Source: Chloroflexota bacterium (GTDB lineage Bacteria > Chloroflexota > Limnocylindria > QHBO01). From it: a stretch of 64,000 bases of DNA. The stretch spans positions 3,210 through 67,209 of the forward strand of contig JACDEL010000005.1 in the NCBI GenBank assembly GCA_013816405.1, in the 5' to 3' direction. Both the position numbers and the translations under genes were made by a program. Positions 1 through 64,000 of the stretch are shown here, in pieces. Each line of letters starts with the position of its first letter. Position 1 is the first letter of the stretch. Under the pieces are notes generated by a model. It searched no databases. It saw nothing but the letters and a program-made list of their open reading frames with translations, and was not told the DNA's origin.

Positions 1-349
1 CAACCGTAAACTTGACGCCGCTTCCCCCATAGTTCTGATCGAGCCATAGACAAACGGACGTGTTGATAGAGCCTTCGTTGTAGGTCGCGCTACTGATGCA
101 GTCATCCCAGTGATCGCCGAATCTGATAAAGCCGCTGTTACAAAGGCCAGCCTGAGTGTGCGGGACGTTGGCTAGGTACGTCGAGCCAGTCGGATAGCAA
201 AACTGCTTCCAATCGCCACTTTGATTGACGTCTTCGTAAACATACAGATAAGCCTGACTGCAAGTCGCCACGACCGGATGCGCTGTAACGACGACAAGGG
301 TGGTTGCCATGCAAAGCGCAACGACACCAGCTGCAAGCTTCCGCGTCAT
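1..349 (-). CDS. Secreted small protein (signal peptide plus beta/gamma-crystallin- or inhibitor-I36-like repeats). Only the 5' part is in the window; the 3' end lies beyond the left edge.
   Basis: Absent from the ORF track because no stop lies inside the window. Minus-strand ATG at 347-349, with SD AGGGAGGAT (complement of 355-363) 5 nt upstream. My translation is MTRKLAAGVVALCMATTLVVVTAHPVVATCSQAYLYVYEDVNQSGDWKQFCYP...SVCLWLDQNYGGSGVKF. That is a hydrophobic signal peptide followed by two Greek-key-like repeats. The family assignment is from motif memory only. Confidence 0.55.
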   Translation of the reverse strand, partial: MTRKLAAGVVALCMATTLVVVTAHPVVATCSQAYLYVYEDVNQSGDWKQFCYPTGSTYLANVPHTQAGLCNSGFIRFGDHWDDCISSATYNEGSINTSVCLWLDQNYGGSGVKFTV

Positions 350-460
350 CGTTGATCCTCCCTACTCGCGGCCTGACCGGCCTCATTGATTCTGCGCCGA
401 CGCCAAGCTGCGGTCAATGAGTAGTTCTCTCGTCATTGGCGACTTAGGTACCGCCGACTC

Positions 461-1171
461 CTACCGTCGCATGAGGCGGATGATCAGCAGCGACCCCTCG
501 AATAAGAGAAACATCACGCCAGACAGCATCAGCGGAGAGATGGGATCGCCCCCCGGCGTGAGCACAATTGCAGCGAGGACGATCGCGAGCACCGCCCAGC
601 GCCTCGCGGCCGACAGACGGCGGTGGCTAAGGATCCCTACGCGGGCGAGTCCGATGAGCACGATCGGAAACTCAAGTACGAGCCCGAATGCGAGCATCAT
701 CGTCGTGACGAAACCAACGTACCGGTCGATCGTAAGGTTCGGGTCCGCTATCCCCTCTGAAAAATGTAAAAGGAAGGCCATAGTGTAAGGAATCACGGCG
801 TAGCCGATGACGACCCCGGTCACGAATAGAAAGATCGCGGCCAGGATTACTGGCCAAACGAAGCGGCGCTCCCCACGCGTAAGTCCTGGACTGAGAAAAC
901 GCCACAGCTGAAACAGGATGATTGGCATGGCAATCGCGATGCCGAGGAAGCCCGCTATTTTCAGCTGCGCCGCCAGCGCGTCGGCTGGGCCCAGAAACGA
1001 GAGGTGCCGATACTCTTGAGGCAGCTGGACCTTTAGGAGATTGACCACATCGCGTGACACAACGAACCCTACGACCGCAGACGCCAAAACCGCGACCACG
1101 ATGACGATCAGACGACGGCGCAACTCCTCAAGGTGCTCGATGAGACTCATTGTCGCGTCGGTATCGGTCAT
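461..1171 (-). CDS. tatC: Twin-arginine translocase subunit TatC
   Basis: ORF 461..1213 is a polytopic membrane protein with TatC hallmarks (SLIEHLEELRRRL near the N-terminus, FLSPGLTRGERR loop, LTPGGDPISP). I moved the start to ATG 1171 (MTDTDATMSLIEH), which has AGGTGA about 8 nt upstream. ATG 1150 is an alternative. Confidence 0.85.
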   Translation of the reverse strand: MTDTDATMSLIEHLEELRRRLIVIVVAVLASAVVGFVVSRDVVNLLKVQLPQEYRHLSFLGPADALAAQLKIAGFLGIAIAMPIILFQLWRFLSPGLTRGERRFVWPVILAAIFLFVTGVVIGYAVIPYTMAFLLHFSEGIADPNLTIDRYVGFVTTMMLAFGLVLEFPIVLIGLARVGILSHRRLSAARRWAVLAIVLAAIVLTPGGDPISPLMLSGVMFLLFEGSLLIIRLMRR

Positions 1172-1657
1172 GTGGGGATCACCTAGGACGCCGCGGTCAG
1201 GAAAGGGACGCAAGCGAGCCTAATGGCGCACGCGGTCTTTATCAGATTGCGCCCATCGACGCTCGTTACGTGACGCGGGTTCCATGGAGCCTACACGGAT
1301 CCTTGCGATGAACGCACCATCCTCACTCTAGCAGTCGGGACCGAGCAGGACGGAGGCGGCGCCGTGAGCGACCTACCGACTCGTTGGCCTCTGGACGAGT
1401 AACCCATACGCTCCAGGCGCCCGATGCCCGCCGCTGTCAACGGGCCGCGGCCCGGGTCCAAGACCTAGGTGTTGTTCCTGAGGTTAGTGAGACATGGACG
1501 CATCAGGACCGATGAGGTGGTTAGCGTCCGGTCATGGACCAACTCAACGGCATCATCGCGCCGACAGACACCGTCGACTGCAGCGACACACGTACCAGGA
1601 GGGACCGGATTTCCTGTTTCTCGCGACCCGCGGTGGGCGACCGCCAGCGTCGCAGCG

Positions 1658-1793
1658 CGTCGCGATCTGAGCGTGGTGCGCCTTAGAGCGCGCTGCGTGC
1701 GGGTGGCACGCGAGCAGGGCATCGCCGCTGCCGTGGCGCTCGGCGTGAGCCGTGCGAGCCTGCACCGCTGGCGGCAACGTCACGCCGTCGGAT
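1658..1793 (+). pseudogene. Orphan helix-turn-helix fragment resembling the N-terminus of IS481/IS3-type transposases
   Basis: Inside ORF 1469..1888: ...VRVAREQGIAAAVALGVSRASLHRWRQRH... Compare the intact IS481 transposase in this window (WSVSRAARAAGISRQSGSKWWNRYR). No catalytic domain follows. Confidence 0.3.
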
Positions 1794-1908
1794 CCTCGCC
1801 TCGCGGTCAGGGGAGCCGAGATCTACATAGAGCAAATGCGGCTTGGCGGCCGCAACGCCGATGCAGAGGTCCGACTCCGTCTATATGAGCCACGCCAGTT
1901 CTGTGCGG

Positions 1909-2307
1909 TCACGACCGCAGCCGCCGATACGCCTCCTGCGCGCGCTCATCGGCCGCCGAGGCGCCGTAGCGGGAGAGCATGTCGCGACTCTTCCAGGCGG
2001 CCAGGCGCATGAGATCGCCCTCGGTGCCGCCGTCAGAGAGCCATTGGTGGGCGAAGGTATGGCGGAACAGGTGCGGGTGCAGCTTGGGCATGCCTGCCAG
2101 CGCGCCGCGGCGGCGGAGGACCTGGGCCAGGCCGGTATCGGTCAGGCGGCCTTTCTTGCCGAGCCAGAGCCAGAGGCTGTCGGCGTCGAAGTGCAGTTTG
2201 CGGACGCGGAGGTATCGGTCCAGGGCGCGGCTGGTCTGGCGGTCGAAGGGTCAGGCGCGCGGGCGGCGGCCTTTGCCCAGCACCAGCGCCACCTCGTGGT
2301 CGAAGTC
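1909..2307 (-). pseudogene. Tyrosine recombinase (XerC/phage-integrase family) C-terminal remnant with an in-frame TGA
   Basis: ORF 1909..2091 reads [43 protein letters not shown] (H-x-x-R ... W ... Y catalytic box). The same frame upstream reads ...[66 protein letters not shown], with the stop at 2251-2253. The N-terminal core-binding domain is missing. Confidence 0.75.
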
Positions 2308-3065
2308 GGATTCCGCGCCGCCCTGGACTGCGACGTCATCTTCTCGTGCGTCGATAGACCCTGGCCACGTGCTGCGCTCAACCTGATTGCTCTTGCGCAC
2401 CTAATTCCAGTGATCGACGGCGGCATCGCGGTCCGTTCGCGAGGGGGCCGCTCATTGATTGGAGCCGACTGGCGTGCGCATGTCGCCGCACCCGGGCGAC
2501 GTTGCCTCGAGTGCACGACGTCCTCGACGCGCAGGCCGACGCACTCGCCGCGCTCGTCCTCGTCCCAGCGCAGCTCTGCCCAGGCTTCGGCCATAGCCAC
2601 GTCGTCAAAATCAACGGGGGCGAGGTCCGGGTCGAAGGCGTCGGCTTCGGGATCGAGCGCTTCCGAAGACCGCATGAGCCTGACCAGAAATCGCTCAGCG
2701 CCTTGGACGAGGGCGCGGTCCTCAGTCCAGTAGCCGAACTCCAAGTTACGGCGCGACGAGCGAGTGAAGTTCGCTGACGATATCCAGAGCCGGCAAGGCG
2801 TGAATCCGATGACATCCTCGACGTGGCCCAGCGGGCCCTCGTCGTGCCACCAGAGATGACCGAGGAGTGCCAGCTTGGCGTGAACAATCGGCGGAAAGGA
2901 GCCAAGCCGCCGGTAACCCAGTGTCCGAATCGTGGGTACAACTGCAGTGTCCATCGGTGTGTACGGCCCGACGATCGCTGGCTCGCCGTCGACTTTCAGT
3001 GCGAGCCCCCTCAGGTCTGCGAAGGCTCGAATCGGCCTCCCCAGGCGTGCGCTCGTTGAGCGCAC
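2142..3065 (-). CDS. Phospholipase-D/HKD-family nuclease-like protein (single HKD motif); the 3' third is probably not native
   Basis: The first ~185 aa look like a real protein: ...[21 protein letters not shown]...[23 protein letters not shown]. This gives H-x-K ... SSANFT, as in Nuc/BfiI-type PLD nucleases. Beyond ~2520 the frame becomes Arg/Ala/Ser-rich and runs antisense through the ThiF and integrase remnants, so the native stop was probably lost. Confidence 0.5.
2311..2515 (+). pseudogene. ThiF/E1-like adenylyltransferase fragment
   Basis: Part of chimeric ORF 1843..2733: [68 protein letters not shown]. This resembles the segment after the nucleotide-binding fold of bacterial E1-like (ThiF/MoeB-type) enzymes, up to the C-x-x-C. 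No GxGxxG part is present. It abuts the integrase remnant at 2308-2310. Confidence 0.5.
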
Positions 3066-3517
3066 GCAGGGGCTCTAACTTGACGGCCGCCCGCCCACGA
3101 CGAGCGGCATGGCGATCGACTACCGGATCCGCTACGCGTTCGCCGTGACGCCACCCGCCGAGCTCATCGCCTACGGCGGCGCGGCCGACGTCCTCTCGAA
3201 CCTCCTCTTGGAGATCGACCCCGAGCATCCCGCGCTCTGGGAGTTCGCGACCTTCCTCGGAACGCTCGGCGCTCCTTGAGCTGCTCGTTCCGCCAGGGCG
3301 GTGGCTGACCGAGCCAGCGGCATCGAGCGGATGGTTGACGGGTCGCGTTCGTCGTCGAGGAGTCGGCGCGCTAGGCGGTTGGGTGAGGGGAGGACACCGA
3401 GGTGGCGGCATCCGAGTCCGCGGAGCGCGCAGTAGCCGTAGGGGCGTCGGCTTCCGATCGGAAACCTCTTGCAGGGCGGCCAAACTTCCTGATAGGATCG
3501 TTACAGGAGTTGTAACG

Positions 3518-4333
3518 ATGGACTCAGAACCTATGAAGCGGACGCTCTCCCCACGGCTGGCGGACGTCGTGGCCGAGCTCGAGCTGCGTCAAGCACAGAC
3601 CGTCTCCATCGAGGACGTTGCCAGGTATCTGGGGACCGATCCGGCTTCGTCTGCGACGCGGCGCATCATCGGCCGGCTCGTCGCACAGCGGTGGCTGGTA
3701 GCGCTTCCGACCCGGGGCCGCTACGAGTTCCTCCCCGCCAGCGGCGGGCCATTCTCCCGCAACGACCCGCTCGCGGGTCTTCGCGCCGCAATCGCTCAGC
3801 GGCCCAACCTTCGGGCTCAGATCGGGCTGTCGGCGGCGGCGTTCCTCCGCGGCCTCGCGGACCGCGCGCCGCGGCGCTATCAGCTTCTCGTCGCCGCGGC
3901 GCAGCCGCTCTCGGCGGCCTTCACACGCGAGTATAAGGTCCACCGCGTCGCACCGACGCGCCTCTTCGGCGCTGAGCCGATCCGCGAGGTCCCGGTGTCG
4001 ACGGTGGAACGACTCGTCGTGGAGGCCGCGCTCTGGCCGGATCGCATCGGCGACCTTCGGTCGGCGGCGCATTGGCTGGGCGAAGCCGTACAGCGGGCCG
4101 ACCATGGCCCGCTCCTGGAGATGTTGTCGGCGCTCGCCTCCGACCGGACCACCGCTCGAGCCGGCTACTTCGCCAAGGTGTTCGGCCGGCCCGACCTGGC
4201 GGGTGAGATCCGCGGTCTCGGGCGGTCGCCGGTCGCCGTTCCACTCTCGCCCTCAACGCGGACCGGGTCCGATACCCCGCGCGACGCCGAGTTCAATGTC
4301 CTCGACAACGTCGGGGTCGCCTCGCGCCGATGA
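3518..4333 (+). CDS. abiEi: AbiEi-family antitoxin/transcriptional regulator (type IV TA)
   Basis: ORF 3335..4333. ATG 3518 (MDSEPMKRTLSPRLADVV...) has AGGAG at 3505-3509. It has an N-terminal wHTH (VSIEDVARYLGTDPASSATRRIIGRLVAQRWLVALPTRGRYEF) and the AbiEi C-terminal region. Its stop overlaps the next start (ATGA at 4330-4333). Confidence 0.8.
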   Translation: MDSEPMKRTLSPRLADVVAELELRQAQTVSIEDVARYLGTDPASSATRRIIGRLVAQRWLVALPTRGRYEFLPASGGPFSRNDPLAGLRAAIAQRPNLRAQIGLSAAAFLRGLADRAPRRYQLLVAAAQPLSAAFTREYKVHRVAPTRLFGAEPIREVPVSTVERLVVEAALWPDRIGDLRSAAHWLGEAVQRADHGPLLEMLSALASDRTTARAGYFAKVFGRPDLAGEIRGLGRSPVAVPLSPSTRTGSDTPRDAEFNVLDNVGVASRR

Positions 4334-5271
4334 TCACGCTCGGCGGCGTCAACCAGATCTCGCGGTACTACGGCGGGAGGGCTTTCGACCAGGCGTTTCT
4401 CGAGCTCGCACAGGAGCACCTCCTCCTGTGGATGGTCCGCGAGGGGCTCTTCGCGAATGGTCCGGAGGACGTGGTCTTCAAGGGGGGAACGGCGCTCCGG
4501 AAGTTCCGGCTTGCCCTGCGCGGCCGCTTCTCGACCGACCTCGACTTCGCGATTGCCCGAGCGGAGTACGCGGAGCATGTGCTGCTCTCGCTCGACGAGG
4601 GCTTCGAGATCGAGGGCGTCTCGTTTTCGGTACCGCACGGAGCGATCGATTGGGGCGCTCTGAAGGCGCGCTGGATCGCGACGAACGATCTCGCGACCTC
4701 GGTCGAGTCGAAACTCGACTTCTCCCTGCGAGCGACGCTGCTGCCACCGGAGATCCCGACGAGCCGTGCTGCCATCCCTGGGGTCGTCCGCGACTTCCTC
4801 GGCTTCGACCCACCACTCGTCCCGCTGATGGCCCTCCCCGAGAACCTCGCGGAGAAGCTCGCGCGCTTCCGCCGCCTGATCTTTGCGCGCGACCTATACG
4901 ACCTCTGGAAGCTCGGGTCCCTAATCCGCGACGAGATGGAACTGGTCCGGACGATCGTCGGGTTCAAGGTCTACTTCGACATCATCGAGGAGGGACAGGC
5001 AGGAACGCGACCATTCCGAGGCGGCGTTGAGTTCCAAGGTCGCCGAGCCGACGAGGTCGTCGACCCCGACGACCTCGGGCTCGTGATGGGGGAGCCGGCC
5101 TCGATCCCAGACATGCTCGCGGCCATTCACGGAGTCTTTGGAGCGATGGGCGCGCCCTCCGGTGCGGTCGACGAGCGCGTCGCACGCATCGACCCGACCG
5201 ATGCCTACTGGGTCCGGCAGCAGTACGAGCGATTGCGTAAGGAGTTCCGAGCCCCGACGGCCGCGGGATGA
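4330..5271 (+). CDS. abiEii: AbiEii/AbiGii nucleotidyltransferase toxin (DUF1814)
   Basis: VVFKGGTALRKF, RFSTDLDFAI and ENLAEKLARF...ARDLYDLW are the signature motifs of the AbiEii NTase family. It is translationally coupled to abiEi. Confidence 0.85.
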   Translation: MITLGGVNQISRYYGGRAFDQAFLELAQEHLLLWMVREGLFANGPEDVVFKGGTALRKFRLALRGRFSTDLDFAIARAEYAEHVLLSLDEGFEIEGVSFSVPHGAIDWGALKARWIATNDLATSVESKLDFSLRATLLPPEIPTSRAAIPGVVRDFLGFDPPLVPLMALPENLAEKLARFRRLIFARDLYDLWKLGSLIRDEMELVRTIVGFKVYFDIIEEGQAGTRPFRGGVEFQGRRADEVVDPDDLGLVMGEPASIPDMLAAIHGVFGAMGAPSGAVDERVARIDPTDAYWVRQQYERLRKEFRAPTAAG

Positions 5272-5346
5272 CCCCGGGCCGGCGCAGCTCGCGGTGGACC
5301 TCCGCCCAGTCCGGGACCGGCCGCTGATCGGGCGGCGGCGGCGCCT

Positions 5347-5904
5347 CTAAATGAACTCGATCCAGGACTCGAACTGAAGTACAACAAGTTCTATATCGGC
5401 CTTGCGAAGGATGGACGCCCAAACAATTTCGTCTCGTTCAGACCGCAAGAGGACTAGCTCCGAGTAGACATCAGACTCGAGCGGTCCGACGACACGCAGG
5501 CCCAACTCGACACCTCGGGACTTGACGTCATGGACTACGACGCCCGCTGGGGCCAGTACCGGATCCCTGAAGTAGCTGTCGGCGCCCACCCACAGCTCTG
5601 GCGGAATCGCCCGATCGCGATGCTGGTAGTACATGTACTCCCACCCGTTGAAGCCGATGAACGCGTAGTTGCCGAAGCGTGCCCAGTCGTCCCGGGATAG
5701 CGCGTCGGGCGTCGCGTACCCCGTGTTTACGACCCTGGCCAGGCTCTCGTTCTCGATCATCATCTCCATCGGCCGCTGCGCGAGCGACAAGGCGTTGTAG
5801 TGCGCCTGGCTGCGCAGCACTTTCGTGTTGTCGCGGATCTGAAACCCCAGGTACACGACCGACACGATGACCGCAATCGCGCCGGTAACCTCCGTGGTGC
5901 CCAT
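5347..5904 (-). CDS. Small membrane-anchored protein of unknown function; native 3' end probably replaced
   Basis: ORF 5347..6258. Only the part from ATG 5904 looks coding (MGTTEVTGAIAVIVSVVYLGFQIRDNTKVLRSQAHYNALSLAQRPMEMMIENESLARVVNTGYATP...), with GGAG ~10 nt upstream. The last ~70 codons read antisense through the remnant at 5350-5570. Confidence 0.5.
   Translation of the reverse strand: MGTTEVTGAIAVIVSVVYLGFQIRDNTKVLRSQAHYNALSLAQRPMEMMIENESLARVVNTGYATPDALSRDDWARFGNYAFIGFNGWEYMYYQHRDRAIPPELWVGADSYFRDPVLAPAGVVVHDVKSRGVELGLRVVGPLESDVYSELVLLRSERDEIVWASILRKADIELVVLQFESWIEFI
5350..5570 (+). pseudogene. Remnant of a conserved hypothetical C-terminal module (KYNKxYIG...NNF...DYDxRWGxYRI type; DUF5655-like, name uncertain) with an in-frame TAG
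   Basis: My plus-strand translation is NELDPGLELKYNKFYIGLAKDGRPNNFVSFRPQED*LRVDIRLERSDDTQAQLDTSGLDVMDYDARWGQYRI. There is no start codon and no upstream part. Confidence 0.4.
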
Positions 5905-6035
5905 GCCACCTACTCCAAACGTGATGACCCGATGATGACGGGGATGAGATACGAAATCCCATGCTCCAGCCGCGATTCCCCACCTTCGGCTGCTACTCTG
6001 ACGGATACCGATACCCGCAGCCCAGCGGGGCACCC

Positions 6036-7829
6036 ATGACCAACCAGTCGCAGACCCCTCCGAGCCTGTGGCGCGGCACGGTTGCGATGATCCTCTCGAA
6101 CCGCATTCAGCTCGCCGATCTGCCGGTCGGTGCGCGTTGGCTTGCGCGGGTGGCGCTCGCACTTGCGGTCGTGATGGCCGTCCTGTTGGTGGCGACCCCG
6201 CTGAATCTCCGCCTGCCGGGCGGAGGCCTCGTGGTCCAGCGCTCTGACAATCCGACAATCAACCGTCTGGTCTTTGCCATCGTGATGATTGGCTTCGCAG
6301 CCGGGCTCGCGGCACTTGGCTATGCCGTCAGCGTGGGAGTTTTCCGTCGCTGGCGCCTGGTCGTCACTGGCATGGGACTGGCTGCGCTGGCGACGATACC
6401 CGCCGATGCGCTTGGCATCGGCCCTCCCTGGGCCATTCCGATCATGTTGCTGGGTCTGGCCAGCGGCTTCGCGCTGTTTGCCGCCCTCATCTTCGGGATT
6501 CCGCGAGCGAGGTGGATCCTTCCGGTCCTGGCGGGAATACCTCCATTGGTCGGCCTGGCCATGGTCGTGACGGCCGGGATGTTCGACCTGCCCACTGGCT
6601 ACACCCCCGCCTTCTTCGAAACGTATGAGCTGACCCCGGTGATGACTCGTCTCGCGGCCACGGACGCAATGTTCATCGTCCTGGGACTGTGGGCGACGGT
6701 GGAATACGGCCGCGGTCTGGGGAAGGGGGCGGCCCAATCGGGTCAGATCACGGCGAGCCTGTGGCTCCTCCTGCCGGTGCTGCTCGGGATCAAGGCCGCC
6801 TGGCTCGTGCTGACTTCGCTCGGGTGGCTCCCAGGACCGCTCATCCCGGCTCGGACTGCCGGAGGCATTGTCTTCGGGGACGAGTCCTGGCTGAGCCTCG
6901 TGCAGGCAATCGCCTTCGGAGGCGTCATTGGGTTCTGGCTCCTCCGCAGCCGGACGCGCCCGGACCGCCAGGGGGTGCTTCCGGCCCTCCTGTTGGTTGC
7001 CGTTCCGCTTGTCGGTGCGTTCATCCTCCCGCAGCTCGGGCTGGCGATCGACGGGTTCATCTCCGACTTTGGGACAAGGCTGACACTGATTCCCCGCGAT
7101 CCCCAACCAAAGCTGGACGACTTCGTGCTCTTACTCGACCGAAGCCAGGACGTGCTTCTCGCCGCTGCCCCGGCAATCGCCGCCTACTTCGCGGCGGCAG
7201 CCGGCCTGCTGTCGCTAGCGCGGCGCGGATGGAGGGGCGGCACCATCTTCCTGCTCGCATTTGCGGCGTGGACGATCGTGCCCTCCACGACGTGGCTCAT
7301 CAGGGAGGGCTTCGGCATCACGACGCTCTTCGAAGGCCCCATGATCGGCGACGGCACCGAGGCGATCCTCGGCCAAGTCCACCCGATCACGCTCGACTTG
7401 GTGCTGACGGCCGTGGTCCTGGGGTTGAGCATCGCCTGGTGGGCGGGATGGCAGAAGCATGTGCGACCGCCGGAGCTGTTGGTCGTTCTCGTCCTGTCGA
7501 CCCTCGTGGCCTACGGTGGCAGTGCCGCGGGCATCTTCGGGGTTGTCCTGTTCTGGGTCGGCCTGGGGTTCCCGATCCTCGCCCAGTTTGTCTTCGACGC
7601 GCGCGCGCTGAACGAGGAACGTCCAGGCCGCGACGGCCGAGTCCTCGCCGCTCTGGGCTTCGCACTGCTGGTCTCAGCCTCGACCATCCTGCTGATCGCA
7701 CTCGAATTCGTCGGTCCTGATCATCCCGGGTTCGAGGCGTTCGCCAAACGACTCTTGCTTGTTCCGCTTGTGGTCGTGCTGGCAGGTGCGGCAATCTTTC
7801 GGCCGCCACCGCGACAGGCAGCCGCCTAG
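6036..7829 (+). CDS. Large polytopic integral membrane protein, unknown function
   Basis: ORF 5961..7829. ATG 6036 (MTNQSQTPPSLW...) is followed by more than 12 hydrophobic helices separated by short loops. The overlapping minus ORF 5910..7106 is Arg/Gln/Pro-rich shadow. Confidence 0.7.
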   Translation: MTNQSQTPPSLWRGTVAMILSNRIQLADLPVGARWLARVALALAVVMAVLLVATPLNLRLPGGGLVVQRSDNPTINRLVFAIVMIGFAAGLAALGYAVSVGVFRRWRLVVTGMGLAALATIPADALGIGPPWAIPIMLLGLASGFALFAALIFGIPRARWILPVLAGIPPLVGLAMVVTAGMFDLPTGYTPAFFETYELTPVMTRLAATDAMFIVLGLWATVEYGRGLGKGAAQSGQITASLWLLLPVLLGIKAAWLVLTSLGWLPGPLIPARTAGGIVFGDESWLSLVQAIAFGGVIGFWLLRSRTRPDRQGVLPALLLVAVPLVGAFILPQLGLAIDGFISDFGTRLTLIPRDPQPKLDDFVLLLDRSQDVLLAAAPAIAAYFAAAAGLLSLARRGWRGGTIFLLAFAAWTIVPSTTWLIREGFGITTLFEGPMIGDGTEAILGQVHPITLDLVLTAVVLGLSIAWWAGWQKHVRPPELLVVLVLSTLVAYGGSAAGIFGVVLFWVGLGFPILAQFVFDARALNEERPGRDGRVLAALGFALLVSASTILLIALEFVGPDHPGFEAFAKRLLLVPLVVVLAGAAIFRPPPRQAAA

Positions 7830-7850
7830 AAAATCACTGGCTGGCCATTC

Positions 7851-8219
7851 TAGGTGCGAAGCAGACCCTCAACCGACAGGTCTTCGTCCAGCTCCTCCCA
7901 GCGGATCCCAACCCCGCGTCCGATCAGCCGCCACTGCTGTCGTTGCTCGGGCGATCAGAGGCCAAGCATCGGAACCACGCGATGGGGACGCGCACGCTTC
8001 GGCCATCGTTCAGCGACACCGACAGGTGCGTCCGCCCAACCTGGACCTTTGTCGCACGGACCGAAGAGGGGCCGAAGAAGTCCTTGAGCTCCCGTTGGTG
8101 GGCCACCACGAGACGGCCGATGCGGGCAACCTCCACCCCATTGTATCCGGCGCTTTTCGCCAAGCTGACTGGCTCCAGAAGAAGAACCGATAGGGACCGG
8201 CGCGCAGCACGGTAGGCAC
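7851..8219 (-). pseudogene. Decayed DUF4160 / DUF2442 gene pair (internal deletion plus frameshift)
   Basis: MPTVLRAGPYRFFFW (DUF4160 N-terminus, ORF 8010..8219) jumps frame into ...LEPVSLAKSAGYNGVEVARIGRLVVAHQRELKDFFG (DUF4160 C-terminus). The central EPPH(V/I)HV block is missing. Next comes VRATKVQVGRTHLSVSLNDGRSVRVPIAWFRCLAS (DUF2442). A 1-nt shift near 7940 then leads to SPEQRQQWRLIGRGVGIRWEELDEDLSVEGLLRT*, ending at 7851. Confidence 0.6.
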
Positions 8220-8327
8220 GGACCGACCCTAGCGACAACCTCGTTACCACCCACTTACCGCTTGCCCGCGCTGCTACCCTCTCCCGAGGATCAGGCGCCC
8301 ACCTGAGCCACACCTTGCGGGGGACCG

Positions 8328-8545
8328 ATGACTGACTTCGCCACCAACGTCCTCTATTAGTGCGACAACCTCGACATCCTGCGTCGCTACCTGCCCGATG
8401 CCAGCGTCGACCTGGTCTACCTCGACCCGCCCTTCAACTCGAATCGCGACTACAACGTCATCTTCCGCGACGAGTCGGGCAACGCGACCGATGCCCAGCT
8501 GCTGGCCTTCGAGGACACCTGGCACTGGGGCCCATCGGCCGAGGC
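8328..8545 (+). pseudogene. N-terminal remnant of an N6/N4 DNA methyltransferase (DPPF motif) with an in-frame TAG
   Basis: MTDFATNVLY*CDNLDILRRYLPDASVDLVYLDPPFNSNRDYNVIFRDESGNATDAQLLAFEDTWHWGPS. This is the canonical start of PF01555-type methylases (LYxGDNL, DLIYLDPPF, DTWxW). The rest of the enzyme is absent. Confidence 0.75.
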
Positions 8546-8727
8546 GACTGACTCCAGCGGTGGCGGTGCTAGGAGTAGGCCCCGCGAATCAACTGTCACT
8601 GGGCGTCGAGGGTTGCCGCGACGCTCATGAACCGATGACCGATGGTGTCATGCGTCGGTCCGGAGCGCGGGCGCAGTCCAGCATACCGGCAGCCCGCCTA
8701 GTGGCTGCTTTCCTAGCCTCAACGCGC

Positions 8728-10362
8728 CTAAGCAACCATGCACAGGCCAGCGTAAGGAGCAAAGAACGGCTTGGGATGTGGAGGTAGGACGAGCGTCACC
8801 CGCTGCCGCGCCCGGCTCATCGAAACGTAATGAACCCGCCTAAGTCGTCTCATGCCGTCAGGATCCCACTGATCCGAATCATCGGAAAGATGGACCAGCA
8901 GCACTTCGTCCATCTCCCGACCCTTCACTTGGTAGACGTTCATCAATGAAATGGGCGCTTTCGGCCATGTGATCTCGTCGACCCATGCCACGCTGCGCCG
9001 TGCCTGCGCAAGTCGCGTCACCGCGGCGGCGATGCTGCGGTCTACAGGGCGCCCGCGCAGGCCAAGCGTCTGGCCTCTGAAATCCCGAGTTCCAAGCTCC
9101 CACAGCTGACGAGGGCGGCCCCGGAACAGCCTCCGCCAAAACGATTCAGCCCGACCAAGGAACGCTTCCAACGGTTCGCCGGCGAGCGCGCGGAACGCAT
9201 CTCGTTCGGCCTCGAGAAGTGTGATCAACCCCGGCTCAAGGAGCTCTCTGTCCCGCACGAGACCGAAGGCCAGCTCGGGGGGAGTTCCTCGGTAGCACGA
9301 GGTGACAAAGACTCCCAGGGCAATCAAGAACTCGTCCCAGTCCCCGTCGCCAACCACGAATCGTGCACACGCTGCAATTGCGAGCTGCGCCTCACCTGCT
9401 GCTCCGGACAGGCCGATGATCTCGTGCTCCATCTCCTCCGCGCGAAGACGTTCGGCGAAGTCGTTTACGCTCCTGTTGGTTGCGAGGAAAACTCCCAGCT
9501 GTGATGCGCCTCCGCGTTGCGCTTCGCGAATGAGGTCGACAAGGGCGTCGAACCCGTCTTCGGAGGCACTGTACTGAACGATGCGAAGTCGGTCGTTGCG
9601 GCACGCGTCCGCTATGGCGTCGCTGCCGTAGTCGCGCTCGCGGATCGCAGCTGCAGCGCGGGGAATTACGTTCGACGGGTCCCGGCGAGAGTCGTAGCCC
9701 AGGTCGTACACCGTCGCACCAGACGCTCGGTAGTCGGCGATGCGCCGTGCGATGGTTGGATCCGTCCAATCGAAGATCACCTGGTCGGCATCGGCCAGGC
9801 AGATCAGCTGAGTCTCCCCGGCCAGCTCCTCCAGCAGCGCGGCGGCTGGTGCCGTGGTGTCCTGAAACTCGTCGCAGATCACTGCCGCGTATCGCTCTCG
9901 ATAGCTATTGGCCAGCCAGGGTGCATTGCGCAGGAGCTCCAGCGCTGCAGGCACGATGGCATCGAAGGTCAGCGCTCCAGGAGCAGCCAAGCCGAGCTTC
10001 TCTTCTTCTCGAGTCAGGATTGCCAGCGGTTCCAGCGAACCACCGGCGAACCGCCGAAAGCCGTTAAGCAAAGTCATCGCGAAAGCGTGGAACGTGGAAA
10101 TCTCTATCCGCGTTCCGAGTTCGCCGGCGAGTGCGTCCGGTGCTCTTTTCGCTAGCTCGGTCGTCGCGGAACGCGAAAACGTTAGGAAGAGGACTCGCTT
10201 GGGCGGCGCCGGCGCTTGACCTTCGAGGATCCGGCGCGCCATGAGCAATGCCAAAGCAGTCTTGCCCGTTCCAGGTCCTCCCAATATCAGAACGCGCGGC
10301 TCATCTGCTTCGTATGCAGGGCGCTGCGACGGAGTCAGATCGCCAGGCGTTACCGTGCTCAT
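8728..10362 (-). CDS. gajB: Gabija GajB, UvrD/PcrA-like SF1 helicase
   Basis: Walker A is GGPGTGKTALAL, the DExx box is CDEFQDT, and the C-terminal motifs are VYQVKGREMDEVLLV and VSMSRARQRVTLV. ATG 10362 (MSTVTPGD) overlaps the gajA stop (ATGA at 10359-10362). Confidence 0.8.
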   Translation of the reverse strand: MSTVTPGDLTPSQRPAYEADEPRVLILGGPGTGKTALALLMARRILEGQAPAPPKRVLFLTFSRSATTELAKRAPDALAGELGTRIEISTFHAFAMTLLNGFRRFAGGSLEPLAILTREEEKLGLAAPGALTFDAIVPAALELLRNAPWLANSYRERYAAVICDEFQDTTAPAAALLEELAGETQLICLADADQVIFDWTDPTIARRIADYRASGATVYDLGYDSRRDPSNVIPRAAAAIRERDYGSDAIADACRNDRLRIVQYSASEDGFDALVDLIREAQRGGASQLGVFLATNRSVNDFAERLRAEEMEHEIIGLSGAAGEAQLAIAACARFVVGDGDWDEFLIALGVFVTSCYRGTPPELAFGLVRDRELLEPGLITLLEAERDAFRALAGEPLEAFLGRAESFWRRLFRGRPRQLWELGTRDFRGQTLGLRGRPVDRSIAAAVTRLAQARRSVAWVDEITWPKAPISLMNVYQVKGREMDEVLLVHLSDDSDQWDPDGMRRLRRVHYVSMSRARQRVTLVLPPHPKPFFAPYAGLCMVA

Positions 10363-12110
10363 AGTTCGACAAGGCCCGCCGAGCGAGCCACGACGATTTC
10401 CCGTACGCGGCCCAGCGCACTGACCGCCTTCGTTGGCAGATGCGCGTCGCCAAGCTCCCAAATGAAACTGGGATGCAGCGAGCCAGGTCGGTCATGAAGG
10501 GTCCTTGCAAGTGCGCGCCTCAGCCCAGTGCTCGGCAGCGCGTCCCAGTTGGTTGGGAGGGCGAGATCGCCGAAGGCGAGCTGTAGCTCACTGAAGACTC
10601 GGATCAGTTCAGTGTCCGCGACGCCATCGAGCAGGGCATCCTCTAGTGCCATGCGCGAGGGGAGGCGGACGACCACGTCAGCCCCTGCAAGGCAGTCCTG
10701 AACAACCGCGTCCGTCGCGGCCGGCGCTCCGGTGTCGTTATCGAGCAGGATGACCGTGAAGATCCCCAGCTCCCTCCCGGCGCGCGCCACTTTGACGGCC
10801 TCTCCGTCGCCCTGGGCCTCGACGAATGTGATCCCAGCCGCATCGAACGATCTGATGCGGCCCAGCGCAACCGCGCGCTCTGCGAGTGCGGAGTAAGCCA
10901 TTCGATCGTGGTGCCCCTCAACGATGACGACGGCGCTTGAGTTGTATGCCTCGACGAGGGTCGACGTCAGGTACCTGGCGGAGATGCGCTCTCTGCGGCT
11001 TGCGGGACGCCGGCCGCGGGCCGCGCGACGAACACCACCCTCTCGGTAGAGTCGGACGATCTCTTCGGTGGCGAAGGCAGAGGCAACGCCAGGCGCATGC
11101 GTTGCCACGACTAACTGGCCAGCGGTCCGGCGTAGCTCCCCACAGAGGTGCCTTGCCAAGAACGGATCGAACTCCCCGCCGAAGTCGTCTATTGCGACGA
11201 TTGCACCGCCCCCAGCGGCTGCCACCGCAAGGAGCGTCGCTGTGCGGAGGGCGGCCAGCAATGTGGCCCCCTGCCGCGCAGCGGGCAAGTGCTCAGGGGA
11301 GTCAAGCAACGTAATGGCCGCCGCGAGGGAGCGCAAAAGCCCGGATGGAGCGCCGCCGTCAGGGAGAAAGCGAACCAGTTCCATCGCGTCTGTGGCGTCG
11401 TCGAAGCGCCGCACAGCTCGCAGCGGCTCGAGAATCGCCTGAAGCGCTCCCGCAACGCGCGCCTGGGAGGAAAAGTCAGCCGCAGCAGCCTCTACAGCGG
11501 TCATGAAGCGGTCGACCGCTTCTCCGAAAGGCTCGCCGGTCTGGACGTCGATGAGGCGTCTCAGTTCTCCGCGTCCGGCAAGGTCCAGCGGTCGCGTGCT
11601 GAGCCCTCGTTGCCAAAAGAAGGAGATCAGAGATCGCTCGCTCGCACTCGCGCGAGGGAAACTGGAGCGAGCCGGATCAGCGAATTTCGGGTAGTACACC
11701 TTCTCGCTTGGTTGGCCATCCTCGATGGCCAATCGGTATCCAAAGCGCACGATCGACTCGTGTCTGTCCGCATCAGGTGCGGTTCCGGCCGGCAGGGCAG
11801 TAACAAGGCGCTCGTCGCGGCGGTCCCAAAACTCCAGGTGGTTGAAGAGCGCGCTCCGCACCTCATCCGCCAGATCGCCGACGGTCACTTCTACTACAGC
11901 CGGCAGACTGGGGTCGAATCCGTGGAGGTCGAGTTCGTTCCCCGGCCGACCACGGAGCGAATCTGGGTCTAGCGTGCGGATCAAGGCCTCGATGAGGTCC
12001 GACCTACCGGCGCCGGGCTCACCGACGAGCGCCGCATGAGCCCTTAGCGGCGTCTCAAACACCGCGAACCCGCGGAAGTTCTCGATCTTGATGTGGCGGA
12101 TAGCTGCCAT
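10359..12110 (-). CDS. gajA: Gabija GajA, OLD-family ABC-ATPase + Toprim nuclease
   Basis: MAAIRHIKIENFRGF, Walker A GEPGAGRSDLIEAL, Walker B AIVAIDDFGGEFD, and Toprim VIVEGHHDRMAY ... ILLDNDTG. At 583 aa and directly followed by the UvrD-like gene, this is the Gabija architecture. Confidence 0.85.
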   Translation of the reverse strand: MAAIRHIKIENFRGFAVFETPLRAHAALVGEPGAGRSDLIEALIRTLDPDSLRGRPGNELDLHGFDPSLPAVVEVTVGDLADEVRSALFNHLEFWDRRDERLVTALPAGTAPDADRHESIVRFGYRLAIEDGQPSEKVYYPKFADPARSSFPRASASERSLISFFWQRGLSTRPLDLAGRGELRRLIDVQTGEPFGEAVDRFMTAVEAAAADFSSQARVAGALQAILEPLRAVRRFDDATDAMELVRFLPDGGAPSGLLRSLAAAITLLDSPEHLPAARQGATLLAALRTATLLAVAAAGGGAIVAIDDFGGEFDPFLARHLCGELRRTAGQLVVATHAPGVASAFATEEIVRLYREGGVRRAARGRRPASRRERISARYLTSTLVEAYNSSAVVIVEGHHDRMAYSALAERAVALGRIRSFDAAGITFVEAQGDGEAVKVARAGRELGIFTVILLDNDTGAPAATDAVVQDCLAGADVVVRLPSRMALEDALLDGVADTELIRVFSELQLAFGDLALPTNWDALPSTGLRRALARTLHDRPGSLHPSFIWELGDAHLPTKAVSALGRVREIVVARSAGLVEL

Positions 12111-12324
12111 TGCTGCCTCGGACCGGGGTTGCGCTCGAAGGGGAGCCTAGCGGCCGATCAGACTCAGGTGCAATATCTCTAATCCCTCGTTGAGCGCGGA
12201 CGACCTCCAGCGGCTGGCAACCGCGGGTTGGGAGCCAAGGTCGCGGGCGCGCTGCACGGAATGCTTGTGCAACGCTTATGGACATGCTAACGTTATCGCA
12301 TATGCAAGCATCAAGGGCACGCAC

Positions 12325-13602
12325 GTGAGTCCACAACTGCAACTCCTGCCGCCAGTGCAGCCCGAGCTAGGGCTGTATTTTCGGCCAGGCAGGAATGACC
12401 ACGTCGTTCTTCAACAGCTGCTAGTGGAGGGACGAGCCCCCACGGGCCTCGTGTTCGAAGCGCGCCTCGGAATGCGTCACGAGGATCTTTGGCAGGCCGC
12501 GGTAGATGCCGGCGTGGACGCCGTCTTGGATACGAACTCCCAAGAGTTGTGGGCGCCGGCCGAAGTCCACCTGAGCGGGGTGAACGACATTCCATGGTCT
12601 TTCGCGGGGGCCGCTGGCGAGCCTCAACTCCGAGGCGATGTGGGCGACGTTCTGGTCGGAAGCATCGCCACCTACATCAAGGACCACGGCTTCACGGCCG
12701 TCCTCGTTCCGACGCACTACCTTCGGGGCCCAGAGGATTCGTATCTGGCGGTTGACATCTCCCTCGCGAAGCGCCTGCGACAACAGCTCGACTTGCGTGG
12801 TCTGGCTGACGCCCGGCTCTATTACCCGCTGGCCATGCCGGCCGCCGCACTCCGGGATTCGCACGCGCGAGAAGTCCTTGTAGACGCCCTCAAGGGTTTG
12901 GATCTGGACGCAATATGGCTGCGCCTTCATCCCTTTGGGACTAACTCATCTGGCCCAGTCGCCCTGCGCCGGTATGCGCTAATCGCTCACCACCTGCACC
13001 CACTGAATCTACCGCTTGTCGCGGAACGGACTGGGACGGTAGGCGTGGCGCTTCTCGCTATCAATGCAGTTAGCGGAATCGAATGTGGGGTGACCCTGGG
13101 CGAGCGATTCGATGCAGCTCGGTTGACTCGTCCGGGTGGGCGTGGAGAACCGTATTCGCACCCGCCACTGGTCTACCTCGAGGCAATCGGCCAGTTCGCT
13201 ACGAGAGCTGAAGCTAGAGAGTTGCTGTCGAGGCGACGTATCAGGCCGGCCCTTGGATGCCCTGACCCCGGATGCTGCCGCGGCGGGCCAGACGATATGG
13301 TTCGCAATCCTCGACGGCATGGGGTGGTGCAGCGCATCCGAGAGGTGCGGGACGTCGCCGCGACGCCGCCACACCGACGGGCACGTGAGTACCTCGACTC
13401 GGTGCTCCGGAGAAGGACAGATGTCGCGATCCGCCTAGGTCCAGCGCATCCACTAATAGAGAAGGCTCGACACCGGCTCGATTCCTGGCACGGAACCCTC
13501 ACGGCACTTCTTGACGAACGGGGTGCCTGGCCAGCGCCGCAGGCGGCGACTGGGCAGCGCGTTGGACGCCGCGTGCCCATGCGCCAGCCCCGATCACTAT
13601 GA
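12325..13602 (+). CDS. Hypothetical protein (~425 aa), unknown fold; C-terminal Cys cluster
   Basis: ORF 12190..13602. I prefer GTG 12325 (VSPQLQLLPPVQ...) because 12270-12320 is AT-richer and contains the palindrome GCATATGC, which looks like promoter DNA. The alternating hydrophobic and charged pattern suggests an alpha/beta fold. There is a GCPDPGCCRGGPDDMVRNPRRH cluster. Its stop overlaps the next start (ATGA at 13599-13602). Confidence 0.6.
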   Translation: MSPQLQLLPPVQPELGLYFRPGRNDHVVLQQLLVEGRAPTGLVFEARLGMRHEDLWQAAVDAGVDAVLDTNSQELWAPAEVHLSGVNDIPWSFAGAAGEPQLRGDVGDVLVGSIATYIKDHGFTAVLVPTHYLRGPEDSYLAVDISLAKRLRQQLDLRGLADARLYYPLAMPAAALRDSHAREVLVDALKGLDLDAIWLRLHPFGTNSSGPVALRRYALIAHHLHPLNLPLVAERTGTVGVALLAINAVSGIECGVTLGERFDAARLTRPGGRGEPYSHPPLVYLEAIGQFATRAEARELLSRRRIRPALGCPDPGCCRGGPDDMVRNPRRHGVVQRIREVRDVAATPPHRRAREYLDSVLRRRTDVAIRLGPAHPLIEKARHRLDSWHGTLTALLDERGAWPAPQAATGQRVGRRVPMRQPRSL

Positions 13603-13964
13603 GCTCAGCGCCTAATGGTGGAGGACGGATGCCTACTGCACTTGCTGCACGACTTGATTCAATCCAGGGGAAAGGTGGGATCAACGCACGTGAGGTAGCC
13701 GATCTGCTGGGAGCCAGCCCTGCGGCAGTCTCGAGGTGGCGTCGCGGCAGAATGCCGGAGCAAGATCGTCTGCGGCTCTTGCTCGACCTCGATTGGCTGG
13801 TTCGCCAACTTGCCGACTTCTACGAGCCGGACGAGGCGCGGCTCTGGCTATTCGCTCGTCATCCGCTCCTCCAAGGTGATCGACCATTTGACCGGATCAA
13901 GCAAGGCCAGATGGAGGATGTACTGACGCTCATCGATCAGCTTGGATCCGGAGCGGTCGTCTAG
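13599..13964 (+). CDS. Xre-family antitoxin with DUF2384 domain (MbcA/ParS-like)
   Basis: The HTH is INAREVADLLGASPAAVSRWRRGR. The C-terminal WLFARHPLLQGDRPFDRIKQGQMEDVLTLIDQLGSG is typical of DUF2384. It is followed by a RES-domain gene. Confidence 0.8.
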   Translation: MSSAPNGGGRMPTALAARLDSIQGKGGINAREVADLLGASPAAVSRWRRGRMPEQDRLRLLLDLDWLVRQLADFYEPDEARLWLFARHPLLQGDRPFDRIKQGQMEDVLTLIDQLGSGAVV

Positions 13965-13975
13965 CGTAGTGCGCG

Positions 13976-14515
13976 ATGGAGTTCCGACCCGATCCCATAA
14001 TCGCGGAGGCCCTTTGGAAGCTACCGACTACCTCCGTCCCGGACACGGTATGGAAACACACCTTCGTCCGCCAATCCCCGACAACCCCCAACGTGCGGGG
14101 CGCTAGGTGGAACCCGCGCGGCGTTCCTGCGATCTATTTGGCTACGGACCGGAAGACTGCTCTCGCTGAGGGCCGCTATCTCGCCGGACAGCAGCCTCAG
14201 GCGATCAAGAAGGATCGGCAGATTCACGCGCTGAGGATCGATGGCCTGAAGAACGTGCTCGATCTTCGCGACCGCCGGACCCTGCGAGCTCTCGGAGTGT
14301 CAGAGACCGAGCTGGAATCTCCGGACCATGGCGCATGCCAACTCATCGGCGGTACCGCCGAATGGGCCGGTTACGACGCCATGCTCGTTCCATCCGCCCG
14401 AGCTGAAGGCGCCAATCTCGTGGTCTTTGAGCGTAAGACTGGAGAGACATTCGAAATGAGCGTCATTGGATCGGAGGCCATTGAGCCAGACGAGGGCCGG
14501 ACGGCGCCTGAATAG
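13976..14515 (+). CDS. RES-domain toxin (MbcT/ParT-like NAD-targeting enzyme)
   Basis: The R-E-S triad is present in context: GARWNPRGVPAIYLATDRKTALAEG ... YDAMLVPSARAEGANLVVF. Confidence 0.85.
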   Translation: MEFRPDPIIAEALWKLPTTSVPDTVWKHTFVRQSPTTPNVRGARWNPRGVPAIYLATDRKTALAEGRYLAGQQPQAIKKDRQIHALRIDGLKNVLDLRDRRTLRALGVSETELESPDHGACQLIGGTAEWAGYDAMLVPSARAEGANLVVFERKTGETFEMSVIGSEAIEPDEGRTAPE

Positions 14516-14934
14516 GTGGGTCCCCGCGGGCCCGAGCGCGACCTGACTGTGAGTTAGGACGTCAGGCGGTTCACCCGACGCCGGCAACCAGGTGTTCCGC
14601 CATGGACTCGACTGTTGGAAGCGACCTGAGTCGAAGTCAGATGGTCGCGTCGTTCGGAAGCCCGTCTCGAACGAAGATCTGCTTTTCTCGAGTGTCCCGT
14701 CGGCGCCCTACCTGCCGCGGCGGCGGCTCTCGCCACGCGAAGTTGCTAGGGGCAACCCCCCTTGTCCTAAAACCACTCGCATGAGTGATCTGCCGCGGCA
14801 GGGGCGCGGCACGGGAGGTATGGGCGGGACTGATCGCCTGTCAAGGCGACGGCATGACCTCGGTGCACTGCCTAGCTCCTCCCCGACCGAGCGATAGGGC
14901 GACCTCGTACACTCGGGCCGAGAGGGAGTCGCCC

Positions 14935-15726
14935 ATGCCACCGGCCGGTCGCGCATTCGATTTGGGGCAGCGCAAGCGCGGGGAGATCATCGAGGTCACG
15001 CTGCGCGGCAGCGCCGCCAACGTCCTGCTGGTCGACTCAACCAACAAGCGCAACTTCGAAGCCGGCCGCCGAACGAGTTACACCGGCGGCTTAGTCAAGC
15101 GCTCCCCACACCGTATGGCGATCCCACGGTCTGGCCATTGGTACGTGCTGGTGACCATGGACGGGCTCCGCGGGAGGACGGACGCTGCGGTACGCGTCCT
15201 GCCTGGACCGCTGCCACCCGCCCGGCCCTCCTACGCCGGCTCAGCGCTGGGTCCGATCCGCCAGGCGGCCGATGAGTACGTCGAGGTGGCCGAAGAGGCG
15301 GCGCCTGACAGCAAGCCCTACGACGTCTTCATCTGTCACGCCCACGACGACAAGGACGAGGTGGTGCGGCCTCTAGCCCACGCGTTGCGCGATGAGAATT
15401 TGGCGGTCTGGTATGACGAATTCGAACTGAGCATCGGGGCCAACCTACGCCGCAAGATCGATGAGGGACTCGTCCGCTCCCGCTTCGGGGTAGTCGTCCT
15501 GTCGCCGGCGTTCTTCGGCAAGGGCTGGAAGCAGTACGAACTGGACGGGCTCGTCACCAAGGAGGTCGCCGGCGGCGCGCAGATGATCCTGCCGGTCTGG
15601 CACAACGTCGGTCAGGCAGACGTAATGGGCTACAGCCCCACCTTGGCGGGCAAGCTGGCACGCAGCACCGCCGAGTACAGCATCGAGCAGATCGCCTCCG
15701 AAATCGCTGAAGTGGCCCGCGCATAA
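14935..15726 (+). CDS. DUF1883-TIR two-domain protein
   Basis: ORF 14785..15726. ATG 14935 has GAGAGGGAG at 14921-14929. The N-terminus FDLGQRKRGEIIEVTLRGSAANVLLVDSTNKRNFEAGRRTSYTGGLVKRSPHRMAIPRSGHWYVLVTMDG is DUF1883-like. The C-terminus YDVFICHAHDDKDEVVRPLAHALRDENLAVWYDEFELSIGANLRRKIDEGL...VVVLSPAFFGKGWKQYELDGL is a TIR domain with the catalytic Glu context. Confidence 0.85.
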   Translation: MPPAGRAFDLGQRKRGEIIEVTLRGSAANVLLVDSTNKRNFEAGRRTSYTGGLVKRSPHRMAIPRSGHWYVLVTMDGLRGRTDAAVRVLPGPLPPARPSYAGSALGPIRQAADEYVEVAEEAAPDSKPYDVFICHAHDDKDEVVRPLAHALRDENLAVWYDEFELSIGANLRRKIDEGLVRSRFGVVVLSPAFFGKGWKQYELDGLVTKEVAGGAQMILPVWHNVGQADVMGYSPTLAGKLARSTAEYSIEQIASEIAEVARA

Positions 15727-15816
15727 CCATTGTCGAAGTGGCGTTCATCGGCGAGATGGCCGTCGCACGTCCTCGATCAGAGCTAAGCGAAGTCACGAGG
15801 GACACGCCGCCTGGCT

Positions 15817-16647
15817 CTATTTCCCCGTAGCTGAGTCGGCCACCAAAGCTCGCCACGGGGCGATCCGCGCCGCGCATTCGGGTTCGTCGAACGCCTCAGG
15901 GATCGCGACTGCTTCGATCGCTTGGGTAGCGAACCGAAGGGCGGTCCGCCAGTGCGGGTCATCGAGGATGAAAGATGGATAACACAACGCCTCGACGGTC
16001 CCGCCGGACTCTGGATTGATGGCTTCACCGCGGCTCGTCACCGCCGCGGCGACGGCACTCATGGCAAGCATGGCTCTGGATCGCAGGTCTCCATCAACCG
16101 GCGGCCCCGGCCGTCGCTCGAGGTTCGGTGGCAGAGCACGGACACGTGCGGCGTCGAGCGTGGCAGCCTGATCGAGGACGGCTTCGACTGCTTGGCCATG
16201 CGGACCCCACATTCGCCAGCGGGGCAGCTTGGCCACCACCGTGTAGGCATCGCATACGGGCCATGCCGGCTTGCCGCCGCGGATCGCCCAGCGCGTCCCC
16301 TCAAGTGCTGTGACTTGCCAGATCGACTCTCCAGGTCGAACCATCACCCGCTCCGGACTTGGATGGAAGCTGAGCCCCTCGCGCTCCCAGCTCGGCACGA
16401 TCCCCCACCGACCCGAATAGACGTTGCGCCGCTGGGACTCGTCTTCGACCCGCATCCCAATTGCCAGCTGGCGGGGCGGTGGCATCATCGCGCGGATGTC
16501 GAGCGCTTCATTCGGGCCGTCAAACAGGCCAGGCGCCTCAAGGCCCATCATCGCGTACGCCGATGACTGCACCCGGTCCGAAACGAAGTAGGCGCCGGCG
16601 GAGTCAGGCAACGGCGGCACGTTACGTCGCGGCAGCATTCGGATCAT
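15817..16647 (-). CDS. Hypothetical protein (276 aa)
   Basis: It is the longest ORF in this interval and is not low-complexity. It lies 78 bp downstream of the DUF4062 gene on the same strand. I recognise no motif. Confidence 0.5.
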   Translation of the reverse strand: MIRMLPRRNVPPLPDSAGAYFVSDRVQSSAYAMMGLEAPGLFDGPNEALDIRAMMPPPRQLAIGMRVEDESQRRNVYSGRWGIVPSWEREGLSFHPSPERVMVRPGESIWQVTALEGTRWAIRGGKPAWPVCDAYTVVAKLPRWRMWGPHGQAVEAVLDQAATLDAARVRALPPNLERRPGPPVDGDLRSRAMLAMSAVAAAVTSRGEAINPESGGTVEALCYPSFILDDPHWRTALRFATQAIEAVAIPEAFDEPECAARIAPWRALVADSATGK

Positions 16648-16724
16648 CAGAGCATCACGCTACGGCTGGCAGCGCTCCTCTGGCATGACCCAATGGTCCC
16701 CAACGGATGGGCTCGTGCCCGCGA

Positions 16725-17822
16725 TCACCCAGTTTTGCTAGGCGTGCGCAGGCGTAGCCGCAGCCGCGCGACGATCTCTTCGGCAATTCCAGCTGCCGCT
16801 CGAGCGAGGGATGAGGTTGCAATTGCGGAGTCGGGCTCCAAGTGCAGCGGTCCCGAGGCTCGGCCCATGAATGGGTATGTCCACGAGGTCGGGCTAGTGC
16901 GCTCCGCCAGCGACTCGATCCTGCTCAACGCGATCCCGACTGCGACTGTATCGCTCGCGATGAGATCCAAGCTGGCAACGAGGCGGAGGTCATCGGCGAT
17001 CATCGAGCGGAAGACGCCTTCGTCGTAGTCAGTAGCGCCGTGTTCGCTGGGGAGCTGCCGCCAGACGGTGACCGTACGGTCGACAGTGACGCGCAGGCCA
17101 CGCTCGTCGTGAGCAGCTTGTCGGCCGAGCGCGACGGCGACCGCCCCCTCGTCGATGCTCCGTTCGAGCGGCTCGGACTCGCTGATCAACCCGTGCTCTC
17201 GAGCACTACGCGCAAGCCGGCCCGCCAGCGGTTCTAGGTCGATGGCTCGCAGCCGGGACGTCGGGCCGATCGGAACCACGTGCGTGTCGAGAACGACGCC
17301 GGTCGTACTGAGAAACGAGCTTCCCGCCTCGCGCCAAGGAACGATGACCGGGTCTGCTAGGGCCTGGGGGATCAACGGCTGCAGTAACGACCGGGCAGCC
17401 TCCAGTGCCGGCTTCAACTTCCCAAGCAGCTCCGGCACAGAGTCGAAAGAGTCTCGGAAGACGCCATACGCATACGCCTCGACTTCGGCGATGAAGTCTT
17501 GCTGACGCGGCTCCGGAGTACCGCCGCGTCGACGGAAGACGACGATCGGCTTGCCGAGAGTCCGGGCTACCTGCCATTCCTCGGCGGTCGGAGCAAGACC
17601 GGTGTCCGGCAAAGGCTCGCCATAGTGCTCGCCGAGGAGTAGCAGGTAGATGTCGGAGCTGCGTACCAGGTCCACGCACACCGCTCGTGAGGGCACAGAT
17701 TGGGCGGGCTCATCCTCAAAGCGGACCGGCTCATGACCGAGTGCGGCGATCAGGGGCGCGGCCGCATCACGAGCATCATCCAGTCCTTGCCGAACCGAGC
17801 TAATCATCACGCGCAGCGTCAC
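16725..17822 (-). CDS. DUF4062-domain protein (TIR/nucleoside-deoxyribosyltransferase-like N-terminus) with an unknown C-terminal domain
   Basis: MTLRVMISSVRQGLDDARDAAAPLIAALGHEPVRFEDEPAQSVPSRAVCVDLVRSSDIYLLLLGEHYGEP...TAEEWQVARTLGKPIVVF follows the DUF4062 pattern (VFISS..DL..eR......lGh.pv..E..........c...v...D.yi.i.G.rYG). Confidence 0.7.
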   Translation of the reverse strand: MTLRVMISSVRQGLDDARDAAAPLIAALGHEPVRFEDEPAQSVPSRAVCVDLVRSSDIYLLLLGEHYGEPLPDTGLAPTAEEWQVARTLGKPIVVFRRRGGTPEPRQQDFIAEVEAYAYGVFRDSFDSVPELLGKLKPALEAARSLLQPLIPQALADPVIVPWREAGSSFLSTTGVVLDTHVVPIGPTSRLRAIDLEPLAGRLARSAREHGLISESEPLERSIDEGAVAVALGRQAAHDERGLRVTVDRTVTVWRQLPSEHGATDYDEGVFRSMIADDLRLVASLDLIASDTVAVGIALSRIESLAERTSPTSWTYPFMGRASGPLHLEPDSAIATSSLARAAAGIAEEIVARLRLRLRTPSKTG

Positions 17823-17851
17823 CCGGTCATCGTGCCACCTTCGCCCGTAGC

Positions 17852-18736
17852 ATGAGCGACACGCCAGCTAGCCTTTTGACCGTTGCCAAGGCGATCGAGG
17901 TCGCGGCCGGCCCGGCCGAGGGTTCCCGCATCGCCGCGGTTGCCCTCCGCGAGGTGGCGAGCGTCTTGGCGGGCATCCAGTCTGCGACCGCGGAGCCGCC
18001 TGACACCGTCGAAGATCTCCACGTACAGGCCGCGGCGCTCCAAGCGGCGACTGAGCAGCTTGCCCGACTGAGCGCCGCCGTCGGGTACTGGAGCCCCCCT
18101 ATGACTGCGAGTGCCTGGGAGCGCCTCTGGCCGACACTCCTCTCCGAGCACGCCTCAACCCGTACCCATGGGATGGTGAGCGAACTCGCCGCCTACCCGG
18201 CTAGCCTGGCCGCGTACGCCTTCGGGATTGGTGCCGTTGCGGCCGGTCGATACGAACGCGTCGCGACATTGCTCAGCACGCCGATACCGTCGGACAACCG
18301 ACCTTGGCGACCGCTGATCGAGGTGGTGAGTCCTTACCTCCTGGGTGACCGTGGCGCGGTTCAGTTGCCCGGAGCGACGAGCCGCATCTGGCCATTCAGC
18401 GACCATGTGCACTCGGTGGCGCGCCCTTGGTTTGCCGACTTGGTGCCCGACGACGCTGACTTCGAGCGACAGTTCGACCGGTTCGAGACGCTGTCTGCCT
18501 TAGCGCGCTACTGGCTCGACGGGCCGCCACGCGCCGACGCGTGGGTCTACCTCGGTAGGTTGCGCCGACACGGCCGGTACCTTGACGACGCGACCGTCAA
18601 CCTGCTCACTGAACCCGGCAGGCAGTCACCGGCGACTGAGCTGCTGCGAACGCTCGGTTGCCCAGAGGACGAAATGTCGACGACCCTAGAAGACTTCCAC
18701 GCTGCGGCTCGAAAGGTGTTGGCGCAGGTCTTCTGA
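17852..18736 (+). CDS. Hypothetical protein (294 aa)
   Basis: ATG-initiated ORF, divergent from the DUF4062 gene with only a 29-bp gap. No recognised motif. A hairpin CACCAGG-ggcgt-CCTGGTG lies at 18745-18763, after the stop. Confidence 0.5.
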   Translation: MSDTPASLLTVAKAIEVAAGPAEGSRIAAVALREVASVLAGIQSATAEPPDTVEDLHVQAAALQAATEQLARLSAAVGYWSPPMTASAWERLWPTLLSEHASTRTHGMVSELAAYPASLAAYAFGIGAVAAGRYERVATLLSTPIPSDNRPWRPLIEVVSPYLLGDRGAVQLPGATSRIWPFSDHVHSVARPWFADLVPDDADFERQFDRFETLSALARYWLDGPPRADAWVYLGRLRRHGRYLDDATVNLLTEPGRQSPATELLRTLGCPEDEMSTTLEDFHAAARKVLAQVF

Positions 18737-18824
18737 GCGTCGGGCACCAGGGGCGTCCTGGTGAGAACTGCACCTGAGCTGCGCGCCTGGGGCCAGATTG
18801 CCAGGGACAGTCAGACCAATCCAC

Positions 18825-19427
18825 TCATGCGAGGCCGTGCCGGATCAGCTTCCCGATATAGGCGACCTGCTCCACCAGGACGGCGTTGTAGTCACGCGCC
18901 ATCGCCTGAATCACCCCGCGGGTCAACGGGTCGAAGCGCTTGTATCGCAGTTCTCGGTCGTAATCGTTGTGCAGGTGTTCGACGTAGACCCAGAGCCGCC
19001 ACGCTTCGGGAGGCTTGATCCAATTTTCGCCGCCATCGGGAAGCACCGGCTCGTCGGGGTCGACGACCTTGATGTCGCGAGGCTCCTGGGCAGCGGCATA
19101 CGCCTTCCGTGCCTCACGGAAGCCTGCATCCCAGCCAGGCTTGCGGGCTCGCTTCAGCAGGAGCGCGTGCAGGCTAGGGATGTAAACGTCTTCGCCCCGA
19201 GAGTCGAACTTGCGTAAGTCGACCAGAGCGTCGCGAACCTGTGCGCGTGGAGGCTCGGTGATACGAACGCCGATCGGCCCACCGCCTCCGTGGATCGCGA
19301 CCGTGCTTTTGATCCCGAGCACGCCCGATGCGGCGATCGAGTCGGCGAGACGCAAGGCGAGTTCAAGGCTCTCGTCGTCGGTTCGTCGTGGTGGGGTCCG
19401 CCCGGTCATGAAGACGATCCTAGCCAC
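18825..19427 (-). CDS. Hypothetical protein (~195-200 aa)
   Basis: The last gene of the long minus-strand block. The C-terminal half looks well-formed (ENWIKPPEAWRLWVYVEHLHNDYDRELRYKRFDPLTRGVIQAMARDYNAVLVEQVAYIGKLIRHG). The start is GTG 19427 or ATG 19409. Confidence 0.55.
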   Translation of the reverse strand: MARIVFMTGRTPPRRTDDESLELALRLADSIAASGVLGIKSTVAIHGGGGPIGVRITEPPRAQVRDALVDLRKFDSRGEDVYIPSLHALLLKRARKPGWDAGFREARKAYAAAQEPRDIKVVDPDEPVLPDGGENWIKPPEAWRLWVYVEHLHNDYDRELRYKRFDPLTRGVIQAMARDYNAVLVEQVAYIGKLIRHGLA

Positions 19428-19512
19428 CGCTTCGAGCGGAAGCGCTCACACGCGAGCCGGGTGGGCCTCGCCCACTTCGGGAGCCGTGGTCATGGGCAAG
19501 AGGCCAATGTTG

Positions 19513-20076
19513 TCAAGACCCAGCGCGGCGCCGCTCGTCATCGGGGTCCTTCAGCCAAATTCGCCCCTCGCGACGAAGGAAGCGACCTCGATACGTGGCG
19601 TTTCCGACGCGGGCGCTCACTTGGCCGCCGCGTAATTCGTGGCCGCTCCTCGGTGGCTCGAATAGGTTGCGTTCGCGGATGCGGCCGGCAATGTCGTTGG
19701 CCGTCAGCGGTTCGTCCGCGTCCAGCAGCACCCGGATGATTGCATCATGTAGGCGCCGGGGTGCCTCTGACGCGCTCCCCCTCGGCCGGTCCAATCCTGT
19801 CTTCCCTCGCTGTCGGCGGCCGGCTGGCTGAGTCCGCCTCGGGGTTGGGCGCTGAGTCGCTACCTCGGTGGGCGAGTCTGGCACACGAGCGGACTCTGCC
19901 GGGTCGCGCTCGCCGGCCCTGGGCTGCGTGGCGGCGGACGACTGCAGCCGCTCCAAGAGCTGGTTAGTCCGTTCGCCAATTGCGATCAGGCGATCGAGGC
20001 GTTCGGCGATCGCATCCATCTCAGCTCTTGCAATTGGGTCAGACCCGCGTCCGAAACGCAGAAATGGCAACCTCAT
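19513..20076 (-). CDS. Coiled-coil plus C-terminal winged-helix (HARE-HTH-like) protein
   Basis: N-terminal helix (AEMDAIAERLDRLIAIGERTNQLLERLQ), a Pro/Arg-rich linker, then LHDAIIRVLLDADEPLTANDIAGRIRERNLF...GGQVSARVGNATYRGRFLRREGRIWLKD, which resembles HARE-HTH. The ATG overlaps the upstream stop (ATGA at 20073-20076). Confidence 0.5.
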   Translation of the reverse strand: MRLPFLRFGRGSDPIARAEMDAIAERLDRLIAIGERTNQLLERLQSSAATQPRAGERDPAESARVPDSPTEVATQRPTPRRTQPAGRRQRGKTGLDRPRGSASEAPRRLHDAIIRVLLDADEPLTANDIAGRIRERNLFEPPRSGHELRGGQVSARVGNATYRGRFLRREGRIWLKDPDDERRRAGS

Positions 20077-20987
20077 GAGTCAGCAGCATACGCGGGCGTT
20101 GGCCATCCGGCCCCTCGATAAACCGGACAGCCGACGACTGCCGCCAAGGAGTCCCACTGCTCCAGAAGTGCCGCGGCGTAGATCATCAGTTCAGAAGGAA
20201 CCTGCCCGCCGAAACCAAGGTCCGGGATCCGCAGCCCTTCTACGGCCTCCCCGCCGGCAGGAAGCTTCCCGTAGAAACGATGGGTAGCGGCATTGCGCAA
20301 CTTGCCGGCATGGCGGATTAGGGGTTGGTCGTACCAGGCACGAAGTGCCGCTGGGAATGGTTCGTCTGCTGGGTCCATTTCGAACAACCGCTTCGCGTCG
20401 CGTTTGCCGTGGAACCCAGCCACCTCATCCAGCGCGGAATACCCGGCGGCCAAAATGCCTTCGAAGTGGGCTTGGATCGGGATGGGAACCTCGCGCAACG
20501 CTTCAGGCGGAGTAGCTGCCATCCAGCGCCGGAGCTGGTCGAAGTGGTAATGCGCGATCTCGACCTTGCGACACGCGGCGTTCAGCATCTCCTCGGGGTC
20601 CCTTGTCGCCGATGAGCTTCGGAGTTGGTACACCCACGCGGGGCGGCGGCTTCCTGAGACCTGGACACCGATCACGACTCGCTCGTAATCGGGTGCCTCG
20701 TAGTCGTCGAGCCTCGCCAGCAAGTTGGCGGCATGGGGGCCCGGCAACAGCACCAACTCGCCAGGTATGTCGCGATCCCCGTCTTCGTCGAACTTAAGCA
20801 CGCCGGATGGCGGAGCGGTAGCCCGGGCTACCGCGCCGCTGATCCGCTGGACCCCCGCCTCATCAAGGGCCGCGGACGCACCACTGCGGTGGAGCCGAAG
20901 GAGTCCATAGACGAACAGCGCCTCACCGTCGTCGCCAATGCTGACCGGCTCGGGTCGCGGTGACGTATCCGCGGAGATGTCCTCCAT
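20073..20987 (-). CDS. Fusion of a gamma-glutamylcyclotransferase-like (AIG2/GGACT) domain with a HEPN-like domain
   Basis: The N-terminus is ALFVYGLLRL...GELVLLPGPHAANLLARLDDYEAPDYERVVIGVQVSGSRRPAWVYQL (GGACT pattern: FVYGTL ... G.l ... LD.yE ... Y.R ... AwvY). The C-terminus has IAHYHFDQL ... AGKLRNAATHRFY, an R-x4-H HEPN signature. Confidence 0.65.
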   Translation of the reverse strand: MEDISADTSPRPEPVSIGDDGEALFVYGLLRLHRSGASAALDEAGVQRISGAVARATAPPSGVLKFDEDGDRDIPGELVLLPGPHAANLLARLDDYEAPDYERVVIGVQVSGSRRPAWVYQLRSSSATRDPEEMLNAACRKVEIAHYHFDQLRRWMAATPPEALREVPIPIQAHFEGILAAGYSALDEVAGFHGKRDAKRLFEMDPADEPFPAALRAWYDQPLIRHAGKLRNAATHRFYGKLPAGGEAVEGLRIPDLGFGGQVPSELMIYAAALLEQWDSLAAVVGCPVYRGAGWPTPAYAADS

Positions 20988-21037
20988 GGGAAGAGGCTAG
21001 CGCGTTCATGCGCCTCCGGGTCAAGGGCTGCGCTGCG

Positions 21038-21298
21038 TCAGCTGTTCTCCCCCGCCTGGAGGCCGACGCCTACGAGTTGAGCGTCCGCCATTAGGGCGGC
21101 GACAGCATCAGATCCCAGCGGGCTAAGGCACGCTGCCAGAGCTTCACGAGCGCTACGGCCAAGACCCATCTCCGGCGCACCGCTAATTTCGGCCACCGCC
21201 AACCAACGGCCGTCGAAGTTGCGCAGGCGCACGTCGACGTAGAAGTCGAGCTGCGACGCACCGATGCGGAAGTTCACGCTCATCAGCGTAGGTCGCAC
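21038..21298 (-). CDS. Small HicB/UPF0150-like protein
   Basis: DFYVDVRLRNFDGRWLAVAEISGAPEMGLGRSAREALAACLSPLG resembles the HicB N-terminal fold pattern (dG.w.A.v.e.pg....G.t.eEAl). The start is GTG 21298 or ATG 21283. Confidence 0.4.
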   Translation of the reverse strand: MRPTLMSVNFRIGASQLDFYVDVRLRNFDGRWLAVAEISGAPEMGLGRSAREALAACLSPLGSDAVAALMADAQLVGVGLQAGENS

Positions 21299-21369
21299 CG
21301 CTTACGGAGCGCTTACGGGTTCGGATATGTCCGAGGGTTGCTGCCGTCGCAACTGCCGATAGCGGGCGG

Positions 21370-22098
21370 TTAATCCTCGGGCCACCAGTCGCGGGTCAAC
21401 GGAAGCTGACCGAGTTGGATGCGGATACTCCTCCACTTCGGCAGGTGCTCGTCGAGCAATGCCATGAATGGCGCGTCATGACGCCGATGGAGCAGGTGCA
21501 GCAACTCGTGGACGACCAGGTACTCGGCAGCTGACTTGGGCTTTTTTGCCAGCTCGCTGTTGAACCACAGTCGCCGGGTCGCCGGATTGCACGACGCCCA
21601 CTTGGTCTTCATTCGCCGCACTCGCCAATCAGCCACCTCGACCCCGAGCTTCGGTTGCCACGCGGCAACCAGAGCCGGAATGAACTGCTTGAGCTGCTCT
21701 CGATACCAACCCTCCAGGATCTCGGCGCGCTTCTCGCGCGTGGCTCCCGACCGACACGTCAATTCAAGGTAGCGGCCCGCAATGCGGACCCTCGGACGGG
21801 CGGGCGCCTCAACCACACGAAGAAGGTAGCGGCGACCCAAGTAGTAGTGCGTTTCGCCGCTCACGAAGTCACGGCGTGACTCGCGGGCTTGTTCGCGGAA
21901 GCGGGCCTGCTGGCGACGGATCCATCCAAGCTTTCGCACCACGGCTACGCGGACCGCGTCAGCTGACAACCCCTCGGGCGCAGCCACCCGCACGCGGCCG
22001 TCCGGTGGGTAGACGCCGACGTGCAGGTTCTTGATGGGCTTCCGGACGACGTGAACCGGCAAACCGCGAACAGTCTCGAGTGCCGACTCAGTACTCAT
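21370..22098 (-). CDS. YgjP-like (DUF45/M48-type) zinc metallopeptidase, a common type I R-M accessory gene
   Basis: KTKWASCNPATRRLWFNSELAKKP and EYLVVHELLHLLHRRHDAPFMALLDEHLPKW (HExxH). ATG 22098 (MSTESALE) overlaps the hsdR 3' end by 11 nt. Confidence 0.8.
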   Translation of the reverse strand: MSTESALETVRGLPVHVVRKPIKNLHVGVYPPDGRVRVAAPEGLSADAVRVAVVRKLGWIRRQQARFREQARESRRDFVSGETHYYLGRRYLLRVVEAPARPRVRIAGRYLELTCRSGATREKRAEILEGWYREQLKQFIPALVAAWQPKLGVEVADWRVRRMKTKWASCNPATRRLWFNSELAKKPKSAAEYLVVHELLHLLHRRHDAPFMALLDEHLPKWRSIRIQLGQLPLTRDWWPED

Positions 22099-25000
22099 GC
22101 TGGGTAGTAACAAGTGTGAGCATGCGGTCGAGACGTTCGCCTTCGGACTCGGACGTCGCCTCATCGGCCCCGACCGCCGCTGGGGCGGCGAGCAAGGCCT
22201 CAGCGATAGCGATGCGGACGCGGCGTGTCTTCATGAGGTTGGCGCGCCAGCCATCCTGACGGCTGCGCTGGACCGCCGCGTCGACGGCAACCGCAAGTTC
22301 GGCATCGCCGCCAAGGTTGTCGTACAACGCCTGCTGCGCCGGGGTGTCGATCGCATCTGGGTACGCCGCCGTACTCGGTCCCGCTTGCGCCTCCTGGACG
22401 AGCTTGACGATCTGCTCGAGGTACTGCTCGTACTCGATCGCCTCGCGGCGGCGCTGTTCGATCAGGGCATCGAGGAGCTCGGACATCCGCTCGTAGTACT
22501 TCGGATTGATCGGGGACTCGTCGATGATCAGACGTCGGACGTTGTTCTCGATGGTCTCGGCCACCGCTTCTCGATCGGCTCGAATGCCGCCCGGGAGTTC
22601 TTCGACGAATGCTGGTCCTCGCTCGGCGATGAGCTGCATGAGGGATAGGTCGTCAAAGGCGCTGACCTGCTGACTCGGATCAGCCTGGATGTATGTATCG
22701 ATCAGGTGGCGCATGGCGGGCTCGTACATCTTCATGTCGATGTAGTCGCCGCTGGCCAGCTTTACCTCGCCGCGGACCTTCTCGAAGTGGTCGACATCGG
22801 CCTTGATCTTGGCGGCCTCCTCGGTGGTGTAGCCAGCAGCTTCCAGTTCACTCGCGATGTCGGCGTAGGCCCGGATGAGGGAGGAGACGAGCTTGTATAG
22901 CGATAGCCGCTTCGGCTCGTTGTCTTTGAGCTGCTCTGCGTTGCCAGCTTCGGCTGCGCAGAAGTAGCGCATGTAGTCGGCGGACTCGCGGGGTAGTGCG
23001 ACCGGCTCGCACAGCGCTCGGACCGCCTCCAGCTTCTCGTCGAGTCGCTCATGGGCCTTGGTCAGCCGATCCTCGAGCAGGCCGATGACGTCCTCGCGGT
23101 CGAAGGCATCAAAGGCTGCACCGGTGTAGTCCTTCACCGCACCCTCGAGGCTGCGGAACAAGTCCTTGTAGTCGACGATGTAGCCGTATTCCTTGTCGTC
23201 GGTGTCGAGGCGGTTCACGCGGCAGACCGCCTGGAACAGGCCGTGGTCACGCATCTGCTTGTCGATGTACAGGTAGGTTGCTGGCGGCGCGTCAAAGCCG
23301 GTGAGCAACATGTCCACCACGATCAGCAGCTTCATCTGACCGGGCTCGTGGAGGAATTTCTCCTTGACCTGCCTTTCGAACTCCTCCACCCGGTTCACCG
23401 CCATGTCGGCATCCTCATCGAACCAGTCCGCGAGCATGCGTCGGTAAATCTGGTACTGCTCGAGCCGCTCGGTTTCACCCTCCCCACTCTCCTCACCCTT
23501 GATCTGGGCGACGTTCGGCTCGTACGAAGTGACGATGGCGCACTTGCCGTGGAGCCCGGTTTTCTCGAACAACTCGTAGAACTTGCAGGCCTGATAGATG
23601 CTGCCAGCGACGAGAAGCGCATTGCCGCGCCCGCTGCTCAGGCGATCACGCACCTCCATGTCCATCAGAATGTCGCTCGAGATCTGCGCCAGCCGGGAGT
23701 GGCTAGACAGGACCTCCTGCATCGTGCCCCAGCGGCGTTTCAGTTGGGCCTTCGCGAGATCGGTCAGGCCGCGCGTCTTCGCCTCGAACCACTGGTCGAC
23801 CCGCTCCGGTGATGCCAGCCGCTGCTCGATGTTGCGCGCCTCGTACCGGAGGTCGAGCACGACCCCGTCCGCGACGGCTTCGTCGTACTTGTACGGATGG
23901 ATGATCGGGCCGAATACCTCGACACTGCGCTTCTTGTCCGCCTTGAGCAGCGGAGTGCCGGTAAAGCCGATAAAGGTGGCGCCCGGCAACAGCTCGTTCA
24001 TCGCCTCATGGAGAACGTTGGACTGCGACCGATGGCATTCGTCGACGAACACGACAAGTTCGCCCTTGGGCTCGAAATCCGCGGGAAGCGCGCGCTTCAA
24101 GTCAGCGATGAAGTCGGCGACCTCGGCCTCGGTAGCGTCGCCCTCGCGGCCGTGAAACTTCTGGATCAAGGTGCAGATCAGCCATCTCTGGTCCTCATTG
24201 AGGACCTTCACCAAGTCGGAGCCGCTTGAGGTGCGGTGGATCTCTTCCTCGACGCCGAAGAAAACATCTTCGACCTGCTGATCGAGTTCGGTCCGATCGG
24301 TGACGATCAGCACTCGACCGTCACGGACGTTCGCGCGGATCCACTTCGCCAGCCACACCATGATCAGGCTCTTGCCTGAACCTTGGGTGTGCCAAATGAT
24401 CCCGCCCTCGCGGCGCTGGACGAACTGCTGAGCGGCCCGGACGCCGAAGTACTGGTTGTGGCGTGCGATCTTCTTGGTGCCGGCGTCGAAGACGATGAAG
24501 TCGTGGATCATCTCCAACAGCCGGCCCTTCTCGCACAGCTGCAGAAGCGCGCGGTCCAGCGGACCCTCGACTGAGCTGGGCTCCTTCCAGCTCAGGTAGT
24601 ACTTCTCTGGGGTCTGGATCACGCCGTAACGCAGGCCCTCGGTGTCGTTGCCGGCAATGACGAGCTGCACGGTCGAAAAGAAGGGCTGGATGAAGTCGCG
24701 CTTCTGGTTGTCGAGGTTCTGACGGATCCCTTCGGAGACCGAGACGACAGACCGCTTGAGCTCCAGGACCGCCACGGCGATACCGTTGATGTAGAGCACG
24801 ACATCAGGGCGCTTGCCGTGCGCGCGCGCATCGGCGGCGCCGACAGTGACCTCCTCTGCCACGGCTAATTGGTTGCGCTCCGGATGCTCCCAGTCGATGA
24901 GGTGAACGGTTTGAGTCAGCTCGCCGACATCGGGCTTCACGTGAACGCCATAGCGAAGCAGCGAGTACACGTCGCGATTGCGGTCATACAGGCTGCGCGT

Positions 25001-25219
25001 GGCGTTGTCGGCCGCCCTGCGAAGCTGGTAGAGCGCTCGGGTGATGAGCTCTTCCTCGTAGCCCTGGTCCCGGAGGTATGGAACGAGAAGGCCCTCCTCA
25101 ATGTTGCTGTTGTTCTCCCGCTCGGCCCAATCTCCGAGATAGTCGTAGCCAAGCAGCTCGGCCAGCAACCTCACTACCCGGTTCTGGGTGCGACGCTCGA
25201 TCTGCCCGACGATGCTCAC
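22088..25219 (-). CDS. hsdR: Type I restriction enzyme R subunit
   Basis: 1043 aa. It has an N-terminal nuclease region, the SF2 motor (HTQGSGKSLIMVWLA, VVFVDECHRSQ, FTGTPL) and a C-terminal helical domain. It overlaps hsdS by 4 nt. Confidence 0.95.
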   Translation of the reverse strand: MSIVGQIERRTQNRVVRLLAELLGYDYLGDWAERENNSNIEEGLLVPYLRDQGYEEELITRALYQLRRAADNATRSLYDRNRDVYSLLRYGVHVKPDVGELTQTVHLIDWEHPERNQLAVAEEVTVGAADARAHGKRPDVVLYINGIAVAVLELKRSVVSVSEGIRQNLDNQKRDFIQPFFSTVQLVIAGNDTEGLRYGVIQTPEKYYLSWKEPSSVEGPLDRALLQLCEKGRLLEMIHDFIVFDAGTKKIARHNQYFGVRAAQQFVQRREGGIIWHTQGSGKSLIMVWLAKWIRANVRDGRVLIVTDRTELDQQVEDVFFGVEEEIHRTSSGSDLVKVLNEDQRWLICTLIQKFHGREGDATEAEVADFIADLKRALPADFEPKGELVVFVDECHRSQSNVLHEAMNELLPGATFIGFTGTPLLKADKKRSVEVFGPIIHPYKYDEAVADGVVLDLRYEARNIEQRLASPERVDQWFEAKTRGLTDLAKAQLKRRWGTMQEVLSSHSRLAQISSDILMDMEVRDRLSSGRGNALLVAGSIYQACKFYELFEKTGLHGKCAIVTSYEPNVAQIKGEESGEGETERLEQYQIYRRMLADWFDEDADMAVNRVEEFERQVKEKFLHEPGQMKLLIVVDMLLTGFDAPPATYLYIDKQMRDHGLFQAVCRVNRLDTDDKEYGYIVDYKDLFRSLEGAVKDYTGAAFDAFDREDVIGLLEDRLTKAHERLDEKLEAVRALCEPVALPRESADYMRYFCAAEAGNAEQLKDNEPKRLSLYKLVSSLIRAYADIASELEAAGYTTEEAAKIKADVDHFEKVRGEVKLASGDYIDMKMYEPAMRHLIDTYIQADPSQQVSAFDDLSLMQLIAERGPAFVEELPGGIRADREAVAETIENNVRRLIIDESPINPKYYERMSELLDALIEQRRREAIEYEQYLEQIVKLVQEAQAGPSTAAYPDAIDTPAQQALYDNLGGDAELAVAVDAAVQRSRQDGWRANLMKTRRVRIAIAEALLAAPAAVGADEATSESEGERLDRMLTLVTTQHEY

Positions 25220-26496
25220 ACGAGCACCCCGTCGCGTCCGGTGGAGCGGTCGTCCGCTGCCAAGCGTGTCTTTCCGGAGAGGAGCTGGTCCGCCATACCC
25301 TTTCGGATCAGCAGCGCCTTCCCTGCACGCTGCCGGAGTGCAAAGACGTCGGCATCCATTTCCGCCAATACGCCCGCGATGGCTCGCTGTTCATCCAATG
25401 GCGGGACCGCCACGAGCAAGCGACGGACGTCGCCACTGTTGATGGCCGGGTAATTCGACCCGCTTAATAGCGCGTCGATCTGGCGGGCGATGTCGTCGCC
25501 CATCATTTGATAGAAGATGAAGCGGGGGTCAGCACCGCCGGGTCGGCCCCGGATAACAGCAAACCCGGTCGAGCAGATCCACGGGCCGCCTCCGTCCTCG
25601 GTGAAGAGCAAGTGGGATTTCAAGTTTGGTCGAACCGTGCCCACGAGGACGTCATTCGGTCTCACGCGGCGGCGGGCACGCGATGGAGCTGAGGTGAACG
25701 CCTGTTTTGAGTGCCCTACGAGGCGCCCCCGATCAACGTCCTCGAGAGAGATGTAGCGAAAGTTGAAGTCGGGCGGCGTTCCAGACCCAAGGTTTTCTGG
25801 ATCGACGTCCGCCAATTGCTGAATTGGGAGCGACTCCCACGGTTCGGCATACCCAGGCAAGCGACGCCTGCCGGTCAGGAGCTGCTGGGCGGTCGCTTCC
25901 CGGAGAGCGACCTTCTTCCTGATGATGTCTCCAAGCGCGCCTATCCAGCCCTGAGCATCGGACAGCGCGTAGGCGATGCGGCGCTGGTCCGCTGTGTGGT
26001 CCGGTACGAGCACCCGGAGTTGCTCCAGTCTTCGGCGCTGGATGCCGGTCGCCGTCGAACCGCTTGCGTTCTCGGCAAGGAGGCGTTGGAAGCGTTCGCC
26101 TTGGAGCGCAAAGTAGATGTACTCCGGCACCGCCGCCGACGCGTCAACTCGGAGCATCACCGTACGCTGACTCAGAATGTACCGCCGGTCGTCCGAGATG
26201 AGGGCAACGTTGCCAAGCGGAGCCTCCGTAGTCATGACGATGTCTCCGGCTCGGATATCTCCACGCGTCATCCAACGCCGGTAGAGCGCATCCGACCCGT
26301 AGTTGGTGCCTTCGCCAAGGTCGACAAGCCCACGCTTCACGTTCCGGGCCGACAGGGCCGGGATCCCGCCTCCACCCCACTCCATCCCGAGCTTCTTCGG
26401 CGTGCGCCCGCGATAGTCCATGATCATGGTCGTGAGCTCCGCAATGCTCCGCAGCCTCCAACCGTCCGGCACGCTCGATCCAGTGAGTCCGTTCAT
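25216..26496 (-). CDS. hsdS: Type I R-M specificity subunit
   Basis: Two target-recognition halves, each followed by the conserved helix (PDHTADQRRIAYALSD... and VPPLDEQRAIAGVLAEMD...). There are 4-nt overlaps on both sides. Confidence 0.9.
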   Translation of the reverse strand: MNGLTGSSVPDGWRLRSIAELTTMIMDYRGRTPKKLGMEWGGGGIPALSARNVKRGLVDLGEGTNYGSDALYRRWMTRGDIRAGDIVMTTEAPLGNVALISDDRRYILSQRTVMLRVDASAAVPEYIYFALQGERFQRLLAENASGSTATGIQRRRLEQLRVLVPDHTADQRRIAYALSDAQGWIGALGDIIRKKVALREATAQQLLTGRRRLPGYAEPWESLPIQQLADVDPENLGSGTPPDFNFRYISLEDVDRGRLVGHSKQAFTSAPSRARRRVRPNDVLVGTVRPNLKSHLLFTEDGGGPWICSTGFAVIRGRPGGADPRFIFYQMMGDDIARQIDALLSGSNYPAINSGDVRRLLVAVPPLDEQRAIAGVLAEMDADVFALRQRAGKALLIRKGMADQLLSGKTRLAADDRSTGRDGVLV

Positions 26497-28967
26497 GTCG
26501 AGCTATCCCACCGCTCAAAGCCCATTGCCGCAAGGTGAGCCTGGACGCGCTCCTCCGCTTTGCTCGACCTCTCGTTCAGTTCAGACAAAGGCGTCGCGTA
26601 GCGGGTCGCCAAGTTGCCGACCCGTTTAGCGAGTAGATCCGAAACGTCGGCAACCGCCCCGATAACTTCAGCGCGAAGTTGAGCCATCCACTTCTCTGTG
26701 ATGACAACGTCCTGCACGGCATCCAGGTCGAGTCGCTCGTAGCGCGCCGCAATTGCATCGTTGAGCGCCTTCTGCTTGGCTGCGAGGCTGACCTTTAGGT
26801 CTGCCTGCTTGCCCAAGAGCGCGTCGACTGCCTGCACCACCCTGTGTTCGTCGGGGTCGTACTCGTCGGTGCCCACTGTTGCGGCAACTTCACGGACCTG
26901 GTTGGCCACCAGTCGTTTTGAGAGCTTGCCCTTCGCGTCCATGGCGGCTTCGAGAAGCCCACCTTCGACAGAGTTCTCCTCCACCAACTCGTCGAGCTCG
27001 GCCTCGACCCCGAGCAGTTCAGCTGTGACCTCGTCGAGCTCCGCGCGCTCGGGCGCGAGGAAGCGAGAAACGAGATGGCCAGAAGGCAAGACATCTGATC
27101 TGTACTTCTGTCGGCCAATCACGAAGTCGGCTGCCCCTCCGTTGGTGGCTGTCCGTGGTCTAGCCGCCTCGATCCATCCAATTTGCGAGATCAGATATGC
27201 GTCGTCCTGCATCGTGCTCGACCAGTAGTCCATGAACCGCTGATAGATCTCGTATGCATCCAACAGCGGTGCGTCGGTGAACGCGCTTAGCAGGCTCTCG
27301 CTGAGGTCTTCGAGCAGGGCGCCAGGTCGATCTCCAGGCCCGAACGTGGTCAGGGTAGATCGCCTCGCAGCTTGCCAAACCGCGAACCGCTGGCCCGCCG
27401 CGGCGTCGAACGCCGCGAGGTCGTCGTGGCCAGATACGAACGACGCCGTATCCGACGCGGGCACACAGAGTTCGCTGTACTCGCCCTGACCCACCGATTG
27501 GAACAATTGGTTGCGGAGGCTAGGGAGGGCGTCCCAGTACGGCCCCAACGCGTCGATGTCCTGGTTAGGGATGCCACCCCGAAGATGCGCCTGAATGTCC
27601 TGCACGTCTTCAGGGGCACCGCCTTCGATGTAGCGAGGGAGGTTCAGGTTGTAGCCGTTGCTCTGGATCTCATCGAAGGGGACGTATCTCGAGTATCCAG
27701 CCGTGTTCAGTTGGCGCATAAAGACATCGACGATGCGATGAATGTCCTGGTCGCGCAGGCGGTTCTTGTTGCCGTCCTTCCGAAAGCCTCTCGAGGCGTC
27801 GATCATGAAGATGCCGCGTCTCGTTGCCGCTCCTTCTTTGTCCAGAACCAGGATGCAAGCGGGGATCCCGGTGCCGTAGAAGAGATTGGCGGGCAGGCCA
27901 ATGATCCCCTTGATGAAGCCACGCCGGACGAGCTCCCGCCGGATAACCGCCTCGGCGTTGCCTCGGAAAAGGACGCCGTGCGGCAGGATGACTGTGCCCT
28001 TTCCGGTGCTCTTCAGGCTCGCGATGATGTGCAGAAGAAAGGCATAGTCGCCATTCTTTGCCGGCGGCAGCACGTAGGGCGCAGAGAAGCGGCCGAACTC
28101 GTCATTCGCCGGGTCGAACCCGTTGCGCCAGGCCTTGTTGGAGAACGGCGGATTGGCGACAACGAAGTCGAAGGTCTTGAGGCTGCCATCGCGGTTGCGG
28201 AACTGCGGATTGGCCAGCGTGCTGTAGCCGCCGGGCGTGATCTCCGCCGTTGGTGCGTCGTGCAGGATCATGTTCATCCGCGCCAATGCTGCCGTCGCTA
28301 CGTCCATCTCCTGACCGTAGATGGCCATATCGAAACCGGTGGCGGAGAGCGCCTCGTCATGCGCCTTCAGTAGAAGCGACCCAGATCCGCACGTCGGGTC
28401 ATAGACCGTCTGACCAGCCGAGCGGGCTGTGCCCATGCCGACGACCTTGGCAAGGATGCGCGACACCTCGGCCGGCGTATAGAACTGGCCCTTGCTCTTT
28501 CCTGACTCGGTGGCGAAGTGCCGCATCAGGTACTCATAGGCGTCGCCCAGCAGATCGTCGCCTTCGGCTCGGTTGCTGCGGAAGTCAAGGGCGGGGGTGT
28601 TGAAGATGCCGATCAGGTTGGACAGTCGATCGACCATCTCCTTGCCGCGGCCGAGCTTCTCAGGGTCGTTGAAGTCGGCGACATTGATCACGCCCGTGAG
28701 GTCGTTGGCTTCCGCGAGGCGGTGGATGATCTTGTTGATCTTCTCGCCGATGTCCTTGTCGCCGCGCAATGCCACCATGTCGCTGAAGCTGGCGCCGGCC
28801 GGAACGTCCAGCAGATAGTTCGACTGGCTTGCCGCCTTGTCCGACACGTACTTCACGAACAGCAGCACGAGGACGTAGTCCTTGTACTGCGATGCGTCCA
28901 TGCCGCCACGCAGCTCGTCGCAGGACTTCCACAGCGACGCGTAGAGCTCGGACTTCTTCAGGGCCAC
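26493..28967 (-). CDS. hsdM: Type I R-M N6-adenine methyltransferase subunit, long form (824 aa)
   Basis: The HsdM N-domain is MALKKSELYASLWKSCDELRGGMDASQYKDYVLVLLFVKY. Motif I is YDPTCGSGSLLLKA and motif IV is FVVANPPFSNKAW. There is a ~330-aa helical C-terminal extension. Confidence 0.95.
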   Translation of the reverse strand: MALKKSELYASLWKSCDELRGGMDASQYKDYVLVLLFVKYVSDKAASQSNYLLDVPAGASFSDMVALRGDKDIGEKINKIIHRLAEANDLTGVINVADFNDPEKLGRGKEMVDRLSNLIGIFNTPALDFRSNRAEGDDLLGDAYEYLMRHFATESGKSKGQFYTPAEVSRILAKVVGMGTARSAGQTVYDPTCGSGSLLLKAHDEALSATGFDMAIYGQEMDVATAALARMNMILHDAPTAEITPGGYSTLANPQFRNRDGSLKTFDFVVANPPFSNKAWRNGFDPANDEFGRFSAPYVLPPAKNGDYAFLLHIIASLKSTGKGTVILPHGVLFRGNAEAVIRRELVRRGFIKGIIGLPANLFYGTGIPACILVLDKEGAATRRGIFMIDASRGFRKDGNKNRLRDQDIHRIVDVFMRQLNTAGYSRYVPFDEIQSNGYNLNLPRYIEGGAPEDVQDIQAHLRGGIPNQDIDALGPYWDALPSLRNQLFQSVGQGEYSELCVPASDTASFVSGHDDLAAFDAAAGQRFAVWQAARRSTLTTFGPGDRPGALLEDLSESLLSAFTDAPLLDAYEIYQRFMDYWSSTMQDDAYLISQIGWIEAARPRTATNGGAADFVIGRQKYRSDVLPSGHLVSRFLAPERAELDEVTAELLGVEAELDELVEENSVEGGLLEAAMDAKGKLSKRLVANQVREVAATVGTDEYDPDEHRVVQAVDALLGKQADLKVSLAAKQKALNDAIAARYERLDLDAVQDVVITEKWMAQLRAEVIGAVADVSDLLAKRVGNLATRYATPLSELNERSSKAEERVQAHLAAMGFERWDSST

Positions 28968-29085
28968 CGGCTGACTCCACTCGGATTGATGGGACCAGCA
29001 ACGATCGGCGGCGGGCCCCCGCTGTCAAGAACGTGAGGGTACCGGCCCGGAGTCCTCGTGCGCCAGCGGCCACGCGCTCGGGAGA

Positions 29086-30909
29086 TCACGACTCCGAGGC
29101 TTCGGCTGGCGGCTCGTCATTGCCATCTCCTGGCCCGCTGCTGGCGGCAGCTTCCTGCTCAGCCTTTGCCTTCTCTGCACGCTGCTGGATGACGGCGTAG
29201 CCGAGAGTCAGGAGGGTCAAGACACACAGTGTCGCCGCGTTATGGACGTTGCCCGGATAAGCAAATGCGCCATGCGCGACGTTGTTCCGGATGTTCTGGC
29301 CATAGGGCTCGATGAACACGGCCTCGATGTTTAGAGCCAGATCCTCGCCGAGCGCGCCTCGGACTTCTGGCGCCTCGAGCAAAGCATTCATGCTCACCCA
29401 GCGCGTGCCCTCGTGCGGCGTATAACTCTGAGTCCGGGCTCCGACCTCGCTCGCCAGCACGCGTAGGGCGCGTTCGACCTGCGGAGCGAGGATGTGAAGC
29501 GCTGCCCAGACGTCGCCGGCCTCGTAGCGAACCAGCCCGGGGGCCGCCGCATCGGCTAGCGACTCATCGATGTTGGCCAGCACTGTCGTGAGGTTCGGCG
29601 CCGTCCAGGAGCCACGCTTGCGGAACTCGTCGAGCAGCAACTCAGAGATGCCCGCGGTCATGATCGCCCGTTTGCTGGCCCAGCGGATCTCGCGGGCGCG
29701 GGCGAAGTCCTCGGGGTAGCGAACTCGGTCCGGCTCCGGTTGTACCCGACCATCCGCTTCCAGCTGCGTGTGCGAGAACAGCGACGTGAATGTCCGCGCA
29801 TCCTCAAGGTCGCGGCCTTCGCGGACGAGGCCCCACGACAGCCACAGGCCGAGTTCGAACGGAAGTTGCAGGAAGGCGAGAACGCTGGTCTCTCCCCCGA
29901 GGGCCTTGGCATCGGCGTCGCGTCGAACGTCATCGAGCGAGATAACTGTCGTACCCGTAGCGGTGAAAAGCTCCTCTTCCCTGATCTGCGCGCCTGCCTC
30001 CTCGTAGGCCTTGCGCAGCCGCTGGAGTGAGTCGGCATCACCTGCTTCTCCGTACCGGCTGATCGCCTCGCGCAGCCAGTGCTGGCGCACTAGACCAGTA
30101 TGGTTGTCTGCTTCGGCTTCGCACAGTGCGCCCTCGGCTCTGAGGTGGCCGTTGGCGCTGTCGGTGTCGCTGAGGGTGCGGGCGAGCTTGACGCATGCCT
30201 GCAGCAGCTGCTGCTTACCCAACAGCTCGGGCGAGGCATCGACCGAGGCCGCCAGGTCCTCGCGTAGCTGCCGGCAGGCATCCGGTTCAAGCGACAACAC
30301 ACGGGTTGCGGCCTCAGTGAGACTCAGCACACCCAGCGTGCCATCGCGCTTCGCAAACTCGCGGACCATGCTTTCCACGGCCGCCCGGGTGGGTTCCATC
30401 TGTTGCCGGAGGTTGGTGGCAAGCCATACCGCGCGCAGCATCATGTCAACGGCCGCGACGTACTCCTCAGGCTCATCGAGGTTCGCGGCATGCGCGGCGG
30501 CGATGTAGGGCTCGATCGCGCGCGAACCCTGCGCCCCGTCGCGGAAGCGCAGCCACAGGAAATCGCGGTAGCGCGCTTGGGCGTCGACCCGAGTAGTCCG
30601 ATCGGCACGTCGTTCGGCATAAAGGCGGAACGCCTCGGCGAAGGCGCCAACCTGTGGCGTCCCGTCCGTGCTCGATCCAGGCGGAACGAGGTTGCTTCCG
30701 AACTGCGCAGCGTCCTCTGGCGTGGCAATTTCCAGCTGGCACAGCAGCCCATCCGCGTCGACCAGAGCAGCCCAGTCGTTCGGCTTGCCTTCGCGCCCAA
30801 TCGCTCGGAGCTGCGCGCCGAAGGCACGAAGAACGCCTGTGAACGTGGCTTCTGCCTCACCTGCGCGTCGGACAGCCTCGTCGACTGGCTGATCGATCTG
30901 CTGGTTCAT
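29086..30909 (-). CDS. DUF4209-type protein with a HEPN-like R-x4-H motif, first gene of the R-M block
   Basis: ORF 29086..30993. ATG 30909 (MNQQIDQ) is preceded by GAGAGGAAGGG. The C-terminus is HILAPQVERALRVLASEVG...LGEDLALNIEAVFIEPYGQNIRNNVAHGAF, the DUF4209 signature. Confidence 0.7.
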   Translation of the reverse strand: MNQQIDQPVDEAVRRAGEAEATFTGVLRAFGAQLRAIGREGKPNDWAALVDADGLLCQLEIATPEDAAQFGSNLVPPGSSTDGTPQVGAFAEAFRLYAERRADRTTRVDAQARYRDFLWLRFRDGAQGSRAIEPYIAAAHAANLDEPEEYVAAVDMMLRAVWLATNLRQQMEPTRAAVESMVREFAKRDGTLGVLSLTEAATRVLSLEPDACRQLREDLAASVDASPELLGKQQLLQACVKLARTLSDTDSANGHLRAEGALCEAEADNHTGLVRQHWLREAISRYGEAGDADSLQRLRKAYEEAGAQIREEELFTATGTTVISLDDVRRDADAKALGGETSVLAFLQLPFELGLWLSWGLVREGRDLEDARTFTSLFSHTQLEADGRVQPEPDRVRYPEDFARAREIRWASKRAIMTAGISELLLDEFRKRGSWTAPNLTTVLANIDESLADAAAPGLVRYEAGDVWAALHILAPQVERALRVLASEVGARTQSYTPHEGTRWVSMNALLEAPEVRGALGEDLALNIEAVFIEPYGQNIRNNVAHGAFAYPGNVHNAATLCVLTLLTLGYAVIQQRAEKAKAEQEAAASSGPGDGNDEPPAEASES

Positions 30910-31079
30910 CCCTTCCTCTCCGCGGGGGGCGCTTGTTCGAGCTAGCTCCCGACGCCAAACAACGTCAAGCCAACCCTCCGATTGAAGCGCCACATCGCAG
31001 TATCTATCGCGCTACTACACGTCTACTGTCGCAGTTGGTCGGAAAGTCCCATGGAGAATGCAGTCGGCCCTGGGTGACC

Positions 31080-31457
31080 ATGGCGGCAAAGGGAGGTCTG
31101 TTGCCCATCACCAATGACCCGACCGGCGACTTCTATTGGCAGATACCCGCGACCGAACGTGGCCTGCTCAAGGAGCTGACTGGCGCCGAGGGCGCTCTTC
31201 TCGATGTCGTCGCCGAGCGCGACAAGGCGGAGGTCGCCCGATGGGCTGAGCGAGTCGCCGAGATCTGGGTCGCGCTGGGGGCGGGCCGCCCGGGCTGGAT
31301 GGCTTCGCCGGTCGACGACACCGGCCTCGGTGCGGCGCTGCTGGCCGACCGCGGACCAGAGCTCGCGGTGCAATTCGGCAGCGGCTCGCGACCAACCTCG
31401 AAACGCTCGATCCCCTCGTCCAGCTTGAAGCCGAGTGGTGGTCCGGCCTGGCGCTGA
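31080..31457 (+). CDS. Hypothetical protein, possibly the 5' part of a frameshifted gene continuing in 31463..31771
   Basis: MAAKGGLLPITNDPTGDFYWQIPATERGLLKELTGAEGALLDVVAERDKAEVARWAERVAEIW... The last ~30 codons turn Ser/Pro/Gly-rich. The other frame meanwhile reads RLATNLETLDPLVQLEAEWWSGLALTRVNLRFLERDW, continuous with the next ORF. Confidence 0.35.
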   Translation: MAAKGGLLPITNDPTGDFYWQIPATERGLLKELTGAEGALLDVVAERDKAEVARWAERVAEIWVALGAGRPGWMASPVDDTGLGAALLADRGPELAVQFGSGSRPTSKRSIPSSSLKPSGGPAWR

Positions 31458-31462
31458 CGCGC

Positions 31463-31771
31463 GTGAACCTCCGGTTCCTCGAGCGTGACTGGCGGCCAAT
31501 CGAAGCGTTCCCCAAGTCGGGCAACTACGTCGGGGCAAAGGCGCGCCACAACGTCACTACGCGTCAGCGCATCCTGACCGCACTCGCCAAGCGCGACCGA
31601 GCACGCCTCGAGCGCTCCCTGGCCGCTCTCGCCGAGTCTGCCGACGGCGAGCCGTGGCTCTTGGCCTGGGCGCTTTACCGCGAAGCCAAGAAGCTCCGCA
31701 TCGGAGCGTCGGTCAGTTTGCTGGAGCGTAAGCCGCCCAAGGCTAGCTCTAGTTCCCAATCAGGTTGTTGA
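31463..31771 (+). CDS. Hypothetical protein whose last codons are supplied by the IS481 left end
   Basis: The ORF runs into the IS inverted repeat (...KPPKAS|SSSQSGC*). See the previous entry for the likely frameshift relationship. Confidence 0.35.
   Translation: MNLRFLERDWRPIEAFPKSGNYVGAKARHNVTTRQRILTALAKRDRARLERSLAALAESADGEPWLLAWALYREAKKLRIGASVSLLERKPPKASSSSQSGC
31742..31747. repeat. Target-site duplication GCTAGC (left copy)
   Basis: GCTAGC lies immediately outside the left inverted repeat. An identical hexamer sits at 32787-32792. IS481-family elements duplicate a 6-bp NCTAGN target. Confidence 0.75.
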
Positions 31772-32786
31772 CGGGTTGAGGGCCCGTATCCTTCGGCTGT
31801 TGGCGTCGAAACCAGAGCTGAAGGAGGGGCCCTCGTGCCACATGCTAACGCCTGCCTCACGCCGCGGGGCAGGCAGATCCTGGTCAGCCGCATCGCCGAC
31901 GGCTGGTCGGTGAGCCGAGCGGCGCGTGCCGCCGGCATCAGCCGCCAGAGTGGCTCCAAGTGGTGGAACCGCTACCGGCGCGAGGGCCGCGACGGCCTCG
32001 TCGACCGCCGCAGCGTGGTGCGGCGCCAGGCGCGCGCCCATCCGCCTGAGCTGACTGAACGGCTATGCCGGATGCGACGTGAGCTGCGGGTCGGGCCGCA
32101 CCGCCTGGCGTGGCAGACCGGCCTGAGCCGCTCGACGGTGTATGCCCTCCTGCGCCGCCACGGGCTGGGCCGTCTCGACCGCCTCGAGCCACGGCCCCCT
32201 ATCGTCCGCTACGAGCGTGCCGCGCCCGGCGAGCTGCTGCACCTCGATACCAAGGCGCTGGGCCGCATCCGCCCCGGTGGCGGCCTGCCCAAGCCGCAGC
32301 GGACAGCCGGCTACAGTGCCGGACGAAGGCGAGGCATCGGTTGGAACCGGGTCCACGTGGCGATCGACGACCATTCGCGCATCGCCTATGTCGAGGAGCT
32401 GGCCGACGAGGCGCCAGTCACCACCGCCGCCTTCCTGGAGCGCGCGGTGACCTTCTACGCTGGCCAGGGCATCACCATCCAGCGCGTGCTGTCCGACAAC
32501 GGTGGCTGCTACCGCTCCGGGCTGTTCGCGGCGGCCGCCGAGCGGCTGGGCATCGGCCTGCGCAAGACGCGCCCCTACCGCCCGCAGACCAATGGCAAAG
32601 CCGAGCGCTTCATCCGCACCCTGCTGAGCGAGTGGGCCTATGCCCGGCCCTTCCATGACACCGCGGCACGGGTCGCCAGCCTGCCGGCCTTCGTCGACTT
32701 CTACAATCGGTCCCGACCGCATTGGTCACTCAACGGTCAGCCGCCGATGAGTCGGGCTTCCGTCAACAACCTGAGTGGGAAGAACA
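31748..32786 (+). mobile_element. IS481-family insertion sequence (1039 bp)
   Basis: The terminal inverted repeats are TCTAGTTCCCAATCAGGTTGTTGACGG (31748-31774) and the reverse complement of 32760-32786, TGTTCTTCCCACTCAGGTTGTTGACGG. The inner 15 nt are perfect. It carries a single DDE transposase ORF and is flanked by a GCTAGC duplication. Confidence 0.85.
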
Positions 32787-32791
32787 GCTAG
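31835..32791 (+). CDS. IS481-family DDE transposase
   Basis: An HTH (SVSRAARAAGISRQSGSKWWNRY), then the rve core with LLHLDTK, HVAIDDHSRIAY and PQTNGKAERF. The stop codon (32789-32791) lies in the target duplication just outside the right IR. Confidence 0.9.
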   Translation: MPHANACLTPRGRQILVSRIADGWSVSRAARAAGISRQSGSKWWNRYRREGRDGLVDRRSVVRRQARAHPPELTERLCRMRRELRVGPHRLAWQTGLSRSTVYALLRRHGLGRLDRLEPRPPIVRYERAAPGELLHLDTKALGRIRPGGGLPKPQRTAGYSAGRRRGIGWNRVHVAIDDHSRIAYVEELADEAPVTTAAFLERAVTFYAGQGITIQRVLSDNGGCYRSGLFAAAAERLGIGLRKTRPYRPQTNGKAERFIRTLLSEWAYARPFHDTAARVASLPAFVDFYNRSRPHWSLNGQPPMSRASVNNLSGKNS

Positions 32792-32792
32792 C
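32787..32792. repeat. Target-site duplication GCTAGC (right copy)
   Basis: See 31742-31747. Confidence 0.75.
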
Positions 32793-33018
32793 TGGCGATG
32801 GCGCTCGAAATGAGCGCGTAGGCATAGCCTGCACTTCCACGGACCGGAAGCAATCGTGGCCGAGGTCGGCATGGTCATCCACGCATCCGCCCACCAAGCA
32901 AACCGTCGAGCTGCCCACGTTTGGGGGTTGAGGGTGGCCAGCATCGGCCAGGGCAGGGGTACGGGTAGGCGCGACCGCAGCAGCGATAAGCGCGGTTGAG
33001 GTCGGTTAGGGTGATGGC

Positions 33019-33654
33019 ATGACGCTCGCCCAGCGGATTGTCGAGGCGCTCAAGACCGCGACGCTCGATGACGATCAACTAGCGACCCAGCTGGGCGTCG
33101 TACGCCAGCAGATCAACCAGACGGGGCGGGCCCTCGAGAAGCGGGGGGTCCTGTCGCGCGCCATCGGCCCCAGCGGCAAGATCGTCAACCGTCTCTCCGG
33201 ATCATCGGCGGCACCGTTGCCCGTCGTGGCTCCGCTAGCGCCGAGGCGGTCGCCCCTCGCGAGCGACGCGTTAGCGGAGGATGAGGTCAAGACGGCCATC
33301 CGTGATCGCTTCGAGGCGCAGGGCTTCACAGTAGCGGTCGCCTGGGGCCGCGTGCGGGGTATCGACATCGAAGCTCGACGCGGTGACGAGCGATGGGCCA
33401 TCGAGGCCAAAGGTGAGGCGCCGACGGATCAAATGGGAGGCAACTACTTTCTCAACGCTCTCGGCGAACTACTCCAGCGTATGTCTGATGACCGCGCTCA
33501 TTACGCCATCGCGCTGCCGGAGAACCGTCGCAACCTCGGGCTAGTTGAGCGCTTCCCCGATCTCGCGCGCCGGCGGCTCGGCCTGACCGTCTTCTTCGTG
33601 CGGCGTGAAGAGGCGAGTTACGCGGTCCGCGAGTTGGGGCCGTCAGATGGCTGA
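33019..33654 (+). CDS. Winged-helix + PD-(D/E)XK (Mrr-like) nuclease-fold protein
   Basis: The N-terminal wHTH is AQRIVEALKTATLDDDQLATQLGVVRQQINQTGRALEKRGVLSR. The C-terminus is EDEVKTAIRDRFEAQGFTV...VRGIDIEARRGDERWAIEAKGE, the E ... D ... ExK pattern. Confidence 0.65.
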   Translation: MTLAQRIVEALKTATLDDDQLATQLGVVRQQINQTGRALEKRGVLSRAIGPSGKIVNRLSGSSAAPLPVVAPLAPRRSPLASDALAEDEVKTAIRDRFEAQGFTVAVAWGRVRGIDIEARRGDERWAIEAKGEAPTDQMGGNYFLNALGELLQRMSDDRAHYAIALPENRRNLGLVERFPDLARRRLGLTVFFVRREEASYAVRELGPSDG

Positions 33655-34633
33655 GCTCCTTCTCCACGGCCGCCCGGTTCCCACCGTGTTCGATCTGCTC
33701 GGCCGAAACGAGAACGACATGACGTTCGCCCTGGCTTGGGGCATGGCGCAGAGCAATGGGTTCCTGCGGGATGTCGTGCGGTCAGTCACCGGCGGTGAGC
33801 TTTCGACGGACGATGCGGTCATCAACCTGCAGCGGCACGATGAGTTGGGCGGCTTCACCGATGTCGAGGTCTCGGTGCCAAGCCAGCTCCATCTGATCTT
33901 TGAGGCGAAGCGTGGTTGGAGCCTACCGAGCGACGCGCAGCTTCGCCTGTATGCCAAGCGACTCGATCAGTCGGAGGCTGCGGATCGACTCCTAATCGTC
34001 CTTACCCAGTGGGGCGTGGAGGCGTTCGTGGCCTCTCGCCTCGGGGACTGGGAACTCCCCTATCCTCGTGTCACTCTTGGCTGGGATCGACTCGTGGCGC
34101 TCGCAAAGGGGCGCGCCCGATCAGGTCCGCATGCCGAGCGGCGGCTTCTGCGAGAGCTGACGACCTACTTCGCTAGCGTGGCTGACATGCGGGACATTGA
34201 CAGCAATCAGGCCTACGTCGTGTCGCTATCCAGAGGCTCAATCGAGGGCTGGCCGATGAGCCTGGTTTCAGTCGTCGAAGACCAACGGCGGTATTTCTTC
34301 CCGGTTGGGCGCGGTGGCTGGCCCAAGATCCCGCCGAACTACATGGCCTTTCGCTACGACGGTCGCTTGCAGTCGATCCATCACGTCGATGGCTACGACA
34401 TCGTTACCGACATCGGTGAGCCCTTTCCTGGAGTGCCGCCCGCCGAAGGCGATCCTCATTACCTGCTCACTCTCGGTCCGCCGATCCGCCCTCCGACCGA
34501 GGTCCGAAACGGCCCCTCGATCATGCGGGCGATGCGCACGTGGATCGATATCGACCTCTTGCTAACGTCACCGACTATCACCGACGCGCTGAAGGCGACG
34601 CGCCAGCGCCGATCCGATGCCGATGGTGCCTGA
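33647..34633 (+). CDS. PD-(D/E)XK-like nuclease-fold protein with an unknown C-terminal domain
   Basis: ORF 33605..34633. ATG 33647 (MAELLLHGRPVPTVFDLLG) overlaps the previous stop by 8 nt. GGFTDVEVSVPSQLHLIFEAKRGW gives D ... ExK. The C-terminal part reads YFFPVGRGGWPKIPPNYMAFRYDGRLQSIHHV. Confidence 0.6.
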   Translation: MAELLLHGRPVPTVFDLLGRNENDMTFALAWGMAQSNGFLRDVVRSVTGGELSTDDAVINLQRHDELGGFTDVEVSVPSQLHLIFEAKRGWSLPSDAQLRLYAKRLDQSEAADRLLIVLTQWGVEAFVASRLGDWELPYPRVTLGWDRLVALAKGRARSGPHAERRLLRELTTYFASVADMRDIDSNQAYVVSLSRGSIEGWPMSLVSVVEDQRRYFFPVGRGGWPKIPPNYMAFRYDGRLQSIHHVDGYDIVTDIGEPFPGVPPAEGDPHYLLTLGPPIRPPTEVRNGPSIMRAMRTWIDIDLLLTSPTITDALKATRQRRSDADGA

Positions 34634-35144
34634 GCGGCCGCGCTGGGAGGAGTTGCGCGAGGCCTTTGCCCGCTACTCAGCCGGGCGAGCCGAGCTGCTT
34701 GAGGCATTGGGGATCAAGGGTTCCAACCGGGATCCCCTAGCGGAGTTCAGTGAGCGGATCGTCGCGGCCCTTCTCGACGGCGAGCTAGCCACCAACCGGG
34801 TTCAACGTGGCTGGGATGTCATGGCCGCCGGCCGGCGAGTGCAGGTGAAGTACCTGGCCAACGCGAGCGACGAAGTGTGGGTGAACTAGCATCACGTGCA
34901 GGTCACCGCCGACATGGACGACTACGCCATCGTGTTCTTCGAGGGCCTCCTGCCCGTATCGGTAATTGTCTTCCCGACCGATCGCCTAGAGCCAATTGGC
35001 GCGGCACTCGGCAAGAAGCATCCGAACCAGACCACGACACTCCAGCTGACGAGGGTCAACTACCGTCAGATGATGAGCGAGCGAGACCGCTTCGGCCAGA
35101 TGGGAGTCCGCACCTTCGACCTACGCCCGGTCACCTCTGGTTGA
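34617..35144 (+). pseudogene. Small restriction-endonuclease-like (D...QVK) gene interrupted by an in-frame TAG
   Basis: ORFs 34617..34889 and 34896..35144 are in the same frame, separated only by TAG 34887-34889. The joined read is ...RGWDVMAAGRRVQVKYLANASDEVWVN*HHVQVTADMDDYAIVFFEGLLPVSVIVFP. The start overlaps the previous gene by 17 nt. Confidence 0.55.
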
Positions 35145-35190
35145 CGCGTTGCTGACGGCAGCCGGCCGCCGGCCGGCGTAGGCTGCTGGC

Positions 35191-36225
35191 ATGGCCGACC
35201 GCAAGCTGCCGGGCGACGAACTTGCTCAACTCGCACGCTCGGTTCAGCGTCACCAGGCGGACCTAGACAGTCTGCTCTCGGCTTCGCGCCTTGCCGATCA
35301 GGTGCTCGCGTCGGAAGCCTTCCTGCGAGGTGGTGTCAACCTCGACTCCTTGGTTGGCGGATGGCGAACCGAGCTGTTCGAGTTCCAGGATCTCGCGCGA
35401 GAGTCAGTTGCCGGCGCCATGGCAGCGACCGCAGCGAGTAGCAGTCTCGCTGCCCTCAGCGTCGCCCGACTGCCCCACATCGAAGTGCCGAACCTCGGGC
35501 GTGCCATATCCGAGTCCCTGTCGCAGTACGTCAGCGGCATCGGACGCGAGGCGGCGGCTTCCCTTGCCGCGGCGCTTCAGCCCACCGCCATGGCGGCCAC
35601 TAGCGGTCTCCTCGCCCTCCTGGAGCGGCACGACGAGTTCGAGCGGAAGGCGGATGAAGCGCTCTTCGAGATGGGCTGGTGGTATCCACCCAGCGGAGAT
35701 AGCCAGACCTTCAGCGAGATCGGGCGACTTGCCCTGGCTGGGAAAAAGGTGAAGGTCCGGCGGGCGATGGTCGAGCTCGGGCGCTCGCGGCAGATGCGGC
35801 GGATGCTCAACGACTGGACCGACCTCGAGCCCTTCCGCCGGCGGGGGCGCTTCCTCCGAGATGGGCTCCGTGACCACAGCGACGAGCGGTTCCGCGTGAG
35901 CATCCCGCTGCTGCTGGCGGTAATCGAGGGCATTGTCATTGACGTGTACGACCCAGGTTCCATCCTGACCAGTCCGAGACCCCTCATGCCCGACGTCGCC
36001 GCCTCGGACACGGTTGTGGGCCCAGCCGCGGCGGATGTCGTCACCATGCTCTGGTCAAAGCAGGACTTCAGCGCCGTCGCGACCGGCACCCGGCAGCTCA
36101 ACCGCCATCTCATCATGCACGGGCGCTCGACCGGCTACGGCACCGGGGAGAACTCGACCAAGGTCCTCTTTGCCCTGGATCTGCTCGCTTGGCTGGTCGA
36201 GCGACGCCTAGCTGGCGAGCACTAG
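35191..36225 (+). CDS. Hypothetical protein with a C-terminal HEPN-like (R-x4-H) motif
   Basis: 344 aa. The C-terminus is TGTRQLNRHLIMHGRSTGYGTGENSTKVLFALDLLAWL, resembling Abi-type HEPN ends (RNxxxHG). Confidence 0.6.
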   Translation: MADRKLPGDELAQLARSVQRHQADLDSLLSASRLADQVLASEAFLRGGVNLDSLVGGWRTELFEFQDLARESVAGAMAATAASSSLAALSVARLPHIEVPNLGRAISESLSQYVSGIGREAAASLAAALQPTAMAATSGLLALLERHDEFERKADEALFEMGWWYPPSGDSQTFSEIGRLALAGKKVKVRRAMVELGRSRQMRRMLNDWTDLEPFRRRGRFLRDGLRDHSDERFRVSIPLLLAVIEGIVIDVYDPGSILTSPRPLMPDVAASDTVVGPAAADVVTMLWSKQDFSAVATGTRQLNRHLIMHGRSTGYGTGENSTKVLFALDLLAWLVERRLAGEH

Positions 36226-36243
36226 AGCCGCTGGTGCAAGATC

Positions 36244-36288
36244 ACCGCATCGCGCCGACACCGCATCGCGCCGACACCGCTTCGCGCA
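36244..36288. repeat. 16-bp tandem repeat, 2.8 copies (CACCGCATCGCGCCGA)
   Basis: 36244-36259 and 36260-36275 are identical. 36276-36288 is a partial third copy with one change. A second 12-bp tandem GTGGTGCTTATC/GTGGTGCTTATT lies at 36316-36339. Confidence 0.85.
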
Positions 36289-36443
36289 GGAGTTGCCATC
36301 GCTATGCCGACGGCTGTGGTGCTTATCGTGGTGCTTATTGCACACATCGGTGCCACCTGCGGTATTCGGACGAGGTCGCTGGCGCGCCCGGAGCGCCTCA
36401 GCAATCGGTTTTCAAGACCGCTGAAGTCTTGCAGGTGGGGCCG

Positions 36444-36460
36444 GCTGACTCACAGTCAGC
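36444..36460. other. Perfect 7-bp hairpin GCTGACT-cac-AGTCAGC between convergent genes
   Basis: Read directly from the sequence. There is no U-tract, so a terminator function is only a guess. Confidence 0.3.
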
Positions 36461-36525
36461 GGCGCTGCGGTCAGTTGAGAAGGATCTCGGCGTCGGAGTC
36501 ACGGGTCCGGCCGAGTTGGAGAACC

Positions 36526-37713
36526 TCAGGAGCCAGGCCGAGTGGCGGGAACGCGAGCCGCCCTCGCGCGGCGCAAGGGTGCAACGCGAGCCCTAGCCGC
36601 TCCGGTGGACCGCTCTTCCGCCACAACAGCGAGGTGATGGCAGGTAGCAACTGCTCGCATCCAGTACTGACTGCGGCTGAGCCTGGCTCCGTCGGCGAGT
36701 TCCTCAATGAACCGGTCGCCCCAGCAGCACGCCGAACCGACGAACGGCGGGTGCATCCGAAGACGTTCCGCAAGGGCCCGGTAGTGGACAGGCACCTCAT
36801 CATGGTCGAGCTCGTCCATCGGCCGGCCACGGGAGACATACATGAATTCGCCAGCCGTGTACCGAATGCTCGGGCGCATTTTGGGGACGGCACCCGGGGG
36901 CGGGGGGACCGGATGCTGCGCGGCGTAATCGGCGAAGCGCAGGCGCACAGCGAGATGCGCTTGGACCTTGTCAAAAAGTGCAACTTCGCGCCTCGCGATA
37001 GCGTTGAGCGAGTCGTCGGCAATCTCCTCCGCAAGCGAGTCAGGCACAGACGTTCCCGCGAGGATTACAGTCCTCCAACGCGCTGCCGACACCGCCTGAA
37101 GGGCAAGCCTCACTACTGAGGAAGGTTCATCCATGCCGGGGGGTATATAGCCCAGGTCGAGCATTAGGTCCAGTCGCTCGGGATCCACACCCAGCGTGGC
37201 GACTTCAACCCGTAGATCGTCGGCCAGCTGACGCGAGCCGTAAGCCAGCGCGGCATCCGCACGAACCAGAAGCGCAGCTCCGAGATCGTCGGAGGCAAAC
37301 CTTCGAACTATGTCGGCCAAGTCCGGTCTGCCGAACGGATAGACGGGCAGAAATGCGAGGTTGGAGGCCACAGCAGCCTCATAGACGTCTTGCATGTATT
37401 CGCCACCCAATGGCGCGATGCGCCTGCGCCGCCGCGGTGTACCCACGGCATCCAAGTAGAGGGCTCGGTCGCCGGTCGCGGCTGCCAACCTTGCCAGCTC
37501 AGCAGCTGGCGCAACCCCTCCTTCGTCACCCCGCAGTTCCGGGGGCACGATCCTGAGCCATGGCGTTATCGCTTGCGCGGTTGCTGTCGCCGTTTGCTGC
37601 AGGGCGATCCTCTCGCCTCGCTTCACCAGCAGGATCGGAACGTACGCGTTCAGAGCGGTCGTGACTTCAGCGAACCGCCGCAGCATCCCTAGCTGCCTTG
37701 ACATAGGAGGCAT
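36526..37713 (-). CDS. 'Beta protein' family (PF14350-like) protein, function unknown
   Basis: NAYVPILLVKRGERIALQQ matches the family start (YxPILKxKxGExxAL). Later blocks are LDLMLDLGYIP, RFADYAAQHP, SIRYTAGEFMYVSRG and CCWGDRFI. The true start may be ATG 37704 or 37686, because the operator palindrome lies 10 nt upstream of 37713. Confidence 0.6.
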   Translation of the reverse strand: MPPMSRQLGMLRRFAEVTTALNAYVPILLVKRGERIALQQTATATAQAITPWLRIVPPELRGDEGGVAPAAELARLAAATGDRALYLDAVGTPRRRRRIAPLGGEYMQDVYEAAVASNLAFLPVYPFGRPDLADIVRRFASDDLGAALLVRADAALAYGSRQLADDLRVEVATLGVDPERLDLMLDLGYIPPGMDEPSSVVRLALQAVSAARWRTVILAGTSVPDSLAEEIADDSLNAIARREVALFDKVQAHLAVRLRFADYAAQHPVPPPPGAVPKMRPSIRYTAGEFMYVSRGRPMDELDHDEVPVHYRALAERLRMHPPFVGSACCWGDRFIEELADGARLSRSQYWMRAVATCHHLAVVAEERSTGAARARVAPLRRARAARVPATRPGS

Positions 37714-37722
37714 GAGGAGTAT

Positions 37723-37745
37723 ATGATAACCCCACGGGTTATCAT
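37723..37745. promoter_or_regulatory. Perfect 10-bp inverted repeat ATGATAACCC-cac-GGGTTATCAT, a putative operator in a divergent promoter region
   Basis: The arms are 37723-37732 and 36-45 of the same decade (37736-37745). It sits between the Beta-protein gene and the HigB-like/HigA-ImmA genes. The repeat itself is certain; the operator function is inference. Confidence 0.55.
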
Positions 37746-38098
37746 GTCAAGAGGTCGGACACATTGACGTTTCATGGGGAGACCGCAAGCTTGCTAAGGA
37801 CTGCACTACCGACCGATCAGGAGCGCGGCGGTTTGGTGCCAATCAATGGGCGGTACTCAAGCGGCGCCTGACCGTCTTGTACGCCGCTCCGACGTTGGCT
37901 GATGTCCGAGGCACACCTGGTCGTCTCCATCCGCTAGCCGCCAACCGCGCCGGCCAGTATGCCCTCGACCTCCGCGGGGCCACGCGCCTCATCATCGAAC
38001 CGAACCATGACCCGCTGCCCGAGCATCAAGACGGCCGCGTCGATGAGTCACGTGTGACCGCAATCCGAGTAATCGAGGTCATTGACTACCATGACTGA
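37744..38098 (+). pseudogene. HigB-like 'killer' toxin (RelE/ParE superfamily) lacking a canonical in-frame start
   Basis: The frame of ORF 37877..38098 is open back to 37730 and reads HIDVSWGDRKLAKDCTTDRSGARRFGANQWAVLKRRLTVLYAAPTLADVRGTPGRLHPLAANRAGQYALDLRGATRLIIEP...RVIEVIDYHD. This is the HigB/PF05015 pattern (F.D..L.K ... L..L..A ... L ... H.L.G.r.GqwS ... vDYH). The only nearby ATG (37744) is in the +2 frame and stops after 7 codons. That leaves either a 1-nt frameshift or a non-ATG start (ATT 37763, with GAGG at 37751-37754). Confidence 0.55.
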
Positions 38099-39179
38099 GA
38101 CGCTGAGATGGACCCCAGAGTGGCTCGTCGCTCCGGGCGAGGTCCTCGTGGAAGCGCTAGAGGAGCGCGGCATGTCTCAGGCCGAACTCGGTCGACGCAT
38201 GGCTCGCCCGCTGAAGACCATTAGCGAGATCGCTACGGGTAAGGCTGCCATCACCCCCGAAACCGCCATCCAACTCGAGCGCACACTGGGGATCACGGCC
38301 GCAATGTGGCTTGGGCTCGAGGCGCGCTACCGTGAAGCTCAAGCAAGAGAACGCGAAGCGGTCGAGCTCGAGGAGCATGTCACCTGGCTCAAGAGGTTCC
38401 CGATGCGGGAGCTCCTCTCGCGTGGCATCGTTCGACGTGACTCATCTACTCCCCAACAGGCGGCTGAACTCCTCAGCTTCTTCGGTGTGAGCAATCCCTC
38501 GGGATGGGCTCAACACTGGGGTCAGATCGCAGCCAGCTATCGCATGAGCCGCCGAACCAGGGTGTCTCGATTTGCGGTTGCACTCTGGCTGCGTACCGCC
38601 GAAAGAGAAGCTGAGAGCCAGCCGATTCCCGCATTCGACCGGAATCGCCTGCGGGCCATCGCTCCGGCGCTCCGGTCCCTGTCGCGAGCGCTCGTACTCG
38701 GGTCCGCCGTCGATGAGGCCAAGGAAGTTCTGAAGTCAGCGGGCGCGGGACTTCTGCTGATTGAGGGGGTAACCGACGCGCCAGCAAGTGGCGCCGTTCG
38801 GTGGGTCAGAGGCAACCCATGGATCATCCTCACCCTCAGGCACAAGACCGACGATCAGTTGTGGTTCAGCCTGCTTCACGAAATCGGGCACCTGTTGGAA
38901 GGCATTCGTCGCCAGGAGGTCGCCGAGGAGCTACCTGTTGGAAAGCTCGCCGATCCAGCAGAGAAGGCTGCCGACGACTATGCCCGAGAGATTCTTCTGC
39001 CCGAGGCTGAACTCAAGGTTTGGCTGCGCAACCACTCAATCGACAGGCAGACGATTCGAGACCTCGCGGCAAGCCAAGGAGTCGCTCCCGGGATCGTTGT
39101 CGGCCGGCTCCAGCGCGACGGACTAATTGAGCCGGCCCGGTTCAACGATTTAAAGCGGAGTCTGGATCCCCGTGGTTAG
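38091..39179 (+). CDS. HigA-type HTH antitoxin fused to an ImmA/IrrE zinc metallopeptidase domain
   Basis: APGEVLVEALEERGMSQAELGRRMARPLKTISEIATGKAAITPETAIQLERTLGITAAMWLGLEARY is a HigA-like HTH. The C-terminal LWFSLLHEIGHLL (HExxH) plus AADDYAREILLP is ImmA/IrrE. ATG 38091 lies just before the toxin stop (38096-38098). Confidence 0.8.
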   Translation: MTETLRWTPEWLVAPGEVLVEALEERGMSQAELGRRMARPLKTISEIATGKAAITPETAIQLERTLGITAAMWLGLEARYREAQAREREAVELEEHVTWLKRFPMRELLSRGIVRRDSSTPQQAAELLSFFGVSNPSGWAQHWGQIAASYRMSRRTRVSRFAVALWLRTAEREAESQPIPAFDRNRLRAIAPALRSLSRALVLGSAVDEAKEVLKSAGAGLLLIEGVTDAPASGAVRWVRGNPWIILTLRHKTDDQLWFSLLHEIGHLLEGIRRQEVAEELPVGKLADPAEKAADDYAREILLPEAELKVWLRNHSIDRQTIRDLAASQGVAPGIVVGRLQRDGLIEPARFNDLKRSLDPRG

Positions 39180-39328
39180 GGACCGACACGCGCCGGGGAG
39201 GGAACGATCTGATCCGCAGTCAGGACCCCACTGGTTCAGACCGGAGGACGTTCGCCGTTGCACCGAGGGCTCTTGGGGTCTGAGCGGGAGGGCTCTTCAG
39301 GCGAGAATGGCACCCGCGCGAGGTGAGG

Positions 39329-42274
39329 TCATGACGACTCGTCGGGCGGGTGCTTCGTCTCGTCGGTCTCCGCGGGCATCGAGTGCTTTCCGCGTCGGGC
39401 GTCCATCTCTTCGAGTGTTGGGAAGAGGGGCATCGCCATCCGGTGGCGAACCGTGATTGGTCGGGGGCGCGGGACGTCTAGTTCCGCGAATCCAGGCTTT
39501 GATTCGACGTCCCGACCAGGTTCACGTGGTTCGCGGACGGCCTTCCGGATCCTTCGGGCTGCGGCTCCCCGGCGGCTCTCTCGGTCGGCCGGGGCCGACA
39601 TTGGATCCTGACTCTCTTTCATCCGCCCGATCCTCATGGCGTCCTGCTCATCGACCTTACCCTGTTCTCGGAAAACGGATGCGCTGAGCGACCTCTCACG
39701 GCTGAAAGGACGTCCGAAGAGTGTGGTGCCGCGCGCGTAAACGACGATCCGATACACGCCAACTGCGGTGGCCGTGAAGTCCGCACTGAAGCGCCCACCC
39801 TCGACCTCCATGAACTTCACGGTCGTTTCTGTTCCGTTCGGCCACTCCACCTCCGACCAGACCGTTGCGCGGCCCTCCACCGGCGTGTCGTACTCGGACA
39901 GCGTGGCGCTGAGCCAGACATCCGAGCCGGGCTGGTGAGTCTTCTGGATCGCCTCGGCGAGGAAGTGCAGGTTCGAATTGGCGTGGATCTCGAGGCTGTA
40001 GGGCAGGGCCTGGCTTCCGAGTTCAGCGACAAGCGCTCGATCAGCATCCTTGGCCCGCTCGTTGAGGCGCAGCACGACATGCCATTCGCCCGCATGGCTC
40101 CCCTCTGGCGATCCCCCGAGCGCGGGGAGGGACAACCTGTAGAACGAGATGTGCGGGCGCTCCACGAACCTGACTGCGGGCTCGATTGTGCCTGTCGACG
40201 GGTCGACGATGACGCCGGCCGGAGTTTCGAGCGAGAACTCGATGTACTCCGGCGCCGGCGAGAGGAGCAGCACATCGACGCCGGCGTCGGCTTCGGTCAG
40301 CCAGAAGGGGATCCGGTGCTCGGCCCCGAAGACAAGCTGCCCGACCGGGTCGACGACGATCTGGGCATTGGTGAAGCCTGCCTGGATCTGCAAGAAGTAC
40401 TTGGACAGCAAGAAACGCTCGCTCTGCCCGATTGCTCCGGTGACCAGAAGGGACCCGCCGTTCTGGTGCGTCAGGCTGTCGAGCGCATCCTCGCTGACGT
40501 TGCCGGCCGTTCCAAATCCGATCGCGAACGTGTCTGCGCCAATCGAACCGGCGGAGTCGACGGTCGCAATCGACGGCGGCGTGTTCTCGTTGCCGTCGGT
40601 CAGCACGAGCATCCCCAGCGCTCCGTACGTGCCGGCCGGCGTAGCGTCGAGCGTGTCCCGACCCTCGGCGACACCGCCCCCGATCGATGTCGCGCCCCGA
40701 GGATCGAGTGTCTTGGCCGGATCGGAGGTGGCGAGGATATCGGCGACCCGGTCTCTTCCCGTGCCGGCGACCGGCGGAAGCGGCCCGACGTCGGTCACGT
40801 CGAGCAACCGGTTCACCTCATGATCGAACCGTACGATCCCGATCCCGTCACCTTCCTGCATGACCTCCAGGAACACTCCAACGGCCTCACGGAGCTTGTC
40901 CACCTTGGCCTGGCCGTCGCCGGAGTCGTCGGACATACTCCCGGACCGGTCGAGAACCAGAGCGACCGCGGACGGCTGGCGAGGCACGCTGTTGGCCGAT
41001 AGGTTCACACCCCAGGTCTCGGTCCAGACCGTCTCTCCGGCCGAATTGTGCGACGTGGCTCGGACGGTCAGGCTGCCAACGCTGATCGTCCCTGCGGCCG
41101 TCGAGTAGGAAATCCAGATCCGGCCCTTGGTAGGAGTCGGGTCATCACTGGTGGGAATGACGACAGACGTGCCGAGTGGGGTCCCCAGACCGGCCGATGG
41201 CCCGGCGATGATTTCCAGCGTGATTGCGTTGCACGGTCCGGGGACGACCTTCAGGACCACGGCCCGATAGGTCGTGACCGGCGTTCCGCCGATCCCCTCC
41301 TGGATATCCGTGAAGGCAACGCTGCTGGTCTTGGAGATGACCTCGGGCGGATCGTCGTCATACCAGTAGCCACCCGGTGTGATCGCGTGATGATTGATGA
41401 GCGATGCCGAGGTACGAGCTCCAGCCCACGGCGCGGTGGGGAACATCGCGTCGTTGAAGATCAGGTTGTCGCCGGCGTTGTGTCCCAATGGGGCGCCGGA
41501 TGGCGGTAGGTACGCGTCAGCCGTCGGATGCTGGCGCTGCCACACGGCCCACAGACGATCGATGTTGCAGTGATGGAGCCAGAACACGGGATCGTTCGGT
41601 GAACTGGCAAGATACATCGTTCGAGCGAGCCACCTGTGGACCAGGTTGTGAAGCTGGTACTCGACCTGGATGCGAAGGCTGTCGCCGCCACCGCCCGATG
41701 CCATGTCGTCCCACGGGGCCGCGTCATACGCCGTCTGAGCAAGAGCGGTGACCTGGTCGCCAGGGATGCTGTTCAAGTTCTGAGCGTCGGCCCGCTCGCC
41801 GAACCGACGGCCCAGGAACGATGGATTACCGGGCGAGTCCTTGATCCTGATCGTCCAATTGCCGGCATCGAAGGCAAAGGCCCCGTCCATAACCCGCCCG
41901 TCGCTGGCGCGGCCGTTCGTGCCGAGGCCTGACAAAGGGTCCGCATCGAAGATCGGCGCTCCGGTGCCCCGGTAGAGGTTCCAGTCCCAGTAGGGGATCG
42001 AGACGGTCGAGTCGATCGTCTGAAGATTCGCCTCGAAATGACGCATCAGGTCCCGATGCCATGAGAAGAAGGCAGGAGCCATGTGGGCCCACGAGGGCAT
42101 GACACTCATCGCCCGGAGATGGAGTGCGACGTAGTCGTCGTAGCGATGCATGTTGGAATCGCCGGGGAAGAGGACACTCGGCCATGCTGCGTCGTTCTTG
42201 AGCTTCAACAACGCGGCGATGAAGTTCTTCTTCTCCGCCGTCGTCAACCGCGCCCAGCTCTTGCGGCAGGTCAT
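39329..42274 (-). CDS. Tyrosinase (type-3 copper) - von Willebrand A - Ig-like multidomain protein
   Basis: CuA is MHRYDDYVALH...PAFFSWHRDLMRHFE...IPYWDW. CuB is QLHNLVHRWL...NDPVFWLHHCNIDRLWAVWQ. The vWA MIDAS is ALVLDRSGSMSDD ... TSIGGG ... MLVLTDGNEN. These are followed by ~300 aa of beta-rich sequence and a charged tail. There is no signal or Tat leader. Confidence 0.85.
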   Translation of the reverse strand: MTCRKSWARLTTAEKKNFIAALLKLKNDAAWPSVLFPGDSNMHRYDDYVALHLRAMSVMPSWAHMAPAFFSWHRDLMRHFEANLQTIDSTVSIPYWDWNLYRGTGAPIFDADPLSGLGTNGRASDGRVMDGAFAFDAGNWTIRIKDSPGNPSFLGRRFGERADAQNLNSIPGDQVTALAQTAYDAAPWDDMASGGGGDSLRIQVEYQLHNLVHRWLARTMYLASSPNDPVFWLHHCNIDRLWAVWQRQHPTADAYLPPSGAPLGHNAGDNLIFNDAMFPTAPWAGARTSASLINHHAITPGGYWYDDDPPEVISKTSSVAFTDIQEGIGGTPVTTYRAVVLKVVPGPCNAITLEIIAGPSAGLGTPLGTSVVIPTSDDPTPTKGRIWISYSTAAGTISVGSLTVRATSHNSAGETVWTETWGVNLSANSVPRQPSAVALVLDRSGSMSDDSGDGQAKVDKLREAVGVFLEVMQEGDGIGIVRFDHEVNRLLDVTDVGPLPPVAGTGRDRVADILATSDPAKTLDPRGATSIGGGVAEGRDTLDATPAGTYGALGMLVLTDGNENTPPSIATVDSAGSIGADTFAIGFGTAGNVSEDALDSLTHQNGGSLLVTGAIGQSERFLLSKYFLQIQAGFTNAQIVVDPVGQLVFGAEHRIPFWLTEADAGVDVLLLSPAPEYIEFSLETPAGVIVDPSTGTIEPAVRFVERPHISFYRLSLPALGGSPEGSHAGEWHVVLRLNERAKDADRALVAELGSQALPYSLEIHANSNLHFLAEAIQKTHQPGSDVWLSATLSEYDTPVEGRATVWSEVEWPNGTETTVKFMEVEGGRFSADFTATAVGVYRIVVYARGTTLFGRPFSRERSLSASVFREQGKVDEQDAMRIGRMKESQDPMSAPADRESRRGAAARRIRKAVREPREPGRDVESKPGFAELDVPRPRPITVRHRMAMPLFPTLEEMDARRGKHSMPAETDETKHPPDESS

Positions 42275-42480
42275 CGTGCGCCCTGTATCGCGGAGGGATC
42301 AGTGAGGCCACGATACCCCAGCCATCGAGTATTATCAATACTCTGCGGGGCCAGCGCGACACTCGATTTGCGAGGCTCCTCACTCGCTGCCCAACCAGGA
42401 AGAGTGCAGACCCTGCGGCCAGTTCGACGGGACTCTCGGGCGCAGAGCCCGGGGGTGCCTTGCAACAAAGGAGAGTAAGT

Positions 42481-42768
42481 GTGGCGGATTCGATTGAGGT
42501 GCGGTGTATCAACAAGACCGACCGCACGGATCCGCATGAGCGGATTAGCCACATCGGCGGGACCAACCCGAACGGAGCCGCCTGGAGGCTCACGGAGGCA
42601 GATGCGATTGCCGGCATCGAAAGTGACAAGTGGGCCTTCTCTGTAGATCGGCCAAAGGGCGACCGTGTTGCGGTGATTGTCGCCAGCCGGCTCGGGCGCA
42701 AGTACCTCAAGACCACAGCCGACGGGGATCAGCCCAACAACCTGCTCTTTCTGCCCGAATGCCCCTAG
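42481..42768 (+). CDS. DUF3892-domain small protein
   Basis: GTG 42481 has AAGGAG at 42468-42473. IEVRCINKTDRTDPHERISHIGGTNPNGAAWRLTEADAIAGIESDKWAFSV...YLKTTADGDQPNNLLFLPEC fits DUF3892. Confidence 0.65.
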   Translation: MADSIEVRCINKTDRTDPHERISHIGGTNPNGAAWRLTEADAIAGIESDKWAFSVDRPKGDRVAVIVASRLGRKYLKTTADGDQPNNLLFLPECP

Positions 42769-43622
42769 CTTTGAGGCGGCCTATTTGGAGTCGCGACGCC
42801 GGAATATCCGGTCGCTACACATACGCGCGGACCGAAGACTGTCGTGGGTCCGCATCCCACCAGAGTTCCGAAAGCACGCATTCACCGTGCACATCAGCCA
42901 ATTCGAAGGCGATCGGGAGGTGGGGCGGGTGACCTGGCGGCTGGTGCCCACCCGCTGGTTAAAGGAGCGTGCCCGGGGGGACGGGCGACTGCGCATTCGC
43001 GTAGCACGCTGATAGCGGTATCGCTCCTGGCCGATCATGATTTTCCTGCCCGATTTCGAGGCTCGCCGAATGAGGAACCTCGAGCAGGTGCGTGCCGCCC
43101 GTGCTGCGGCGCCACAGACAATCAGATCGATCCGGCTCGGGCGCAGCCGGCGATTCGGCGCATTGAGAGCACACGCTGAGCACGAGGGTCGCCTTCACCT
43201 CAAAAGTGCCGAAAGCCCCCCTCTGCATTCGCGCGCACCCAGTAAGCCACGCCGCCTCGACCGGCTACGCCGTCCTTCGGTCCATCCATCGCAATGCAAG
43301 CCATAGACTGACGGTCAGTTGGTTAGTGCCGTCATTGCCTATCCGTACCCCTTCCCTATCACGATCAGTACCACGGCCGGCGGAGCTTTCGTCGTCACGC
43401 CGGCGCAGCGTCGTCGTCGAGAGCTCATCTCGCAGTTCGCCCCGCACCACTTTGGCTTGGCCACTTGGCTTCCAAGTGCGAACCGAAGCCGGGTTAGGCC
43501 TCTACGTCACCTCGATGCCGACGGCGCCCGCTCCGGTCATCCCCGGCTTGTTGGAGACGTGGTGGTCCCACGGATTCATGCGCGACCCACACAGCCAGCG
43601 GCGAGATGACAACCTAACCAGG

Positions 43623-44942
43623 CTATCCGCGAGACTTAAGCGCCATTGCCTCCCGATACAGCACAACCGCCTCGGCAGGCTTCCCGAGCCTGTCGAGCAG
43701 CTCGGCCCATTCTGAGAGCAATGGCCGCAGGCGCCCTGCAAACCTGAGATCGCGGTACCCCTGAGCGGCAAGGCGAAACTCATCTAGGGCGTGGTCTGGA
43801 CGTCCCTCGGCCGCAAGCACCCGCGCCCGAGTGTAGTGAATGGCCGCCGATGCCTCCGGGTTTCGCCCGCCGTCGGCATCGGCGGCTGCCTCAGCCAACT
43901 TCTGAAGAGCTGCTTCGTGGTTCCCTTCGGCGAGTGCGATCTGGGCCTCAGTGTCGAGTACGTGCGGCAGAAACGTCGCTTCGGGCATGACATCGGCATG
44001 CTCGCGGGCTTGGGCGGCGAATGCATGTGCTCGTTCCAGGTGACCTAAGTGAAGCATCGCGAGGGAGAGGGTGTTCTCCATTGACGCGATCTCCTGCCTC
44101 GCGTGAAGGACCTGGAATAGCACGAGCGCCTGGCTCCCAGCCTGTAGTGAGGCCTCGTCGTCACCTACGTCCCCATAGCTTCGCGATAGATTCATCAACA
44201 GGGTAGCTCGCCGCCCGTCGTCCAAGTCGGAGACACGGCCACGCGCCTCTTCGAGATAGGCCAGGGCGCGCTGGGGCTCTCCTTCCCAATTCTCGACATT
44301 GGCCAAGGCGACGAGCAGGCGGAAGCGGAAGTCGGGCAAGACCTCCATGCCCTCACGGACGCGCTCGAGCAGCGTCTTCAGGATGGTTCGCGCTTCGCCT
44401 GAGTTGTCGGCCAGATAGTGGGCGTAGGCCAGCCAGTACCCGGCGTACGCGGCGTCCGCGGCTCGTTGCAGCCGCTCGAATCGTGCAGCCGACTCTGCCG
44501 CAGGGGCCACCGCCTCGGCGCCCCGCCGTAGCCGACAGAGGCTCTCGGCTATCCCACGCAGAATCTCGGCCCGAGCTCGGTCAGGTACCGCCGAATCGAG
44601 CAGGCTTTGATATTCACCAAGCGCTCCGGCGTAATCGCCTGAGGCCAGGCGCAAGTCTGCCCCCAGCCGATCCGCTCTGCCGGGCTCGGCGGGGAGAAAC
44701 GCCCCGATCGGAACACCGAGGCGCTCCCCGAAGTAGTGCAGCGCGGCCATGGACGGCTTGGTCAGTGCGTTTTCCAGCGCGCTGACGTATGCCGGGGTGT
44801 AGCGCGGTTGCGCCAACTCCCGCTGAGTGAGCTTGGCCGCCGTTCGCAGCCGCCTCACGTTCTCCCCGATGGCCTTCGCCAAGGGGCGGTTGTCGACAAC
44901 GTTCAAGACCCGCGGCTTGCGACGGGTTGCTGTTGGTTCCAT
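43623..44942 (-). CDS. XRE-family HTH + TPR-repeat transcriptional regulator
   Basis: The N-terminal HTH is LAKAIGENVRRLRTAAKLTQRELAQPRYTPAYVSALENA. About 330 aa of Ala/Leu-rich TPR-like repeats follow. Confidence 0.8.
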   Translation of the reverse strand: MEPTATRRKPRVLNVVDNRPLAKAIGENVRRLRTAAKLTQRELAQPRYTPAYVSALENALTKPSMAALHYFGERLGVPIGAFLPAEPGRADRLGADLRLASGDYAGALGEYQSLLDSAVPDRARAEILRGIAESLCRLRRGAEAVAPAAESAARFERLQRAADAAYAGYWLAYAHYLADNSGEARTILKTLLERVREGMEVLPDFRFRLLVALANVENWEGEPQRALAYLEEARGRVSDLDDGRRATLLMNLSRSYGDVGDDEASLQAGSQALVLFQVLHARQEIASMENTLSLAMLHLGHLERAHAFAAQAREHADVMPEATFLPHVLDTEAQIALAEGNHEAALQKLAEAAADADGGRNPEASAAIHYTRARVLAAEGRPDHALDEFRLAAQGYRDLRFAGRLRPLLSEWAELLDRLGKPAEAVVLYREAMALKSRG

Positions 44943-45111
44943 GCGACCGACTATACCGCACCACGCCTATTCGTCCGTCCAAGTCTTTCTTGTGGATGAT
45001 ATTAATACTTGACAGCCACCTATCCGTCCTCCACGCTTCTTGAGGGTGGTCGCCAGATCGACTCCCCGATCGAGGGCCGGGCCATGAGGCGCGCCGGGAA
45101 GGAGCACGCCC

Positions 45112-45400
45112 TTGGCTACCTGGGTCCGGAAGGTCCGTCCCCTCATCTTCGCGTTGTCCATTGCGGTCCTCACGGCGCTCGCCACGACGGCCAGCGTCCT
45201 GGCGAACAGCGACAAGGGCAGTTGGCCATAGGCCGACTGCACAGCCCCTGAACACGGCAACCAACTAGCAGCGGCGCGCGGTCCGGCCCTCACCGAAGCG
45301 CGGCTGCTTGGATCCGTACGATTTTGCTGCTAGGGTCGCACGCGCCGGCTACGCGACCGACCCGTCATACACGAAGGTGTTACACGGGGTCATGCGAGCG
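45112..45400 (+). pseudogene. Remnants of a secreted N-acetylglucosaminidase/muramidase-type gene
   Basis: TTG 45112 (with GGAAGGAG 7 nt upstream) opens a 39-codon ORF that is only a signal peptide (MATWVRKVRPLIFALSIAVLTALATTASVLANSDKGSWP*). In another frame, 45311-45400 reads DPYDFAARVARAGYATDPSYTKVLHGVMRA, the typical C-terminal end of glucosaminidase domains (aGYATDP.Y). Confidence 0.4.
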
Positions 45401-45721
45401 AGCGTTGGAGGCGGCGGGCTTCAAGTAGGAAGTGGGGTGGAAGCCGCTGTTGCCGAACCTGCGGTTGGATGCTCGAACCTTGGACCTTATGCGGCCCACT
45501 CTACCCGGTTCCCGACCTTGACCCGCCATTGATCCCAAACGCATCGACCGCGGATTCTGACCTCGACGGTCAGGTGTGTCCTCGGCCGACGTTGTTGCGG
45601 ATAGAGCCAAGCCGGATCGTGCGCCCTCAGCAACTACCGTCAGTCCCCCTTCTCCAGGAAGCCCTATCCAATTGATCGGCCGGCCGCTCACCCATGCTGC
45701 TCAAGCGCACGCGAGGCCGCA

Positions 45722-47242
45722 TTACGGTTCTGAAGATCGCTTTCGAGCCCTCGTCGGTATGGGCGGGACACTGACCTCTTGAAATGCCTTTCCGGCGCGC
45801 AGGTCGGCGTGCAGCTCGACATACGGCACGCGATCTGCGAGTAGGTTCGTTGAGCGCAGTGTCATGCTCGTGTCGAGGGCGGCAACCAGGGTCTCCCTCG
45901 GCACAGCCGTTGCCGGCGACTTGCCGTGAACACCAGGCTTCGTCGAGAGGAGAGCCCACCTCGGGTCCGACTTCGACCGCGGCTTCCAGAGATTAAACAA
46001 CGTGCGTGGGGTGGCGTTGCGACTTCCGTGGTGGCCGACCTTGTACACGTCCACCTCACGTAGCAGCGCTCGGTTTCGCGTTCGCTTGAGGGCGTATTCC
46101 CAGTTCTCGATCTGGGCATCGCCGCCGAACAGCAGCCGGATCCTCTTGCCACTCGCATCCACGTCGAAGAGGAGGATGACGCTCGTGTTGTTGAGCACCC
46201 CATCCAGGATCCGAACGATTCGATAGAGCGAGTTGAGCTGCTGCCGGCCCATGCGGTCTGTCAGCCAGCGCACAGGCCCAACTGGACCGAAGGCTCCGGC
46301 TGAATCAGGGGCATCGGTTTCCGCCGGATCCGGCGCCACCCCGGAGACATCATCGTGTGCACCTGCATGCGCCGCCGACTCGGTGGACGCGGGCAAACCC
46401 CGTTTGCCATGCGCAGGCCCGATGAGATCCGTGCGGGTAAGGTTGCCCAGCAGTTGGTTGTAGATCATCCAGAACTCGTCCGGATCGCTTTCTCGCTGGC
46501 TCTTGACCGCTTCGTGTTGGTCCACGGTCGGCGGCCCAAGAACTCGAGTGCGGATGCCCGGGACGACGGATTCGATCCCCGACCGCATCCCGTAATGCAA
46601 ATAGGCGGGCTTGCCCGCGTCGCCCCAGGCCTTGAGCTGGTTGACGGCGTCCTCGTTCTTGAGTTGGTCCTCGGCGAGGCCCGAGGCCTCGGCTGCGAGT
46701 GAATTGGGTGGCGACTTCCTGATCTTTTCGAAAAGCCCTGTGGTGAAGGTCTCAGCCGATCCGAGTGTCCTCATGAACCTTCGGGACTTGGGTCCGATGG
46801 CAACCTCCGTATCCCGAGCGTTTCCCCTGGTGGCCGATGGCGCAATGCCTGTTCCTGCTGCCGCGGGACCGCGCGCGCCTCGATCGAGGTCAGGATCCTC
46901 GGTCCACGATCGGATGACGAGCTTTGGGTATCCCGGGTCGACCAGCAGCTTGGCGATCTGCTTGTCGCCAAATGCTGAGAGATGGTCGCGGTGGCGATGG
47001 GTCACAACGATGACGTCGATCTTGCCCTGCGCATGGTCGCGAATGAGTTTTGCGATCTGGTTGAGGGACGAGAGCCTGCCGCCCATGCTGGTGCTCCCGA
47101 AATCAATCAGGACGTGGCGCTCCTTACGGCCGTCGTCAAGGGCCTGCCCATACTCGAAGCTGAGAAGGAAGCAGTCCCCGAATCCCACCTGGTACATGCG
47201 TATGCGGAGTCCAATCGGTTTGGCGCTGGCCATCGCTACCAC
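45722..47242 (-). CDS. Metallo-beta-lactamase-fold hydrolase, ComEC/Rec2-like subtype
   Basis: IRMYQVGFGDCFLLSFEY...HVLIDFGS, VIVVTHRHRDHL (HxHxDH) and VYKVGHHGSRNA. There is a long low-complexity insertion. The start overlaps the upstream stop by 7 nt. Confidence 0.8.
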   Translation of the reverse strand: MVAMASAKPIGLRIRMYQVGFGDCFLLSFEYGQALDDGRKERHVLIDFGSTSMGGRLSSLNQIAKLIRDHAQGKIDVIVVTHRHRDHLSAFGDKQIAKLLVDPGYPKLVIRSWTEDPDLDRGARGPAAAGTGIAPSATRGNARDTEVAIGPKSRRFMRTLGSAETFTTGLFEKIRKSPPNSLAAEASGLAEDQLKNEDAVNQLKAWGDAGKPAYLHYGMRSGIESVVPGIRTRVLGPPTVDQHEAVKSQRESDPDEFWMIYNQLLGNLTRTDLIGPAHGKRGLPASTESAAHAGAHDDVSGVAPDPAETDAPDSAGAFGPVGPVRWLTDRMGRQQLNSLYRIVRILDGVLNNTSVILLFDVDASGKRIRLLFGGDAQIENWEYALKRTRNRALLREVDVYKVGHHGSRNATPRTLFNLWKPRSKSDPRWALLSTKPGVHGKSPATAVPRETLVAALDTSMTLRSTNLLADRVPYVELHADLRAGKAFQEVSVPPIPTRARKRSSEP

Positions 47243-48990
47243 TCCTCCGCAAGGTTGGGTGACTGGTGGTGGAATTCAGCAAAGCGTTGGCCGAGCGGCA
47301 CGCCGAGCGAAAAGCCAAGCCGCCCCTTCGTATCCCACAGCCCTCGGTCGACGAGGTACTGGAGCCGTCGCTGCTGCCGCGACCAGTCATCCAGCCGCTT
47401 GAACCGCTGGTATTTCACTGCGCCGAACTCATCGAAGATGATCGTCCCGCCGCCCCACAGCTTGAGCTTCGTCTTGTCGGGGATGATTTCGGTCGATGGG
47501 AGGGTGAACGGCGGATCTCCGGGCTTGGTTGGCTGAGCAAGCTTGTCGAGATCAGCCCGACTGAGGATCAGCTCTTGGACGTAATCCACGACGGTCTCCG
47601 AGACGACGAACCCTCGCGGGCCGGTCCGCACCGCAGGCCGAACGTTCTCGACGTGCAGGTAGTAGGCCGGGTCGATCCCCAGAAATCGCGCATGGTCCCA
47701 AATGAACCGGAAGGTCTCATCCGGATCGGACCGAAGTGAGGCGTAGCTGAAGTCTCGGTAGGTAGGCCACCCGGTGGGCGGTGCGACCCAGTCGGGGGCA
47801 CCCTGAACCTCGATCCCGAATGACCTGAAACCCTCTTTCAGCGCCTCCACGTAGCCGTACTCGTCGTCGGGGTTCACCTCGTGCTCGGAGGCCACGATCG
47901 CCGTCAGAAAATCGGCAAGCTCGAATTCCACGGGCGGGCAGTAGTCGATCGCCCGGATCACCATGTTCAGCAGATGTTTCGCGGCCGTGGCGCCCTCTTC
48001 TGACGCTCGCCCGCGATCGATCGTGCCGGCGCCGACAATCGGAATAAGGCGATTGGTCCACATGTGGAGATACGTCCGGATGACCGCCGCGACAAGGATC
48101 TCCCCGCGGCGGTGGGGCTCCGCCCATTCAGGATTGCGCAGGTCCTTCCAGGCGGTCGTGGGCTCCTGATCGATCGAGCGCCGCAGGCCGTCGCCGCGAT
48201 TGAGGTGCAGCGCATTGCCGAACTGCCTGCCGATGGTGAACAGGACCGACGAGCGAAGTCCGTCGAACGTCAGCCGGTCGGCGCGCACCCGAGCCTGACC
48301 GGGATCGCCGAGCACGGCCTGGATCGATTCCCGCGCCGACAGGATGGAGAGCAGCGCAACGAGGTCCGCGAATCCCTCGTGGAACCCGGCCTGGTCAGGG
48401 AGGCCAGGCGTGTCGAATCGGCGCCTCAGGCCGTCGAGGATGGCGTGCGTCGTCTCGTGGGCGACGATGTCGTGAGCCAGGCAGGTCATGATGCGACCGG
48501 ATGCCTGGCTGTTGAAATACCCGAATAGCAGGGCGCGATCATCGTCCGAGTAGTACGCATTGGCCTCGGCAAAGGCCCTCGGGACCAGGTATAGCTGCGA
48601 GCTTCCGAACGCCCACGGCACTGGGCGGCCCAGGGCCGTCTCAAAGAATCCGAGTGTCCTCGCCGCGATCGCGTACACGTTCTGGGCATGAAAGGCTGGA
48701 TCGCGAAGGAGCGTCCTGTCGTCGGCCTTCGCGAATCGGTCCCGATAGTCCCAGCCGGCCGAGTCGCCGCGCATCGGCGCCAGCCTGGCCGGGCGATCAA
48801 GCGTGCGACGGCTCGCGTCGAAGCCAACGACGTGGAAGCGCGGGCCACGTGGACCAGGCTCAAGGCGGCTGGCCGGTACCTGGATGACCGCCCGCAGGAT
48901 GGGCTGATCGCCATTCGTCGACGCCTGGTTAGTCACCAGCGGATCGCGCGCGATGATCGTCATTGGGAAGTAGCGCAGCCGTTCCTGCAT
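47236..48990 (-). CDS. Thermolysin-like (gluzincin, HExxH+E) zinc metallopeptidase with a large C-terminal domain
   Basis: ORF 47236..49347. ATG 48988-48990 (MQERLRYFPMTIIARDP) shares nt 48990 with the upstream TGA (TGATG). The active site is CLAHDIVAHETTHAILDG ... QAGFHEGFADLVAL. There is no signal peptide. Confidence 0.8.
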   Translation of the reverse strand: MQERLRYFPMTIIARDPLVTNQASTNGDQPILRAVIQVPASRLEPGPRGPRFHVVGFDASRRTLDRPARLAPMRGDSAGWDYRDRFAKADDRTLLRDPAFHAQNVYAIAARTLGFFETALGRPVPWAFGSSQLYLVPRAFAEANAYYSDDDRALLFGYFNSQASGRIMTCLAHDIVAHETTHAILDGLRRRFDTPGLPDQAGFHEGFADLVALLSILSARESIQAVLGDPGQARVRADRLTFDGLRSSVLFTIGRQFGNALHLNRGDGLRRSIDQEPTTAWKDLRNPEWAEPHRRGEILVAAVIRTYLHMWTNRLIPIVGAGTIDRGRASEEGATAAKHLLNMVIRAIDYCPPVEFELADFLTAIVASEHEVNPDDEYGYVEALKEGFRSFGIEVQGAPDWVAPPTGWPTYRDFSYASLRSDPDETFRFIWDHARFLGIDPAYYLHVENVRPAVRTGPRGFVVSETVVDYVQELILSRADLDKLAQPTKPGDPPFTLPSTEIIPDKTKLKLWGGGTIIFDEFGAVKYQRFKRLDDWSRQQRRLQYLVDRGLWDTKGRLGFSLGVPLGQRFAEFHHQSPNLAEEW

Positions 48991-50429
48991 CAAGTCACCT
49001 CGGGGCGTAGGGCACTGCGCGGATCTGGCAGTGGAGCAGCGAGCGTCGGCTTGAGCCAGGCGGAGGCGGCCAGTCCCATGGCCTCCCTGAGCCTGATGGT
49101 CACCGAGTCCCGCTGCTCGTCGCCCTGGAAATGGTAGTAAAGGGCGTGTGCGTAGGCCGGGATCCGGGCCTTCCAGCCGTTGGCCAGCAACGGCCGATCC
49201 AGGATTCCGTTGCCGAACAATGGGCCGAGCGGTCCACCGAACCAGTCGCCGAAGAAGCCGAAGTGGGCGGGGAACCACATGTTCGTCCAGCGCACCACCG
49301 CGAACGGTGCAGCGTGGTACAGCACGCGACGACCACGGTTGTTCCACGAGAACCAGAGCTTCTGTCCGTTCACGTTGTTTTTCTCCGACAACTCGTGCTG
49401 CGGTGGGCAGGTGGGTAGCTCCCGCAGCAACACTCGGTTGTCGAACTTCTTCCGATTCCGGGTATAGATCCGATCTGCCATGTACATCGGGCTACCGAAG
49501 CTGAGGAAGTCGGTGATCAGCCACGGATTGCCTTGTGCGCGCATTCCCAGCCATAGCCTCCGTTGGGTGTCCTGGTAGGCGGTCACATCCGATCCACGCG
49601 TCAAAGCCGATGCCGCCGCCTCAAGGTCCGCAAGGCCGCTGGGCTGGTCGCCCTGCTCCGGCTTGTCGACGTCCGGTCGGACAGGACCGGCATGCTGTTT
49701 GTCCATCTGGCCCCAGAGGTAGCTAATCGCGTCGTATGCGATGTACGAGCCAAGACTGTGGGCGATGATGACAATCCGCTGGTAGCGCCCGTCGGCATGT
49801 AGTCCCTGCAAGAGGTCGATGATTCCGGCCCGAATGTCGCGCCGCACCTCATATGAGCGCGGGGACGTGTCAAGGTAACGGATCACGTCGACGAAGCTCG
49901 AGGTCAGCCACGACGGCAGCCAGCGCGTCAGGACGTACGTGAGCAGAATCGCGCTCAGTCCACCTCCGACCACCGCTTTGAGGATGTCCACCAGGGTGAT
50001 CTGGCCCAAATCCAAGGCAAGGTCCGGTCGAAGCGACAGGAACAGAAGGACGCTCGCGATCAACAGCGCCCAGAAGATAGCCCACAGGACACGGAGGCCT
50101 GCGGGTACGTACCACGGGGGCGCAAGCAGCATCCGGCGGAAGGCGGGCCAGAGGTCGTCTAGCCGGTTGTCCTGCATGAGGTGGGCCCAGTGGTATTCAA
50201 AAAACTCAGTCTGTGCCCGAATCTCGCCCGCATCGTTGTGAGCAGCAGGGGCGAGGTACCGACGCGACTCATACGAATCCACAACCTGGTCTGGTCGCGA
50301 ATAGAAGAGGCGCTTGCCGCCTCGGTCGGCCCCGAGAGCGGCACCGATGAATTCGTTGAGGGTCTCCAGCGGGCGCTGCTCGCCCATGCCGTGGACGATA
50401 ACGACGGCTTGCCGGAGATGCCGTTCCAT
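48990..50429 (-). CDS. Alpha/beta-hydrolase (lipase/esterase-like) with two inserted TM helices
   Basis: AVVIVHGMGEQRP (oxyanion-hole region). The TM segments are VLWAIFWALLIASVLLFLSL and AVVGGGLSAILLTYVLTRWL. The nucleophile elbow is RIVIIAHSLGSYIAYD. Confidence 0.75.
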   Translation of the reverse strand: MERHLRQAVVIVHGMGEQRPLETLNEFIGAALGADRGGKRLFYSRPDQVVDSYESRRYLAPAAHNDAGEIRAQTEFFEYHWAHLMQDNRLDDLWPAFRRMLLAPPWYVPAGLRVLWAIFWALLIASVLLFLSLRPDLALDLGQITLVDILKAVVGGGLSAILLTYVLTRWLPSWLTSSFVDVIRYLDTSPRSYEVRRDIRAGIIDLLQGLHADGRYQRIVIIAHSLGSYIAYDAISYLWGQMDKQHAGPVRPDVDKPEQGDQPSGLADLEAAASALTRGSDVTAYQDTQRRLWLGMRAQGNPWLITDFLSFGSPMYMADRIYTRNRKKFDNRVLLRELPTCPPQHELSEKNNVNGQKLWFSWNNRGRRVLYHAAPFAVVRWTNMWFPAHFGFFGDWFGGPLGPLFGNGILDRPLLANGWKARIPAYAHALYYHFQGDEQRDSVTIRLREAMGLAASAWLKPTLAAPLPDPRSALRPEVT

Positions 50430-50518
50430 CCCTCGGGTTCCTCCCCGCTAGACGCGACTGATTGGCGCCGGGCTCGGCGCATTCTCTCACCCGAATCAAC
50501 CGCCCGGATGGGCGCTCG

Positions 50519-50725
50519 TCAGCGGAAAGACTCCGCCCGGTAGAGGTCGGCCGGCAAGTTGTGGTCGATCACGAAGCATTCGACAGCACAGCCGAATACC
50601 TCTCCGTCGTTGAATGAGGTCTCGACGCAATGCCGGAGGCAATCTCGGAGGTCGCCACCAACCTCCCAGGGGTTCGACCCACGTCGGCGCGTCTCCGCCT
50701 CTTGCTTTGGATCTTCTGGTGCCAT
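50519..50725 (-). CDS. Possible small twin-CX3C protein (68 aa)
   Basis: ATG 50725 within ORF 50519..50821: MAPEDPKQEAETRRRGSNPWEVGGDLRDCLRHCVETSFNDGEVFGCAVECFVIDHNLPADLY. It lies 90 bp upstream of the hydrolase operon on the same strand. A purine-rich stretch (GAGGGCAGGAAG) sits before the ATG. Confidence 0.35.
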   Translation of the reverse strand: MAPEDPKQEAETRRRGSNPWEVGGDLRDCLRHCVETSFNDGEVFGCAVECFVIDHNLPADLYRAESFR

Positions 50726-51043
50726 CTTCCTGCCCTCATCTACAGCGCAAAACCCATTGATCAGTTCGGCAGCTCCTCCTGAGCCGTGGCCAGCGGCACG
50801 ATCGCGGCGAGCGGTGCGCAACCCTTAGAACCATCCCGCTCGCTCCAGTGCCCTGGTTGGCGAAGAAGGTCAAGTATCATCAATCTTCGTAGCTGATGTC
50901 AAGAAGGTTGTGAGCCGCCCAAGGAGTCCGTGAGAATCGCATTCTCGCACCGACAGGGGCCACTTGCGCTGGCGACTATTATTTATCCCTTGGGGTCTGA
51001 GGCCCACCGCTGGCGGACCGAGACCGAAAGGGAGGGACCTCGC

Positions 51044-51331
51044 ATGACGACAGCGGCACTCATCGGTTGGGCGATCGTCGGCTGGTGCGGCACGCCGTTT
51101 CCGAGGCACTGGCCGTGGCCACCACCACCCCCGCCCGACGGCGACCCGTGGATCATGAAGGTCATCGGCATCGTGGGCGGGATCGCCGGCGGCTGGGCCT
51201 TCGGTCAGCTCTTCGGAGCGGATCTCGATAACGCGGCTGGTCTCGCGCTCACGATGTTCGGCGCCTGGTCGGGCTCCAACATCCTAAACGATGCCTACGG
51301 CATGGTCCGGGGCGGACAGGCGCGCGGTTGA
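51044..51331 (+). CDS. Small membrane protein (GlsB/YeaQ-like Gly-zipper helices)
   Basis: AAGGGAGGGA lies at 51028-51037. The protein reads MTTAALIGWAIVGWCG...PWPPPPPPDGDPWIMKVIGIVGGIAGGWAFGQLFG... Confidence 0.6.
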   Translation: MTTAALIGWAIVGWCGTPFPRHWPWPPPPPPDGDPWIMKVIGIVGGIAGGWAFGQLFGADLDNAAGLALTMFGAWSGSNILNDAYGMVRGGQARG

Positions 51332-52227
51332 TGGCCATGAGTCCCATGAAGAGAGGTTTGTCGATCGGCTTGGCCATAGGGATGGCCTTTCTGACTGGTT
51401 CTCCTGTTCAGGGAGCTCGGCCAACGGGGCCAACGGACATTACAGCCACCGCAGCGGGTGAGAAGATCGCATCCGATGCAGCGATGCGTTGGACGAACGC
51501 AGGAATTCCAACGTCCGCATCCGACGTCATCGTTCTGGACTTAGGCGCTGACGGTATGCTCGTCGCCCCGCGAAACGCCACAGGCCTTGCAGGAGGCGTC
51601 GAGCTGAGAGCAGATGGCAGTGTCATCACATCCGGGGCAGCATTGGCAGCGCCGGATGGCTCTGGCAGCGGGTCGTTGAACTCGAGCATGACCAATACCG
51701 AAGCTACTACCGCCGCTGTACCGACGTGGGGCTTCTGGAGCGGGAGTTGCTTCAGTCGGCTGAACACATCGGCGGGGTGGATGGACACCTGCACGTCGTT
51801 CTACAAGCTGTTCAATGATGTGGACGGGGGCTACGACTATTGGGACCTGCACCTCTATTCAAGCGCCTACGCCTACAACAACCTGGGCTACTACCTAACC
51901 CAGTCGTATGTGCGGAGCCTCAGGTCGGGCGGCGCAACTCAGTACTGGGTGGACTGGAGCCTCAAATCTGTTCACGACACCGGGTGTCAGCAAGACTCTC
52001 TCAGTGTCTCAGCACTCGGATTCGGCTTGGGCTTCGGCCATACGTTCTGTGAAAAGTGGAGCCCGTATAAGTATGCCGATGCCGGGCACATGAACGACAC
52101 GTGGACAAAGGGGTTCTTCGCGCCGACGGGAATGCGAGAGAACGCGCTCACGGTGGTGGTGAAGGTTCCACAGGGAGGCATTCCGAGCTACTCCATCGGA
52201 TACAGCTTCGGAACTGCGCACATCTGA
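51331..52227 (+). CDS. Secreted protein of unknown function
   Basis: The signal peptide is MAMSPMKRGLSIGLAIGMAFLTGSPVQGA. The mature part is Cys- and aromatic-rich. The start overlaps the previous stop. Confidence 0.65.
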   Translation: MAMSPMKRGLSIGLAIGMAFLTGSPVQGARPTGPTDITATAAGEKIASDAAMRWTNAGIPTSASDVIVLDLGADGMLVAPRNATGLAGGVELRADGSVITSGAALAAPDGSGSGSLNSSMTNTEATTAAVPTWGFWSGSCFSRLNTSAGWMDTCTSFYKLFNDVDGGYDYWDLHLYSSAYAYNNLGYYLTQSYVRSLRSGGATQYWVDWSLKSVHDTGCQQDSLSVSALGFGLGFGHTFCEKWSPYKYADAGHMNDTWTKGFFAPTGMRENALTVVVKVPQGGIPSYSIGYSFGTAHI

Positions 52228-52715
52228 TGTCTCGCGGGCCAGTGCTATTGCTCGGAGCCCTCGGAGGGGTGCTTGTTACCTCTTGCTCGCTTCTCACATC
52301 TCACCCTGCGCCGGGAACGCGCATTCCGACCGGTGTTGAGGTAAGCGGGCTGCTCACCCAAGCAGTGGACCTTGTTCAGGGCGGTGACTTAGACGGGTTA
52401 TGCGAGCTCGGAGGGGGCAATTGCCAGCGAATTCTGGAAGAGAACCGAGACGCGGTGCCGACCGACGCGCCAACGATCCTTGGTAGCTCGGTGCTTCATC
52501 CCGAGCAACACGGGGACGCGTGGAGCGTCGGCGGCCGGATCCTGGAGGTATGCGGCACAGACGGTCTAGGCGATCCTTACCGAACGGCCATGCTCTTCTT
52601 CTTCAACGAGAACGACCAGCTGCGTATAACGGAGCCGGTCTATTGGTCGAGGATGCGCATCGCGACTGGATCGATCGCCGAACCAAATATGCAGCAGGCA
52701 GGCGAAGGTTGCTAG
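52227..52715 (+). CDS. Lipoprotein of unknown function
   Basis: ATG 52227 shares one nt with the upstream TGA. MSRGPVLLLGALGGVLVTSC contains a lipobox-like VTSC. Confidence 0.65.
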   Translation: MSRGPVLLLGALGGVLVTSCSLLTSHPAPGTRIPTGVEVSGLLTQAVDLVQGGDLDGLCELGGGNCQRILEENRDAVPTDAPTILGSSVLHPEQHGDAWSVGGRILEVCGTDGLGDPYRTAMLFFFNENDQLRITEPVYWSRMRIATGSIAEPNMQQAGEGC

Positions 52716-53095
52716 CCTCCGAAGGAGACTCGTTCCCCAGATGGGGCAATTCCGTGCTCTGCAGTCTGAGCTGGACGCAATCTCGGTTCTACTACCTCTC
52801 TTGGGGTGCACAGCTAGCCGTGCCGTTCCCCGAAATTCATGCGACGAGCGGTTGCGAATGCGTCACAATGGAAGATGATCGTGCTCTACGCCTACCTCTA
52901 CGTCCCAGGCGCGACGAACATGGACATATCCGTCAGCTTGACCGAATCAGCAGCGTGCACTCAGAGACCGCCATGCAGCGGGATAAACAGCACGGCCTCC
53001 GCCGGCTGGACGCAGCTCTACAACCGCCTTGAACAGTGACGGTCGTAGCGCCCAATCGCTTAATTGGGCGTCGGACATTCGGTACGGGTACTGAG

Positions 53096-53707
53096 ATGAG
53101 GACGTCGATGTCTCGACACCGCTGGAGGTTCGGTGCGCGTGGGCGGGTGGCTCTGGTGGCTGCGGGCGTCGTGGCTGTCGTGTCGGTCGCGGTGGCCGTA
53201 GGCGCTGGTCCGCGTGATGGGTTGCCTCCTGCCAAACAAGCCGCTCTCGATCAGGCTGCCGCTGACCAAGCGAAAGGCCTCGCCAATCCGGCCCCCAAGC
53301 CAACGAGCGACTCCCCTCAAGTGATTCCGCTTGGTCCTCAGGCTCCGACGCCCCAATTCCCCGGCGTGCAGACGGTCAACCCCGGCGCGGGCGTAATCAT
53401 TGAGTCAAGTGCGGCACCACCTGGGGAAAGAACGCGGTCTGGATCAACCTCTGGCAGGAGCAAGGGGAATCGCACGCAATAGGCGTGTACGCTGGGGGGG
53501 GTCGCCGATGATCCAACCCAGGGTCTCGTCGTGTGGGTTCGGAGCGGCCCAGCGCCGGAATTTTCCGACGTCGTGGGTCAAGAGATTCTGACCCCCCGGC
53601 GTGCAGGGCCCGTACACGTCGTGGCTGCTAACGGTGAGGTTCTTACACTGCTCGCGGCGGATGGAACCAGCTTCACTTTCGACGCGAGCACTGGCGTATT
53701 TCAATAA
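53096..53707 (+). pseudogene. Membrane-anchored/secreted protein gene with two apparent frame disruptions (one at a G8 tract)
   Basis: Frame 2 reads MRTSMSRHRWRFGARGRVALVAAGVVAVVSVAVAVG...QTVNPGAGVIIE. Protein-like sequence then continues in frame 1 from 53404 (VKCGTTWGKNAVWINLWQEQGESHAIGVYAGGG). It returns to frame 2 after GGGGGGGG (53494-53501): VADDPTQGLVVWVRSGPAPEFSDVVGQEILTPRRAGPVHVVAANGEVLTLLAADGTSFTFDASTGVFQ*. Confidence 0.5.
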
Positions 53708-53754
53708 GTCCGAACGTTCGAGCACCTGGGTCCGCCCCCGCCCGGGAGTCGTCG

Positions 53755-54810
53755 ATGGCTCACCTCCCGTCCCTGATTCACCGCCCGCTGGCAGGCTGGT
53801 TGGCTGTCCTGCTCGTTATCTTCGCAGCCTCTTGCGCCGCCGCACCATACCCAACAGCCACGTCCACCTTCACGGATAGTGTTGCGTCCCCCTCTCTCGC
53901 GCCAACCTTACCGCCGGCAGGCCGCATCGTCCGCACCATCCCCGTGACCGTGAATCTCCTCGGAGCTCTGAGTCTTGCGGAAGGCGATGGCAGCATCTGG
54001 GTGGCCGTGAGCGGCTTGCCAAGTGGTCGGGTACTGCGCATCGATGCTCAGTCCGGTCGCCAAATCGCTGAGATCCCAGTCGGTTGGGCTCCTGCGGGAC
54101 TAACCGTCGTCGGGAATGAGGTCTGGGTCGCCGATACAATCGGTGACGGTTCGCAGGCCACAGCCAAACAGAACCTCGTCGAGGTCATCGATGCGCAACG
54201 CAACGCGGTCGTTCGCCACTATGAGGTTCCTGTACCCGAGGACCTTGCCCCGCTCGACGGGGCCGTATGGGTCGTTAGTGCCGACGGGAGTGACCACAGC
54301 ACCATCCGACGCCTTGATGACGGAATTCTGTCTCGGTCATACACCCTCCCGGAACCTGGCGCGACGAGGCTCGTGGTGGCGAACCAGATACTGTGGGCCG
54401 CAACATGGTCGGGCTCTGACACGACGCACCTTTGGGGAATCGACGTGGCACGAGCCCAGATTCCGACGCCAATCTCGGTTGGGGGGAACGTCTCCGCTTT
54501 GGCGACTGACGGTTCAGATTTGTATCTCGCAGGATCGCCCGCGATCGGACTCGTCTCGGAGATCTCTCCGGTGAGCCAGGCACTGGTCGCAACGTCGCGA
54601 TCGTTCGATGCATTACAGGCGATCAGCGCGACATCAACCGCGGTGTGGGTGGCCACAGGCTTGGGCGAGCTTTACGAGTTGTCCCATGGACATCTCACGG
54701 AGGTGGGTCGGTTAGCGAATCTCGGCGGCACTCCCTCACAGCTGCTCGTCAACGACCACGTTTGGATCATGACTGATGCTGGTCTAGTCGAGGTCCAGCC
54801 GACCCCCTAA
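53755..54810 (+). CDS. Lipoprotein with beta-propeller-like repeats
   Basis: The signal/lipobox is WLAVLLVIFAASC. There are repeated (V/I)WVA... blades: SIWVAVSG, EVWVADT, AVWVVSAD, ILWAATW, DLYLAGS, AVWVATG and HVWIMTD. Confidence 0.7.
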   Translation: MAHLPSLIHRPLAGWLAVLLVIFAASCAAAPYPTATSTFTDSVASPSLAPTLPPAGRIVRTIPVTVNLLGALSLAEGDGSIWVAVSGLPSGRVLRIDAQSGRQIAEIPVGWAPAGLTVVGNEVWVADTIGDGSQATAKQNLVEVIDAQRNAVVRHYEVPVPEDLAPLDGAVWVVSADGSDHSTIRRLDDGILSRSYTLPEPGATRLVVANQILWAATWSGSDTTHLWGIDVARAQIPTPISVGGNVSALATDGSDLYLAGSPAIGLVSEISPVSQALVATSRSFDALQAISATSTAVWVATGLGELYELSHGHLTEVGRLANLGGTPSQLLVNDHVWIMTDAGLVEVQPTP

Positions 54811-54818
54811 CCGCCCGC

Positions 54819-54848
54819 GAGCGGGCCGAGCGCCTCGGCCCGCTCTTT
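54819..54848 (+). terminator. Intrinsic terminator: 12-bp GC-rich stem GAGCGGGCCGAG-cgc-CTCGGCCCGCTC followed by TTT
   Basis: The stem is 54819-54830 / 54834-54845 and the T-run is 54846-54848. It lies 9 nt after the lipoprotein stop codon (54808-54810), between convergent genes. Confidence 0.7.
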
Positions 54849-54947
54849 ACGCGGAGACGTGGAACTTGGAGAGCGCCGGCCGACCAGGCCGAGCAGTCAG
54901 TCGACCCCCTCTCCCTATACCCCCGGTTGATTCACACTCCCCGCGAG

Positions 54948-56497
54948 TCACTTCGAGACCGCCATGCTACGAAGCGACTCCCACCAGCGCGGATGCGGGG
55001 TCCGCAGCCCTCGCCTGACGAGCGCGCAGTAGCCGACCGACAGCCCGGTCACCGCCGCCAACTTGCGCACCGGCACCCCTTGGATCAGCGGCAGGATTTC
55101 ATGCCGAAAGCTGTCGGGATCTGACGGCTGCCTATGGGATCCATCCCAAGCCAGCGCCTCAACACGTCGTCGTCGCTGCACGATTCGCTGCTTCGCTCTA
55201 GCTTCGCGGCTCGCCGCGGGATCGCCGCCGATCGCCCGCAGGTCGGCACGAATCGCGCGAGCTGCAGCTAGGCCAGCGAAACTTGCCTTGAGTCTGACTT
55301 CAGTCCGGCAGCGATCGCACCATGAACGGCCCGCAGTAACCCCGACGCCGCAATTCCGACAGATCGGTTGTGCCACGCTCGGGTCCCGGCGCCCCACTGC
55401 ACGTTTGGTCGCGTTCGGAATGGGTCCCGCCCGGCCGAGCGGTTCGCCTGGGTGAGCATGGTCGGCAGCTGACCGACCCGGGAACCCGGGCCGTCGGCGA
55501 AAGCCTGAGCGACGCGTTCAACGATAGGTGCCAAGAGGCGCGCCCAATGCGGTGCCGTTTCTGCCAGACGGTGAGTCAGCGGAGGCAGGACGCGACATAC
55601 GCCCTGGCGAGTCTCGTAGAAGTCATCTGCGCGGAAGACCGACCTGCGCAGGAGCTCGAGAATGTAGGCGTCAACGTCGGGGCGTATCGCCTCCATCACG
55701 TTGAGCGTCAACGAATCGCGTGACTTCTGGTCGGCGTGCAGCACGCCGAGACCCGGGTCCAACCCGGCGGCAAGGCACGCCAAGCGAGCCTCGGCCTCGA
55801 GAATTGCATACAGATAGTTGAGCAGCGCGTGTGCGGGGGTCGCGGCGAGCCGCGCGTTGCCCGTCAGCGGCGATCGGCGGCGACCGACCGTCCGCCAGTG
55901 CTCGGGCGCATTCGAGGCATCGGCCCGGGTCCATGGCATCGGGACCGAGGCCCACGCGCTCCAGTAGCCGTTGGCGGCTGCCGCCTCAACGATCATCAGT
56001 CTTCAGGCGAGTTGGCTTACCTCGAGCTCCGGCAGCAGCCGCTCGATGGTTTCGACGACATCCGCACAATTAGACAGGTCGGTCGCCACGCGCGCCTGGC
56101 CAGAGAGCTTGCGGGTCAACAGATCGCGAGCGATCGAAAGCCCATGCCCTGTGCCCCAGGCCAGACTCTGGGCTCGTCGCAGGCGCGGGTCGTTCAGACC
56201 GAAGTTTCCTGAGGTGGCCAGGATCCGCCCATCGGGATCAAGGTGGATAAAGGGGACCCCGACGTCTGCCAGCCAACGCATTGCGTCGAGCGTCACGAAG
56301 CCGGTGTGCCCGAGCAGAACGAGTCGGCGGATGCCGTTCGTAGCACGACTGAATCGACTCTCTCAACGGAGCGGGCCGACGCCGTCGCAGACAACCAAGC
56401 GCCCGCGTTCGAGATGCACTCGAATCCCGTAGCCGTCCACTACGCAGACGCCGGACTTGCTGACGGTGATGGGGGTCGTTGTAGGCTGGGTTTGCAT
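54948..56497 (-). pseudogene. cas1: Cas1-like ('Cas1-solo' type) gene with two in-frame TGA codons, one frameshift, and a C-terminal Zn-ribbon/HTH extension
   Basis: ATG 56497 (GGAAGGAG at 56508-56515). One frame reads MQTQPTTTPITVSKSGVCVVDGYGIRVHLERGRLVVCDGVGPLR*ESRF...GIRRLVLLGHTGFVTLDAMRWLADVGVPFIHLDPDGRILATS...LPELEVSQLA*RLMIVEAAAANGYWSAW...AATPAHALLNYLYAILEAEARLACLAAGLDPGLGVLHADQKSRDSLTLNVMEAIRPDVD... The TGAs are at 56363-56365 and 56003-56005. A frameshift near 55420 leads into ...QPICRNCGVGVTAGRSWCDRC...VRKLAAVTGLSVGYCALVRRG (ORF 54948..55397). Confidence 0.7.
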
Positions 56498-57116
56498 GGG
56501 AAGCTAACTCCTTCCTGTGCCACTCCCCCGAGCCGTTACCAGCGGCCGCGGGGGCTAATCTCGCTAGTTCGCCGGGCTCGATCCGATGACGTCGAGAACC
56601 GCGACCATCAGCACCCGCTCTTCGAGCGGGATGCCTCCCAGATCGACGTTTGCGTCCTTGGCATAGAGCGGCAGGATGTCGCGCGCCCAGGCATACCAGC
56701 CGCTGGTGCGAGCCACGACGGTTTCCTCGCCAGCAGTTTGCAGTAGGGCCGCTGTCTAATCACCCTAGCTCGGGCGGCGCCCTGGTTCGTGCAGGGCGGC
56801 CAAAGGGTCCCCTCCGTATTACATCTGCCCACCTAGAAGCGCAGCGATCGTCCGAGCACAAGGCCACAAGATGTAGTGGTGCACCTTCGAGGCGCTGACA
56901 CCGAGGTTGTCGAACACTCGTAATTGTACAGAGGACGGCGGGATTCAAGTCAGGTCTGACCCACTCCATCTTCGCCCGCATGCGGCGAGCCTAGCACCGC
57001 CTAGCGGCCTTCCGACAAGGCTGCTGCGGCGGATGGAGGCAGTGGTACGCTCGCGGCACAAGGGTTGGGATGGCCGGTCCGCGGAGTGATTGGGGGAAGA
57101 CGGAGGGAGCCAACTC

Positions 57117-59066
57117 GTGCGACTGGTTTCGTTGCGTCTCACGGGTTACCGCAGGTTCCTCGATGCACGCGTCTCGCTCGATGCGCCTGTCGTCGCAATC
57201 GTCGGGCCGAACCAGGCAGGCAAAAGCAGCCTCCTCAGTGCTCTTCGGGCCCTGGAGACCGATGATCCGATTTCCGAACGCGATCTCACTCGCAGCGCTC
57301 CGCCTGCGCCCGGCTCAGTGGTTATCGAGGCGCGATACCGACTGGACGCGGAAGCAATACAGGCTTTGGCGGACCACGGCATCAGCAAGCCGCCTCTCTT
57401 CCTCATCGAGCGGAAGAAGCACGAGGGTTCACTCGAGTACACAACTGAGCCGCCGTTAGTCAGGGATCGGGCCCTTCGTCTTCGGACGGTGCCCCGCTTA
57501 CGGAAGGCCTCGCAAAGCCTTTGGGCCAAAGGTCTCGCGGCTATCGAAACGGCGCCTCGTCCTGAGACGCCTGAAGGCGTCTCGACCTCAACGCCGGCTG
57601 AAGCACGGATTTCTGAACTAGCCGTGGCGCTCGATTCAAAGGCGGAGAGCCTACCTACTTCGACGCTCGATCTAATCGATCAGGTCCGGGACCATCTGGC
57701 AGGCGGCGGAGGGAACTCCAAGCGCGAAGAGTTGAGGAACAGTCTTGCGGCGTTGTCACTGACTGAGCGCGAGCTGCACCCCAGTCGTGTCGCGACCAAG
57801 CTTCTCCAAGACCACGTCCCAAGTTATCTGGATTTCGGTAGCGGCGCCCGCATGCTCGAGCCTGAATACGATTTCGCGACTCTCGATCTAACTGAGCCTC
57901 CAGACGCACTCGTCAACCTCTGCTCGGTTGCCGGGCTGGACCTTGGTGCCCTGCAGGGAATTCTGTCTACCACAGACCCAGCCGAGACCGTGAATCTGCT
58001 AGACCCGGCCAATGCGACTCTCGCGTCGGTATTCGGTCAATTCTGGACGCGCGCCAAGTTCTCCTTGCGGCTTGAGCGGGATGGGAGTCGCCTCCACATC
58101 CTCACCGACCGGAAGCCGGGGAAATGGGCGTCAATAGCCGAATCCAGCGACGGAATGCGCGCCTTCGTTGCACTGATGGTATTTGCACATCAAAACCCAT
58201 CAACTCCCCGACCAGTGCTGCTTGTCGACGAGGCGGAGACGCACCTCCACTACGAAGCTCAGGCCGACCTTGTACGCGTTTTTGAGTCGCAGGACGCGGC
58301 AGGGCAGGTGATCTATACGACGCATTCGGCGGGGTGCCTTCCCCAGGACTTGGGACGCGGAGTGAGGGTCGTGGGTCGGATTCCAGAGACGGACACAAGC
58401 GAGATTCGGTCATCGTTTTGGACACTTGGGCCCGGCTTCTCGCCGCTCGTCATTGCGATGGGAGCGAGCGCACTTGCCTTCACACCCACACGATTCGAGG
58501 TAATCGGAGAAGGAGGGTCGGAGACGTTGCTGCTGCCGACCCTTCTTCGCGAGGCGACAGGTCTAGAGAGGCTCGCCTTTCAGGTAGCTCCGGGTCTAGC
58601 GAATGCTTCGTTCGCCCAACTGAAGGAGTTGGGTCTGGAGGCTGCTCGGGTCGCCTATCTTGTCGACAGCGATCAGAGTGGGCGGGACAAGCGGGCTGCC
58701 TATCTCGCTGAGGGCATTCCCCCGAAGTTGGTCGTCTTCCTCGGGGCGTCTAGCACGAGCAACTTCGCTATTGAGGACTTCCTCGACGAAGAGGTGTACC
58801 TCGCCGCTGTGAACCTGGAGAGCGCCGGGCGCCACGACCCTGCATATGAGATCCCCTCAGGCCAACTCCCGCGACGGGGGCGTGCCAAATGGGTAAAGGC
58901 GCGGCATGCTGCGAAAAGACTCCCAACCCTGAGTAAGACTGAGGTGGCTGCCAGGGCTCTTGACATCGCAGTCGGGAGGCTGCTGTCGGACCCAACTCGT
59001 CACAAGACGCTTCGGGCGGTCCATGGGAAGCTGCTTGCTGCGTTGGGGGTTGATGAGACAACGTAG
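57117..59066 (+). CDS. OLD-family nuclease: ABC-type ATPase fused to a Toprim domain (single-gene; could alternatively be a fused PARIS-like AriA-AriB)
   Basis: GTG 57117 has GGAGGGAG at 57102-57109. Motifs are LVSLRLTGYRRF, Walker A IVGPNQAGKSSLL, signature SSDGMRAF, Walker B VLLVDEAETHLH, and Toprim FEVIGEGGSETLLL ... VAYLVDSDQSGRDK. Confidence 0.85.
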   Translation: MRLVSLRLTGYRRFLDARVSLDAPVVAIVGPNQAGKSSLLSALRALETDDPISERDLTRSAPPAPGSVVIEARYRLDAEAIQALADHGISKPPLFLIERKKHEGSLEYTTEPPLVRDRALRLRTVPRLRKASQSLWAKGLAAIETAPRPETPEGVSTSTPAEARISELAVALDSKAESLPTSTLDLIDQVRDHLAGGGGNSKREELRNSLAALSLTERELHPSRVATKLLQDHVPSYLDFGSGARMLEPEYDFATLDLTEPPDALVNLCSVAGLDLGALQGILSTTDPAETVNLLDPANATLASVFGQFWTRAKFSLRLERDGSRLHILTDRKPGKWASIAESSDGMRAFVALMVFAHQNPSTPRPVLLVDEAETHLHYEAQADLVRVFESQDAAGQVIYTTHSAGCLPQDLGRGVRVVGRIPETDTSEIRSSFWTLGPGFSPLVIAMGASALAFTPTRFEVIGEGGSETLLLPTLLREATGLERLAFQVAPGLANASFAQLKELGLEAARVAYLVDSDQSGRDKRAAYLAEGIPPKLVVFLGASSTSNFAIEDFLDEEVYLAAVNLESAGRHDPAYEIPSGQLPRRGRAKWVKARHAAKRLPTLSKTEVAARALDIAVGRLLSDPTRHKTLRAVHGKLLAALGVDETT

Positions 59067-59418
59067 TCCGTTATACCTTCCTGAGGCATTCAGGCCTCAC
59101 CCGCATGACGCGAGCCTAGTATCCGTCCGCCCCAACGTCGCGACCAGGGCCTCTATCTCACCCCGCAGCCGATCAGCTGACGGCCTGTCCGGGTTCGCGT
59201 CGTCTGAATGAGGTCCTCTCCTTTCTCCCTCGAAGATTGAGGCATGTCGCTCGTTGAGAAGCTCCACCCCCGGCCGTTCACGGCGATGAGTCCGAAGATG
59301 CGCCCCCGACTGCAGCGAGCTGTTCCACTAGGCATTCGCCCAAAACTGGCGCATTCCTTACACACTTCCTCACACATTAGGTCTTGATCTCCAGCCGCCA
59401 CGGTCGTAGCGTAGCGGC

Positions 59419-59727
59419 ATGCAACCGGTCGTCACAACCCGCGAACTCCGACGGGACATCCTGGATCTGGCAGAGCGCGCCGTGGCGGGCGAGGCCTTTG
59501 TGGTGATGCGGCATGGCCGTCCGGTCGCCCTGCTCCGCAAGGCCCGCCCTGAGGAGGATCTGCGTCGGGTGCCGATCGAAACGTTCCGGCGCCACATCGC
59601 CCGTTCGTTGCGCCAAGCGCAGCAGCGCCCCCATCTCATCACCTGGCACGGGCGTGACTCGGTCGTACTGGCTCCCGTGCCGTCCGAGCTCATGGAGCAG
59701 CAGCCGGATTCGGAGGAAGAACTGTGA
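59419..59727 (+). CDS. Protein made of two Phd/YefM-like antitoxin-fold repeats
   Basis: Repeat 1 is VVTTRELRRDILDLAERAVAGEAFVVMRHGRPVALL. Repeat 2 is VPIETFRRHIARSLRQAQQRPHLITWHGRDSVVLAPV. Confidence 0.6.
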   Translation: MQPVVTTRELRRDILDLAERAVAGEAFVVMRHGRPVALLRKARPEEDLRRVPIETFRRHIARSLRQAQQRPHLITWHGRDSVVLAPVPSELMEQQPDSEEEL

Positions 59728-60326
59728 CCCTGCGCCGGGACATCCAAGCGCTCGGCATGCGAGAAGCCCGCGAGAAGTGGCGGTCGATTGTGACGCACGT
59801 GATCGATGGCCAGCCCATCCTGATCCTGCGCGACCTCCAGCCGTCAGCGGTCATGCTGCGCTTTGACGAGGTGCAGCGCTGGCGCCGCATCGAGGAGAGC
59901 CTTTCGGCGCTCCACGGCCTCGAGATCTACCCCGAGCTGGCGCGCAGCACGGCCGAGCTGGCGGCGCTCGTTCGCGGACACGAACGGGCGAGTGTCGCCG
60001 CCCTCCGCGGCCTGGCACGCCAGAGCCGCGACATTTTGGGTGCGCTGCGGACGATGGCGGTCAGCGATGTGCCACGTGGGTTCGCCGGCTTACTCGACGA
60101 GATCGAATCGGGACGGCTGATGACCATCGTCGTCAAGAAACAGCTGGCGGTGACGCTCGTCTCACCGCGCGAGTACGACCGCCTGCGAAGCCTGACGCTG
60201 GCAGCGACCTGGTTCCGGACCGCTGGCCTTGACCTGGAGACGGCCGAACCCGACCAGATCAGCGCTTGGGTACGTGACTTCCGGGAGCGACCGGCGGCGG
60301 CGGCCTCCGAAGCGACGGGGGCCTGA
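59724..60326 (+). CDS. Second protein with two Phd/YefM-like repeats
   Basis: It overlaps the previous stop by 4 nt. The repeats are LGMREAREKWRSIVTHVIDGQPILILRDLQPSAVML and MAVSDVPRGFAGLLDEIESGRLMTIVVKKQLAVTLVSPREYDRL. Confidence 0.5.
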   Translation: MTLRRDIQALGMREAREKWRSIVTHVIDGQPILILRDLQPSAVMLRFDEVQRWRRIEESLSALHGLEIYPELARSTAELAALVRGHERASVAALRGLARQSRDILGALRTMAVSDVPRGFAGLLDEIESGRLMTIVVKKQLAVTLVSPREYDRLRSLTLAATWFRTAGLDLETAEPDQISAWVRDFRERPAAAASEATGA

Positions 60327-60337
60327 GGATCCGTCAC

Positions 60338-60721
60338 ATGACTCGTCACGTGCTGTCCGCGCACCGCCGGCTTCTGGCCAGCCTCGCAGGCGCTCTGCTG
60401 TGGCTGGTGGTCCTCGGGAGCCCTGCGTTCGGCGCCGACGTACCTCCCGGCGCGAAGGAGGCGCTGGCGCCGGTGATGCGCATGATTGGGACACTGGTGG
60501 CCATCGCCATCGGCCTGGGCATCGCCATGTGTGGCGCGGTCATCGTATGGGGCGGCATCGAGAAGACGATGGCCGGCGCCAACGCCGACGCCGAGCATCG
60601 AGCGCAGCGCCGGATTGCCAACGGCATCAGTGGCCTGCTGTGGATGATCGGCGCATCGGTCATTGTCGGGACCCTGACCGCCATCGCGGTCGCCTACGGC
60701 CTGATCGACAAGCCGTTCTGA
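60338..60721 (+). CDS. Small membrane protein with signal peptide and two TM helices (TrbC/VirB2 pilin-like topology)
   Basis: The signal is LLASLAGALLWLVVLGSPAFGA. The two hydrophobic helices are IGTLVAIAIGLGIAMCGAVIVWGG and GLLWMIGASVIVGTLTAIAVAYG. The call rests on topology only. Confidence 0.45.
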   Translation: MTRHVLSAHRRLLASLAGALLWLVVLGSPAFGADVPPGAKEALAPVMRMIGTLVAIAIGLGIAMCGAVIVWGGIEKTMAGANADAEHRAQRRIANGISGLLWMIGASVIVGTLTAIAVAYGLIDKPF

Positions 60722-60734
60722 GCCGGTCGATGCC

Positions 60735-61832
60735 ATGGCCTTCGCCGCCCGACTCCGCGCCGCACTCCCGCTGCCCAAGGACGAGGGTGACGCTCATCCG
60801 CACCTCTCGCGGGTCGCGCTGCTCTTCCTGGTGCTGGCGCTGGGCGGCCTCGGACTCGCCGTCGTGGGCAGGACGCCCACCGCGCCGGAGCGGCCGACTC
60901 CGGCGCTCATCGGGACCGAGGCCGCCCGCTTGCCGCGCGGCGAGCTGCCGCTCATCGGCGATCCGATCCGCGACCTGACGATCTGGTACGCGCAGCGCGT
61001 CAGCGACGCCAACCGCGCGGCGGTCGAGAACCTCAAGGGGAACTTTCTGACGCCGATCGACCCGCTGACCGATCAGGCCACCACCGACCTGTACGGCAAG
61101 ATGCTGGTCATCACCATCCCGCTGCTGACGCTCGGCGGGCTGATCCTGGGCTACCTGATCATGGTGGCGCGCACCAGCGGCGAATCGGCGTACGCGGTGC
61201 GCTCGGTCACGCCGCGTTTCGTGGTCGGGGCGGTGCTCTCGATCTGCGGCATCTTCGGCGTCAGCGTGCTGGCCCAGTTCGTGATCGCCACCGACCTGGC
61301 CATGGTCGGCGTCTCGGTCTCCCCCGCGCAGGTCGGCGGCGCCGAGCAGTGGCCGGCCGGCGGCGGCGTGTTCCTGGTGCTGCAGCGCGGCGGCTTCGAC
61401 CCGCGCATCGGCGAGGGGCCGGCCAACTGGAACTCGGGCGCCTGGCTCAGCTCCGGCCTGCTGGCGGCGGTGCTGATGACCTTCCTGCAGATGATGAACG
61501 CGGTGCTCGGCGCGGTGGAGCGCCTGCTGGTGCTGCTCGGCCCGATCTGCCTGGCCGCCTACGCCCTGCCGGCCACCCAGCGCCTGGCCAACCTGTGGCT
61601 GAAGCTGCTGTCCGCGGTGCTGGCGGTGCGCTTCGGCTGGGCGATCGTGTTCATCCTGTTCAGCCTGCAGGTGCCGCCGCACCTCAACGACGCATGGGTG
61701 CCGCTGAGCGTGGGCGACACCAACGCGCTGATCGGGCTGGCGGTGGGTGCCGCGGCGCTGATGCTGGTCCTGCCGCCGATCCTGGTCAACCTGGTCCTCA
61801 ACTCGCCCGGACCGCTGAGGGTCGAGCGGTGA
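60735..61832 (+). CDS. Polytopic membrane protein (VirB6/TrbL-like topology)
   Basis: 365 aa with at least 6 hydrophobic helices, in a secretion-gene context. The antisense ORF 60660..61904 is Arg/Gln/His-rich shadow. Confidence 0.5.
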   Translation: MAFAARLRAALPLPKDEGDAHPHLSRVALLFLVLALGGLGLAVVGRTPTAPERPTPALIGTEAARLPRGELPLIGDPIRDLTIWYAQRVSDANRAAVENLKGNFLTPIDPLTDQATTDLYGKMLVITIPLLTLGGLILGYLIMVARTSGESAYAVRSVTPRFVVGAVLSICGIFGVSVLAQFVIATDLAMVGVSVSPAQVGGAEQWPAGGGVFLVLQRGGFDPRIGEGPANWNSGAWLSSGLLAAVLMTFLQMMNAVLGAVERLLVLLGPICLAAYALPATQRLANLWLKLLSAVLAVRFGWAIVFILFSLQVPPHLNDAWVPLSVGDTNALIGLAVGAAALMLVLPPILVNLVLNSPGPLRVER

Positions 61833-63253
61833 ACCGCGACGGGCTGGTCGAGGTGCCCGAGAACGCGCTGCTCGAGGAGCGCATCGCGTTGGGGCTGACC
61901 GCACCGCAGCTGGGGATCGTCACCGGCGCGGTGCTCTTCGGCGCCGCGTTCAACCTGCTGCCGCTGTGGGCGCCCCTCAAGGTCATGCTGATCCTGCTCA
62001 TATCGGGCCCCGTCGCCCTGGCCGCGGTGTTGCCCGTCCGCGGCCAGCCCGCCTACCGCTGGCTGCTACGCGCGCTGCGCTACTGGCGCTCACCGAAGAT
62101 CTGGCGGCCGATGGTGGTGACTGCCGTCACCGCTAATTCACCGGCAGAAGCAGCCAGTAAGCCGCCAGTAAGCCACGATGTGGACGATAGCGCGGAGGTA
62201 GCCACAACAGGCCAACCGCCAGACGTTAGGCAGGCGACCGCATCCTCACCTGCCGAGGAGCGAGGGGCTATGGACGGCGCGCCGGCCCGGCTGCGGCTGA
62301 TCCGCCCGGACCAGTCCGGACCTGATCCGGACACGGCGGCTCTGAGGGAGGACCAGCAGCAGCGACCTCCCTCGGTCCCCTTCGTGCTCCTCGGCCCGCG
62401 CCTGGTGTGCTTCCTCTCCTTCGTCGGTGGCGTTGGCAAGACAACGCTGGCCGTCGAGACGGCGTCGTACGTCGCGGCGCACGCCCGCTATCGCACCCCC
62501 GAAGGCGAGACGCTTGGCGTCCGCGTCCTGCTCATCGACGCGGCGCGGCTCGCGGCAGCGGCTGGGCTGCGCCTGGGCCTTGACCCCGATGGCCTGTCGA
62601 AGGCGTGGACCTACCGCGACTGGGCGGATCCGCAGGCCGCGCTCGACGCCCGGGTGCAGAGCCGCCACCGCGTCGACGTGATCACGCTGCCACCCCATCC
62701 ACAGCTCATGGGACGGGAGCGGCCGGTCGCCGAGGACGTCGGGGACGAGTTCCGCGCGCCCGAGGCAGAAGCGTTGCTCAACGCGGCTCGCGGCGCTGCT
62801 TACCAGTTGGTGGTGGTCGACCTCGGTGGTCTGCTGGAGGACGGCCACCGGGTCCTGCTCAAGGAGGCGGCCGTGATCGTGGGCGTGGTGCGCCCGACGC
62901 TCGAGTCGCTGCCCGACGTGCTGCGCCTCGCCAATCATCTTCGCGAGGTCGGCTTGGGGAGGAAGCTGGTGCTGGTCGCCAACCAATGCGAGGACGACAC
63001 TGAGCTGCGCCGCTTTGCGCGCGAGGCTGACGTGCCCCTCATCGGCGCTGTTCCGCCAAGTCCGGCCTTCGTAGCGGCCGCAGACCGCCATGAACTCGCC
63101 TGGCGGGCCGATCCTCGACTCAGAGATGCGCTGCTGCCGATCGCGCGCACGGTGTGGCCGCTCGATTCGCTGGCGACGCAGCCGCGGGCCAATGGTTCCC
63201 TCGCCGGCTTGCTTCGGCGCGCGCTGAGCCGTGCCGGCAGGCACGACCGATGA
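61829..63253 (+). CDS. Fusion of a PrgI/VirB3-like membrane module with a CpaE/TadZ-type (MinD/ParA-family) P-loop ATPase domain
   Basis: GTG 61829 overlaps the previous stop (GTGA). The N-terminus is EERIALGLTAPQLGIVTGAVLFGAAFNLLPLWAPLKVMLILLISGPVALAAVL...YRWLLRALRYWRSPK (PrgI-like: fGLT.rQ). After a linker, the C-terminus is VCFLSFVGGVGKTTLAVETASYVAAH ... YQLVVVDLGG ... LVLVANQ. Confidence 0.65.
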   Translation: MNRDGLVEVPENALLEERIALGLTAPQLGIVTGAVLFGAAFNLLPLWAPLKVMLILLISGPVALAAVLPVRGQPAYRWLLRALRYWRSPKIWRPMVVTAVTANSPAEAASKPPVSHDVDDSAEVATTGQPPDVRQATASSPAEERGAMDGAPARLRLIRPDQSGPDPDTAALREDQQQRPPSVPFVLLGPRLVCFLSFVGGVGKTTLAVETASYVAAHARYRTPEGETLGVRVLLIDAARLAAAAGLRLGLDPDGLSKAWTYRDWADPQAALDARVQSRHRVDVITLPPHPQLMGRERPVAEDVGDEFRAPEAEALLNAARGAAYQLVVVDLGGLLEDGHRVLLKEAAVIVGVVRPTLESLPDVLRLANHLREVGLGRKLVLVANQCEDDTELRRFAREADVPLIGAVPPSPAFVAAADRHELAWRADPRLRDALLPIARTVWPLDSLATQPRANGSLAGLLRRALSRAGRHDR

Positions 63254-64000
63254 GGCCCGCCGGCGCTGTCCTCAGCAAGGCCACGCTCGGCAAGGTACGC
63301 CGCATGCTTGTGGCGCGACTGTCCCCCGAGGTGCTCAACCCGTTCGCGCGGAGTCCCGAGCACGATGCGCTCCTGCGCAACACGCTCGCCGAGATCTGCG
63401 CGGACCCCGAACTCGACTTGGCTCCCAGCCCGGCAGTGTTGGCGGAGATCGAGGCCGAGATCTGCGGCCTCGGTGCGTTGCAGCCGCTGGTCGACGACCC
63501 CGAGGTGGCCGACATCCTAGTCAACGCGCCGGACGCCATCTTCGTCGAGCGCTCCGGGCGCCTCGAGCAGACCGCTGTGCGGCTGAGCGGCACACGCGAG
63601 CTGATCGACCTCGCGGAGCGCATCGCTGCGCTGGCCGGGAGGGAACTGTCGGTCGCCCATCCGGTGGTCGACGCGCGCATGCCGGACGGCTCGCGGGTCA
63701 ACGCCGTGATCCCGCCGGTGGGCGGCCCGTACCTGTCGATCCGCAAGTTCAATCGCCTGCGGCTCGACCTCGTGCCGGGCGGCCACCATGGGCGCAGTTG
63801 GGTCGAGGCCGACGGCATGAGCGCCGAGCTGGCCGACTTCCTGATCGCCATGGTCCGCGCCCGCGCCAACCTCCTGGTGGCGGGCGAGACGGGCGCCGGC
63901 AAGACGACCCTGCTGCGCTCGCTGACCGACGCCTTCGCACCCGACGAGCGGGTTGGCGTGGTGGAGGACACCGCCGAGCTGGCGTTGGAGAACGCCAACC
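63250..64000 (+). CDS. CpaF/TadA/VirB11-family secretion ATPase, 5' part (runs off the right edge)
   Basis: Not in the ORF track because it has no stop in the window. ATG 63250 overlaps the previous stop (ATGA). My translation is ...LQPLVDDPEVADILVNAPDAIFVERSGRLEQTAVRLSGTRELIDLAERIAALAGRELSVAHPVVDARMPDGSRVNAVIPPVGGPYLSIRKF...NLLVAGETGAGKTTLLRSL. Confidence 0.85.
   Translation, partial: MRPAGAVLSKATLGKVRRMLVARLSPEVLNPFARSPEHDALLRNTLAEICADPELDLAPSPAVLAEIEAEICGLGALQPLVDDPEVADILVNAPDAIFVERSGRLEQTAVRLSGTRELIDLAERIAALAGRELSVAHPVVDARMPDGSRVNAVIPPVGGPYLSIRKFNRLRLDLVPGGHHGRSWVEADGMSAELADFLIAMVRARANLLVAGETGAGKTTLLRSLTDAFAPDERVGVVEDTAELALENAN

Follow-up and report, generated by a model that had tools for sequence, protein, structure and literature searches.

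The question raised by this locus is whether its two genes of the TIR superfamily, one encoding a DUF1883-TIR protein and the other a DUF4062 (NIR) protein, belong to a single system, and which of their neighbors are true partners. The preliminary description had placed the DUF4062 gene in an operon with a 276-aa gene (u276) and had treated a tightly divergent 294-aa gene (u294) as a side point. The respective part of the window, that is, the whole stretch of 64,000 nucleotides analyzed, contains the following features:

13599-14515: RES toxin and Xre antitoxin, next door to the interval
14935-15726, plus strand: DUF1883-TIR gene, 263 aa; DUF1883 (E 1.3e-19) and TIR_2 (E 1.3e-18) in Pfam
15817-16647, minus strand: u276, 276 aa; without matches in Pfam, NCBIfam, and PADLOC
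16725-17822, minus strand: DUF4062 (NIR) gene, 365 aa; DUF4062 at residues 4-86 (Pfam)
17823-17851: divergent spacer between the two start codons, 29 bp, read from the sequence
17852-18736, plus strand: u294, 294 aa, all-helical; no Pfam match; matches the C-terminal half of PADLOC PDC-S65

The four-ORF layout first proposed is correct, coordinates included, and the dN/dS values of 0.13-0.26 for all genes here, u276 included, indicate purifying selection; thus, all four ORFs are real genes. The TIR and u276 stop codons are 90 bp apart, and the start of u276 is located 77 bp from the stop of the DUF4062 gene on the same strand. The DUF4062 gene starts with GTG (17822) and u294 with ATG (17852), which gives the described gap of 29 bp; it becomes 44 bp if the DUF4062 gene begins at an internal ATG (MISSV...), the start used by many DUF4062 homologs. 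Both promoters and both ribosome sites must lie within this spacer or overlap it, and neither a sigma-70 consensus nor a palindrome was found in its 29 bp. The overlap of the promoters might, as had been suggested, allow coordinated or mutually exclusive control of the two genes. The interval belongs to a defense island of a soil bacterium that is bordered by Gabija and Xre-RES at one end and by a type I restriction-modification system at the other. The window sequence was found in metagenomic DNA runs only.

Most likely, the interval is composed of three independent cargo modules of this island: the DUF4062 gene together with u294, the DUF1883-TIR gene, and u276. The evidence for the first of them starts with the enzyme. 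The DUF4062 protein matches Pfam PF13271 at residues 4-86 (64.2 bits, gathering cutoff 24.7). Its AF2 model (pLDDT 91.8) has an N-terminal TIR/NDT-like domain at approximately residues 1-145 and a C-terminal alpha/beta auxiliary (AUX) domain at approximately residues 177-359. Foldseek matches of the model are MilB (TMt 0.67), BcmB (0.73-0.75), DNPH1 (0.62-0.65), the SARM1 TIR (0.61), and also TIR-APAZ. The protein has the TIR/NDT-like flavodoxin fold in both the model and the structure search, and the earlier assignment of DUF4062 to a TIR/deoxyribosyltransferase-like fold is thereby supported, as it is by recent work on NADase activity. DUF4062 was recognized as an immune NADase in 2026 only, when three preprints showed it to be TIR-like and to act in abortive-infection defense; NAD+ depletion that depends on the Glu is common to Swarozyc, Evangelion, Avs2-NIR, Vulcan, and Vesta (catalytic residues KpSwz E97, PsAvs2 E108, and Vulcan E98), and the systems described consist of one protein or of an enzyme paired with a phosphatase (10.64898/2026.05.01.722283, 10.64898/2026.06.25.731849, 10.64898/2026.09.04.749371). 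In Vesta and Vulcan, NAD+ is depleted on infection (10.64898/2026.09.04.749371).

Forty-seven full-length homologs of the DUF4062 protein were found. E82, in the motif PTAEEW, is invariant across 45 family sequences and aligns with E97 of KpSwz (the E97A position of the structure sequence, PDB 10wc). The family profile searched against the PDB also retrieves KpSwz (10wc, E 3e-7), with profile positions 4-148 aligned to KpSwz residues 7-159. Judging from these alignments, E82 is the predicted catalytic Glu and the protein a predicted NAD+ hydrolase effector, the products of which would be ADP-ribose and nicotinamide.

What is conserved as a unit is the DUF4062 gene together with u294. From the gene neighborhoods compared, the real partner of the enzyme is the divergent u294, and the gene that had been mentioned in passing proves to be the relevant one. 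It adjoins the DUF4062 gene in six deep lineages, down to approximately 25-30% identity, and the deep branches of the DUF4062 tree also hold it. The pair is divergent, with 29-53 bp between the starts, in the window and in loci L004, L006, L009, L017, L029, L030/31/33, and L055; the spacers equivalent to the 29-bp one measure 34-53 bp at nine other loci. The orientation is convergent in L056, where the match of the DUF4062 protein to the family profile is limited to the N-terminal domain. L016 has the two genes flipped as one block with respect to the shared flanking genes (u187, u86, and the RM genes). The identities computed pairwise for the two proteins rise and fall together (r = 0.93), and the dN/dS values indicate that u294, under purifying selection, evolves as fast as the enzyme does. 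Sampling from the u294 side gave the same picture, as both u294-like proteins sampled (P0068 and P0114) adjoin a DUF4062 gene.

Among the proteins that had been presented as unknown, u276 gave no match in Pfam, NCBIfam, or PADLOC, whereas u294 is not fully unknown. In PADLOC, u294 aligns to model positions 327-586 of 592 of PDC-S65, the C-terminal half (E 8e-31), and a second PDC-S65 model gives E 1.4e-22. Reciprocal support comes from the u294 profile search, in which full-length PDC-S65 proteins are found among 1067 representative clusters; for instance, P0080 and P0100 cover the whole PDC-S65 model, with SIR2_2. By these matches, u294 corresponds to the C-terminal helical part of PDC-S65 as a protein of its own; PDC-S65 is only a computational candidate, for which no experimental paper was found.

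The architecture of the relatives is informative. In 62 longer proteins scanned, drawn from the 150 u294-profile matches listed, the heads preceding the u294-like domain are SIR2_2 (32), TIR (4-5), caspase (2), and SEFIR, Schlafen, HNH, and PilZ (one each). No fusion to DUF4062 occurs among these 62 (of the 150 matches listed). In the fused proteins, the u294-like domain lies directly behind the effector, and no other candidate sensor domain was recognized. The AF2 model of u294 (pLDDT 89.4) is all-helical; neither a fold relative in the PDB or BFVD, searched with this model, nor a recognizable catalytic motif was found, and the designation as sensor thus rests on analogy with the fusion architectures. 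By that analogy, u294 is predicted to be a sensor or adaptor.

Taking together the domain identities, conserved catalytic residues, gene linkage, and domain fusions established in this analysis, we infer the activity of this DUF4062 protein, the role of u294 as sensor or activator, and the interaction of the two. The reading that we consider fairly probable is that the DUF4062 gene and u294 form a two-gene NAD+-depleting defense module of a new variant, in which u294 and the C-terminal domain of the DUF4062 protein sense the phage. The divergent pair would operate by abortive infection, with the NADase kept inactive before infection. The u294-type helical module, which in hundreds of other proteins stands directly behind SIR2, TIR, SEFIR, caspase, or nuclease heads, most likely recognizes a phage component or relays its recognition, and most likely turns on the NADase in trans via the alpha/beta auxiliary domain of the enzyme.

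One of the closest described systems is Swarozyc (KpSwz; PDB 10wc, 11cq, 11cv), a protein of similar size (326 aa vs. 365 aa here) that also has an N-terminal DUF4062, a C-terminal auxiliary domain, and a location in a defense island (10.64898/2026.05.01.722283); its E97 is equivalent to E82. However, the sequences resemble each other in the N-terminal domain only, and the AUX of KpSwz has an HTH/winged-helix core, whereas that of the present protein is an alpha/beta domain of approximately 215 aa (AF2). Since the PDB profile alignment stops at position 148 and the part that follows is predicted as alpha/beta, homology in AUX, which membership of Swarozyc entails, was not found. Moreover, Swarozyc is a single gene and the family here usually comes with a second conserved gene. 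PDC-S65 combines SIR2 and the C-terminal helical domain in one gene of approximately 580 aa, of which u294 represents the C-terminal ~260 residues; it has the helical domain (positions 327-586 only) and lacks the SIR2_2 fusion, and is not a PDC-S65 member. There, the SIR2 head is part of the same polypeptide, whereas here the NAD-consuming head is a DUF4062 on a separate, divergently encoded polypeptide. Vesta is likewise a two-gene NIR system with an uncharacterized C-terminal domain in the enzyme, but its partner VstB is an alkaline phosphatase in the same operon, whereas u294 is a helical, nonenzymatic protein on the opposite strand (10.64898/2026.09.04.749371). No phosphatase domain was found in the neighbors scanned (8.7-22.2 kb). 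In Vulcan, which is likened here by description, NIR is fused to an alpha-helical (HEAT) domain, whereas the helical protein here is separate (10.64898/2026.09.04.749371).

The main alternative to the two-gene module comes from the loci in which u294 is absent, roughly one in two of the full-length DUF4062 family loci once redundancy is removed. These are L010, L011, L014, L020, L024, L027, L028, L032, and L037, and the plasmid loci of Rhodococcus opacus B4 and Streptomyces sp. ADI95-16. This is an indication that the enzyme may suffice by itself, like Swarozyc and Evangelion, and that u294 may be dispensable. The DUF4062 gene would then be a self-sufficient single-gene system of that type with its own C-terminal domain as phage sensor, and u294 an accessory, either a negative regulator limiting autoimmunity or an independent "headless" defense protein. 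In agreement with this, u294 is decayed beside an open DUF4062 ORF in two cases (truncated in L001-3, frameshifted in L016). The Swarozyc AUX binds the phage portal (10.64898/2026.05.01.722283). The AUX of Evangelion is required for defense. VstB, although tightly linked, is dispensable in Vesta (10.64898/2026.09.04.749371). On the contrary, the linkage of u294 has been kept over deep divergence and through a change of orientation, the gene is constrained as strongly as the enzyme, and the fused forms carry the domain right behind the effector as the only candidate sensor recognized. We regard self-sufficiency as rather unlikely, with a real chance nonetheless.

The compact cassette with its common control region of 29-53 bp also recalls a toxin-antitoxin pair, in which u294 would be the antidote to a constitutively active DUF4062 NADase and the divergent promoter region would be autoregulatory. 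NADase toxins with cognate immunity proteins exist, and RES and Xre lie next door. However, this reading is improbable. The DUF4062 ORF stays open where u294 has decayed (L001, L016), which argues against an essential antitoxin role, as well as in the many loci without u294. In addition, domains of the u294 type are joined in cis to a wide variety of toxic heads, and a regulatory or sensor domain fits this better than a dedicated antidote.

The DUF1883-TIR protein shows a different pattern. The domain calls made earlier (DUF1883-TIR and DUF4062) agree with Pfam, and the catalytic Glu that had been proposed in KQYELDG is E202, which aligns with AbTir E208; W198 aligns with AbTir W204 ("GWKQYELDG" vs. 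"DWTNYELDG" in AbTir). A phmmer search of the PDB gave AbTIR over the whole TIR domain (E 1.6e-41) and Atu1913 (2b1y) for the DUF1883 part. By alignment, the TIR domain belongs to the AbTir/PdTIR/TcpB-BtpA group of bacterial TIR NADases, and the protein keeps both of the AbTir residues. Its N-terminal domain is DUF1883, presumably unlike the N-terminal regions of AbTir or TcpB. In AbTir, the catalytic Glu E208 and W204 of alphaC are required for cyclization (10.1101/2022.05.07.491051). The predicted activity of the protein is synthesis of a cyclic ADPR isomer or depletion of NAD+. In PADLOC, it matches PDC-S66 (E 7e-62) with its TIR part only (residues 117-261 to model positions 137-280 of 282, the DUF1883 part being unaligned) and also ThsB-like models of type I Thoeris (E 1e-38).

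Full-length homologs of this protein are found in 115 plasmid records with unrelated neighbors, and none has DUF4062, u276, or u294 beside it; phrog_9211 matches the protein over its full length (E 5e-83). Besides the window, the TIR gene adjoins a DUF4062 gene only in L015, a syntenic contig with 88-93% nucleotide identity, and it is absent from all other DUF4062 loci. Because L015 comes from a close relative and contains this very island, it does not count as independent evidence. The joint system of two TIR-superfamily genes that had been suggested is therefore not sustained, and from its distribution the DUF1883-TIR gene is a separate single-gene module, plasmid- and phage-borne.

The proposed operon of DUF4062 and u276 is not conserved either. 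In other lineages, u276 never follows a DUF4062 gene and is absent beside the TIR homologs; the near-identical, syntenic L015 is the sole exception to the lack of TIR and u276 neighbors around homologs of either gene. The close homologs of u276 are only three, its dN/dS against L015 is 0.22, and it has a weak match to phrog_8332 (E 1.5e-6). Two ORFs of L010 are weak relatives (30% identity), approximately 3 kb from the DUF4062 gene. On these comparisons, u276 is an orphan but real gene, in no conserved unit with either neighbor. The window and L015 each carry the TIR gene as well as u276, and L016 lacks the two; a TIR-u276 cassette has a small probability.

As had been noted earlier, no ThsA-like partner is nearby: the ORFs scanned at 8.7-22.2 kb gave no ThsA match and no SIR2, SLOG, or Macro gene of that kind. 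A Thoeris-like system, in which the TIR protein would make a cADPR-type signal for the DUF4062 protein or an uncharacterized protein as receptor or effector, agrees with the adjacency in the window and L015, the Trp and Glu kept for cyclic ADPR production, and the ThsB-like match, but is very improbable, as L015 is the same island, other DUF4062 loci have neither a TIR gene nor an adjoining u276 homolog, the plasmid TIR homologs lack all three neighbors, and none of the neighbors scanned has a SLOG, Macro, or other known domain that binds cADPR.

With these results, the annotation of the island is corrected, the TIR gene being a separate single-gene module outside any Thoeris-like system. The association of DUF4062 with a free-standing PDC-S65 C-terminal domain links two hitherto unconnected candidate defense families, and suggests that a domain found in more than 1000 protein clusters probably serves as an interchangeable sensor or regulator. 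With only two genes, DUF4062/u294 would be a tractable system in which to ask how NIR NADases become active. Tentatively, the u294-like domain may be a widespread, structurally novel phage-sensing module serving at least seven effector heads, which acts here in trans on the DUF4062 NADase via a dedicated docking (AUX) domain. If true, this would be the first split system of a sensor protein and an NIR effector protein, and would provide a simple two-protein model of how u294-type sensors activate NADases.

The ORF listing and the domain scans confirmed the arrangement of four genes reported in the preliminary description, that is, a DUF1883-TIR gene facing a DUF4062 gene and a gene for a 276-aa protein (u276), with a tightly divergent gene for a 294-aa protein (u294). 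All four are under purifying selection (dN/dS 0.13-0.26), and the genes which surround them form a defence island. Its features, in window coordinates, are:

8728-10461, minus strand: GajB, a UvrD/PcrA-like helicase (domain scans)
10359-12110, minus strand: GajA, with an OLD-like TOPRIM domain (PADLOC E 3.6e-34)
12190-13602, plus strand: 470-aa ORF, divergent from gajA, between Gabija and Xre-RES (ORF listing)
13599-14515, plus strand: Xre-RES type II toxin-antitoxin pair (Xre/ParS-like antitoxin, 121 aa; RES-domain toxin, 179 aa)
14935-15726, plus strand: DUF1883-TIR protein, 263 aa (ORF listing, domain scans)
15817-16647, minus strand: u276, 276 aa (ORF listing)
16725-17822, minus strand: DUF4062 protein, 365 aa (DUF4062 at residues 4-86)
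17852-18736, plus strand: u294, 294 aa (ORF listing; no Pfam match)
19513-20076, minus strand: u187
20073-20987, minus strand: 304-aa protein; N-terminal domain GGACT (gamma-glutamyl cyclotransferase, AIG2-like), C-terminal half unmatched
21038-21298, minus strand: u86
from 21370, minus strand: putative YgjP-like hydrolase, 264 aa (ORF listing)
22088-25219, minus strand: HsdR
25216-26496, minus strand: HsdS
26493-28967, minus strand: HsdM
29086-30993, minus strand: DUF4209 protein, 635 aa

The Gabija system (8728-12110, minus strand) is complete; its two ORFs as listed share ~100 bp, and thus the start of GajB is probably located further downstream. The HsdR, HsdS and HsdM genes compose a complete type I RM system. 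Searches of Pfam, NCBIfam, PADLOC and PHROGs returned nothing for the 470-aa ORF, a cargo gene of the island whose stop and the Xre start overlap. The overlap between the stop of the GGACT protein and the u187 start is suggestive of an operon. RES toxins themselves degrade NAD+, and if this applies here, the RES, TIR and DUF4062 genes are three predicted NAD+-consuming genes inside 4.3 kb. In the search for RNA evidence, the window sequence was found only in soil metagenomic DNA runs.

The neighbourhoods of DUF4062 homologues at 33-79% identity were gathered from the encoding contigs, a one-genome-per-species scan and a metagenome scan, and were searched with profiles of both the DUF4062 and the u294 families. 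Full-length homologues of the DUF4062 protein numbered 47, with ~360 aa each. In the window and in the related loci L004 (a Chloroflexota MAG), L006, L009, L017, L029, L030/31/33 and L055, the DUF4062 gene has a divergent u294 homologue 29-53 bp upstream of it. In the window, the two start codons are separated by 29 bp, or the genes by 44 bp if an internal ATG (the start in many homologues) is the true DUF4062 start; promoter, terminator and palindrome scans of this spacer were all negative. Across loci, the identity values of the DUF4062 protein and of u294 rise and fall together (r = 0.93), and L016 carries both genes inverted as one block. From the u294 side, both distant stand-alone u294-like proteins sampled adjoin a DUF4062 gene, P0068 (L055) being divergent from it and P0114 (L056) convergent with it, within an integrase-bearing element. 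The DUF4062 protein of L056 matches the family profile only over the N-terminal domain, so its C-terminal part is diverged or different.

In the DUF4062 tree, u294 is present on deep branches with scattered losses. It is truncated in L001-3, frameshifted in L016, and missing from approximately half of the non-redundant loci of the DUF4062 family, including plasmids of Rhodococcus opacus B4 and Streptomyces sp. ADI95-16; a plasmid search with u294 found nothing. The DUF4062 ORFs remain open where u294 is decayed or absent, which argues against an essential antidote; u294 may instead be modulatory or dispensable, like VstB in Vesta. Three loci without u294 carry a conserved gene of ~137 aa, 47-72 bp upstream of the DUF4062 gene on the same strand (L010 5492-5908, L028 4551-4964 and L032 1090-1503), which may be an alternative partner. 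Neither this gene nor other neighbours searched in loci without u294 had a Pfam match.

L016 and the window represent the same chromosomal hotspot, having u187, u86, RM genes and an Exo_endo_phos remnant in common. A 205-bp block (window 14621-14824, L016 1141-1345) is 91% identical, and window positions 14625-14699 encode what in L016 are the final 25 residues of the Exo_endo_phos gene. This remnant marks a shared integration hotspot with cargo differing between relatives. Other DUF4062 loci also have u187 or u86 in the neighbourhood: both are found in L016, a u86-like stretch adjoins the DUF4062 gene on its downstream side in L022, and L036 has a u187 fragment. They may be flank genes of the hotspot or further cargo. 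The closest relatives of the window have a Hypoth_Ymh (PF09509) gene 6-12 bp behind u294 and on the same strand (L006 4334-5056 and L017 4355-5080), and in L010 (3014-3754) the DUF4062 gene has one ~2.2 kb upstream. The window itself lacks this gene, which may be a third component present only in some loci.

The interpretation given in the preliminary description is partly supported: its groupings of the TIR gene with the DUF4062 gene and of the DUF4062 gene with u276 were wrong, and the tightly divergent gene, u294, is the real partner of the DUF4062 gene. A single TIR-DUF4062 system was rejected, as among the DUF4062 loci other than the window the two co-occur only in a near-identical contig (L015). 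The proposed DUF4062-u276 operon was likewise rejected, because no other lineage has u276 downstream of its DUF4062 gene: u276 adjoins it only in L015, a syntenic fragment 88-93% identical. Locus L010 has weak relatives of u276 (30% identity) at a distance of ~3 kb from its DUF4062 gene, and no match to u276 was found in Pfam, NCBIfam or PADLOC. Gene u276 appears to be an orphan.

The TIR domain matches AbTIR (E 1.6e-41), as well as PdTIR and TcpB/BtpA, and the DUF1883 part matches Atu1913. Residues W198 and E202 correspond to W204 and E208 of AbTir, of which the former is needed for ADPR cyclisation and the latter is catalytic (10.1101/2022.05.07.491051). The models of ThsB and of the PADLOC candidate system PDC-S66 cover the TIR part only, and, as previously noted, no ThsA-like gene is located near the TIR gene. 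Full-length DUF1883-TIR homologues are borne by 115 plasmid records and also constitute the phage protein family phrog_9211; in Methylobacterium, Polymorphobacter and Enterobacter their neighbours are unrelated. The TIR gene therefore appears to be an independent single-gene module. In the Enterobacter cloacae IncF plasmid pMB6956_1 (L061 3202-3816, 3983-4750), the homologue is divergent from a different TIR-domain gene, a pairing not seen in the other two plasmid contexts examined. In L015 (1458-2253), the DUF1883-TIR gene is apparently frameshifted near codon 40-44, with two pieces by tblastn and a called product of only 224 aa.

The DUF4062 enzyme belongs to the DUF4062/NIR family, as indicated by its Pfam match, its fold and its catalytic Glu. 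DUF4062, renamed NIR, is a TIR-like NADase (10.64898/2026.05.01.722283, 10.64898/2026.06.25.731849, 10.64898/2026.09.04.749371). In the confident AF2 model (pLDDT 91.8), the N-terminal domain (~1-145) matches by Foldseek the CMP N-glycosidases MilB and BcmB, DNPH1, SARM1 TIR, TIR-STING and TIR-APAZ. The family profile matches the solved DUF4062 structure of the Swarozyc protein KpSwz (E 3e-7, N-terminal domain only), and the invariant E82 (motif PTAEEW) is aligned with the catalytic position E97 of KpSwz. The C-terminal ~215 residues are modelled as an alpha/beta domain, on which the whole-chain matches to SelB, IF2 and TIR-APAZ (rmsd >20 Å) say nothing.

The u294 protein matches the C-terminal half of PDC-S65, a PADLOC candidate system with a SIR2 and a C-terminal helical domain. 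Its profile search gave 1067 representative clusters, in which the family is either stand-alone (~290 aa) or the C-terminus of longer proteins; members of ~580 aa are full-length PDC-S65 (SIR2_2 and the u294-like domain). Among 150 matches listed, 62 longer proteins were scanned, with heads of SIR2_2 (32), TIR (4-5), caspase (2), SEFIR, Schlafen/AlbA_2, HNH and PilZ (one each). Where a C-terminal module is joined to a range of exchangeable toxic heads, it is usually a domain for sensing or regulation in single-protein defence systems, and by analogy with architectures already established, for example those of DSR2, Avs and Vulcan, the u294-like domain may have this role. AF2 models u294 as all-helical (pLDDT 89.4), and no significant structural match was obtained with Foldseek in PDB or BFVD (best E 0.15, ARM/HEAT-like repeat proteins). 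A weak profile match of the N-terminal helices to adenylate kinase among PDB sequences (best E 9e-4) was taken as spurious.

Further NIR systems are Evangelion, Avs2-NIR, Vulcan and Vesta; Vulcan is a fusion of NIR with HEAT repeats, and Vesta pairs NIR with an alkaline phosphatase (10.64898/2026.09.04.749371). Swarozyc is activated by phage portal binding through its C-terminal auxiliary (AUX) domain (10.64898/2026.05.01.722283). This AUX domain is unlike the C-terminal domain found here, so that, strictly speaking, the pair is not Swarozyc; it is not Vesta, as it has no phosphatase, nor PDC-S65, as u294 has no SIR2 domain. A partner like u294 is described in none of the three 2026 NIR preprints, and the literature searched contains no account of an NIR enzyme paired with a free-standing helical protein of the PDC-S65 type. 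On balance, the DUF4062 gene and u294 probably form a two-gene abortive-infection module which depletes NAD+. The enzyme would be the effector, acting via E82, and u294, with or through the C-terminal domain of the enzyme, would detect infection and release its activity.

What the first reader, a model, noticed from the sequence alone, without database searches (positions are those of the whole stretch)
39329..42768. Cytoplasmic tyrosinase fused to a vWA domain and Ig-like modules, with a divergent DUF3892 gene
One 981-aa ORF joins three parts:
- a complete type-3 copper tyrosinase domain (all CuA and CuB His motifs present)
- a von Willebrand A domain with an intact MIDAS (DRSGSMS ... TSIGGG ... 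TDGNEN)
- ~300 aa of beta-rich sequence plus a charged tail

There is no Sec or Tat leader and no MelC1-like caddie gene nearby, unlike classical secreted bacterial tyrosinases. vWA domains commonly act as sensor or scaffold parts of bacterial conflict systems. Coupling one to a phenol-oxidising, cross-linking enzyme would be an unusual effector logic, for example oxidation of Tyr residues on an invader protein or quinone production. The gene sits between a TA module and an XRE-TPR regulator. It shares a ~200-bp divergent promoter region with a DUF3892 gene.
Basis: partly seen in the sequence, partly recalled or inferred. Interest (0 to 1): 0.7.

Follow-up and report, generated by a model that had tools for sequence, protein, structure and literature searches.

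The report
Leaderless tyrosinase on a vWA scaffold
This gene encodes an intact copper tyrosinase fused to a metal-dependent protein-binding (vWA) scaffold that other microbes attach to different oxidases and proteases; the family is widespread and unstudied, but nothing ties it to the neighbouring DUF3892 gene or, in general, to phage defence.

Summary
It has no leader and no caddie gene. A DUF3892 gene lies divergently across 206 bp.

It is not a one-off fusion. More than 120 full-length homologues occur across many bacterial phyla and haloarchaea. The 'body' (aa 306-872) alone has 382 representative relatives at E<=1e-30. In these the head is a tyrosinase (two types), LodA-like oxidase, lysyl oxidase, S8, M14 or M64 peptidase, LamG or CpXC.

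None of 227 members has a signal peptide; a few look tail-anchored. No neighbour is conserved. DUF3892, XRE-TPR and the PD-lambda-2-like module appear only in this window, which is a defence island.

Basal family members keep a leaderless MelC1-like caddie gene and have short tails. The window's clade lacks the caddie and has a long tail with a Met/His-rich stretch before a conserved Phe (RHRMAMPLF), possibly an in-cis caddie substitute.

Best reading: a latent cytoplasmic tyrosinase targeted by its vWA/Ig body. A defence role is possible but unsupported beyond location.

The parts
39329..42274 (-). Whole gene: 981-aa tyrosinase - Ig-like - vWA - beta - beta - tail protein
   Evidence: ORF; Pfam; more than 120 full-length homologues; AF2 model pLDDT 85
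41360..42274 (-). Head, aa 1-305: MelC2-type type-3 copper tyrosinase. CuA ligands H52/H64/H73; CuB ligands H209/H213/H235; E205 and N210 conserved; the core ends at Y303-W304-Y305
   Evidence: PF00264 E 4e-35; phmmer to 1wx2_A E 8e-48 over residues 1-263; Foldseek TM 0.85-0.90 (normalised to target) and 34-36% identity to Streptomyces/Bacillus tyrosinases; conservation
40979..41359 (-). aa 306-432: Ig-like beta-sandwich between the head and vWA (first domain of the shared 'body')
   Evidence: AF2 strands 311-430, pLDDT about 85-90; no Pfam match; conserved in all head variants
40367..40978 (-). aa 433-636: vWA domain with complete MIDAS (D442, S444, S446, T529, D560)
   Evidence: PF13519/PF00092; invariant residues; best single-domain fold match is the CLCA1 vWA domain, 23-24% identity, TM 0.81-0.83; lowest entropy of all domains
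40019..40366 (-). aa 637-752: beta-sandwich 1 after the vWA domain
   Evidence: AF2; no Pfam match
39671..40018 (-). aa 753-868: beta-sandwich 2, filamin/FN3-like Ig domain
   Evidence: AF2; weak Filamin PF00630 hit, E 0.002; weak Filamin-B hit, E 0.13
39329..39670 (-). aa 869-981 plus stop: disordered charged tail. It lacks the four-Cys motif (CxLLxC...CxxxC) that nearly all relatives carry
   Evidence: pLDDT below 60; tail comparison
39479..39493 (-). aa 928-932, GFAEL: first conserved short motif of the tail
   Evidence: Recurs as [GA][FI]A[ET][LI] in long-tail relatives; local pLDDT bump and a beta-bridge at residue 931
39404..39445 (-). aa 944-957, HRMAMPLFPTLEEM: Met/His-rich stretch followed by the conserved F951. 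Candidate in-cis caddie-like motif
   Evidence: F conserved in 50 of 54 sequences; His+Met 17.7% in the 12 preceding residues against 4.8% protein-wide; present only in members without an upstream caddie gene
42310..42338 (-). Promoter-like site TTGATA-17-TATCGT, 36 bp upstream of the ATG
   Evidence: Consensus scan: 1 site found against 0.6 expected, so weak evidence
42481..42768 (+). Divergent DUF3892 gene (95 aa from GTG 42481). An adjacent gene, not a conserved partner
   Evidence: PF13031 E 2e-16; Shine-Dalgarno sequence and GTG start; absent from all other loci

Best explanation
The gene encodes a cytoplasmic, probably latent, MelC2-type tyrosinase. The enzyme sits on a conserved protein-binding scaffold: an Ig-like domain, a vWA domain with MIDAS, and two beta-sandwiches.

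Shown:
- The catalytic core and the MIDAS are intact and conserved.
- The protein and its whole family lack secretion leaders.
- The same scaffold carries interchangeable heads in other genomes: tyrosinase, LodA-like oxidase, lysyl oxidase, S8/M14/M64 peptidases and LamG.
- The gene is stand-alone, with no conserved neighbour.

Inferred:
- The vWA MIDAS, helped by the Ig-like domains, captures an acidic peptide of a conserved cellular partner. This tethers the head to that partner, possibly near the membrane, since some relatives look tail-anchored or have polybasic tails. The tyrosinase would then oxidise tyrosine or phenol groups locally, causing cross-linking, quinone formation or melanisation, rather than acting on the free pool.
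- In the window's clade the ancestral MelC1-like caddie gene has been replaced by a long C-terminal tail. Its Met/His-rich stretch and conserved Phe (H944-R-M-A-M-P-L-F951) would hand copper to the active site and plug it, as His82/Met84/His97 and Tyr98 of the caddie do. This would keep the enzyme inactive until the tail is displaced.

The defence-island position in this window is taken as incidental. DUF3892 is a separate island gene.
For: - Intact enzyme.
- Leaderless family-wide, with five members ending in a hydrophobic helix at or near the C-terminus.
- Widespread full-length family across phyla and haloarchaea.
- Body alone has 382 relatives at E<=1e-30 with eight or more head types, verified by Pfam.
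- S8 heads retain their prodomains, which fits latent enzymes.
- No conserved neighbour.
- vWA is the most conserved domain and no folded domain is hypervariable, which fits a conserved ligand.
- Leaderless MelC1-like genes directly upstream in basal members: the profile also hits the ORF upstream of classical Streptomyces melC2 genes, and Pfam MelC1 gives sub-threshold matches.
- Caddie gene and long Met/His-Phe tail are mutually exclusive: median tail 69 vs 151 aa, p = 1e-4.
- Caddie copper path and the Y98 plug: PMC12177623.
- C-terminal extensions keep other tyrosinases latent: PMC10526336.
- Some relatives instead have PpoB2 + DUF1326 downstream; PpoB2 is the Marinomonas tyrosinase copper chaperone (PMC2855505).
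Against: - No ligand of the vWA domain is known, and no localisation data exist.
- The tail is modelled with low confidence and no docking could be inspected, because model coordinates and PAE were not available.
- The caddie-versus-tail complementarity reflects essentially one evolutionary transition: the long-tail members form one clade. The p-values therefore overstate the evidence.
- The tail motif is not detectably homologous to MelC1.
- The tail motif was not found in stand-alone caddie-less tyrosinases, several of which manage without either feature.
- The motif profile detects only 8 of 21 long tails.
- The window protein has lost the four-Cys motif kept by nearly all relatives, and the significance of this is unknown.
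- The gene does sit in a defence island here.
Confidence: 0.45

Rival explanations
1. It is a single-polypeptide conflict (anti-phage or programmed-death) effector. The vWA/Ig body senses an invader-derived or infection-exposed peptide through the MIDAS. This releases the latent head, which damages proteins by tyrosine oxidation, quinone formation or cross-linking. Relatives with protease or H2O2-producing heads would do the same by other chemistry.
For: - Repeated head displacement on a preserved architecture is one stated hallmark of conflict proteins (PMC7159879).
- All heads are potentially toxic if unleashed in the cytoplasm, and the proteins are leaderless.
- In this window the gene lies in a defence island: type I R-M, a PD-lambda-2-like module, an MBL-fold operon, an AbiEii-like ATPase, a DUF3892 gene and an IS481 transposase.
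- The phyletic distribution is sporadic and includes megaplasmids.
Against: - No defence context in seven Pfam-annotated homologue loci, two curated plasmid contexts or 136 neighbours of 27 loci.
- No PADLOC match.
- No NTPase/MoxR or other partner.
- No hypervariable surface, and vWA is the most conserved part.
- Absent from phages.
- Relatives sit beside copper oxidases or copper chaperones instead.
Confidence: 0.15
2. It is an extracellular or surface matrix-modifying enzyme that leaves the cell by a non-classical route or by lysis, as has been discussed for LodA. The vWA and Ig-like domains bind a surface or matrix, and the tyrosinase cross-links or melanises it.
For: - vWA plus Ig-like modules, and heads such as lysyl oxidase, LodA, S8, M14 and M64 peptidases and tyrosinase, are typical of extracellular biology.
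- Fold matches include pilus adhesins, ITIH1, CLCA1 and LapA.
- LodA is described as an antimicrobial H2O2-producing enzyme involved in biofilms and competition (PMC4417212, abstract).
- The four-Cys motif could form disulfides.
Against: - 0 of 227 members have a Sec or Tat signal.
- The associated caddie-like genes also lack the Tat leader of MelC1 (sequences).
- Some members look tail-anchored, which would place the bulk of the protein in the cytoplasm.
- There are no secretion-system neighbours.
- Cytosolic vWA proteins such as ArnB are equally good fold matches.
Confidence: 0.2
3. The vWA body is a cofactor-maturation module rather than a targeting module. It would act like the vWA partners of MoxR ATPases (NorD, CoxE) that help insert metals, here serving copper insertion into the tyrosinase.
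For: - vWA/MoxR pairs insert metal cofactors in other enzymes (PMC9976466 abstract; PMC7159879).
- Several heads (tyrosinase, lysyl oxidase) are copper enzymes.
- DUF1326/PpoB2 copper-handling genes follow or are fused to some relatives.
Against: - No MoxR ATPase is near any locus examined.
- The same body carries S8, M14, M64 and LamG heads that need no copper.
- Caddie genes or tail motifs already account for copper loading.
Confidence: 0.05
4. It is a meaningless or decaying fusion, such as an assembly artefact or a pseudogene.
For: - The contig is from a metagenome assembly.
- The window copy has lost the four-Cys motif.
Against: - The same architecture occurs in more than 120 full-length proteins from isolates and MAGs of many phyla, at 35-70% identity along the whole length.
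- All catalytic and MIDAS residues are invariant.
- The multi-domain AF2 model is confident.
Confidence: 0.01

Closest known systems
Streptomyces MelC2 tyrosinase with MelC1 caddie (PDB 1wx2 and related)
   Same: - The catalytic core has 34% identity and TM 0.89 normalised to the target, aligned from residue 1.
- The six His ligands and the Glu/Asn pair are conserved.
- Basal members of the family keep a MelC1-like gene directly upstream.
   Different: - The window has no caddie gene and no Tat-dependent export.
- The enzyme is fused to about 680 further residues.
- NCBIfam MelC2 equivalog score is 198, against a cutoff of 450.
- The family's caddie-like genes have no signal peptide.
Caddie-independent Bacillus/Priestia megaterium tyrosinase (PDB 3nm8, 8hpi)
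   Same: 35-36% identity and TM 0.85-0.86; works without a caddie gene.
   Different: It is a ~290-aa single-domain enzyme with no vWA/Ig body and no Met/His-Phe tail.
Pro-tyrosinases with a C-terminal inactivating extension (Verrucomicrobium spinosum vsTyr; fungal and plant PPOs)
   Same: A C-terminal part is proposed to keep the active site closed until needed (PMC10526336). The window protein has a YxY end to the core followed by extra domains and a conserved aromatic residue in the tail.
   Different: vsTyr has a Tat leader and a single lid domain removed by proteolysis. Here the extension is a vWA/Ig scaffold plus a disordered tail, and shielding was not demonstrable with these tools.
LodA-like quinoprotein oxidases fused to vWA (noted in Amycolatopsis and Cryptosporangium by Campillo-Brocal et al. 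2015, PMC4417212)
   Same: The same body at 36-39% identity over about 560 aa, including the four-Cys motif. That paper also noted tyrosinase and multicopper-oxidase genes in lodA operons.
   Different: The head is a CTQ-dependent amino-acid oxidase, not a copper tyrosinase. The paper treated the vWA domain as an unexplained addition and did not recognise the shared multi-head chassis.
MoxR-vWA 'ternary' conflict systems (Kaur, Burroughs, Iyer and Aravind 2020, PMC7159879)
   Same: A MIDAS-bearing vWA domain is joined to highly variable enzymatic domains, and peptide capture by the MIDAS is the proposed logic.
   Different: Those systems are defined by a MoxR AAA+ ATPase and a third component in an operon, with effectors C-terminal to the vWA domain. 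Here there is no MoxR and no operon, and the heads are N-terminal.
CLCA proteins (metalloprotease - vWA - beta-rich - FnIII)
   Same: The module order is the same. CLCA1 is the best single-domain vWA match (23-24% identity, TM 0.81-0.83; NCBIfam hCaCC E 4e-5). M64-peptidase-headed relatives mimic the architecture.
   Different: CLCA proteins are eukaryotic and secreted with a different protease head. Apart from the weak vWA match above, no sequence relationship was detected.
Marinomonas mediterranea PpoB1 tyrosinase with PpoB2 membrane copper chaperone
   Same: Some family members are followed by DUF1326 + PpoB2 (L086, L088), and one has DUF1326 fused on (L004/P0058). The PpoB2 role is taken from PMC2855505.
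   Different: The window has neither gene. PpoB1 itself has no vWA body, which is my recollection and was not tested here.

Membership tests
Type-3 copper tyrosinase (Pfam PF00264) | Score above the Pfam gathering threshold | tested here: met
   122.5 bits against a cutoff of 22.6, covering profile positions 2-214 of 214
Type-3 copper tyrosinase (Pfam PF00264) | Six copper-ligand histidines (3 CuA, 3 CuB) in register | tested here: met
   H52, H64, H73, H209, H213 and H235 are conserved in 54 homologues and aligned to the hemocyanin/tyrosinase ligand motifs
Type-3 copper tyrosinase (Pfam PF00264) | Tyrosinase fold | tested here: met
   Foldseek E 3e-19, TM 0.85-0.90 normalised to target, rmsd 2.0-2.5 A to 5z0f/1wx2/3nm8
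Type-3 copper tyrosinase (Pfam PF00264) | Copper-dependent monophenolase/diphenolase activity | not testable with these tools
   Only inferred, from the conserved E205 and N210 next to CuB
MelC2 equivalog (NCBIfam NF047834) / classical melC operon | Score above the equivalog cutoff | tested here: not met
   198 bits against a cutoff of 450
MelC2 equivalog (NCBIfam NF047834) / classical melC operon | MelC1 caddie gene with a Tat leader directly upstream | tested here: not met
   No caddie-like ORF in any frame of the window. Basal relatives have a leaderless MelC1-like gene
vWA domain with MIDAS | DxSxS ... T ... D metal-ion-dependent adhesion site | tested here: met
   D442-R-S444-G-S446, T529 and D560 are all invariant; PF13519 32.8 bits against a cutoff of 27
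MoxR-vWA ternary conflict systems (PMC7159879) | Adjacent MoxR-type AAA+ ATPase and a third core component | tested here: not met
   None in the window or in homologue loci
MoxR-vWA ternary conflict systems (PMC7159879) | Repeated displacement of effector domains on a preserved architecture | tested here: met
   Eight or more head types on one body
MoxR-vWA ternary conflict systems (PMC7159879) | Hypervariable segments (high alignment entropy) at the interaction surface | tested here: not met
   Folded domains show 1.4-1.9 bits with vWA lowest; only the disordered tail is variable
Known anti-phage defence systems (PADLOC-DB v2) | Match to a defence-system protein model | tested here: not met
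   No PADLOC family for the tyrosinase-vWA protein or for DUF3892
Known anti-phage defence systems (PADLOC-DB v2) | Recurrent location in defence islands | tested here: not met
   True only for this window. Not seen in 27 or more other loci. No formal enrichment statistic was computed
Latent pro-tyrosinases with a C-terminal shielding domain | A C-terminal element that occupies or covers the active site with a placeholder residue | tested here: inconclusive
   F951 is conserved behind a Met/His-rich stretch, but the tail has pLDDT below 60 and no coordinates or PAE were available
DUF3892 (PF13031), neighbour gene | Score above the Pfam threshold | tested here: met
   60.4 bits against a cutoff of 22.3
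DUF3892 as a functional partner of the tyrosinase-vWA gene | Conserved co-occurrence | tested here: not met
   tblastn and phmmer --max against six-frame ORFs of 91 loci find only the window's own copy

The most novel reading that the evidence does not exclude
The Ig-vWA-beta-beta body defines a previously unrecognised family of leaderless, single-polypeptide, MIDAS-gated latent enzymes. Its interchangeable heads (tyrosinase, LodA, lysyl oxidase, S8/M14/M64 peptidases) are protein-damaging effectors. They would be released when the vWA domain captures a specific peptide. This would be a new type of stand-alone immune or programmed-death effector, and the window copy would be one deployed in a defence island.
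Probability: 0.15. Interest if true: 0.8.

Novelty: new variant of a known kind. Interest (0 to 1): 0.55.

Why it matters
Bacterial tyrosinases are usually described as small enzymes, secreted or cytoplasmic, that work with or without a caddie protein. This gene belongs to a large, phylogenetically scattered group in which a MelC2-type enzyme is permanently attached to a metal-dependent protein-binding scaffold. That group has not been described in the literature I could search.

The same scaffold is re-used for other oxidases and for proteases. That points to an unknown cellular target to which protein- or amino-acid-modifying chemistry is delivered.

The analysis also gives a concrete, testable idea about tyrosinase maturation: a disordered Met/His-Phe tail may have taken over the job of the caddie protein.

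If the scaffold turns out to be a sensor, the family would be a new class of single-protein conflict effectors. If not, it is still a new handle on intracellular melanisation or cross-linking, and a natural example of targeted tyrosinases of interest to protein engineering.

Tried and rejected
1. DUF3892, XRE-TPR, PD-lambda-2 B/C, MBL or M4-like proteins as conserved partners. tblastn against 80-91 loci and sensitive phmmer on six-frame ORFs found none. Rejected.
2. Any conserved neighbour, sought by de novo clustering of flanking ORFs. None beyond a small upstream ORF. That ORF later proved to be a MelC1-like caddie in a subset.
3. Tandem paralogues with different heads in one locus. None.
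4. PADLOC and NCBIfam naming of the protein. No defence model; only sub-threshold MelC2/BagH hits.
5. Pfam on the isolated Ig-like, beta and tail segments. Only a weak Filamin hit.
6. Sequence search of the body against PDB. Nothing significant.
7. Foldseek of the full model and the body model against PDB and BFVD. Only generic vWA/Ig matches, giving no functional clue.
8. The four-Cys motif as a copper-handling feature. Rejected, because LodA- and M64-headed relatives keep it too.
9. A profile of the tail motif. Too insensitive: it detects 8 of 21 long tails.
10. The tail motif in stand-alone caddie-less tyrosinases. Not found.
11. Homology between the tail and MelC1. Not detectable.
12. Phage-borne copies. 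None.
13. Literature on tyrosinase-vWA fusions or tyrosinase in defence. Nothing beyond the 2015 LodA-vWA remark.
14. Inspecting whether the tail or the Ig-like domain covers the active site in the AF2 model. Not possible, because coordinates and PAE are not exposed.

Full report

Yes. The window holds a 981-aa ORF at 39329..42274 on the minus strand. It starts at the first possible start codon after an upstream stop, so there is no room for a hidden leader.

- Pfam places a complete Tyrosinase domain at aa 43-248 (E 4e-35) and VWA_2/VWA at aa 437-605.
- In an alignment of 54 diverse full-length homologues, the six copper ligands (H52, H64, H73; H209, H213, H235), E205/N210 next to CuB, and the MIDAS residues D442, S444, S446, T529 and D560 are invariant or at least 90% conserved.
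- The histidines align with the ligand motifs of hemocyanins and tyrosinases. The N-terminus aligns from residue 1 to residue 1 of Streptomyces tyrosinase 1wx2 (E 8e-48).
- An AF2 model built on that alignment is confident (pLDDT 85.2). Its domains are: tyrosinase 1-305, beta-sandwich 306-432, vWA 433-636, two beta-sandwiches 637-868, and a disordered tail 869-981.
- The head superimposes on Streptomyces and Bacillus tyrosinases (TM 0.85-0.90 normalised to the target, 34-36% identity).
- The divergent 95/102-aa gene is a bona fide DUF3892 (E 2e-16). Its likely start is GTG 42481 behind an AAGGAG, leaving a 206-bp spacer. That spacer contains one weak sigma-70-like site for the tyrosinase gene.

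**2. The protein is not a one-off fusion**

- A word-indexed search returned at least 120 proteins of about 1000 aa with the same architecture at 35-70% identity. The sources name them only 'tyrosinase family protein' or 'hypothetical'.
- A scan of one genome per species found 565 relatives. About 25 are full-length, in Acidobacteriota, Actinomycetota, alpha-, beta-, gamma- and delta-proteobacteria, Bacteroidota, Paenibacillus, Cyanobacteria, Chloroflexota, Verrucomicrobiota and Haloarcula.
- Full copies also sit on Microvirga and Haloarcula megaplasmids. None was found in phages.

**3. The key finding: a shared body with swappable heads**

Four loci matched only aa ~308-869 of the query. Their N-termini are LodA-like quinoprotein oxidases (L015, L018, L030) or an M64 peptidase (L079). 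A second, divergent tyrosinase type heads L021, L024 and L025.

An exhaustive phmmer search with the body alone (aa 306-872) found 1448 representative proteins at E<=1e-3, and 382 at E<=1e-30. Among the best 150, the heads are:

| Head | Count |
|---|---|
| MelC2-type tyrosinase | 34 |
| LodA | 28 |
| S8 subtilase with prodomain | 17 |
| M64 peptidase | 11 |
| Type-2 tyrosinase | 10 |
| M14 carboxypeptidase | 7 |
| Lysyl oxidase | 4 |
| LamG | 3 |
| CpXC | 1 |

There were also a few unknown heads, and 31 hits with heads under 40 aa, many of them probably partial ORFs.

In a distance tree of the body, the LodA and M64 versions nest among the tyrosinase versions, so heads were exchanged within the family. 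Campillo-Brocal et al. 2015 had noted two LodA-vWA fusions as a curiosity (PMC4417212). I found no description of the multi-head family.

**4. Where does it act?**

- None of 227 full-length family members has a Sec-like hydrophobic N-terminus or a Tat motif.
- Five end in a single hydrophobic helix at or near the C-terminus, as tail-anchored proteins do.
- Many others have polybasic C-termini.

This points to a cytoplasmic, possibly membrane-proximal location.

A body-only AF2 model (pLDDT 87.8, pTM 0.86) matches generic vWA-containing proteins. These include the Catenulispora vWA protein 4fx5, pilus adhesins, ITIH1, the cytosolic archaeal ArnB, and the CLCA1 vWA domain (23-24% identity, TM 0.81-0.83). 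That gives no functional assignment. At sequence level the body has no relative in the PDB.

**5. Genomic context**

The window region 22-59 kb is a defence island. It holds:

- a type I R-M system (hsdR/S/M);
- a DUF4209 protein;
- an IS481 transposase;
- an MBL-fold three-gene operon;
- an AbiEii-like ATPase.

None of the window's neighbours recurs beside any homologue. That includes the 69%-identical P0002, whose neighbour is an unrelated secreted beta-propeller-like protein.

De novo clustering of flanking ORFs found no conserved partner. A Pfam survey of the 136 nearest neighbours in 27 loci gave 115 families. None recurs more than three times, and most are housekeeping (TonB receptor, DNA pol III alpha, AcrB, methylmalonyl-CoA mutase and others).

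Individual contexts sometimes contain other copper enzymes or copper chaperones:

- a multicopper-oxidase/glyoxal-oxidase fusion (L083/L084, L021);
- DUF1326 + PpoB2 directly downstream (L086, L088), or DUF1326 fused on (P0058/L004). PpoB2 is the copper-transfer protein of the Marinomonas tyrosinase (PMC2855505).

DUF3892 has been predicted to be defence-linked and to occur with HTH + metallopeptidase regulators. It is better seen as another island gene than as a partner of the tyrosinase.

**6. The caddie question**

In Microvirga and Haloarcula a small gene abuts the start of the big gene. A profile built from five such ORFs hits the ORF directly upstream of the tyrosinase gene in L005-7, L019, L020, L022, L044, L089 and L090 (E 1e-15 to 1e-34).

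It also hits the ORF upstream of classical Streptomyces melC2 genes (E 1e-5 to 1e-8), which is where MelC1 lies. Pfam MelC1 matches two of the small ORFs below threshold (E 4.5e-5 and 5e-3). These caddie-like proteins have no signal peptide.

The seven non-redundant caddie-bearing members have short tails (median 69 aa after the body) that end soon after a four-Cys motif. The twenty caddie-less tyrosinase-headed members, including the window, have long tails (median 151 aa). Their tails carry a GFAEL-like motif, then a Met/His-rich stretch ending in a conserved Phe.

- The Phe is F951 in the window, within 'RHRMAMPLFPTLEEM', and is conserved in 50 of 54 sequences.
- His+Met make up 17.7% of the 12 preceding residues, against 4.8% protein-wide.
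- Mann-Whitney p = 1e-4 for tail length and p = 0.002 for His/Met before Phe.

In the Streptomyces complex, copper passes through caddie residues His82, Met84 and His97 into the active site; residue Y98 is cited there only as the Y98F mutant structure, and its role as the active-site plug is my recollection (PMC12177623). I therefore propose that the tail is an in-cis functional substitute for the caddie and a latency plug.

Caveats:

- The long-tail members form one clade, so this is essentially one evolutionary transition and the p-values overstate independence.
- The tail shows no detectable homology to MelC1.
- The motif profile is weak.
- Stand-alone caddie-less tyrosinases without any such tail exist.
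- The tail is modelled at low confidence.
- The four-Cys motif belongs to the body, not to copper handling, because LodA- and M64-headed relatives keep it. The window protein and P0002 have lost it.

**7. Mechanism**

Shown:

- an intact tyrosinase and an intact MIDAS;
- a leaderless, stand-alone gene;
- a modular family.

Inferred (about 0.45):

- The vWA/Ig body tethers the head to a conserved cellular partner through MIDAS-mediated capture of an acidic peptide.
- The tyrosinase acts locally on tyrosine or phenol groups.
- The tail loads copper and keeps the enzyme latent.

The even, moderate entropy of all folded domains, with vWA the most conserved, fits a conserved ligand better than a fast-evolving invader.

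Rivals:

- A single-protein conflict effector (0.15). It has one hallmark, repeated effector displacement, and this window's location. It lacks conserved defence context, partners, PADLOC hits and hypervariability.
- A non-classically released matrix or surface enzyme (0.2).
- A copper-maturation module (0.05).
- An artefact (refuted).

**8. Comparison, novelty and verdict**

The head is a member of the type-3 copper tyrosinase family. It is not a MelC2 equivalog (198 bits against a cutoff of 450) and not part of a classical melC operon.

The protein is not a member of the MoxR-vWA ternary conflict systems: there is no MoxR and no third component, and the heads are N-terminal. It resembles CLCA proteins in module order only.

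I rate it a new variant of a known kind. The tyrosinase is known, but it sits on a chassis that has not been described in the literature I could search, and it may have a built-in caddie substitute.

Interest is 0.55. The proposed defence logic and the DUF3892 link are not supported by comparative evidence.

Noticed in passing
window 36526-39179: The 'TA module' is a PD-lambda-2-like three-gene set. It has a HigB-like frame (37757-38098, +), a HigA-HTH + M78 peptidase (38082-39179, +; PD-Lambda-2_B E 2.5e-32) and a Beta protein (36526-37713, -; PD-Lambda-2_C E 2e-29). Unlike a simple operon, component C is on the opposite strand.
   Followed up: partly
window 37757-38098 (+): The HigB-like reading frame stays open for at least 40 codons upstream of the first canonical start (TTG 37877), and the upstream part looks HigB-like by eye. 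This suggests either a non-canonical start or a decayed one. The Pfam HigB-like match is only E 0.038.
   Followed up: partly
window 22088-28967 (-): A complete type I restriction-modification operon: hsdM 26493-28967, hsdS 25216-26496, hsdR 22088-25219.
   Followed up: no
window 29086-32791: A DUF4209 protein (29086-30993, -) and an IS481-family transposase (31835-32791, +) sit between the R-M system and the PD-lambda-2-like module. These are signs of a mobile or defence island.
   Followed up: no
window 45722-50429 (-): A three-gene operon with overlapping stops. It encodes a 479-aa protein with no Pfam match, a 584/703-aa protein with a weak thermolysin-like hit, and a 503/506-aa MBL-fold protein that hits LmuA, Avs1a, 6A-MBL and PDC-M48B models. 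It could be an uncharacterised defence system.
   Followed up: partly
window 57090-59066 (+): A 658-aa AAA_21/AAA_15 (AbiEii/OLD-like) ATPase, another defence-type gene.
   Followed up: no
window 60001-64000: G+C jumps from about 62-65% to 70-71% in the last 4 kb. This may be the edge of the island or the start of core genome.
   Followed up: no
window 43623-44942 (-) and 42781-43038 (-): An XRE-HTH + TPR regulator (439 aa) and an 85-aa ORF with no Pfam match lie upstream of DUF3892. Neither is conserved next to homologues of the tyrosinase gene.
   Followed up: partly
L083 6682-9828, L084 1600-4746, L021 5948-8977 (weaker in L024, L019): A 1048-aa leaderless fusion of a multicopper oxidase and a glyoxal/galactose-oxidase-like domain sits next to tyrosinase-vWA genes in several unrelated taxa.
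   Followed up: partly
L086 10024-11411, L088 9910-11333, L004 about 13110-13750: DUF1326 + PpoB2 (a copper-chaperone family) lie directly downstream of two tyrosinase-vWA genes. In one Acidobacteriota protein (P0058), DUF1326 is fused to the C-terminus.
   Followed up: partly
L007 13491-13988 (+): A second caddie-like ORF (profile E 1e-20) lies downstream of the tyrosinase-vWA gene, with an N-terminal part weakly resembling CBM_26.
   Followed up: no
P0142, P0151, P0226, P0254, P0260 (body-family proteins): These members end in a single strongly hydrophobic helix at or near the C-terminus (tail-anchor-like). Many other members end in polybasic stretches.
   Followed up: partly
L045-L048, L064, L076; L033-L037, L058: Stand-alone MelC2-type tyrosinases in Kitasatospora, Streptomyces and Nitrosospira carry other C-terminal modules. 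By eye these look like a ~125-aa lectin-like domain and a ~220-aa PPC-like domain. Attaching binding modules to this tyrosinase type may therefore be a general theme. The domains were not verified.
   Followed up: no
window 39329-39670 compared with relatives: The window protein and its closest relative P0002 have lost the four-Cys motif (CxLLxC...CxxxC) that follows the body in nearly all other members, whatever their head.
   Followed up: partly

Follow-up and report, generated by a model that had tools for sequence, protein, structure and literature searches.

A candidate protease-gated effector module built on a thermolysin-fold metallopeptidase and a ComEC-type MBL protein in a Chloroflexota defence island

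In the stretch of Chloroflexota DNA analysed here (64,000 nucleotides, hereafter the window), three adjacent minus-strand genes encode a membrane-inserted alpha/beta-hydrolase, a thermolysin-like zinc peptidase and a ComEC-type MBL protein. The original prediction regarded the trio as an undescribed conflict system combining three different degradative chemistries, which raises the question of which genes form a unit and whether the peptidase is a third weapon or a switch. With moderate confidence, the locus is read here as a protease-gated suicide-effector module of the abortive-infection type, in which a metallopeptidase and an MBL pro-nuclease would be joined by an exchangeable lipase accessory.

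Gene layout and catalytic signatures

The coupling of the three genes (Table 1) that had been proposed is borne out by the open reading frames and by the junctions. At the hydrolase/peptidase junction (...GTG ACT TGATG CAG), nt 48990 is common to the TGA stop and the ATG start, as originally described. The 7-nt overlap claimed for the peptidase/MBL junction (GCGGAGGAGTGGTAGCGATGGCC), at positions 47236-47242, requires a GTG start at 47242 and is lost with ATG 47233, the MBL start in public gene calls (503 aa), which lies 2 nt past the peptidase TAG stop with GGAGGAG 8-10 nt upstream. Nevertheless, the peptidase and MBL genes are tightly coupled whichever start is used. Co-transcription of all three genes is supported, and judging from the encoded proteins all three look enzymatically competent; the catalytic signatures recognized earlier are present on invariant or near-invariant family columns, and the assignments as alpha/beta-hydrolase, thermolysin-like peptidase and ComEC-type MBL protein hold.

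Table 1. Features of the locus and its surroundings (window coordinates)
Feature	Position (nt)	Strand	Residues	Remark
Small twin-CX3C ORF	50519-50725	-	68 aa	CLRHC...CAVEC; probably outside the system
Promoter-like site	50873-50902	-		TTGACA-18-GATACT, 10/12 matches; upstream of small ORF and hydrolase
Alpha/beta-hydrolase gene	48990-50429	-	479 aa	
Hydrolase HGMGE	50379-50393	-	aa 13-17	oxyanion motif
Hydrolase TM helices (two)	49920-50096	-	~aa 112-170	hydrophobic stretches ~aa 112-133 and 147-170
Hydrolase Ser225	49755-49757	-	aa 225	nucleophile, in AHSLGS
Peptidase gene	47236-48990	-	584 aa	counted from ATG
Peptidase HETTH	48445-48459	-	aa 178-182	zinc site
Peptidase Glu205	48376-48378	-	aa 205	third zinc ligand, in HEGFAD
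Peptidase extra C-terminal domain		-	~aa 440-550	alpha/beta
Peptidase tail	47239-47286	-	aa 569-584	conserved, disordered; ...RFAxFH...EEW
MBL gene	45722-47233	-	503 aa	counted from ATG
MBL motifs		-	D20; aa 79-84; D372; aa 400-404	GDC; HRHRDH; GDAQ; GHHGS
MBL insertion 1	46793-46897	-	aa 113-147	disordered hypervariable Ala/Gly/Pro-rich loop; candidate gating/cleavage loop
MBL insertion 2	46277-46420	-	aa 272-319	disordered hypervariable loop; candidate second gating/cleavage loop
XRE-family HTH + TPR protein	43623-44942	-	439 aa	780 bp downstream of MBL gene

In the peptidase, H178, E179, H182, E205, D209 and H293 are invariant across a family with homologues in 2981 clusters (50% identity, E<=1e-3). 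Its AF2 model (pLDDT 87, pTM 0.91) was matched by Foldseek to gentlyase (7.7e-6), thermolysin (2.3e-5), PlM4P and M36 fungalysin, all at probability 1.0, and the fold common with thermolysin (MEROPS M4) and fungalysin (M36) is reflected in target-normalised TM-scores of 0.5-0.58. The HExxH and ExxxD (gluzincin) motifs are likewise shared, and H293 may correspond to the transition-state histidine of thermolysin, the two having been likened without residue-level alignment. On the other hand, no curated family matched the protein, and its Pfam Peptidase_M4 score of 18.3 bits lies under the gathering threshold of 22.4. It further differs from M4 and M36 enzymes in the lack of a signal peptide and of an FTP/PepSY pro-peptide, in an additional C-terminal domain of ~150 aa with a conserved EEW tail, in its apparently cytoplasmic location and in its operon with an MBL gene. 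No signal-like hydrophobic stretch could be read at the N-termini of either the peptidase or the MBL protein, in agreement with the cytoplasmic location suggested for both, and the peptidase thus looks active and cytoplasmic.

The catalytic residues of the MBL protein (D20, H79xH81xD83H84, D372 and H401-H402) occupy invariant or near-invariant family columns. Its best PADLOC models are LmuA(MBL) (1.8e-16), RTasMBL (6e-8) and Avs1a (6.7e-8), and its NCBIfam matches comprise 6A-MBL (2e-11), Avs1a (6.4e-10) and ComEC (1.8e-4); the ComEC membrane channel domain is absent. Since the scores against curated models fall far under their cut-offs (38 vs 420 bits for Avs1a, 44 vs 220 bits for 6A-MBL), the protein is a distant relative, for which nuclease activity may be presumed. 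A further connection is provided by the short MBLs of Canu-like caspase loci, which match the window MBL in hhalign (98% probability, E 2.8e-13) and the LmuA-MBL model at 1.3e-64. The AF2 model (pLDDT 84, pTM 0.86) returned weak MBL matches only from the PDB by Foldseek, the best being RNase J (1.5e-3). By profile comparison, the protein is related to the gated pro-nucleases of defence systems (HamM, Avs1a, LmuA-MBL and CanC) and is itself predicted to be a gated pro-DNase.

The prediction of gating draws attention to two insertions, both expanded relative to the corresponding segments of the short MBLs of Canu-like caspase loci. The first (pLDDT <50 at aa 127-141 in the AF2 model) is 12-41 aa long across 72 homologues, between conserved flanks WTEDP and S..F...L, while the second (pLDDT <50 at aa 279-301 and 307-312) is 23-84 aa long among homologues, between EFWMxY and GPVRWLT. 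No conserved residue marks a cleavage site inside either insertion, unlike in HamM and CanC, which have a conserved Ile and a conserved Gly, respectively.

The conserved pair and its lipase-type partners

Among GTDB species representatives, the next gene downstream of the peptidase encodes an MBL protein at 39 of 40 loci, spanning Chloroflexota, Actinomycetota, Planctomycetota, Acidobacteriota, Pseudomonadota, Nitrospira and others, and the same order is found at 39 of the 44 metagenome loci with room downstream. In addition, P0287 (1271 aa) is a peptidase-MBL fusion (BLASTP vs the window MBL, 2e-70). An arrangement recurring at so many loci is not due to chance. The expectation that the three families would recur as a cassette held in part, as the complete trio was found on at least five further contigs (L042, L137, L206, L212 and L213) and, with peptidases of a distant clade, in L061, L068, L069, L070 and L131, but the hydrolase is absent from all 40 species-representative loci; the evolutionarily conserved unit is the pair and not the trio.

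The hydrolase itself is a poorly annotated protein, with all 120 homologues among the matches listed being labelled 'hypothetical', a Pfam DUF900 score (16.9 bits) under the cut-off of 20.5 and a family profile that matches diacylglycerol lipase 5xk2 around GHSLG (E 0.023). H13, G14, M15, G16, E17, S225 and H428 are invariant in the family, H224-S225-L226-G227 fall on invariant or near-invariant columns, and the two TM helices noted earlier between the HGMG motif and the nucleophile elbow were confirmed as two hydrophobic stretches. Its membership is less secure than that of the pair, because it is missing from most peptidase-MBL loci and because an MBL gene within 9 kb is lacking at ~68 of its own 82 loci. 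The pair could accordingly be the whole system, with the hydrolase being an independent protein (either a membrane lipase effector acting on its own or a lipase with a housekeeping role) that just shares islands with the pair and became translationally coupled to it by chance in this lineage. This reading, which is considered rather unlikely, gains from the Microbacterium copies, which lie in conserved synteny with no MBL nearby, from an EEP-family protein that takes the partner's place in L214, and from L063, where the hydrolase gene is convergent with the peptidase-MBL genes and thus belongs to a separate operon. However, the hydrolase accompanies peptidase-MBL or caspase/CHAT-MBL genes at 14 of ~82 loci, an adjacency to a rare MBL family far above chance that extends over at least three different partner proteases. 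Besides the five contigs named first, it occurs with the distant peptidase clade (L061, L063, L068, L069, L070 and L131), beside caspase-MBL genes (L045, L048, L049, L057 and L059) and beside a CHAT-STAND-MBL locus (L060). The stop/start overlap with the peptidase gene is also kept in L042, L137 and the window. Moreover, non-homologous lipases (patatin, DUF2235 and PLC-like) lie directly upstream or downstream of the pair or are fused to it, as in P0296, where a PLC-like domain is joined to the peptidase. Patatin or Tle1/DUF2235 genes stand beside the pair at 14 of the 40 species-representative loci and are often translationally coupled (L138, Agrobacterium vitis pAvCG78b). The hydrolase is therefore best read as an accessory, exchangeable lipase-type module.

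A proposed switch and its known relatives

HamM, Avs1a and CanC, relatives of the MBL protein, are pro-nucleases that become active once a partner protease has cut out two disordered insertions (Tuck et al. 2025, PMC12799240). This makes the peptidase more likely a switch than a third weapon, and the earlier view of three parallel degradative chemistries probably had the logic wrong; the peptidase is instead a predicted activating protease. The core pair would thus comprise a cytoplasmic thermolysin-fold zinc metallopeptidase and a translationally coupled ComEC-type MBL protein made as an inactive pro-enzyme, whose two long disordered insertions are predicted to sit beside the catalytic core and might occlude the active site. 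In the uninfected cell, the peptidase would be kept inactive, perhaps by its extra C-terminal domain or by the conserved acidic-aromatic tail. Upon an infection cue, the activated peptidase would cleave both insertions, converting the MBL protein into an indiscriminate DNase, and the ensuing cell death or arrest would stop phage replication. The membrane-anchored hydrolase would most likely be controlled in the same way and serve as a further effector, directed at the membrane, a role that a patatin, Tle1/DUF2235 or PLC-like phospholipase may fill in other lineages.

The opposite logic, resembling that of toxin-antitoxin pairs, would have the nuclease (and perhaps the lipase) intrinsically active, with the peptidase constantly destroying the nuclease via its disordered loops until, with the peptidase or host gene expression blocked by infection, the effector builds up. 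Disordered hypervariable loops would be equally usable as degradation handles, the minimal form has no sensor domain, and the peptidase-first order with tight coupling suits an antitoxin-toxin stoichiometry. Nevertheless, this explanation is improbable, as cleavage activates the nuclease in all three tested relatives (HamM, Avs1a and CanC; PMC12799240), and peptidases fused to MBL, TPR-S or S8 domains suit an activating protease better. Neither the two-gene nor the three-gene form shows an evident dedicated sensor. Among relatives, the L061 peptidase carries a TPR-S sensor domain (2.1e-12), and on Methylorubrum extorquens pCMU01 an S8 subtilase and an intact peptidase domain form one fusion protein, with an MBL gene next in line.

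The claim that no named system fits stands insofar as none of the three proteins matched a named defence system above threshold (PADLOC 2.0, NCBIfam 2026), but known relatives exist, and the system varies the nuclease-protease theme by way of a protease class absent from Tuck et al. 2025 (PMC12799240). Canu (CanABC; Science 2025, PMC12799240) shares with the window locus a defence-island setting and an operon in which a protease gene precedes that of a ComEC-like MBL nuclease with two disordered insertions. Every catalytic motif is covered when the MBLs of Canu-like caspase loci are aligned with the window MBL, and five such loci, already listed, are flanked by the window's hydrolase family. 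The window differs in having a thermolysin-fold zinc metallopeptidase instead of a caspase, no CanB-like gene, and an MBL protein that exceeds its Canu counterpart by ~150 aa, has far larger insertions and carries HxHxDH in place of HxDxDH; furthermore, Canu has been studied experimentally, whereas the window system is known here from sequence and models. The MBL variants of HamMAB Hachiman, AVAST type 1 (Avs1a + protease-STAND), Lamassu and DRT UG9, which underlie the PADLOC models matched best, likewise combine a gated MBL pro-nuclease with a protease, as proposed for the window. Their trypsin-like protease, however, forms part of a known sensor or effector protein (HamA, Avs or LmuA) with the MBL gene upstream, whereas the window has a stand-alone metallopeptidase and a downstream MBL gene, and core genes of Hachiman, STAND or Lamassu are absent. 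The CBASS patatin CapV and Tle1/DUF2235 offer a parallel for a defence operon that encodes a lipid hydrolase next to an enzyme of signalling or activation, and patatin/DUF2235 genes occur at other peptidase-MBL loci where the window has its upstream hydrolase; the latter, with its two inserted TM helices, comes from another alpha/beta-hydrolase family, one that lacks annotation. No literature precedent was found for lipase activation by a protease instead of a nucleotide signal.

Genomic context and neighbouring elements

The description of the surroundings as a defence island is substantiated by genes across the window encoding a GajA-like OLD protein, a type I R-M system, PDC-S39, PD-Lambda-2 B/C and an AriA/AbiL-like ATPase. 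Relatives of the pair adjoin OLD/TOPRIM, Bil-like, SIR2, R-M, TA and integrase genes, with KAP NTPase or WD40 genes immediately downstream in some, and 33 of 55 peptidase-carrying plasmid records are conjugative. Some loci (L139 and syntenic Acidobacteriota loci) have metabolic surroundings. An eCIS_core domain protein is encoded in L045, a phage-sheath gene lies beside L018 and an RHS protein is encoded near L043.

These last genes, together with the fact that Tle1-like, patatin, PLC and M4 protease families are classic exotoxin families, would suit a cluster of toxins (protease, nuclease and phospholipase) exported or injected via T6SS, eCIS or a similar apparatus in interbacterial or host antagonism. 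Such a role is very improbable, since signal peptides and PAAR/VgrG/Rhs fusions are lacking in all three proteins, no immunity-like gene adjoins theirs, the hydrolase appears to reside in the producer's own membrane as an integral protein, intracellular defence nucleases give the closest profile matches to the MBL protein, and genes of defence or mobile elements strongly predominate in the neighbourhood. A housekeeping function outside conflict, such as ComEC-like DNA uptake or turnover with membrane lipid remodelling and proteolysis, is scarcely credible despite the weak ComEC similarity and the metabolic neighbourhoods, given the missing channel domain, the patchy distribution over >10 phyla, the carriage on conjugative plasmids, the defence-island context and the hypervariable loops.

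The twin-CX3C ORF, previously suggested as a fourth gene, does exist but was found upstream of the hydrolase at none of 92 other hydrolase loci, and the small ORF at the equivalent place in L137 is unrelated to it. The promoter-like site is a weak lead only, as a single site equals the shuffled-sequence expectation (mean 1.0). The XRE-TPR protein that had been noted at the flank is corroborated by its HTH_31 (1.3e-6) and TPR_12 (1.5e-11) matches; its gene is absent at the 40 species-representative peptidase loci, and it is possibly a lineage-specific local regulator or sensor, a 45% identical copy of which adjoins the hydrolase-peptidase-MBL trio in L137.

The peptidase–MBL pair as the conserved unit

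The conserved unit is the pair formed by the thermolysin-like peptidase and the MBL-fold protein. A peptidase search of GTDB genomes, one per species, recovered 40 loci, which span Chloroflexota, Actinomycetota, Planctomycetota, Armatimonadota, Gemmatimonadota, Acidobacteriota, Pseudomonadota, Nitrospira and other groups, and in 39 of them tblastn placed an MBL gene immediately downstream of the peptidase gene. The same order is found in 39 of the 44 metagenome-contig loci that have room downstream, and the two proteins also occur fused, as the C-terminal half of the 1271 aa peptidase library representative P0287 matches the window MBL at 2e-70 (BLASTP). Neither the hydrolase, the XRE-TPR gene nor the small twin-CX3C ORF was found by tblastn at any of the 40 species-representative peptidase loci. 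The XRE-TPR gene, once considered a core component, is shared only by the window and the related contig L137; it is possibly a regulator confined to this lineage.

The trio nevertheless recurs as a unit, since closer relatives keep all three genes: L042 (peptidase 92 % identical to that of the window), L206 (80 %), L212 (81 %, on a cut contig), L137 (peptidase 60 % and hydrolase 57 % identical) and L213 (peptidase 46 % and MBL 41 %). The recurrence expected of the trio in the original prediction therefore holds for these relatives, although not for the hydrolase at species-representative peptidase loci.

The tight coupling of the genes, which had led to the suggestion that they are co-expressed, is confirmed at the hydrolase/peptidase junction, where the stop and start codons overlap in TGATG and nt 48990 is common to both; this one-base overlap is also kept in L042 and L137. 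At the peptidase/MBL junction (GCGGAGGAGTGGTAGCGATGGCC) the coupling likewise stands, although the proposed 7-nt overlap exists only with a GTG start at 47242. Public gene calls start the MBL gene at ATG 47233, 2 nt past the TAG of the peptidase gene and with a GGAGGAG Shine–Dalgarno sequence 8–10 nt upstream, and the two genes are tightly coupled whichever start holds. A promoter and terminator scan gave nothing beyond shuffled-sequence expectation, the lone promoter-like site (50902–50873) being not above chance. The twin-CX3C ORF, proposed as a fourth, leading gene, has no equivalent upstream of the hydrolase in the 92 other loci, and the small ORF that occupies this position in L137 is unrelated.

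Coordinates of the window features discussed in the text (window positions)
Feature	Position	Strand	Remarks
GajA-like OLD/TOPRIM ATPase nuclease	10359-12110	minus	
DUF4062	16725-17822		
Type I restriction enzyme	22088-25219	minus	presumed HsdS/HsdM genes downstream to 28967
PDC-S39/DUF4209	29086-30993	minus	after the type I restriction genes
Apparent IS481-like transposase	31835-32791		judged on N-terminal sequence only
PD-Lambda-2 C	36526-37713	minus	2.3e-29; Pfam label Beta_protein
PD-Lambda-2 B	38082-39179	plus	2.5e-32
Tyrosinase + VWA protein	39329-42274	minus	981 aa
DUF3892 gene	42460-42768	plus	
XRE-TPR gene	43623-44942	minus	
Short ORF	45308-45532	plus	probably a gene remnant
MBL-fold protein	45722-47233	minus	503 aa counted from ATG
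Peptidase	47236-48990	minus	584 aa counted from ATG
Alpha/beta-hydrolase	48990-50429	minus	479 aa ORF
Twin-CX3C ORF	50519-50725		
Truncated solo Cas1	55268-55996	minus	242 aa; Cas1 profile matched at positions 152-267 of 283 only; probably a remnant
AriA/AbiL-like ATPase	57090-59066	plus	

A thermolysin-fold peptidase and its MBL partner

The catalytic motifs originally reported for the three proteins are all present, and fall where the family alignments are invariant or nearly so: H178, E179, H182, E205, D209 and H293 in the peptidase, D20, HxHxDH (aa 79–84), D372 and H401/H402 in the MBL protein, and HGMGE and HSLGS (both invariant) in the hydrolase. The peptidase combines HExxH and a downstream Glu (ExxxD) with a thermolysin fold, as M4 peptidases do. 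Its AlphaFold2 model (pLDDT 87, pTM 0.91) had M4 and M36 metalloproteases as its best Foldseek matches in the PDB, namely gentlyase (7.7e-6), thermolysin (2.3e-5), PlM4P (4.2e-5) and fungalysin (1.3e-4), all with probability 1.0 and target-normalised TM-scores of 0.5–0.58, while an extra alpha/beta domain (approximately aa 440–550) had no confident match. In contrast to thermolysin and the M4 family, however, the peptidase has neither Pfam membership nor the architecture of a secreted pre-pro-enzyme: Peptidase_M4 (PF01447) scores it at 18.3 bits, under the cut-off of 22.4, PF02868 gives no Pfam match, and the sequence shows neither a signal peptide nor a pro-peptide. Among PDB sequences the family profile found aureolysin only (E 0.63). 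At least 2689 family proteins (90 % clustering, E <= 1e-5) were counted among the 8000 candidates scored, and clustering at 50 % identity gave 2981 clusters (E <= 1e-3), including 618 at E <= 1e-30; 'hypothetical protein' is the near-sole annotation in the family. A phage origin was considered and set aside, as no relative of the peptidase was found in IMG/VR viral contigs.

A C-terminal tail of the form ...RFAxxH...(E/D)EW (aa 569–584, 47239–47286) lies no more than about 4 residues from the C-terminus in roughly 70 of 96 loci across phyla (L002–L192), a tally made by eye on the tail sequences. The last 10 residues are disordered in the AlphaFold2 model, with a tail pLDDT below 50. The EEW tail may act as an autoinhibitory plug or in docking, and it is one candidate for the element that silences the peptidase.

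The domain architectures and neighbours of the peptidase vary. P0296, a long representative, has an N-terminal Zn-phospholipase-C-like domain (sub-threshold, 5.7e-5), whereas P0302 and P0326 contain tandem peptidase domains, inactive then active, the first copies bearing the degenerate motifs HETTQ and HQLTH. TPR-S sensor repeats (2.1e-12) occupy the N-terminus of the peptidase at locus L061, and a KAP NTPase gene (L138) or a WD40 gene (L007) lies directly downstream in others. On plasmid pCMU01 of Methylorubrum extorquens CM4 (L211, 5702–8800), WP_162091632.1, a protein of 1032 aa annotated as 'S8 family serine peptidase', joins an intact subtilase to an equally intact copy of the metallopeptidase domain (HETTH ... 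HEAFAD); its gene is followed by an MBL gene and flanked by DUF2235 and SIR2 genes. In three further loci a small astacin-like metallopeptidase is encoded just upstream of the peptidase (L017, 6979–7830; L030, 7015–7884; L041, 2132–2905), so that two different zinc peptidases are encoded consecutively.

The MBL protein is ComEC-like, with intact metal motifs and detectable homology to defence MBLs. It matched LmuA (1.8e-16), RTasMBL (6e-8), Avs1a (6.7e-8) and PDC-M48B (3.5e-7) in PADLOC, and 6A-MBL (2e-11), Avs1a (6.4e-10) and ComEC/Rec2 (1.8e-4) in NCBIfam. Its scores are far below the equivalog cut-offs (Avs1a 38.3 versus 420 bits, 6A-MBL 43.6 versus 220, ComEC_Rec2 19.8 versus 190), so that it is a distant relative of defence nucleases and a member of no named family; Pfam Lactamase_B, too, scores it at 18.4 bits, under the cut-off of 22.7. 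Neither the peptidase nor the hydrolase matched PADLOC or NCBIfam at E <= 0.1. The original statement that the trio maps to no named system thus survives the Pfam, PADLOC and NCBIfam searches as regards curated-family membership, but has to be qualified by the distant kinship of the MBL protein to the LmuA and Avs1a nucleases. The AlphaFold2 model of the MBL protein is confident overall (pLDDT 84, pTM 0.86) apart from two segments, aa 127–141 and 279–312, and returned only weak Foldseek matches in the PDB (RNase J, the type VII CRISPR Cas14 nuclease, CPSF and generic MBL/beta-CASP proteins), which confirm the predicted superfamily rather than a nuclease subfamily. No close solved structure was found by Foldseek against the PDB, and sequence matches there had E >= 0.18.

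Compared with the short MBL proteins of Canu-like caspase loci, with which it aligns across every catalytic motif (98 % probability, E 2.8e-13 in a profile–profile hhalign comparison of peptidase-associated and caspase-locus MBLs), the window protein has two enlarged insertions, located at the segments of low pLDDT. In 72 homologues these insertions are 12–41 and 23–84 aa long, Ala/Gly/Pro-rich and devoid of any conserved residue; their flanks, WTEDP ... S..F...L and EFWMxY ... GPVRWLT, are strongly conserved. In alignment and model alike they match the anatomy expected of gating loops, and their occlusion of the active site is putative.

Such loops have a published precedent. The ComEC-like MBL nucleases of Hachiman (HamM), AVAST (Avs1a), Lamassu and DRT loci have been described as 'gated' pro-nucleases, in which a pair of disordered insertions, predicted to block the active site, is cut by a partner trypsin-like protease to release an indiscriminate DNase; in the new Canu (CanABC) system, a caspase fills the protease role (Tuck et al. 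2025, PMC12799240). The partner proteases in the supplement of that paper are subtilase, caspase/CHAT and trypsin only. The word 'metalloprotease' does not occur in its main text, nor do metalloprotease, metallopeptidase, thermolysin, zincin or peptidase in its supplement, and the M4-like class of the window peptidase lies outside these three protease classes. A literature search found no paper joining a metalloprotease with an MBL pro-nuclease, and in the conflict-system papers of the Aravind group MBL, thermolysin and patatin are unmentioned in such a context. Whereas Canu comprises a caspase-family (C14/CHAT) CanA with an Ig-like domain and CanB, the window peptidase is thermolysin-fold and has no C14/CHAT match in Pfam or PADLOC. 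Caspase–MBL loci, recovered while tracing the hydrolase, look unlike the window locus; in L045, for instance, a Peptidase_C14 protein (Pfam 2.1e-9, PADLOC caspase 1.7e-12) is encoded together with a CarboxypepD_reg-like protein and an MBL of 351 aa, which matches the models of LmuA-MBL (1.3e-64) and Avs1a (6.7e-44).

Lipid hydrolases beside the pair

The hydrolase of the window contains two hydrophobic stretches (approximately aa 112–133 and 147–170) between the oxyanion motif and the nucleophile, which are conserved family-wide and were read as TM helices from sequence and alignment. Pfam DUF900 scores it at 16.9 bits, under the cut-off of 20.5, the only PDB match of the family profile is a diacylglycerol lipase (E 0.023), and the homologues listed are all unannotated. 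A profile scan of species-representative genomes yielded 220 relatives, and the best 80 of these were examined together with the first 17 loci (approximately 82 unique). An MBL of the window family lies within 9 kb of the hydrolase in 14 of these loci, accompanied by caspase and CanB-like genes in five (L045, L048, L049, L057 and L059), by a CHAT-nSTAND1 protein in one (L060) and by the window-family peptidase in six (L061, L063, L068, L069, L070 and L131), the partner being unassigned in the remaining two (L103 and L128). The majority of hydrolase genes stand alone, including those of Streptomyces, Mycobacterium, Nocardioides and Microbacterium, and some stand-alone copies show conserved synteny among neighbours called with a GC3-weighted caller. 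In one locus (L214, 7001–9456) the gene after a 59 % identical hydrolase codes for an EEP (Exo_endo_phos) family protein in place of the peptidase–MBL pair, with an adjoining transposase, which may represent another pairing of hydrolase and nuclease.

These stand-alone copies are what a rival reading, that the hydrolase does no more than share islands with the pair, would draw on; to be weighed with them are the lipid hydrolases found beside pairs that lack it. Pfam confirmed a patatin phospholipase up- or downstream of the pair in three loci (L007, L028 and L031), a Tle1-like/DUF2235 phospholipase in L016 and an S15/S33-type alpha/beta-hydrolase in L011. The patatin gene of L138, which has a weak precomputed Pfam match only, overlaps the peptidase gene by 4 nt, and 4-nt overlaps link the peptidase, MBL and DUF2235 genes of Agrobacterium vitis pAvCG78b, whose cassette has the accessions WP_087730425.1, WP_071585044.1 and WP_071585045.1. 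Other cultured carriers are Kribbella sp. CA-253562, with the gene order patatin–peptidase–MBL–WD40, and Novosphingobium sp. BL-8A. Counted by similarity, the pair has a patatin or Tle1-like gene beside it in 14 of the 40 species-representative loci and in 16 of the metagenome contigs, a set made up mostly of short ones. Because four or five unrelated lipid-hydrolase families adjoin or are fused to the pair, the lipase appears to be a genuine component, albeit an optional and exchangeable one.

Proposed proteolytic gating and the genomic setting

The locus is best read as a protease-gated pro-nuclease module, in which a cytoplasmic thermolysin-fold metallopeptidase would serve as activator and a membrane lipase as an optional second effector. 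It draws on the coupling of the genes, their intact active sites, the folds, the MBL homology and insertions, the co-occurrence and fusion of the pair, the lipase partners and the island. The peptidase would cleave the insertions of the MBL protein, and this cleavage would turn the latter into an active DNase. The original proposal of a conflict system is retained, but as a system centred on the pair, with a probable proteolytic switch instead of three parallel weapons, and akin to a kind published in 2025. New here are the metalloprotease partner, its stand-alone form and the recurring lipase partners, which are absent from the catalogues searched. In addition, the 'subtilase-associated' nuclease clade of the published survey may consist in part of S8 fusions to an unnoticed metallopeptidase domain.

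A second rival is an inverse, toxin–antitoxin-like logic, in which the protease degrades an active nuclease. A third rival takes the proteins for exported toxins, and here the RHS genes found near relatives have to be set beside the lack of a visible signal peptide in the peptidase. A housekeeping role would suit the neighbourhood of L139, which is mainly metabolic with a PIN–Phd pair as the exception, and a defence-like context does not hold for every relative. The defence-island setting of the window itself was borne out by a scan of its other genes (see table). No PD-Lambda-2 A component was identified beside the C and B genes. Relatives are adjoined by OLD-TOPRIM and SbcCD-like genes and by integrases, with patatin and Bil-like E1 genes nearby; an Eco57I-type R-M system with HigBA neighbours one, and LmuB_C another. 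Among plasmid records with the peptidase, 33 of 55 are conjugative.

If gating by the metallopeptidase is confirmed, a fourth, mechanistically unrelated protease class would join the principle of protease-activated pro-nucleases described in late 2025, the gated MBL nuclease would emerge as a general effector that can be plugged in behind any protease, and a large 'hypothetical' family of approximately 3000 clusters (50 % identity) in more than 10 phyla, carried also by conjugative Rhizobium and Agrobacterium plasmids, would be defined. The recurrent, non-orthologous lipase partners raise the possibility that proteolysis controls lipid-degrading effectors too, which would give a two-armed suicide response directed at DNA and membrane. 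A more far-reaching scheme, which we regard as unlikely, is that one metalloprotease acts as an executioner-type switch of two zymogens, the gated MBL DNase and the membrane-embedded lipase (elsewhere patatin, DUF2235 or PLC-like), with the EEW tail as an autoinhibitory plug released by an infection signal; this would amount to a bacterial proteolytic death cascade on a thermolysin fold, in which the S8 fusions would form two-step cascades.

Several minor observations concern the surroundings of the trio. In the short ORF that lies between the MBL gene and the XRE-TPR gene, the stretch ...YATDPSYTKVLHGVM... resembles the end of a glucosaminidase/FlgJ-type domain; this ORF is probably a gene remnant, as had been suspected. 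A small DUF3892 gene accompanies the trio in three contigs, the window, L137 (13630–13911) and L213 (14817–15095), the window and L137 copies being 66 % identical. The tyrosinase and VWA protein of the window is encoded 1.3 kb beyond the XRE-TPR gene, and in locus L033 (5526–7628) a hemocyanin/tyrosinase-domain protein is encoded just upstream of the peptidase; with the window, these are the only two tyrosinase cases.
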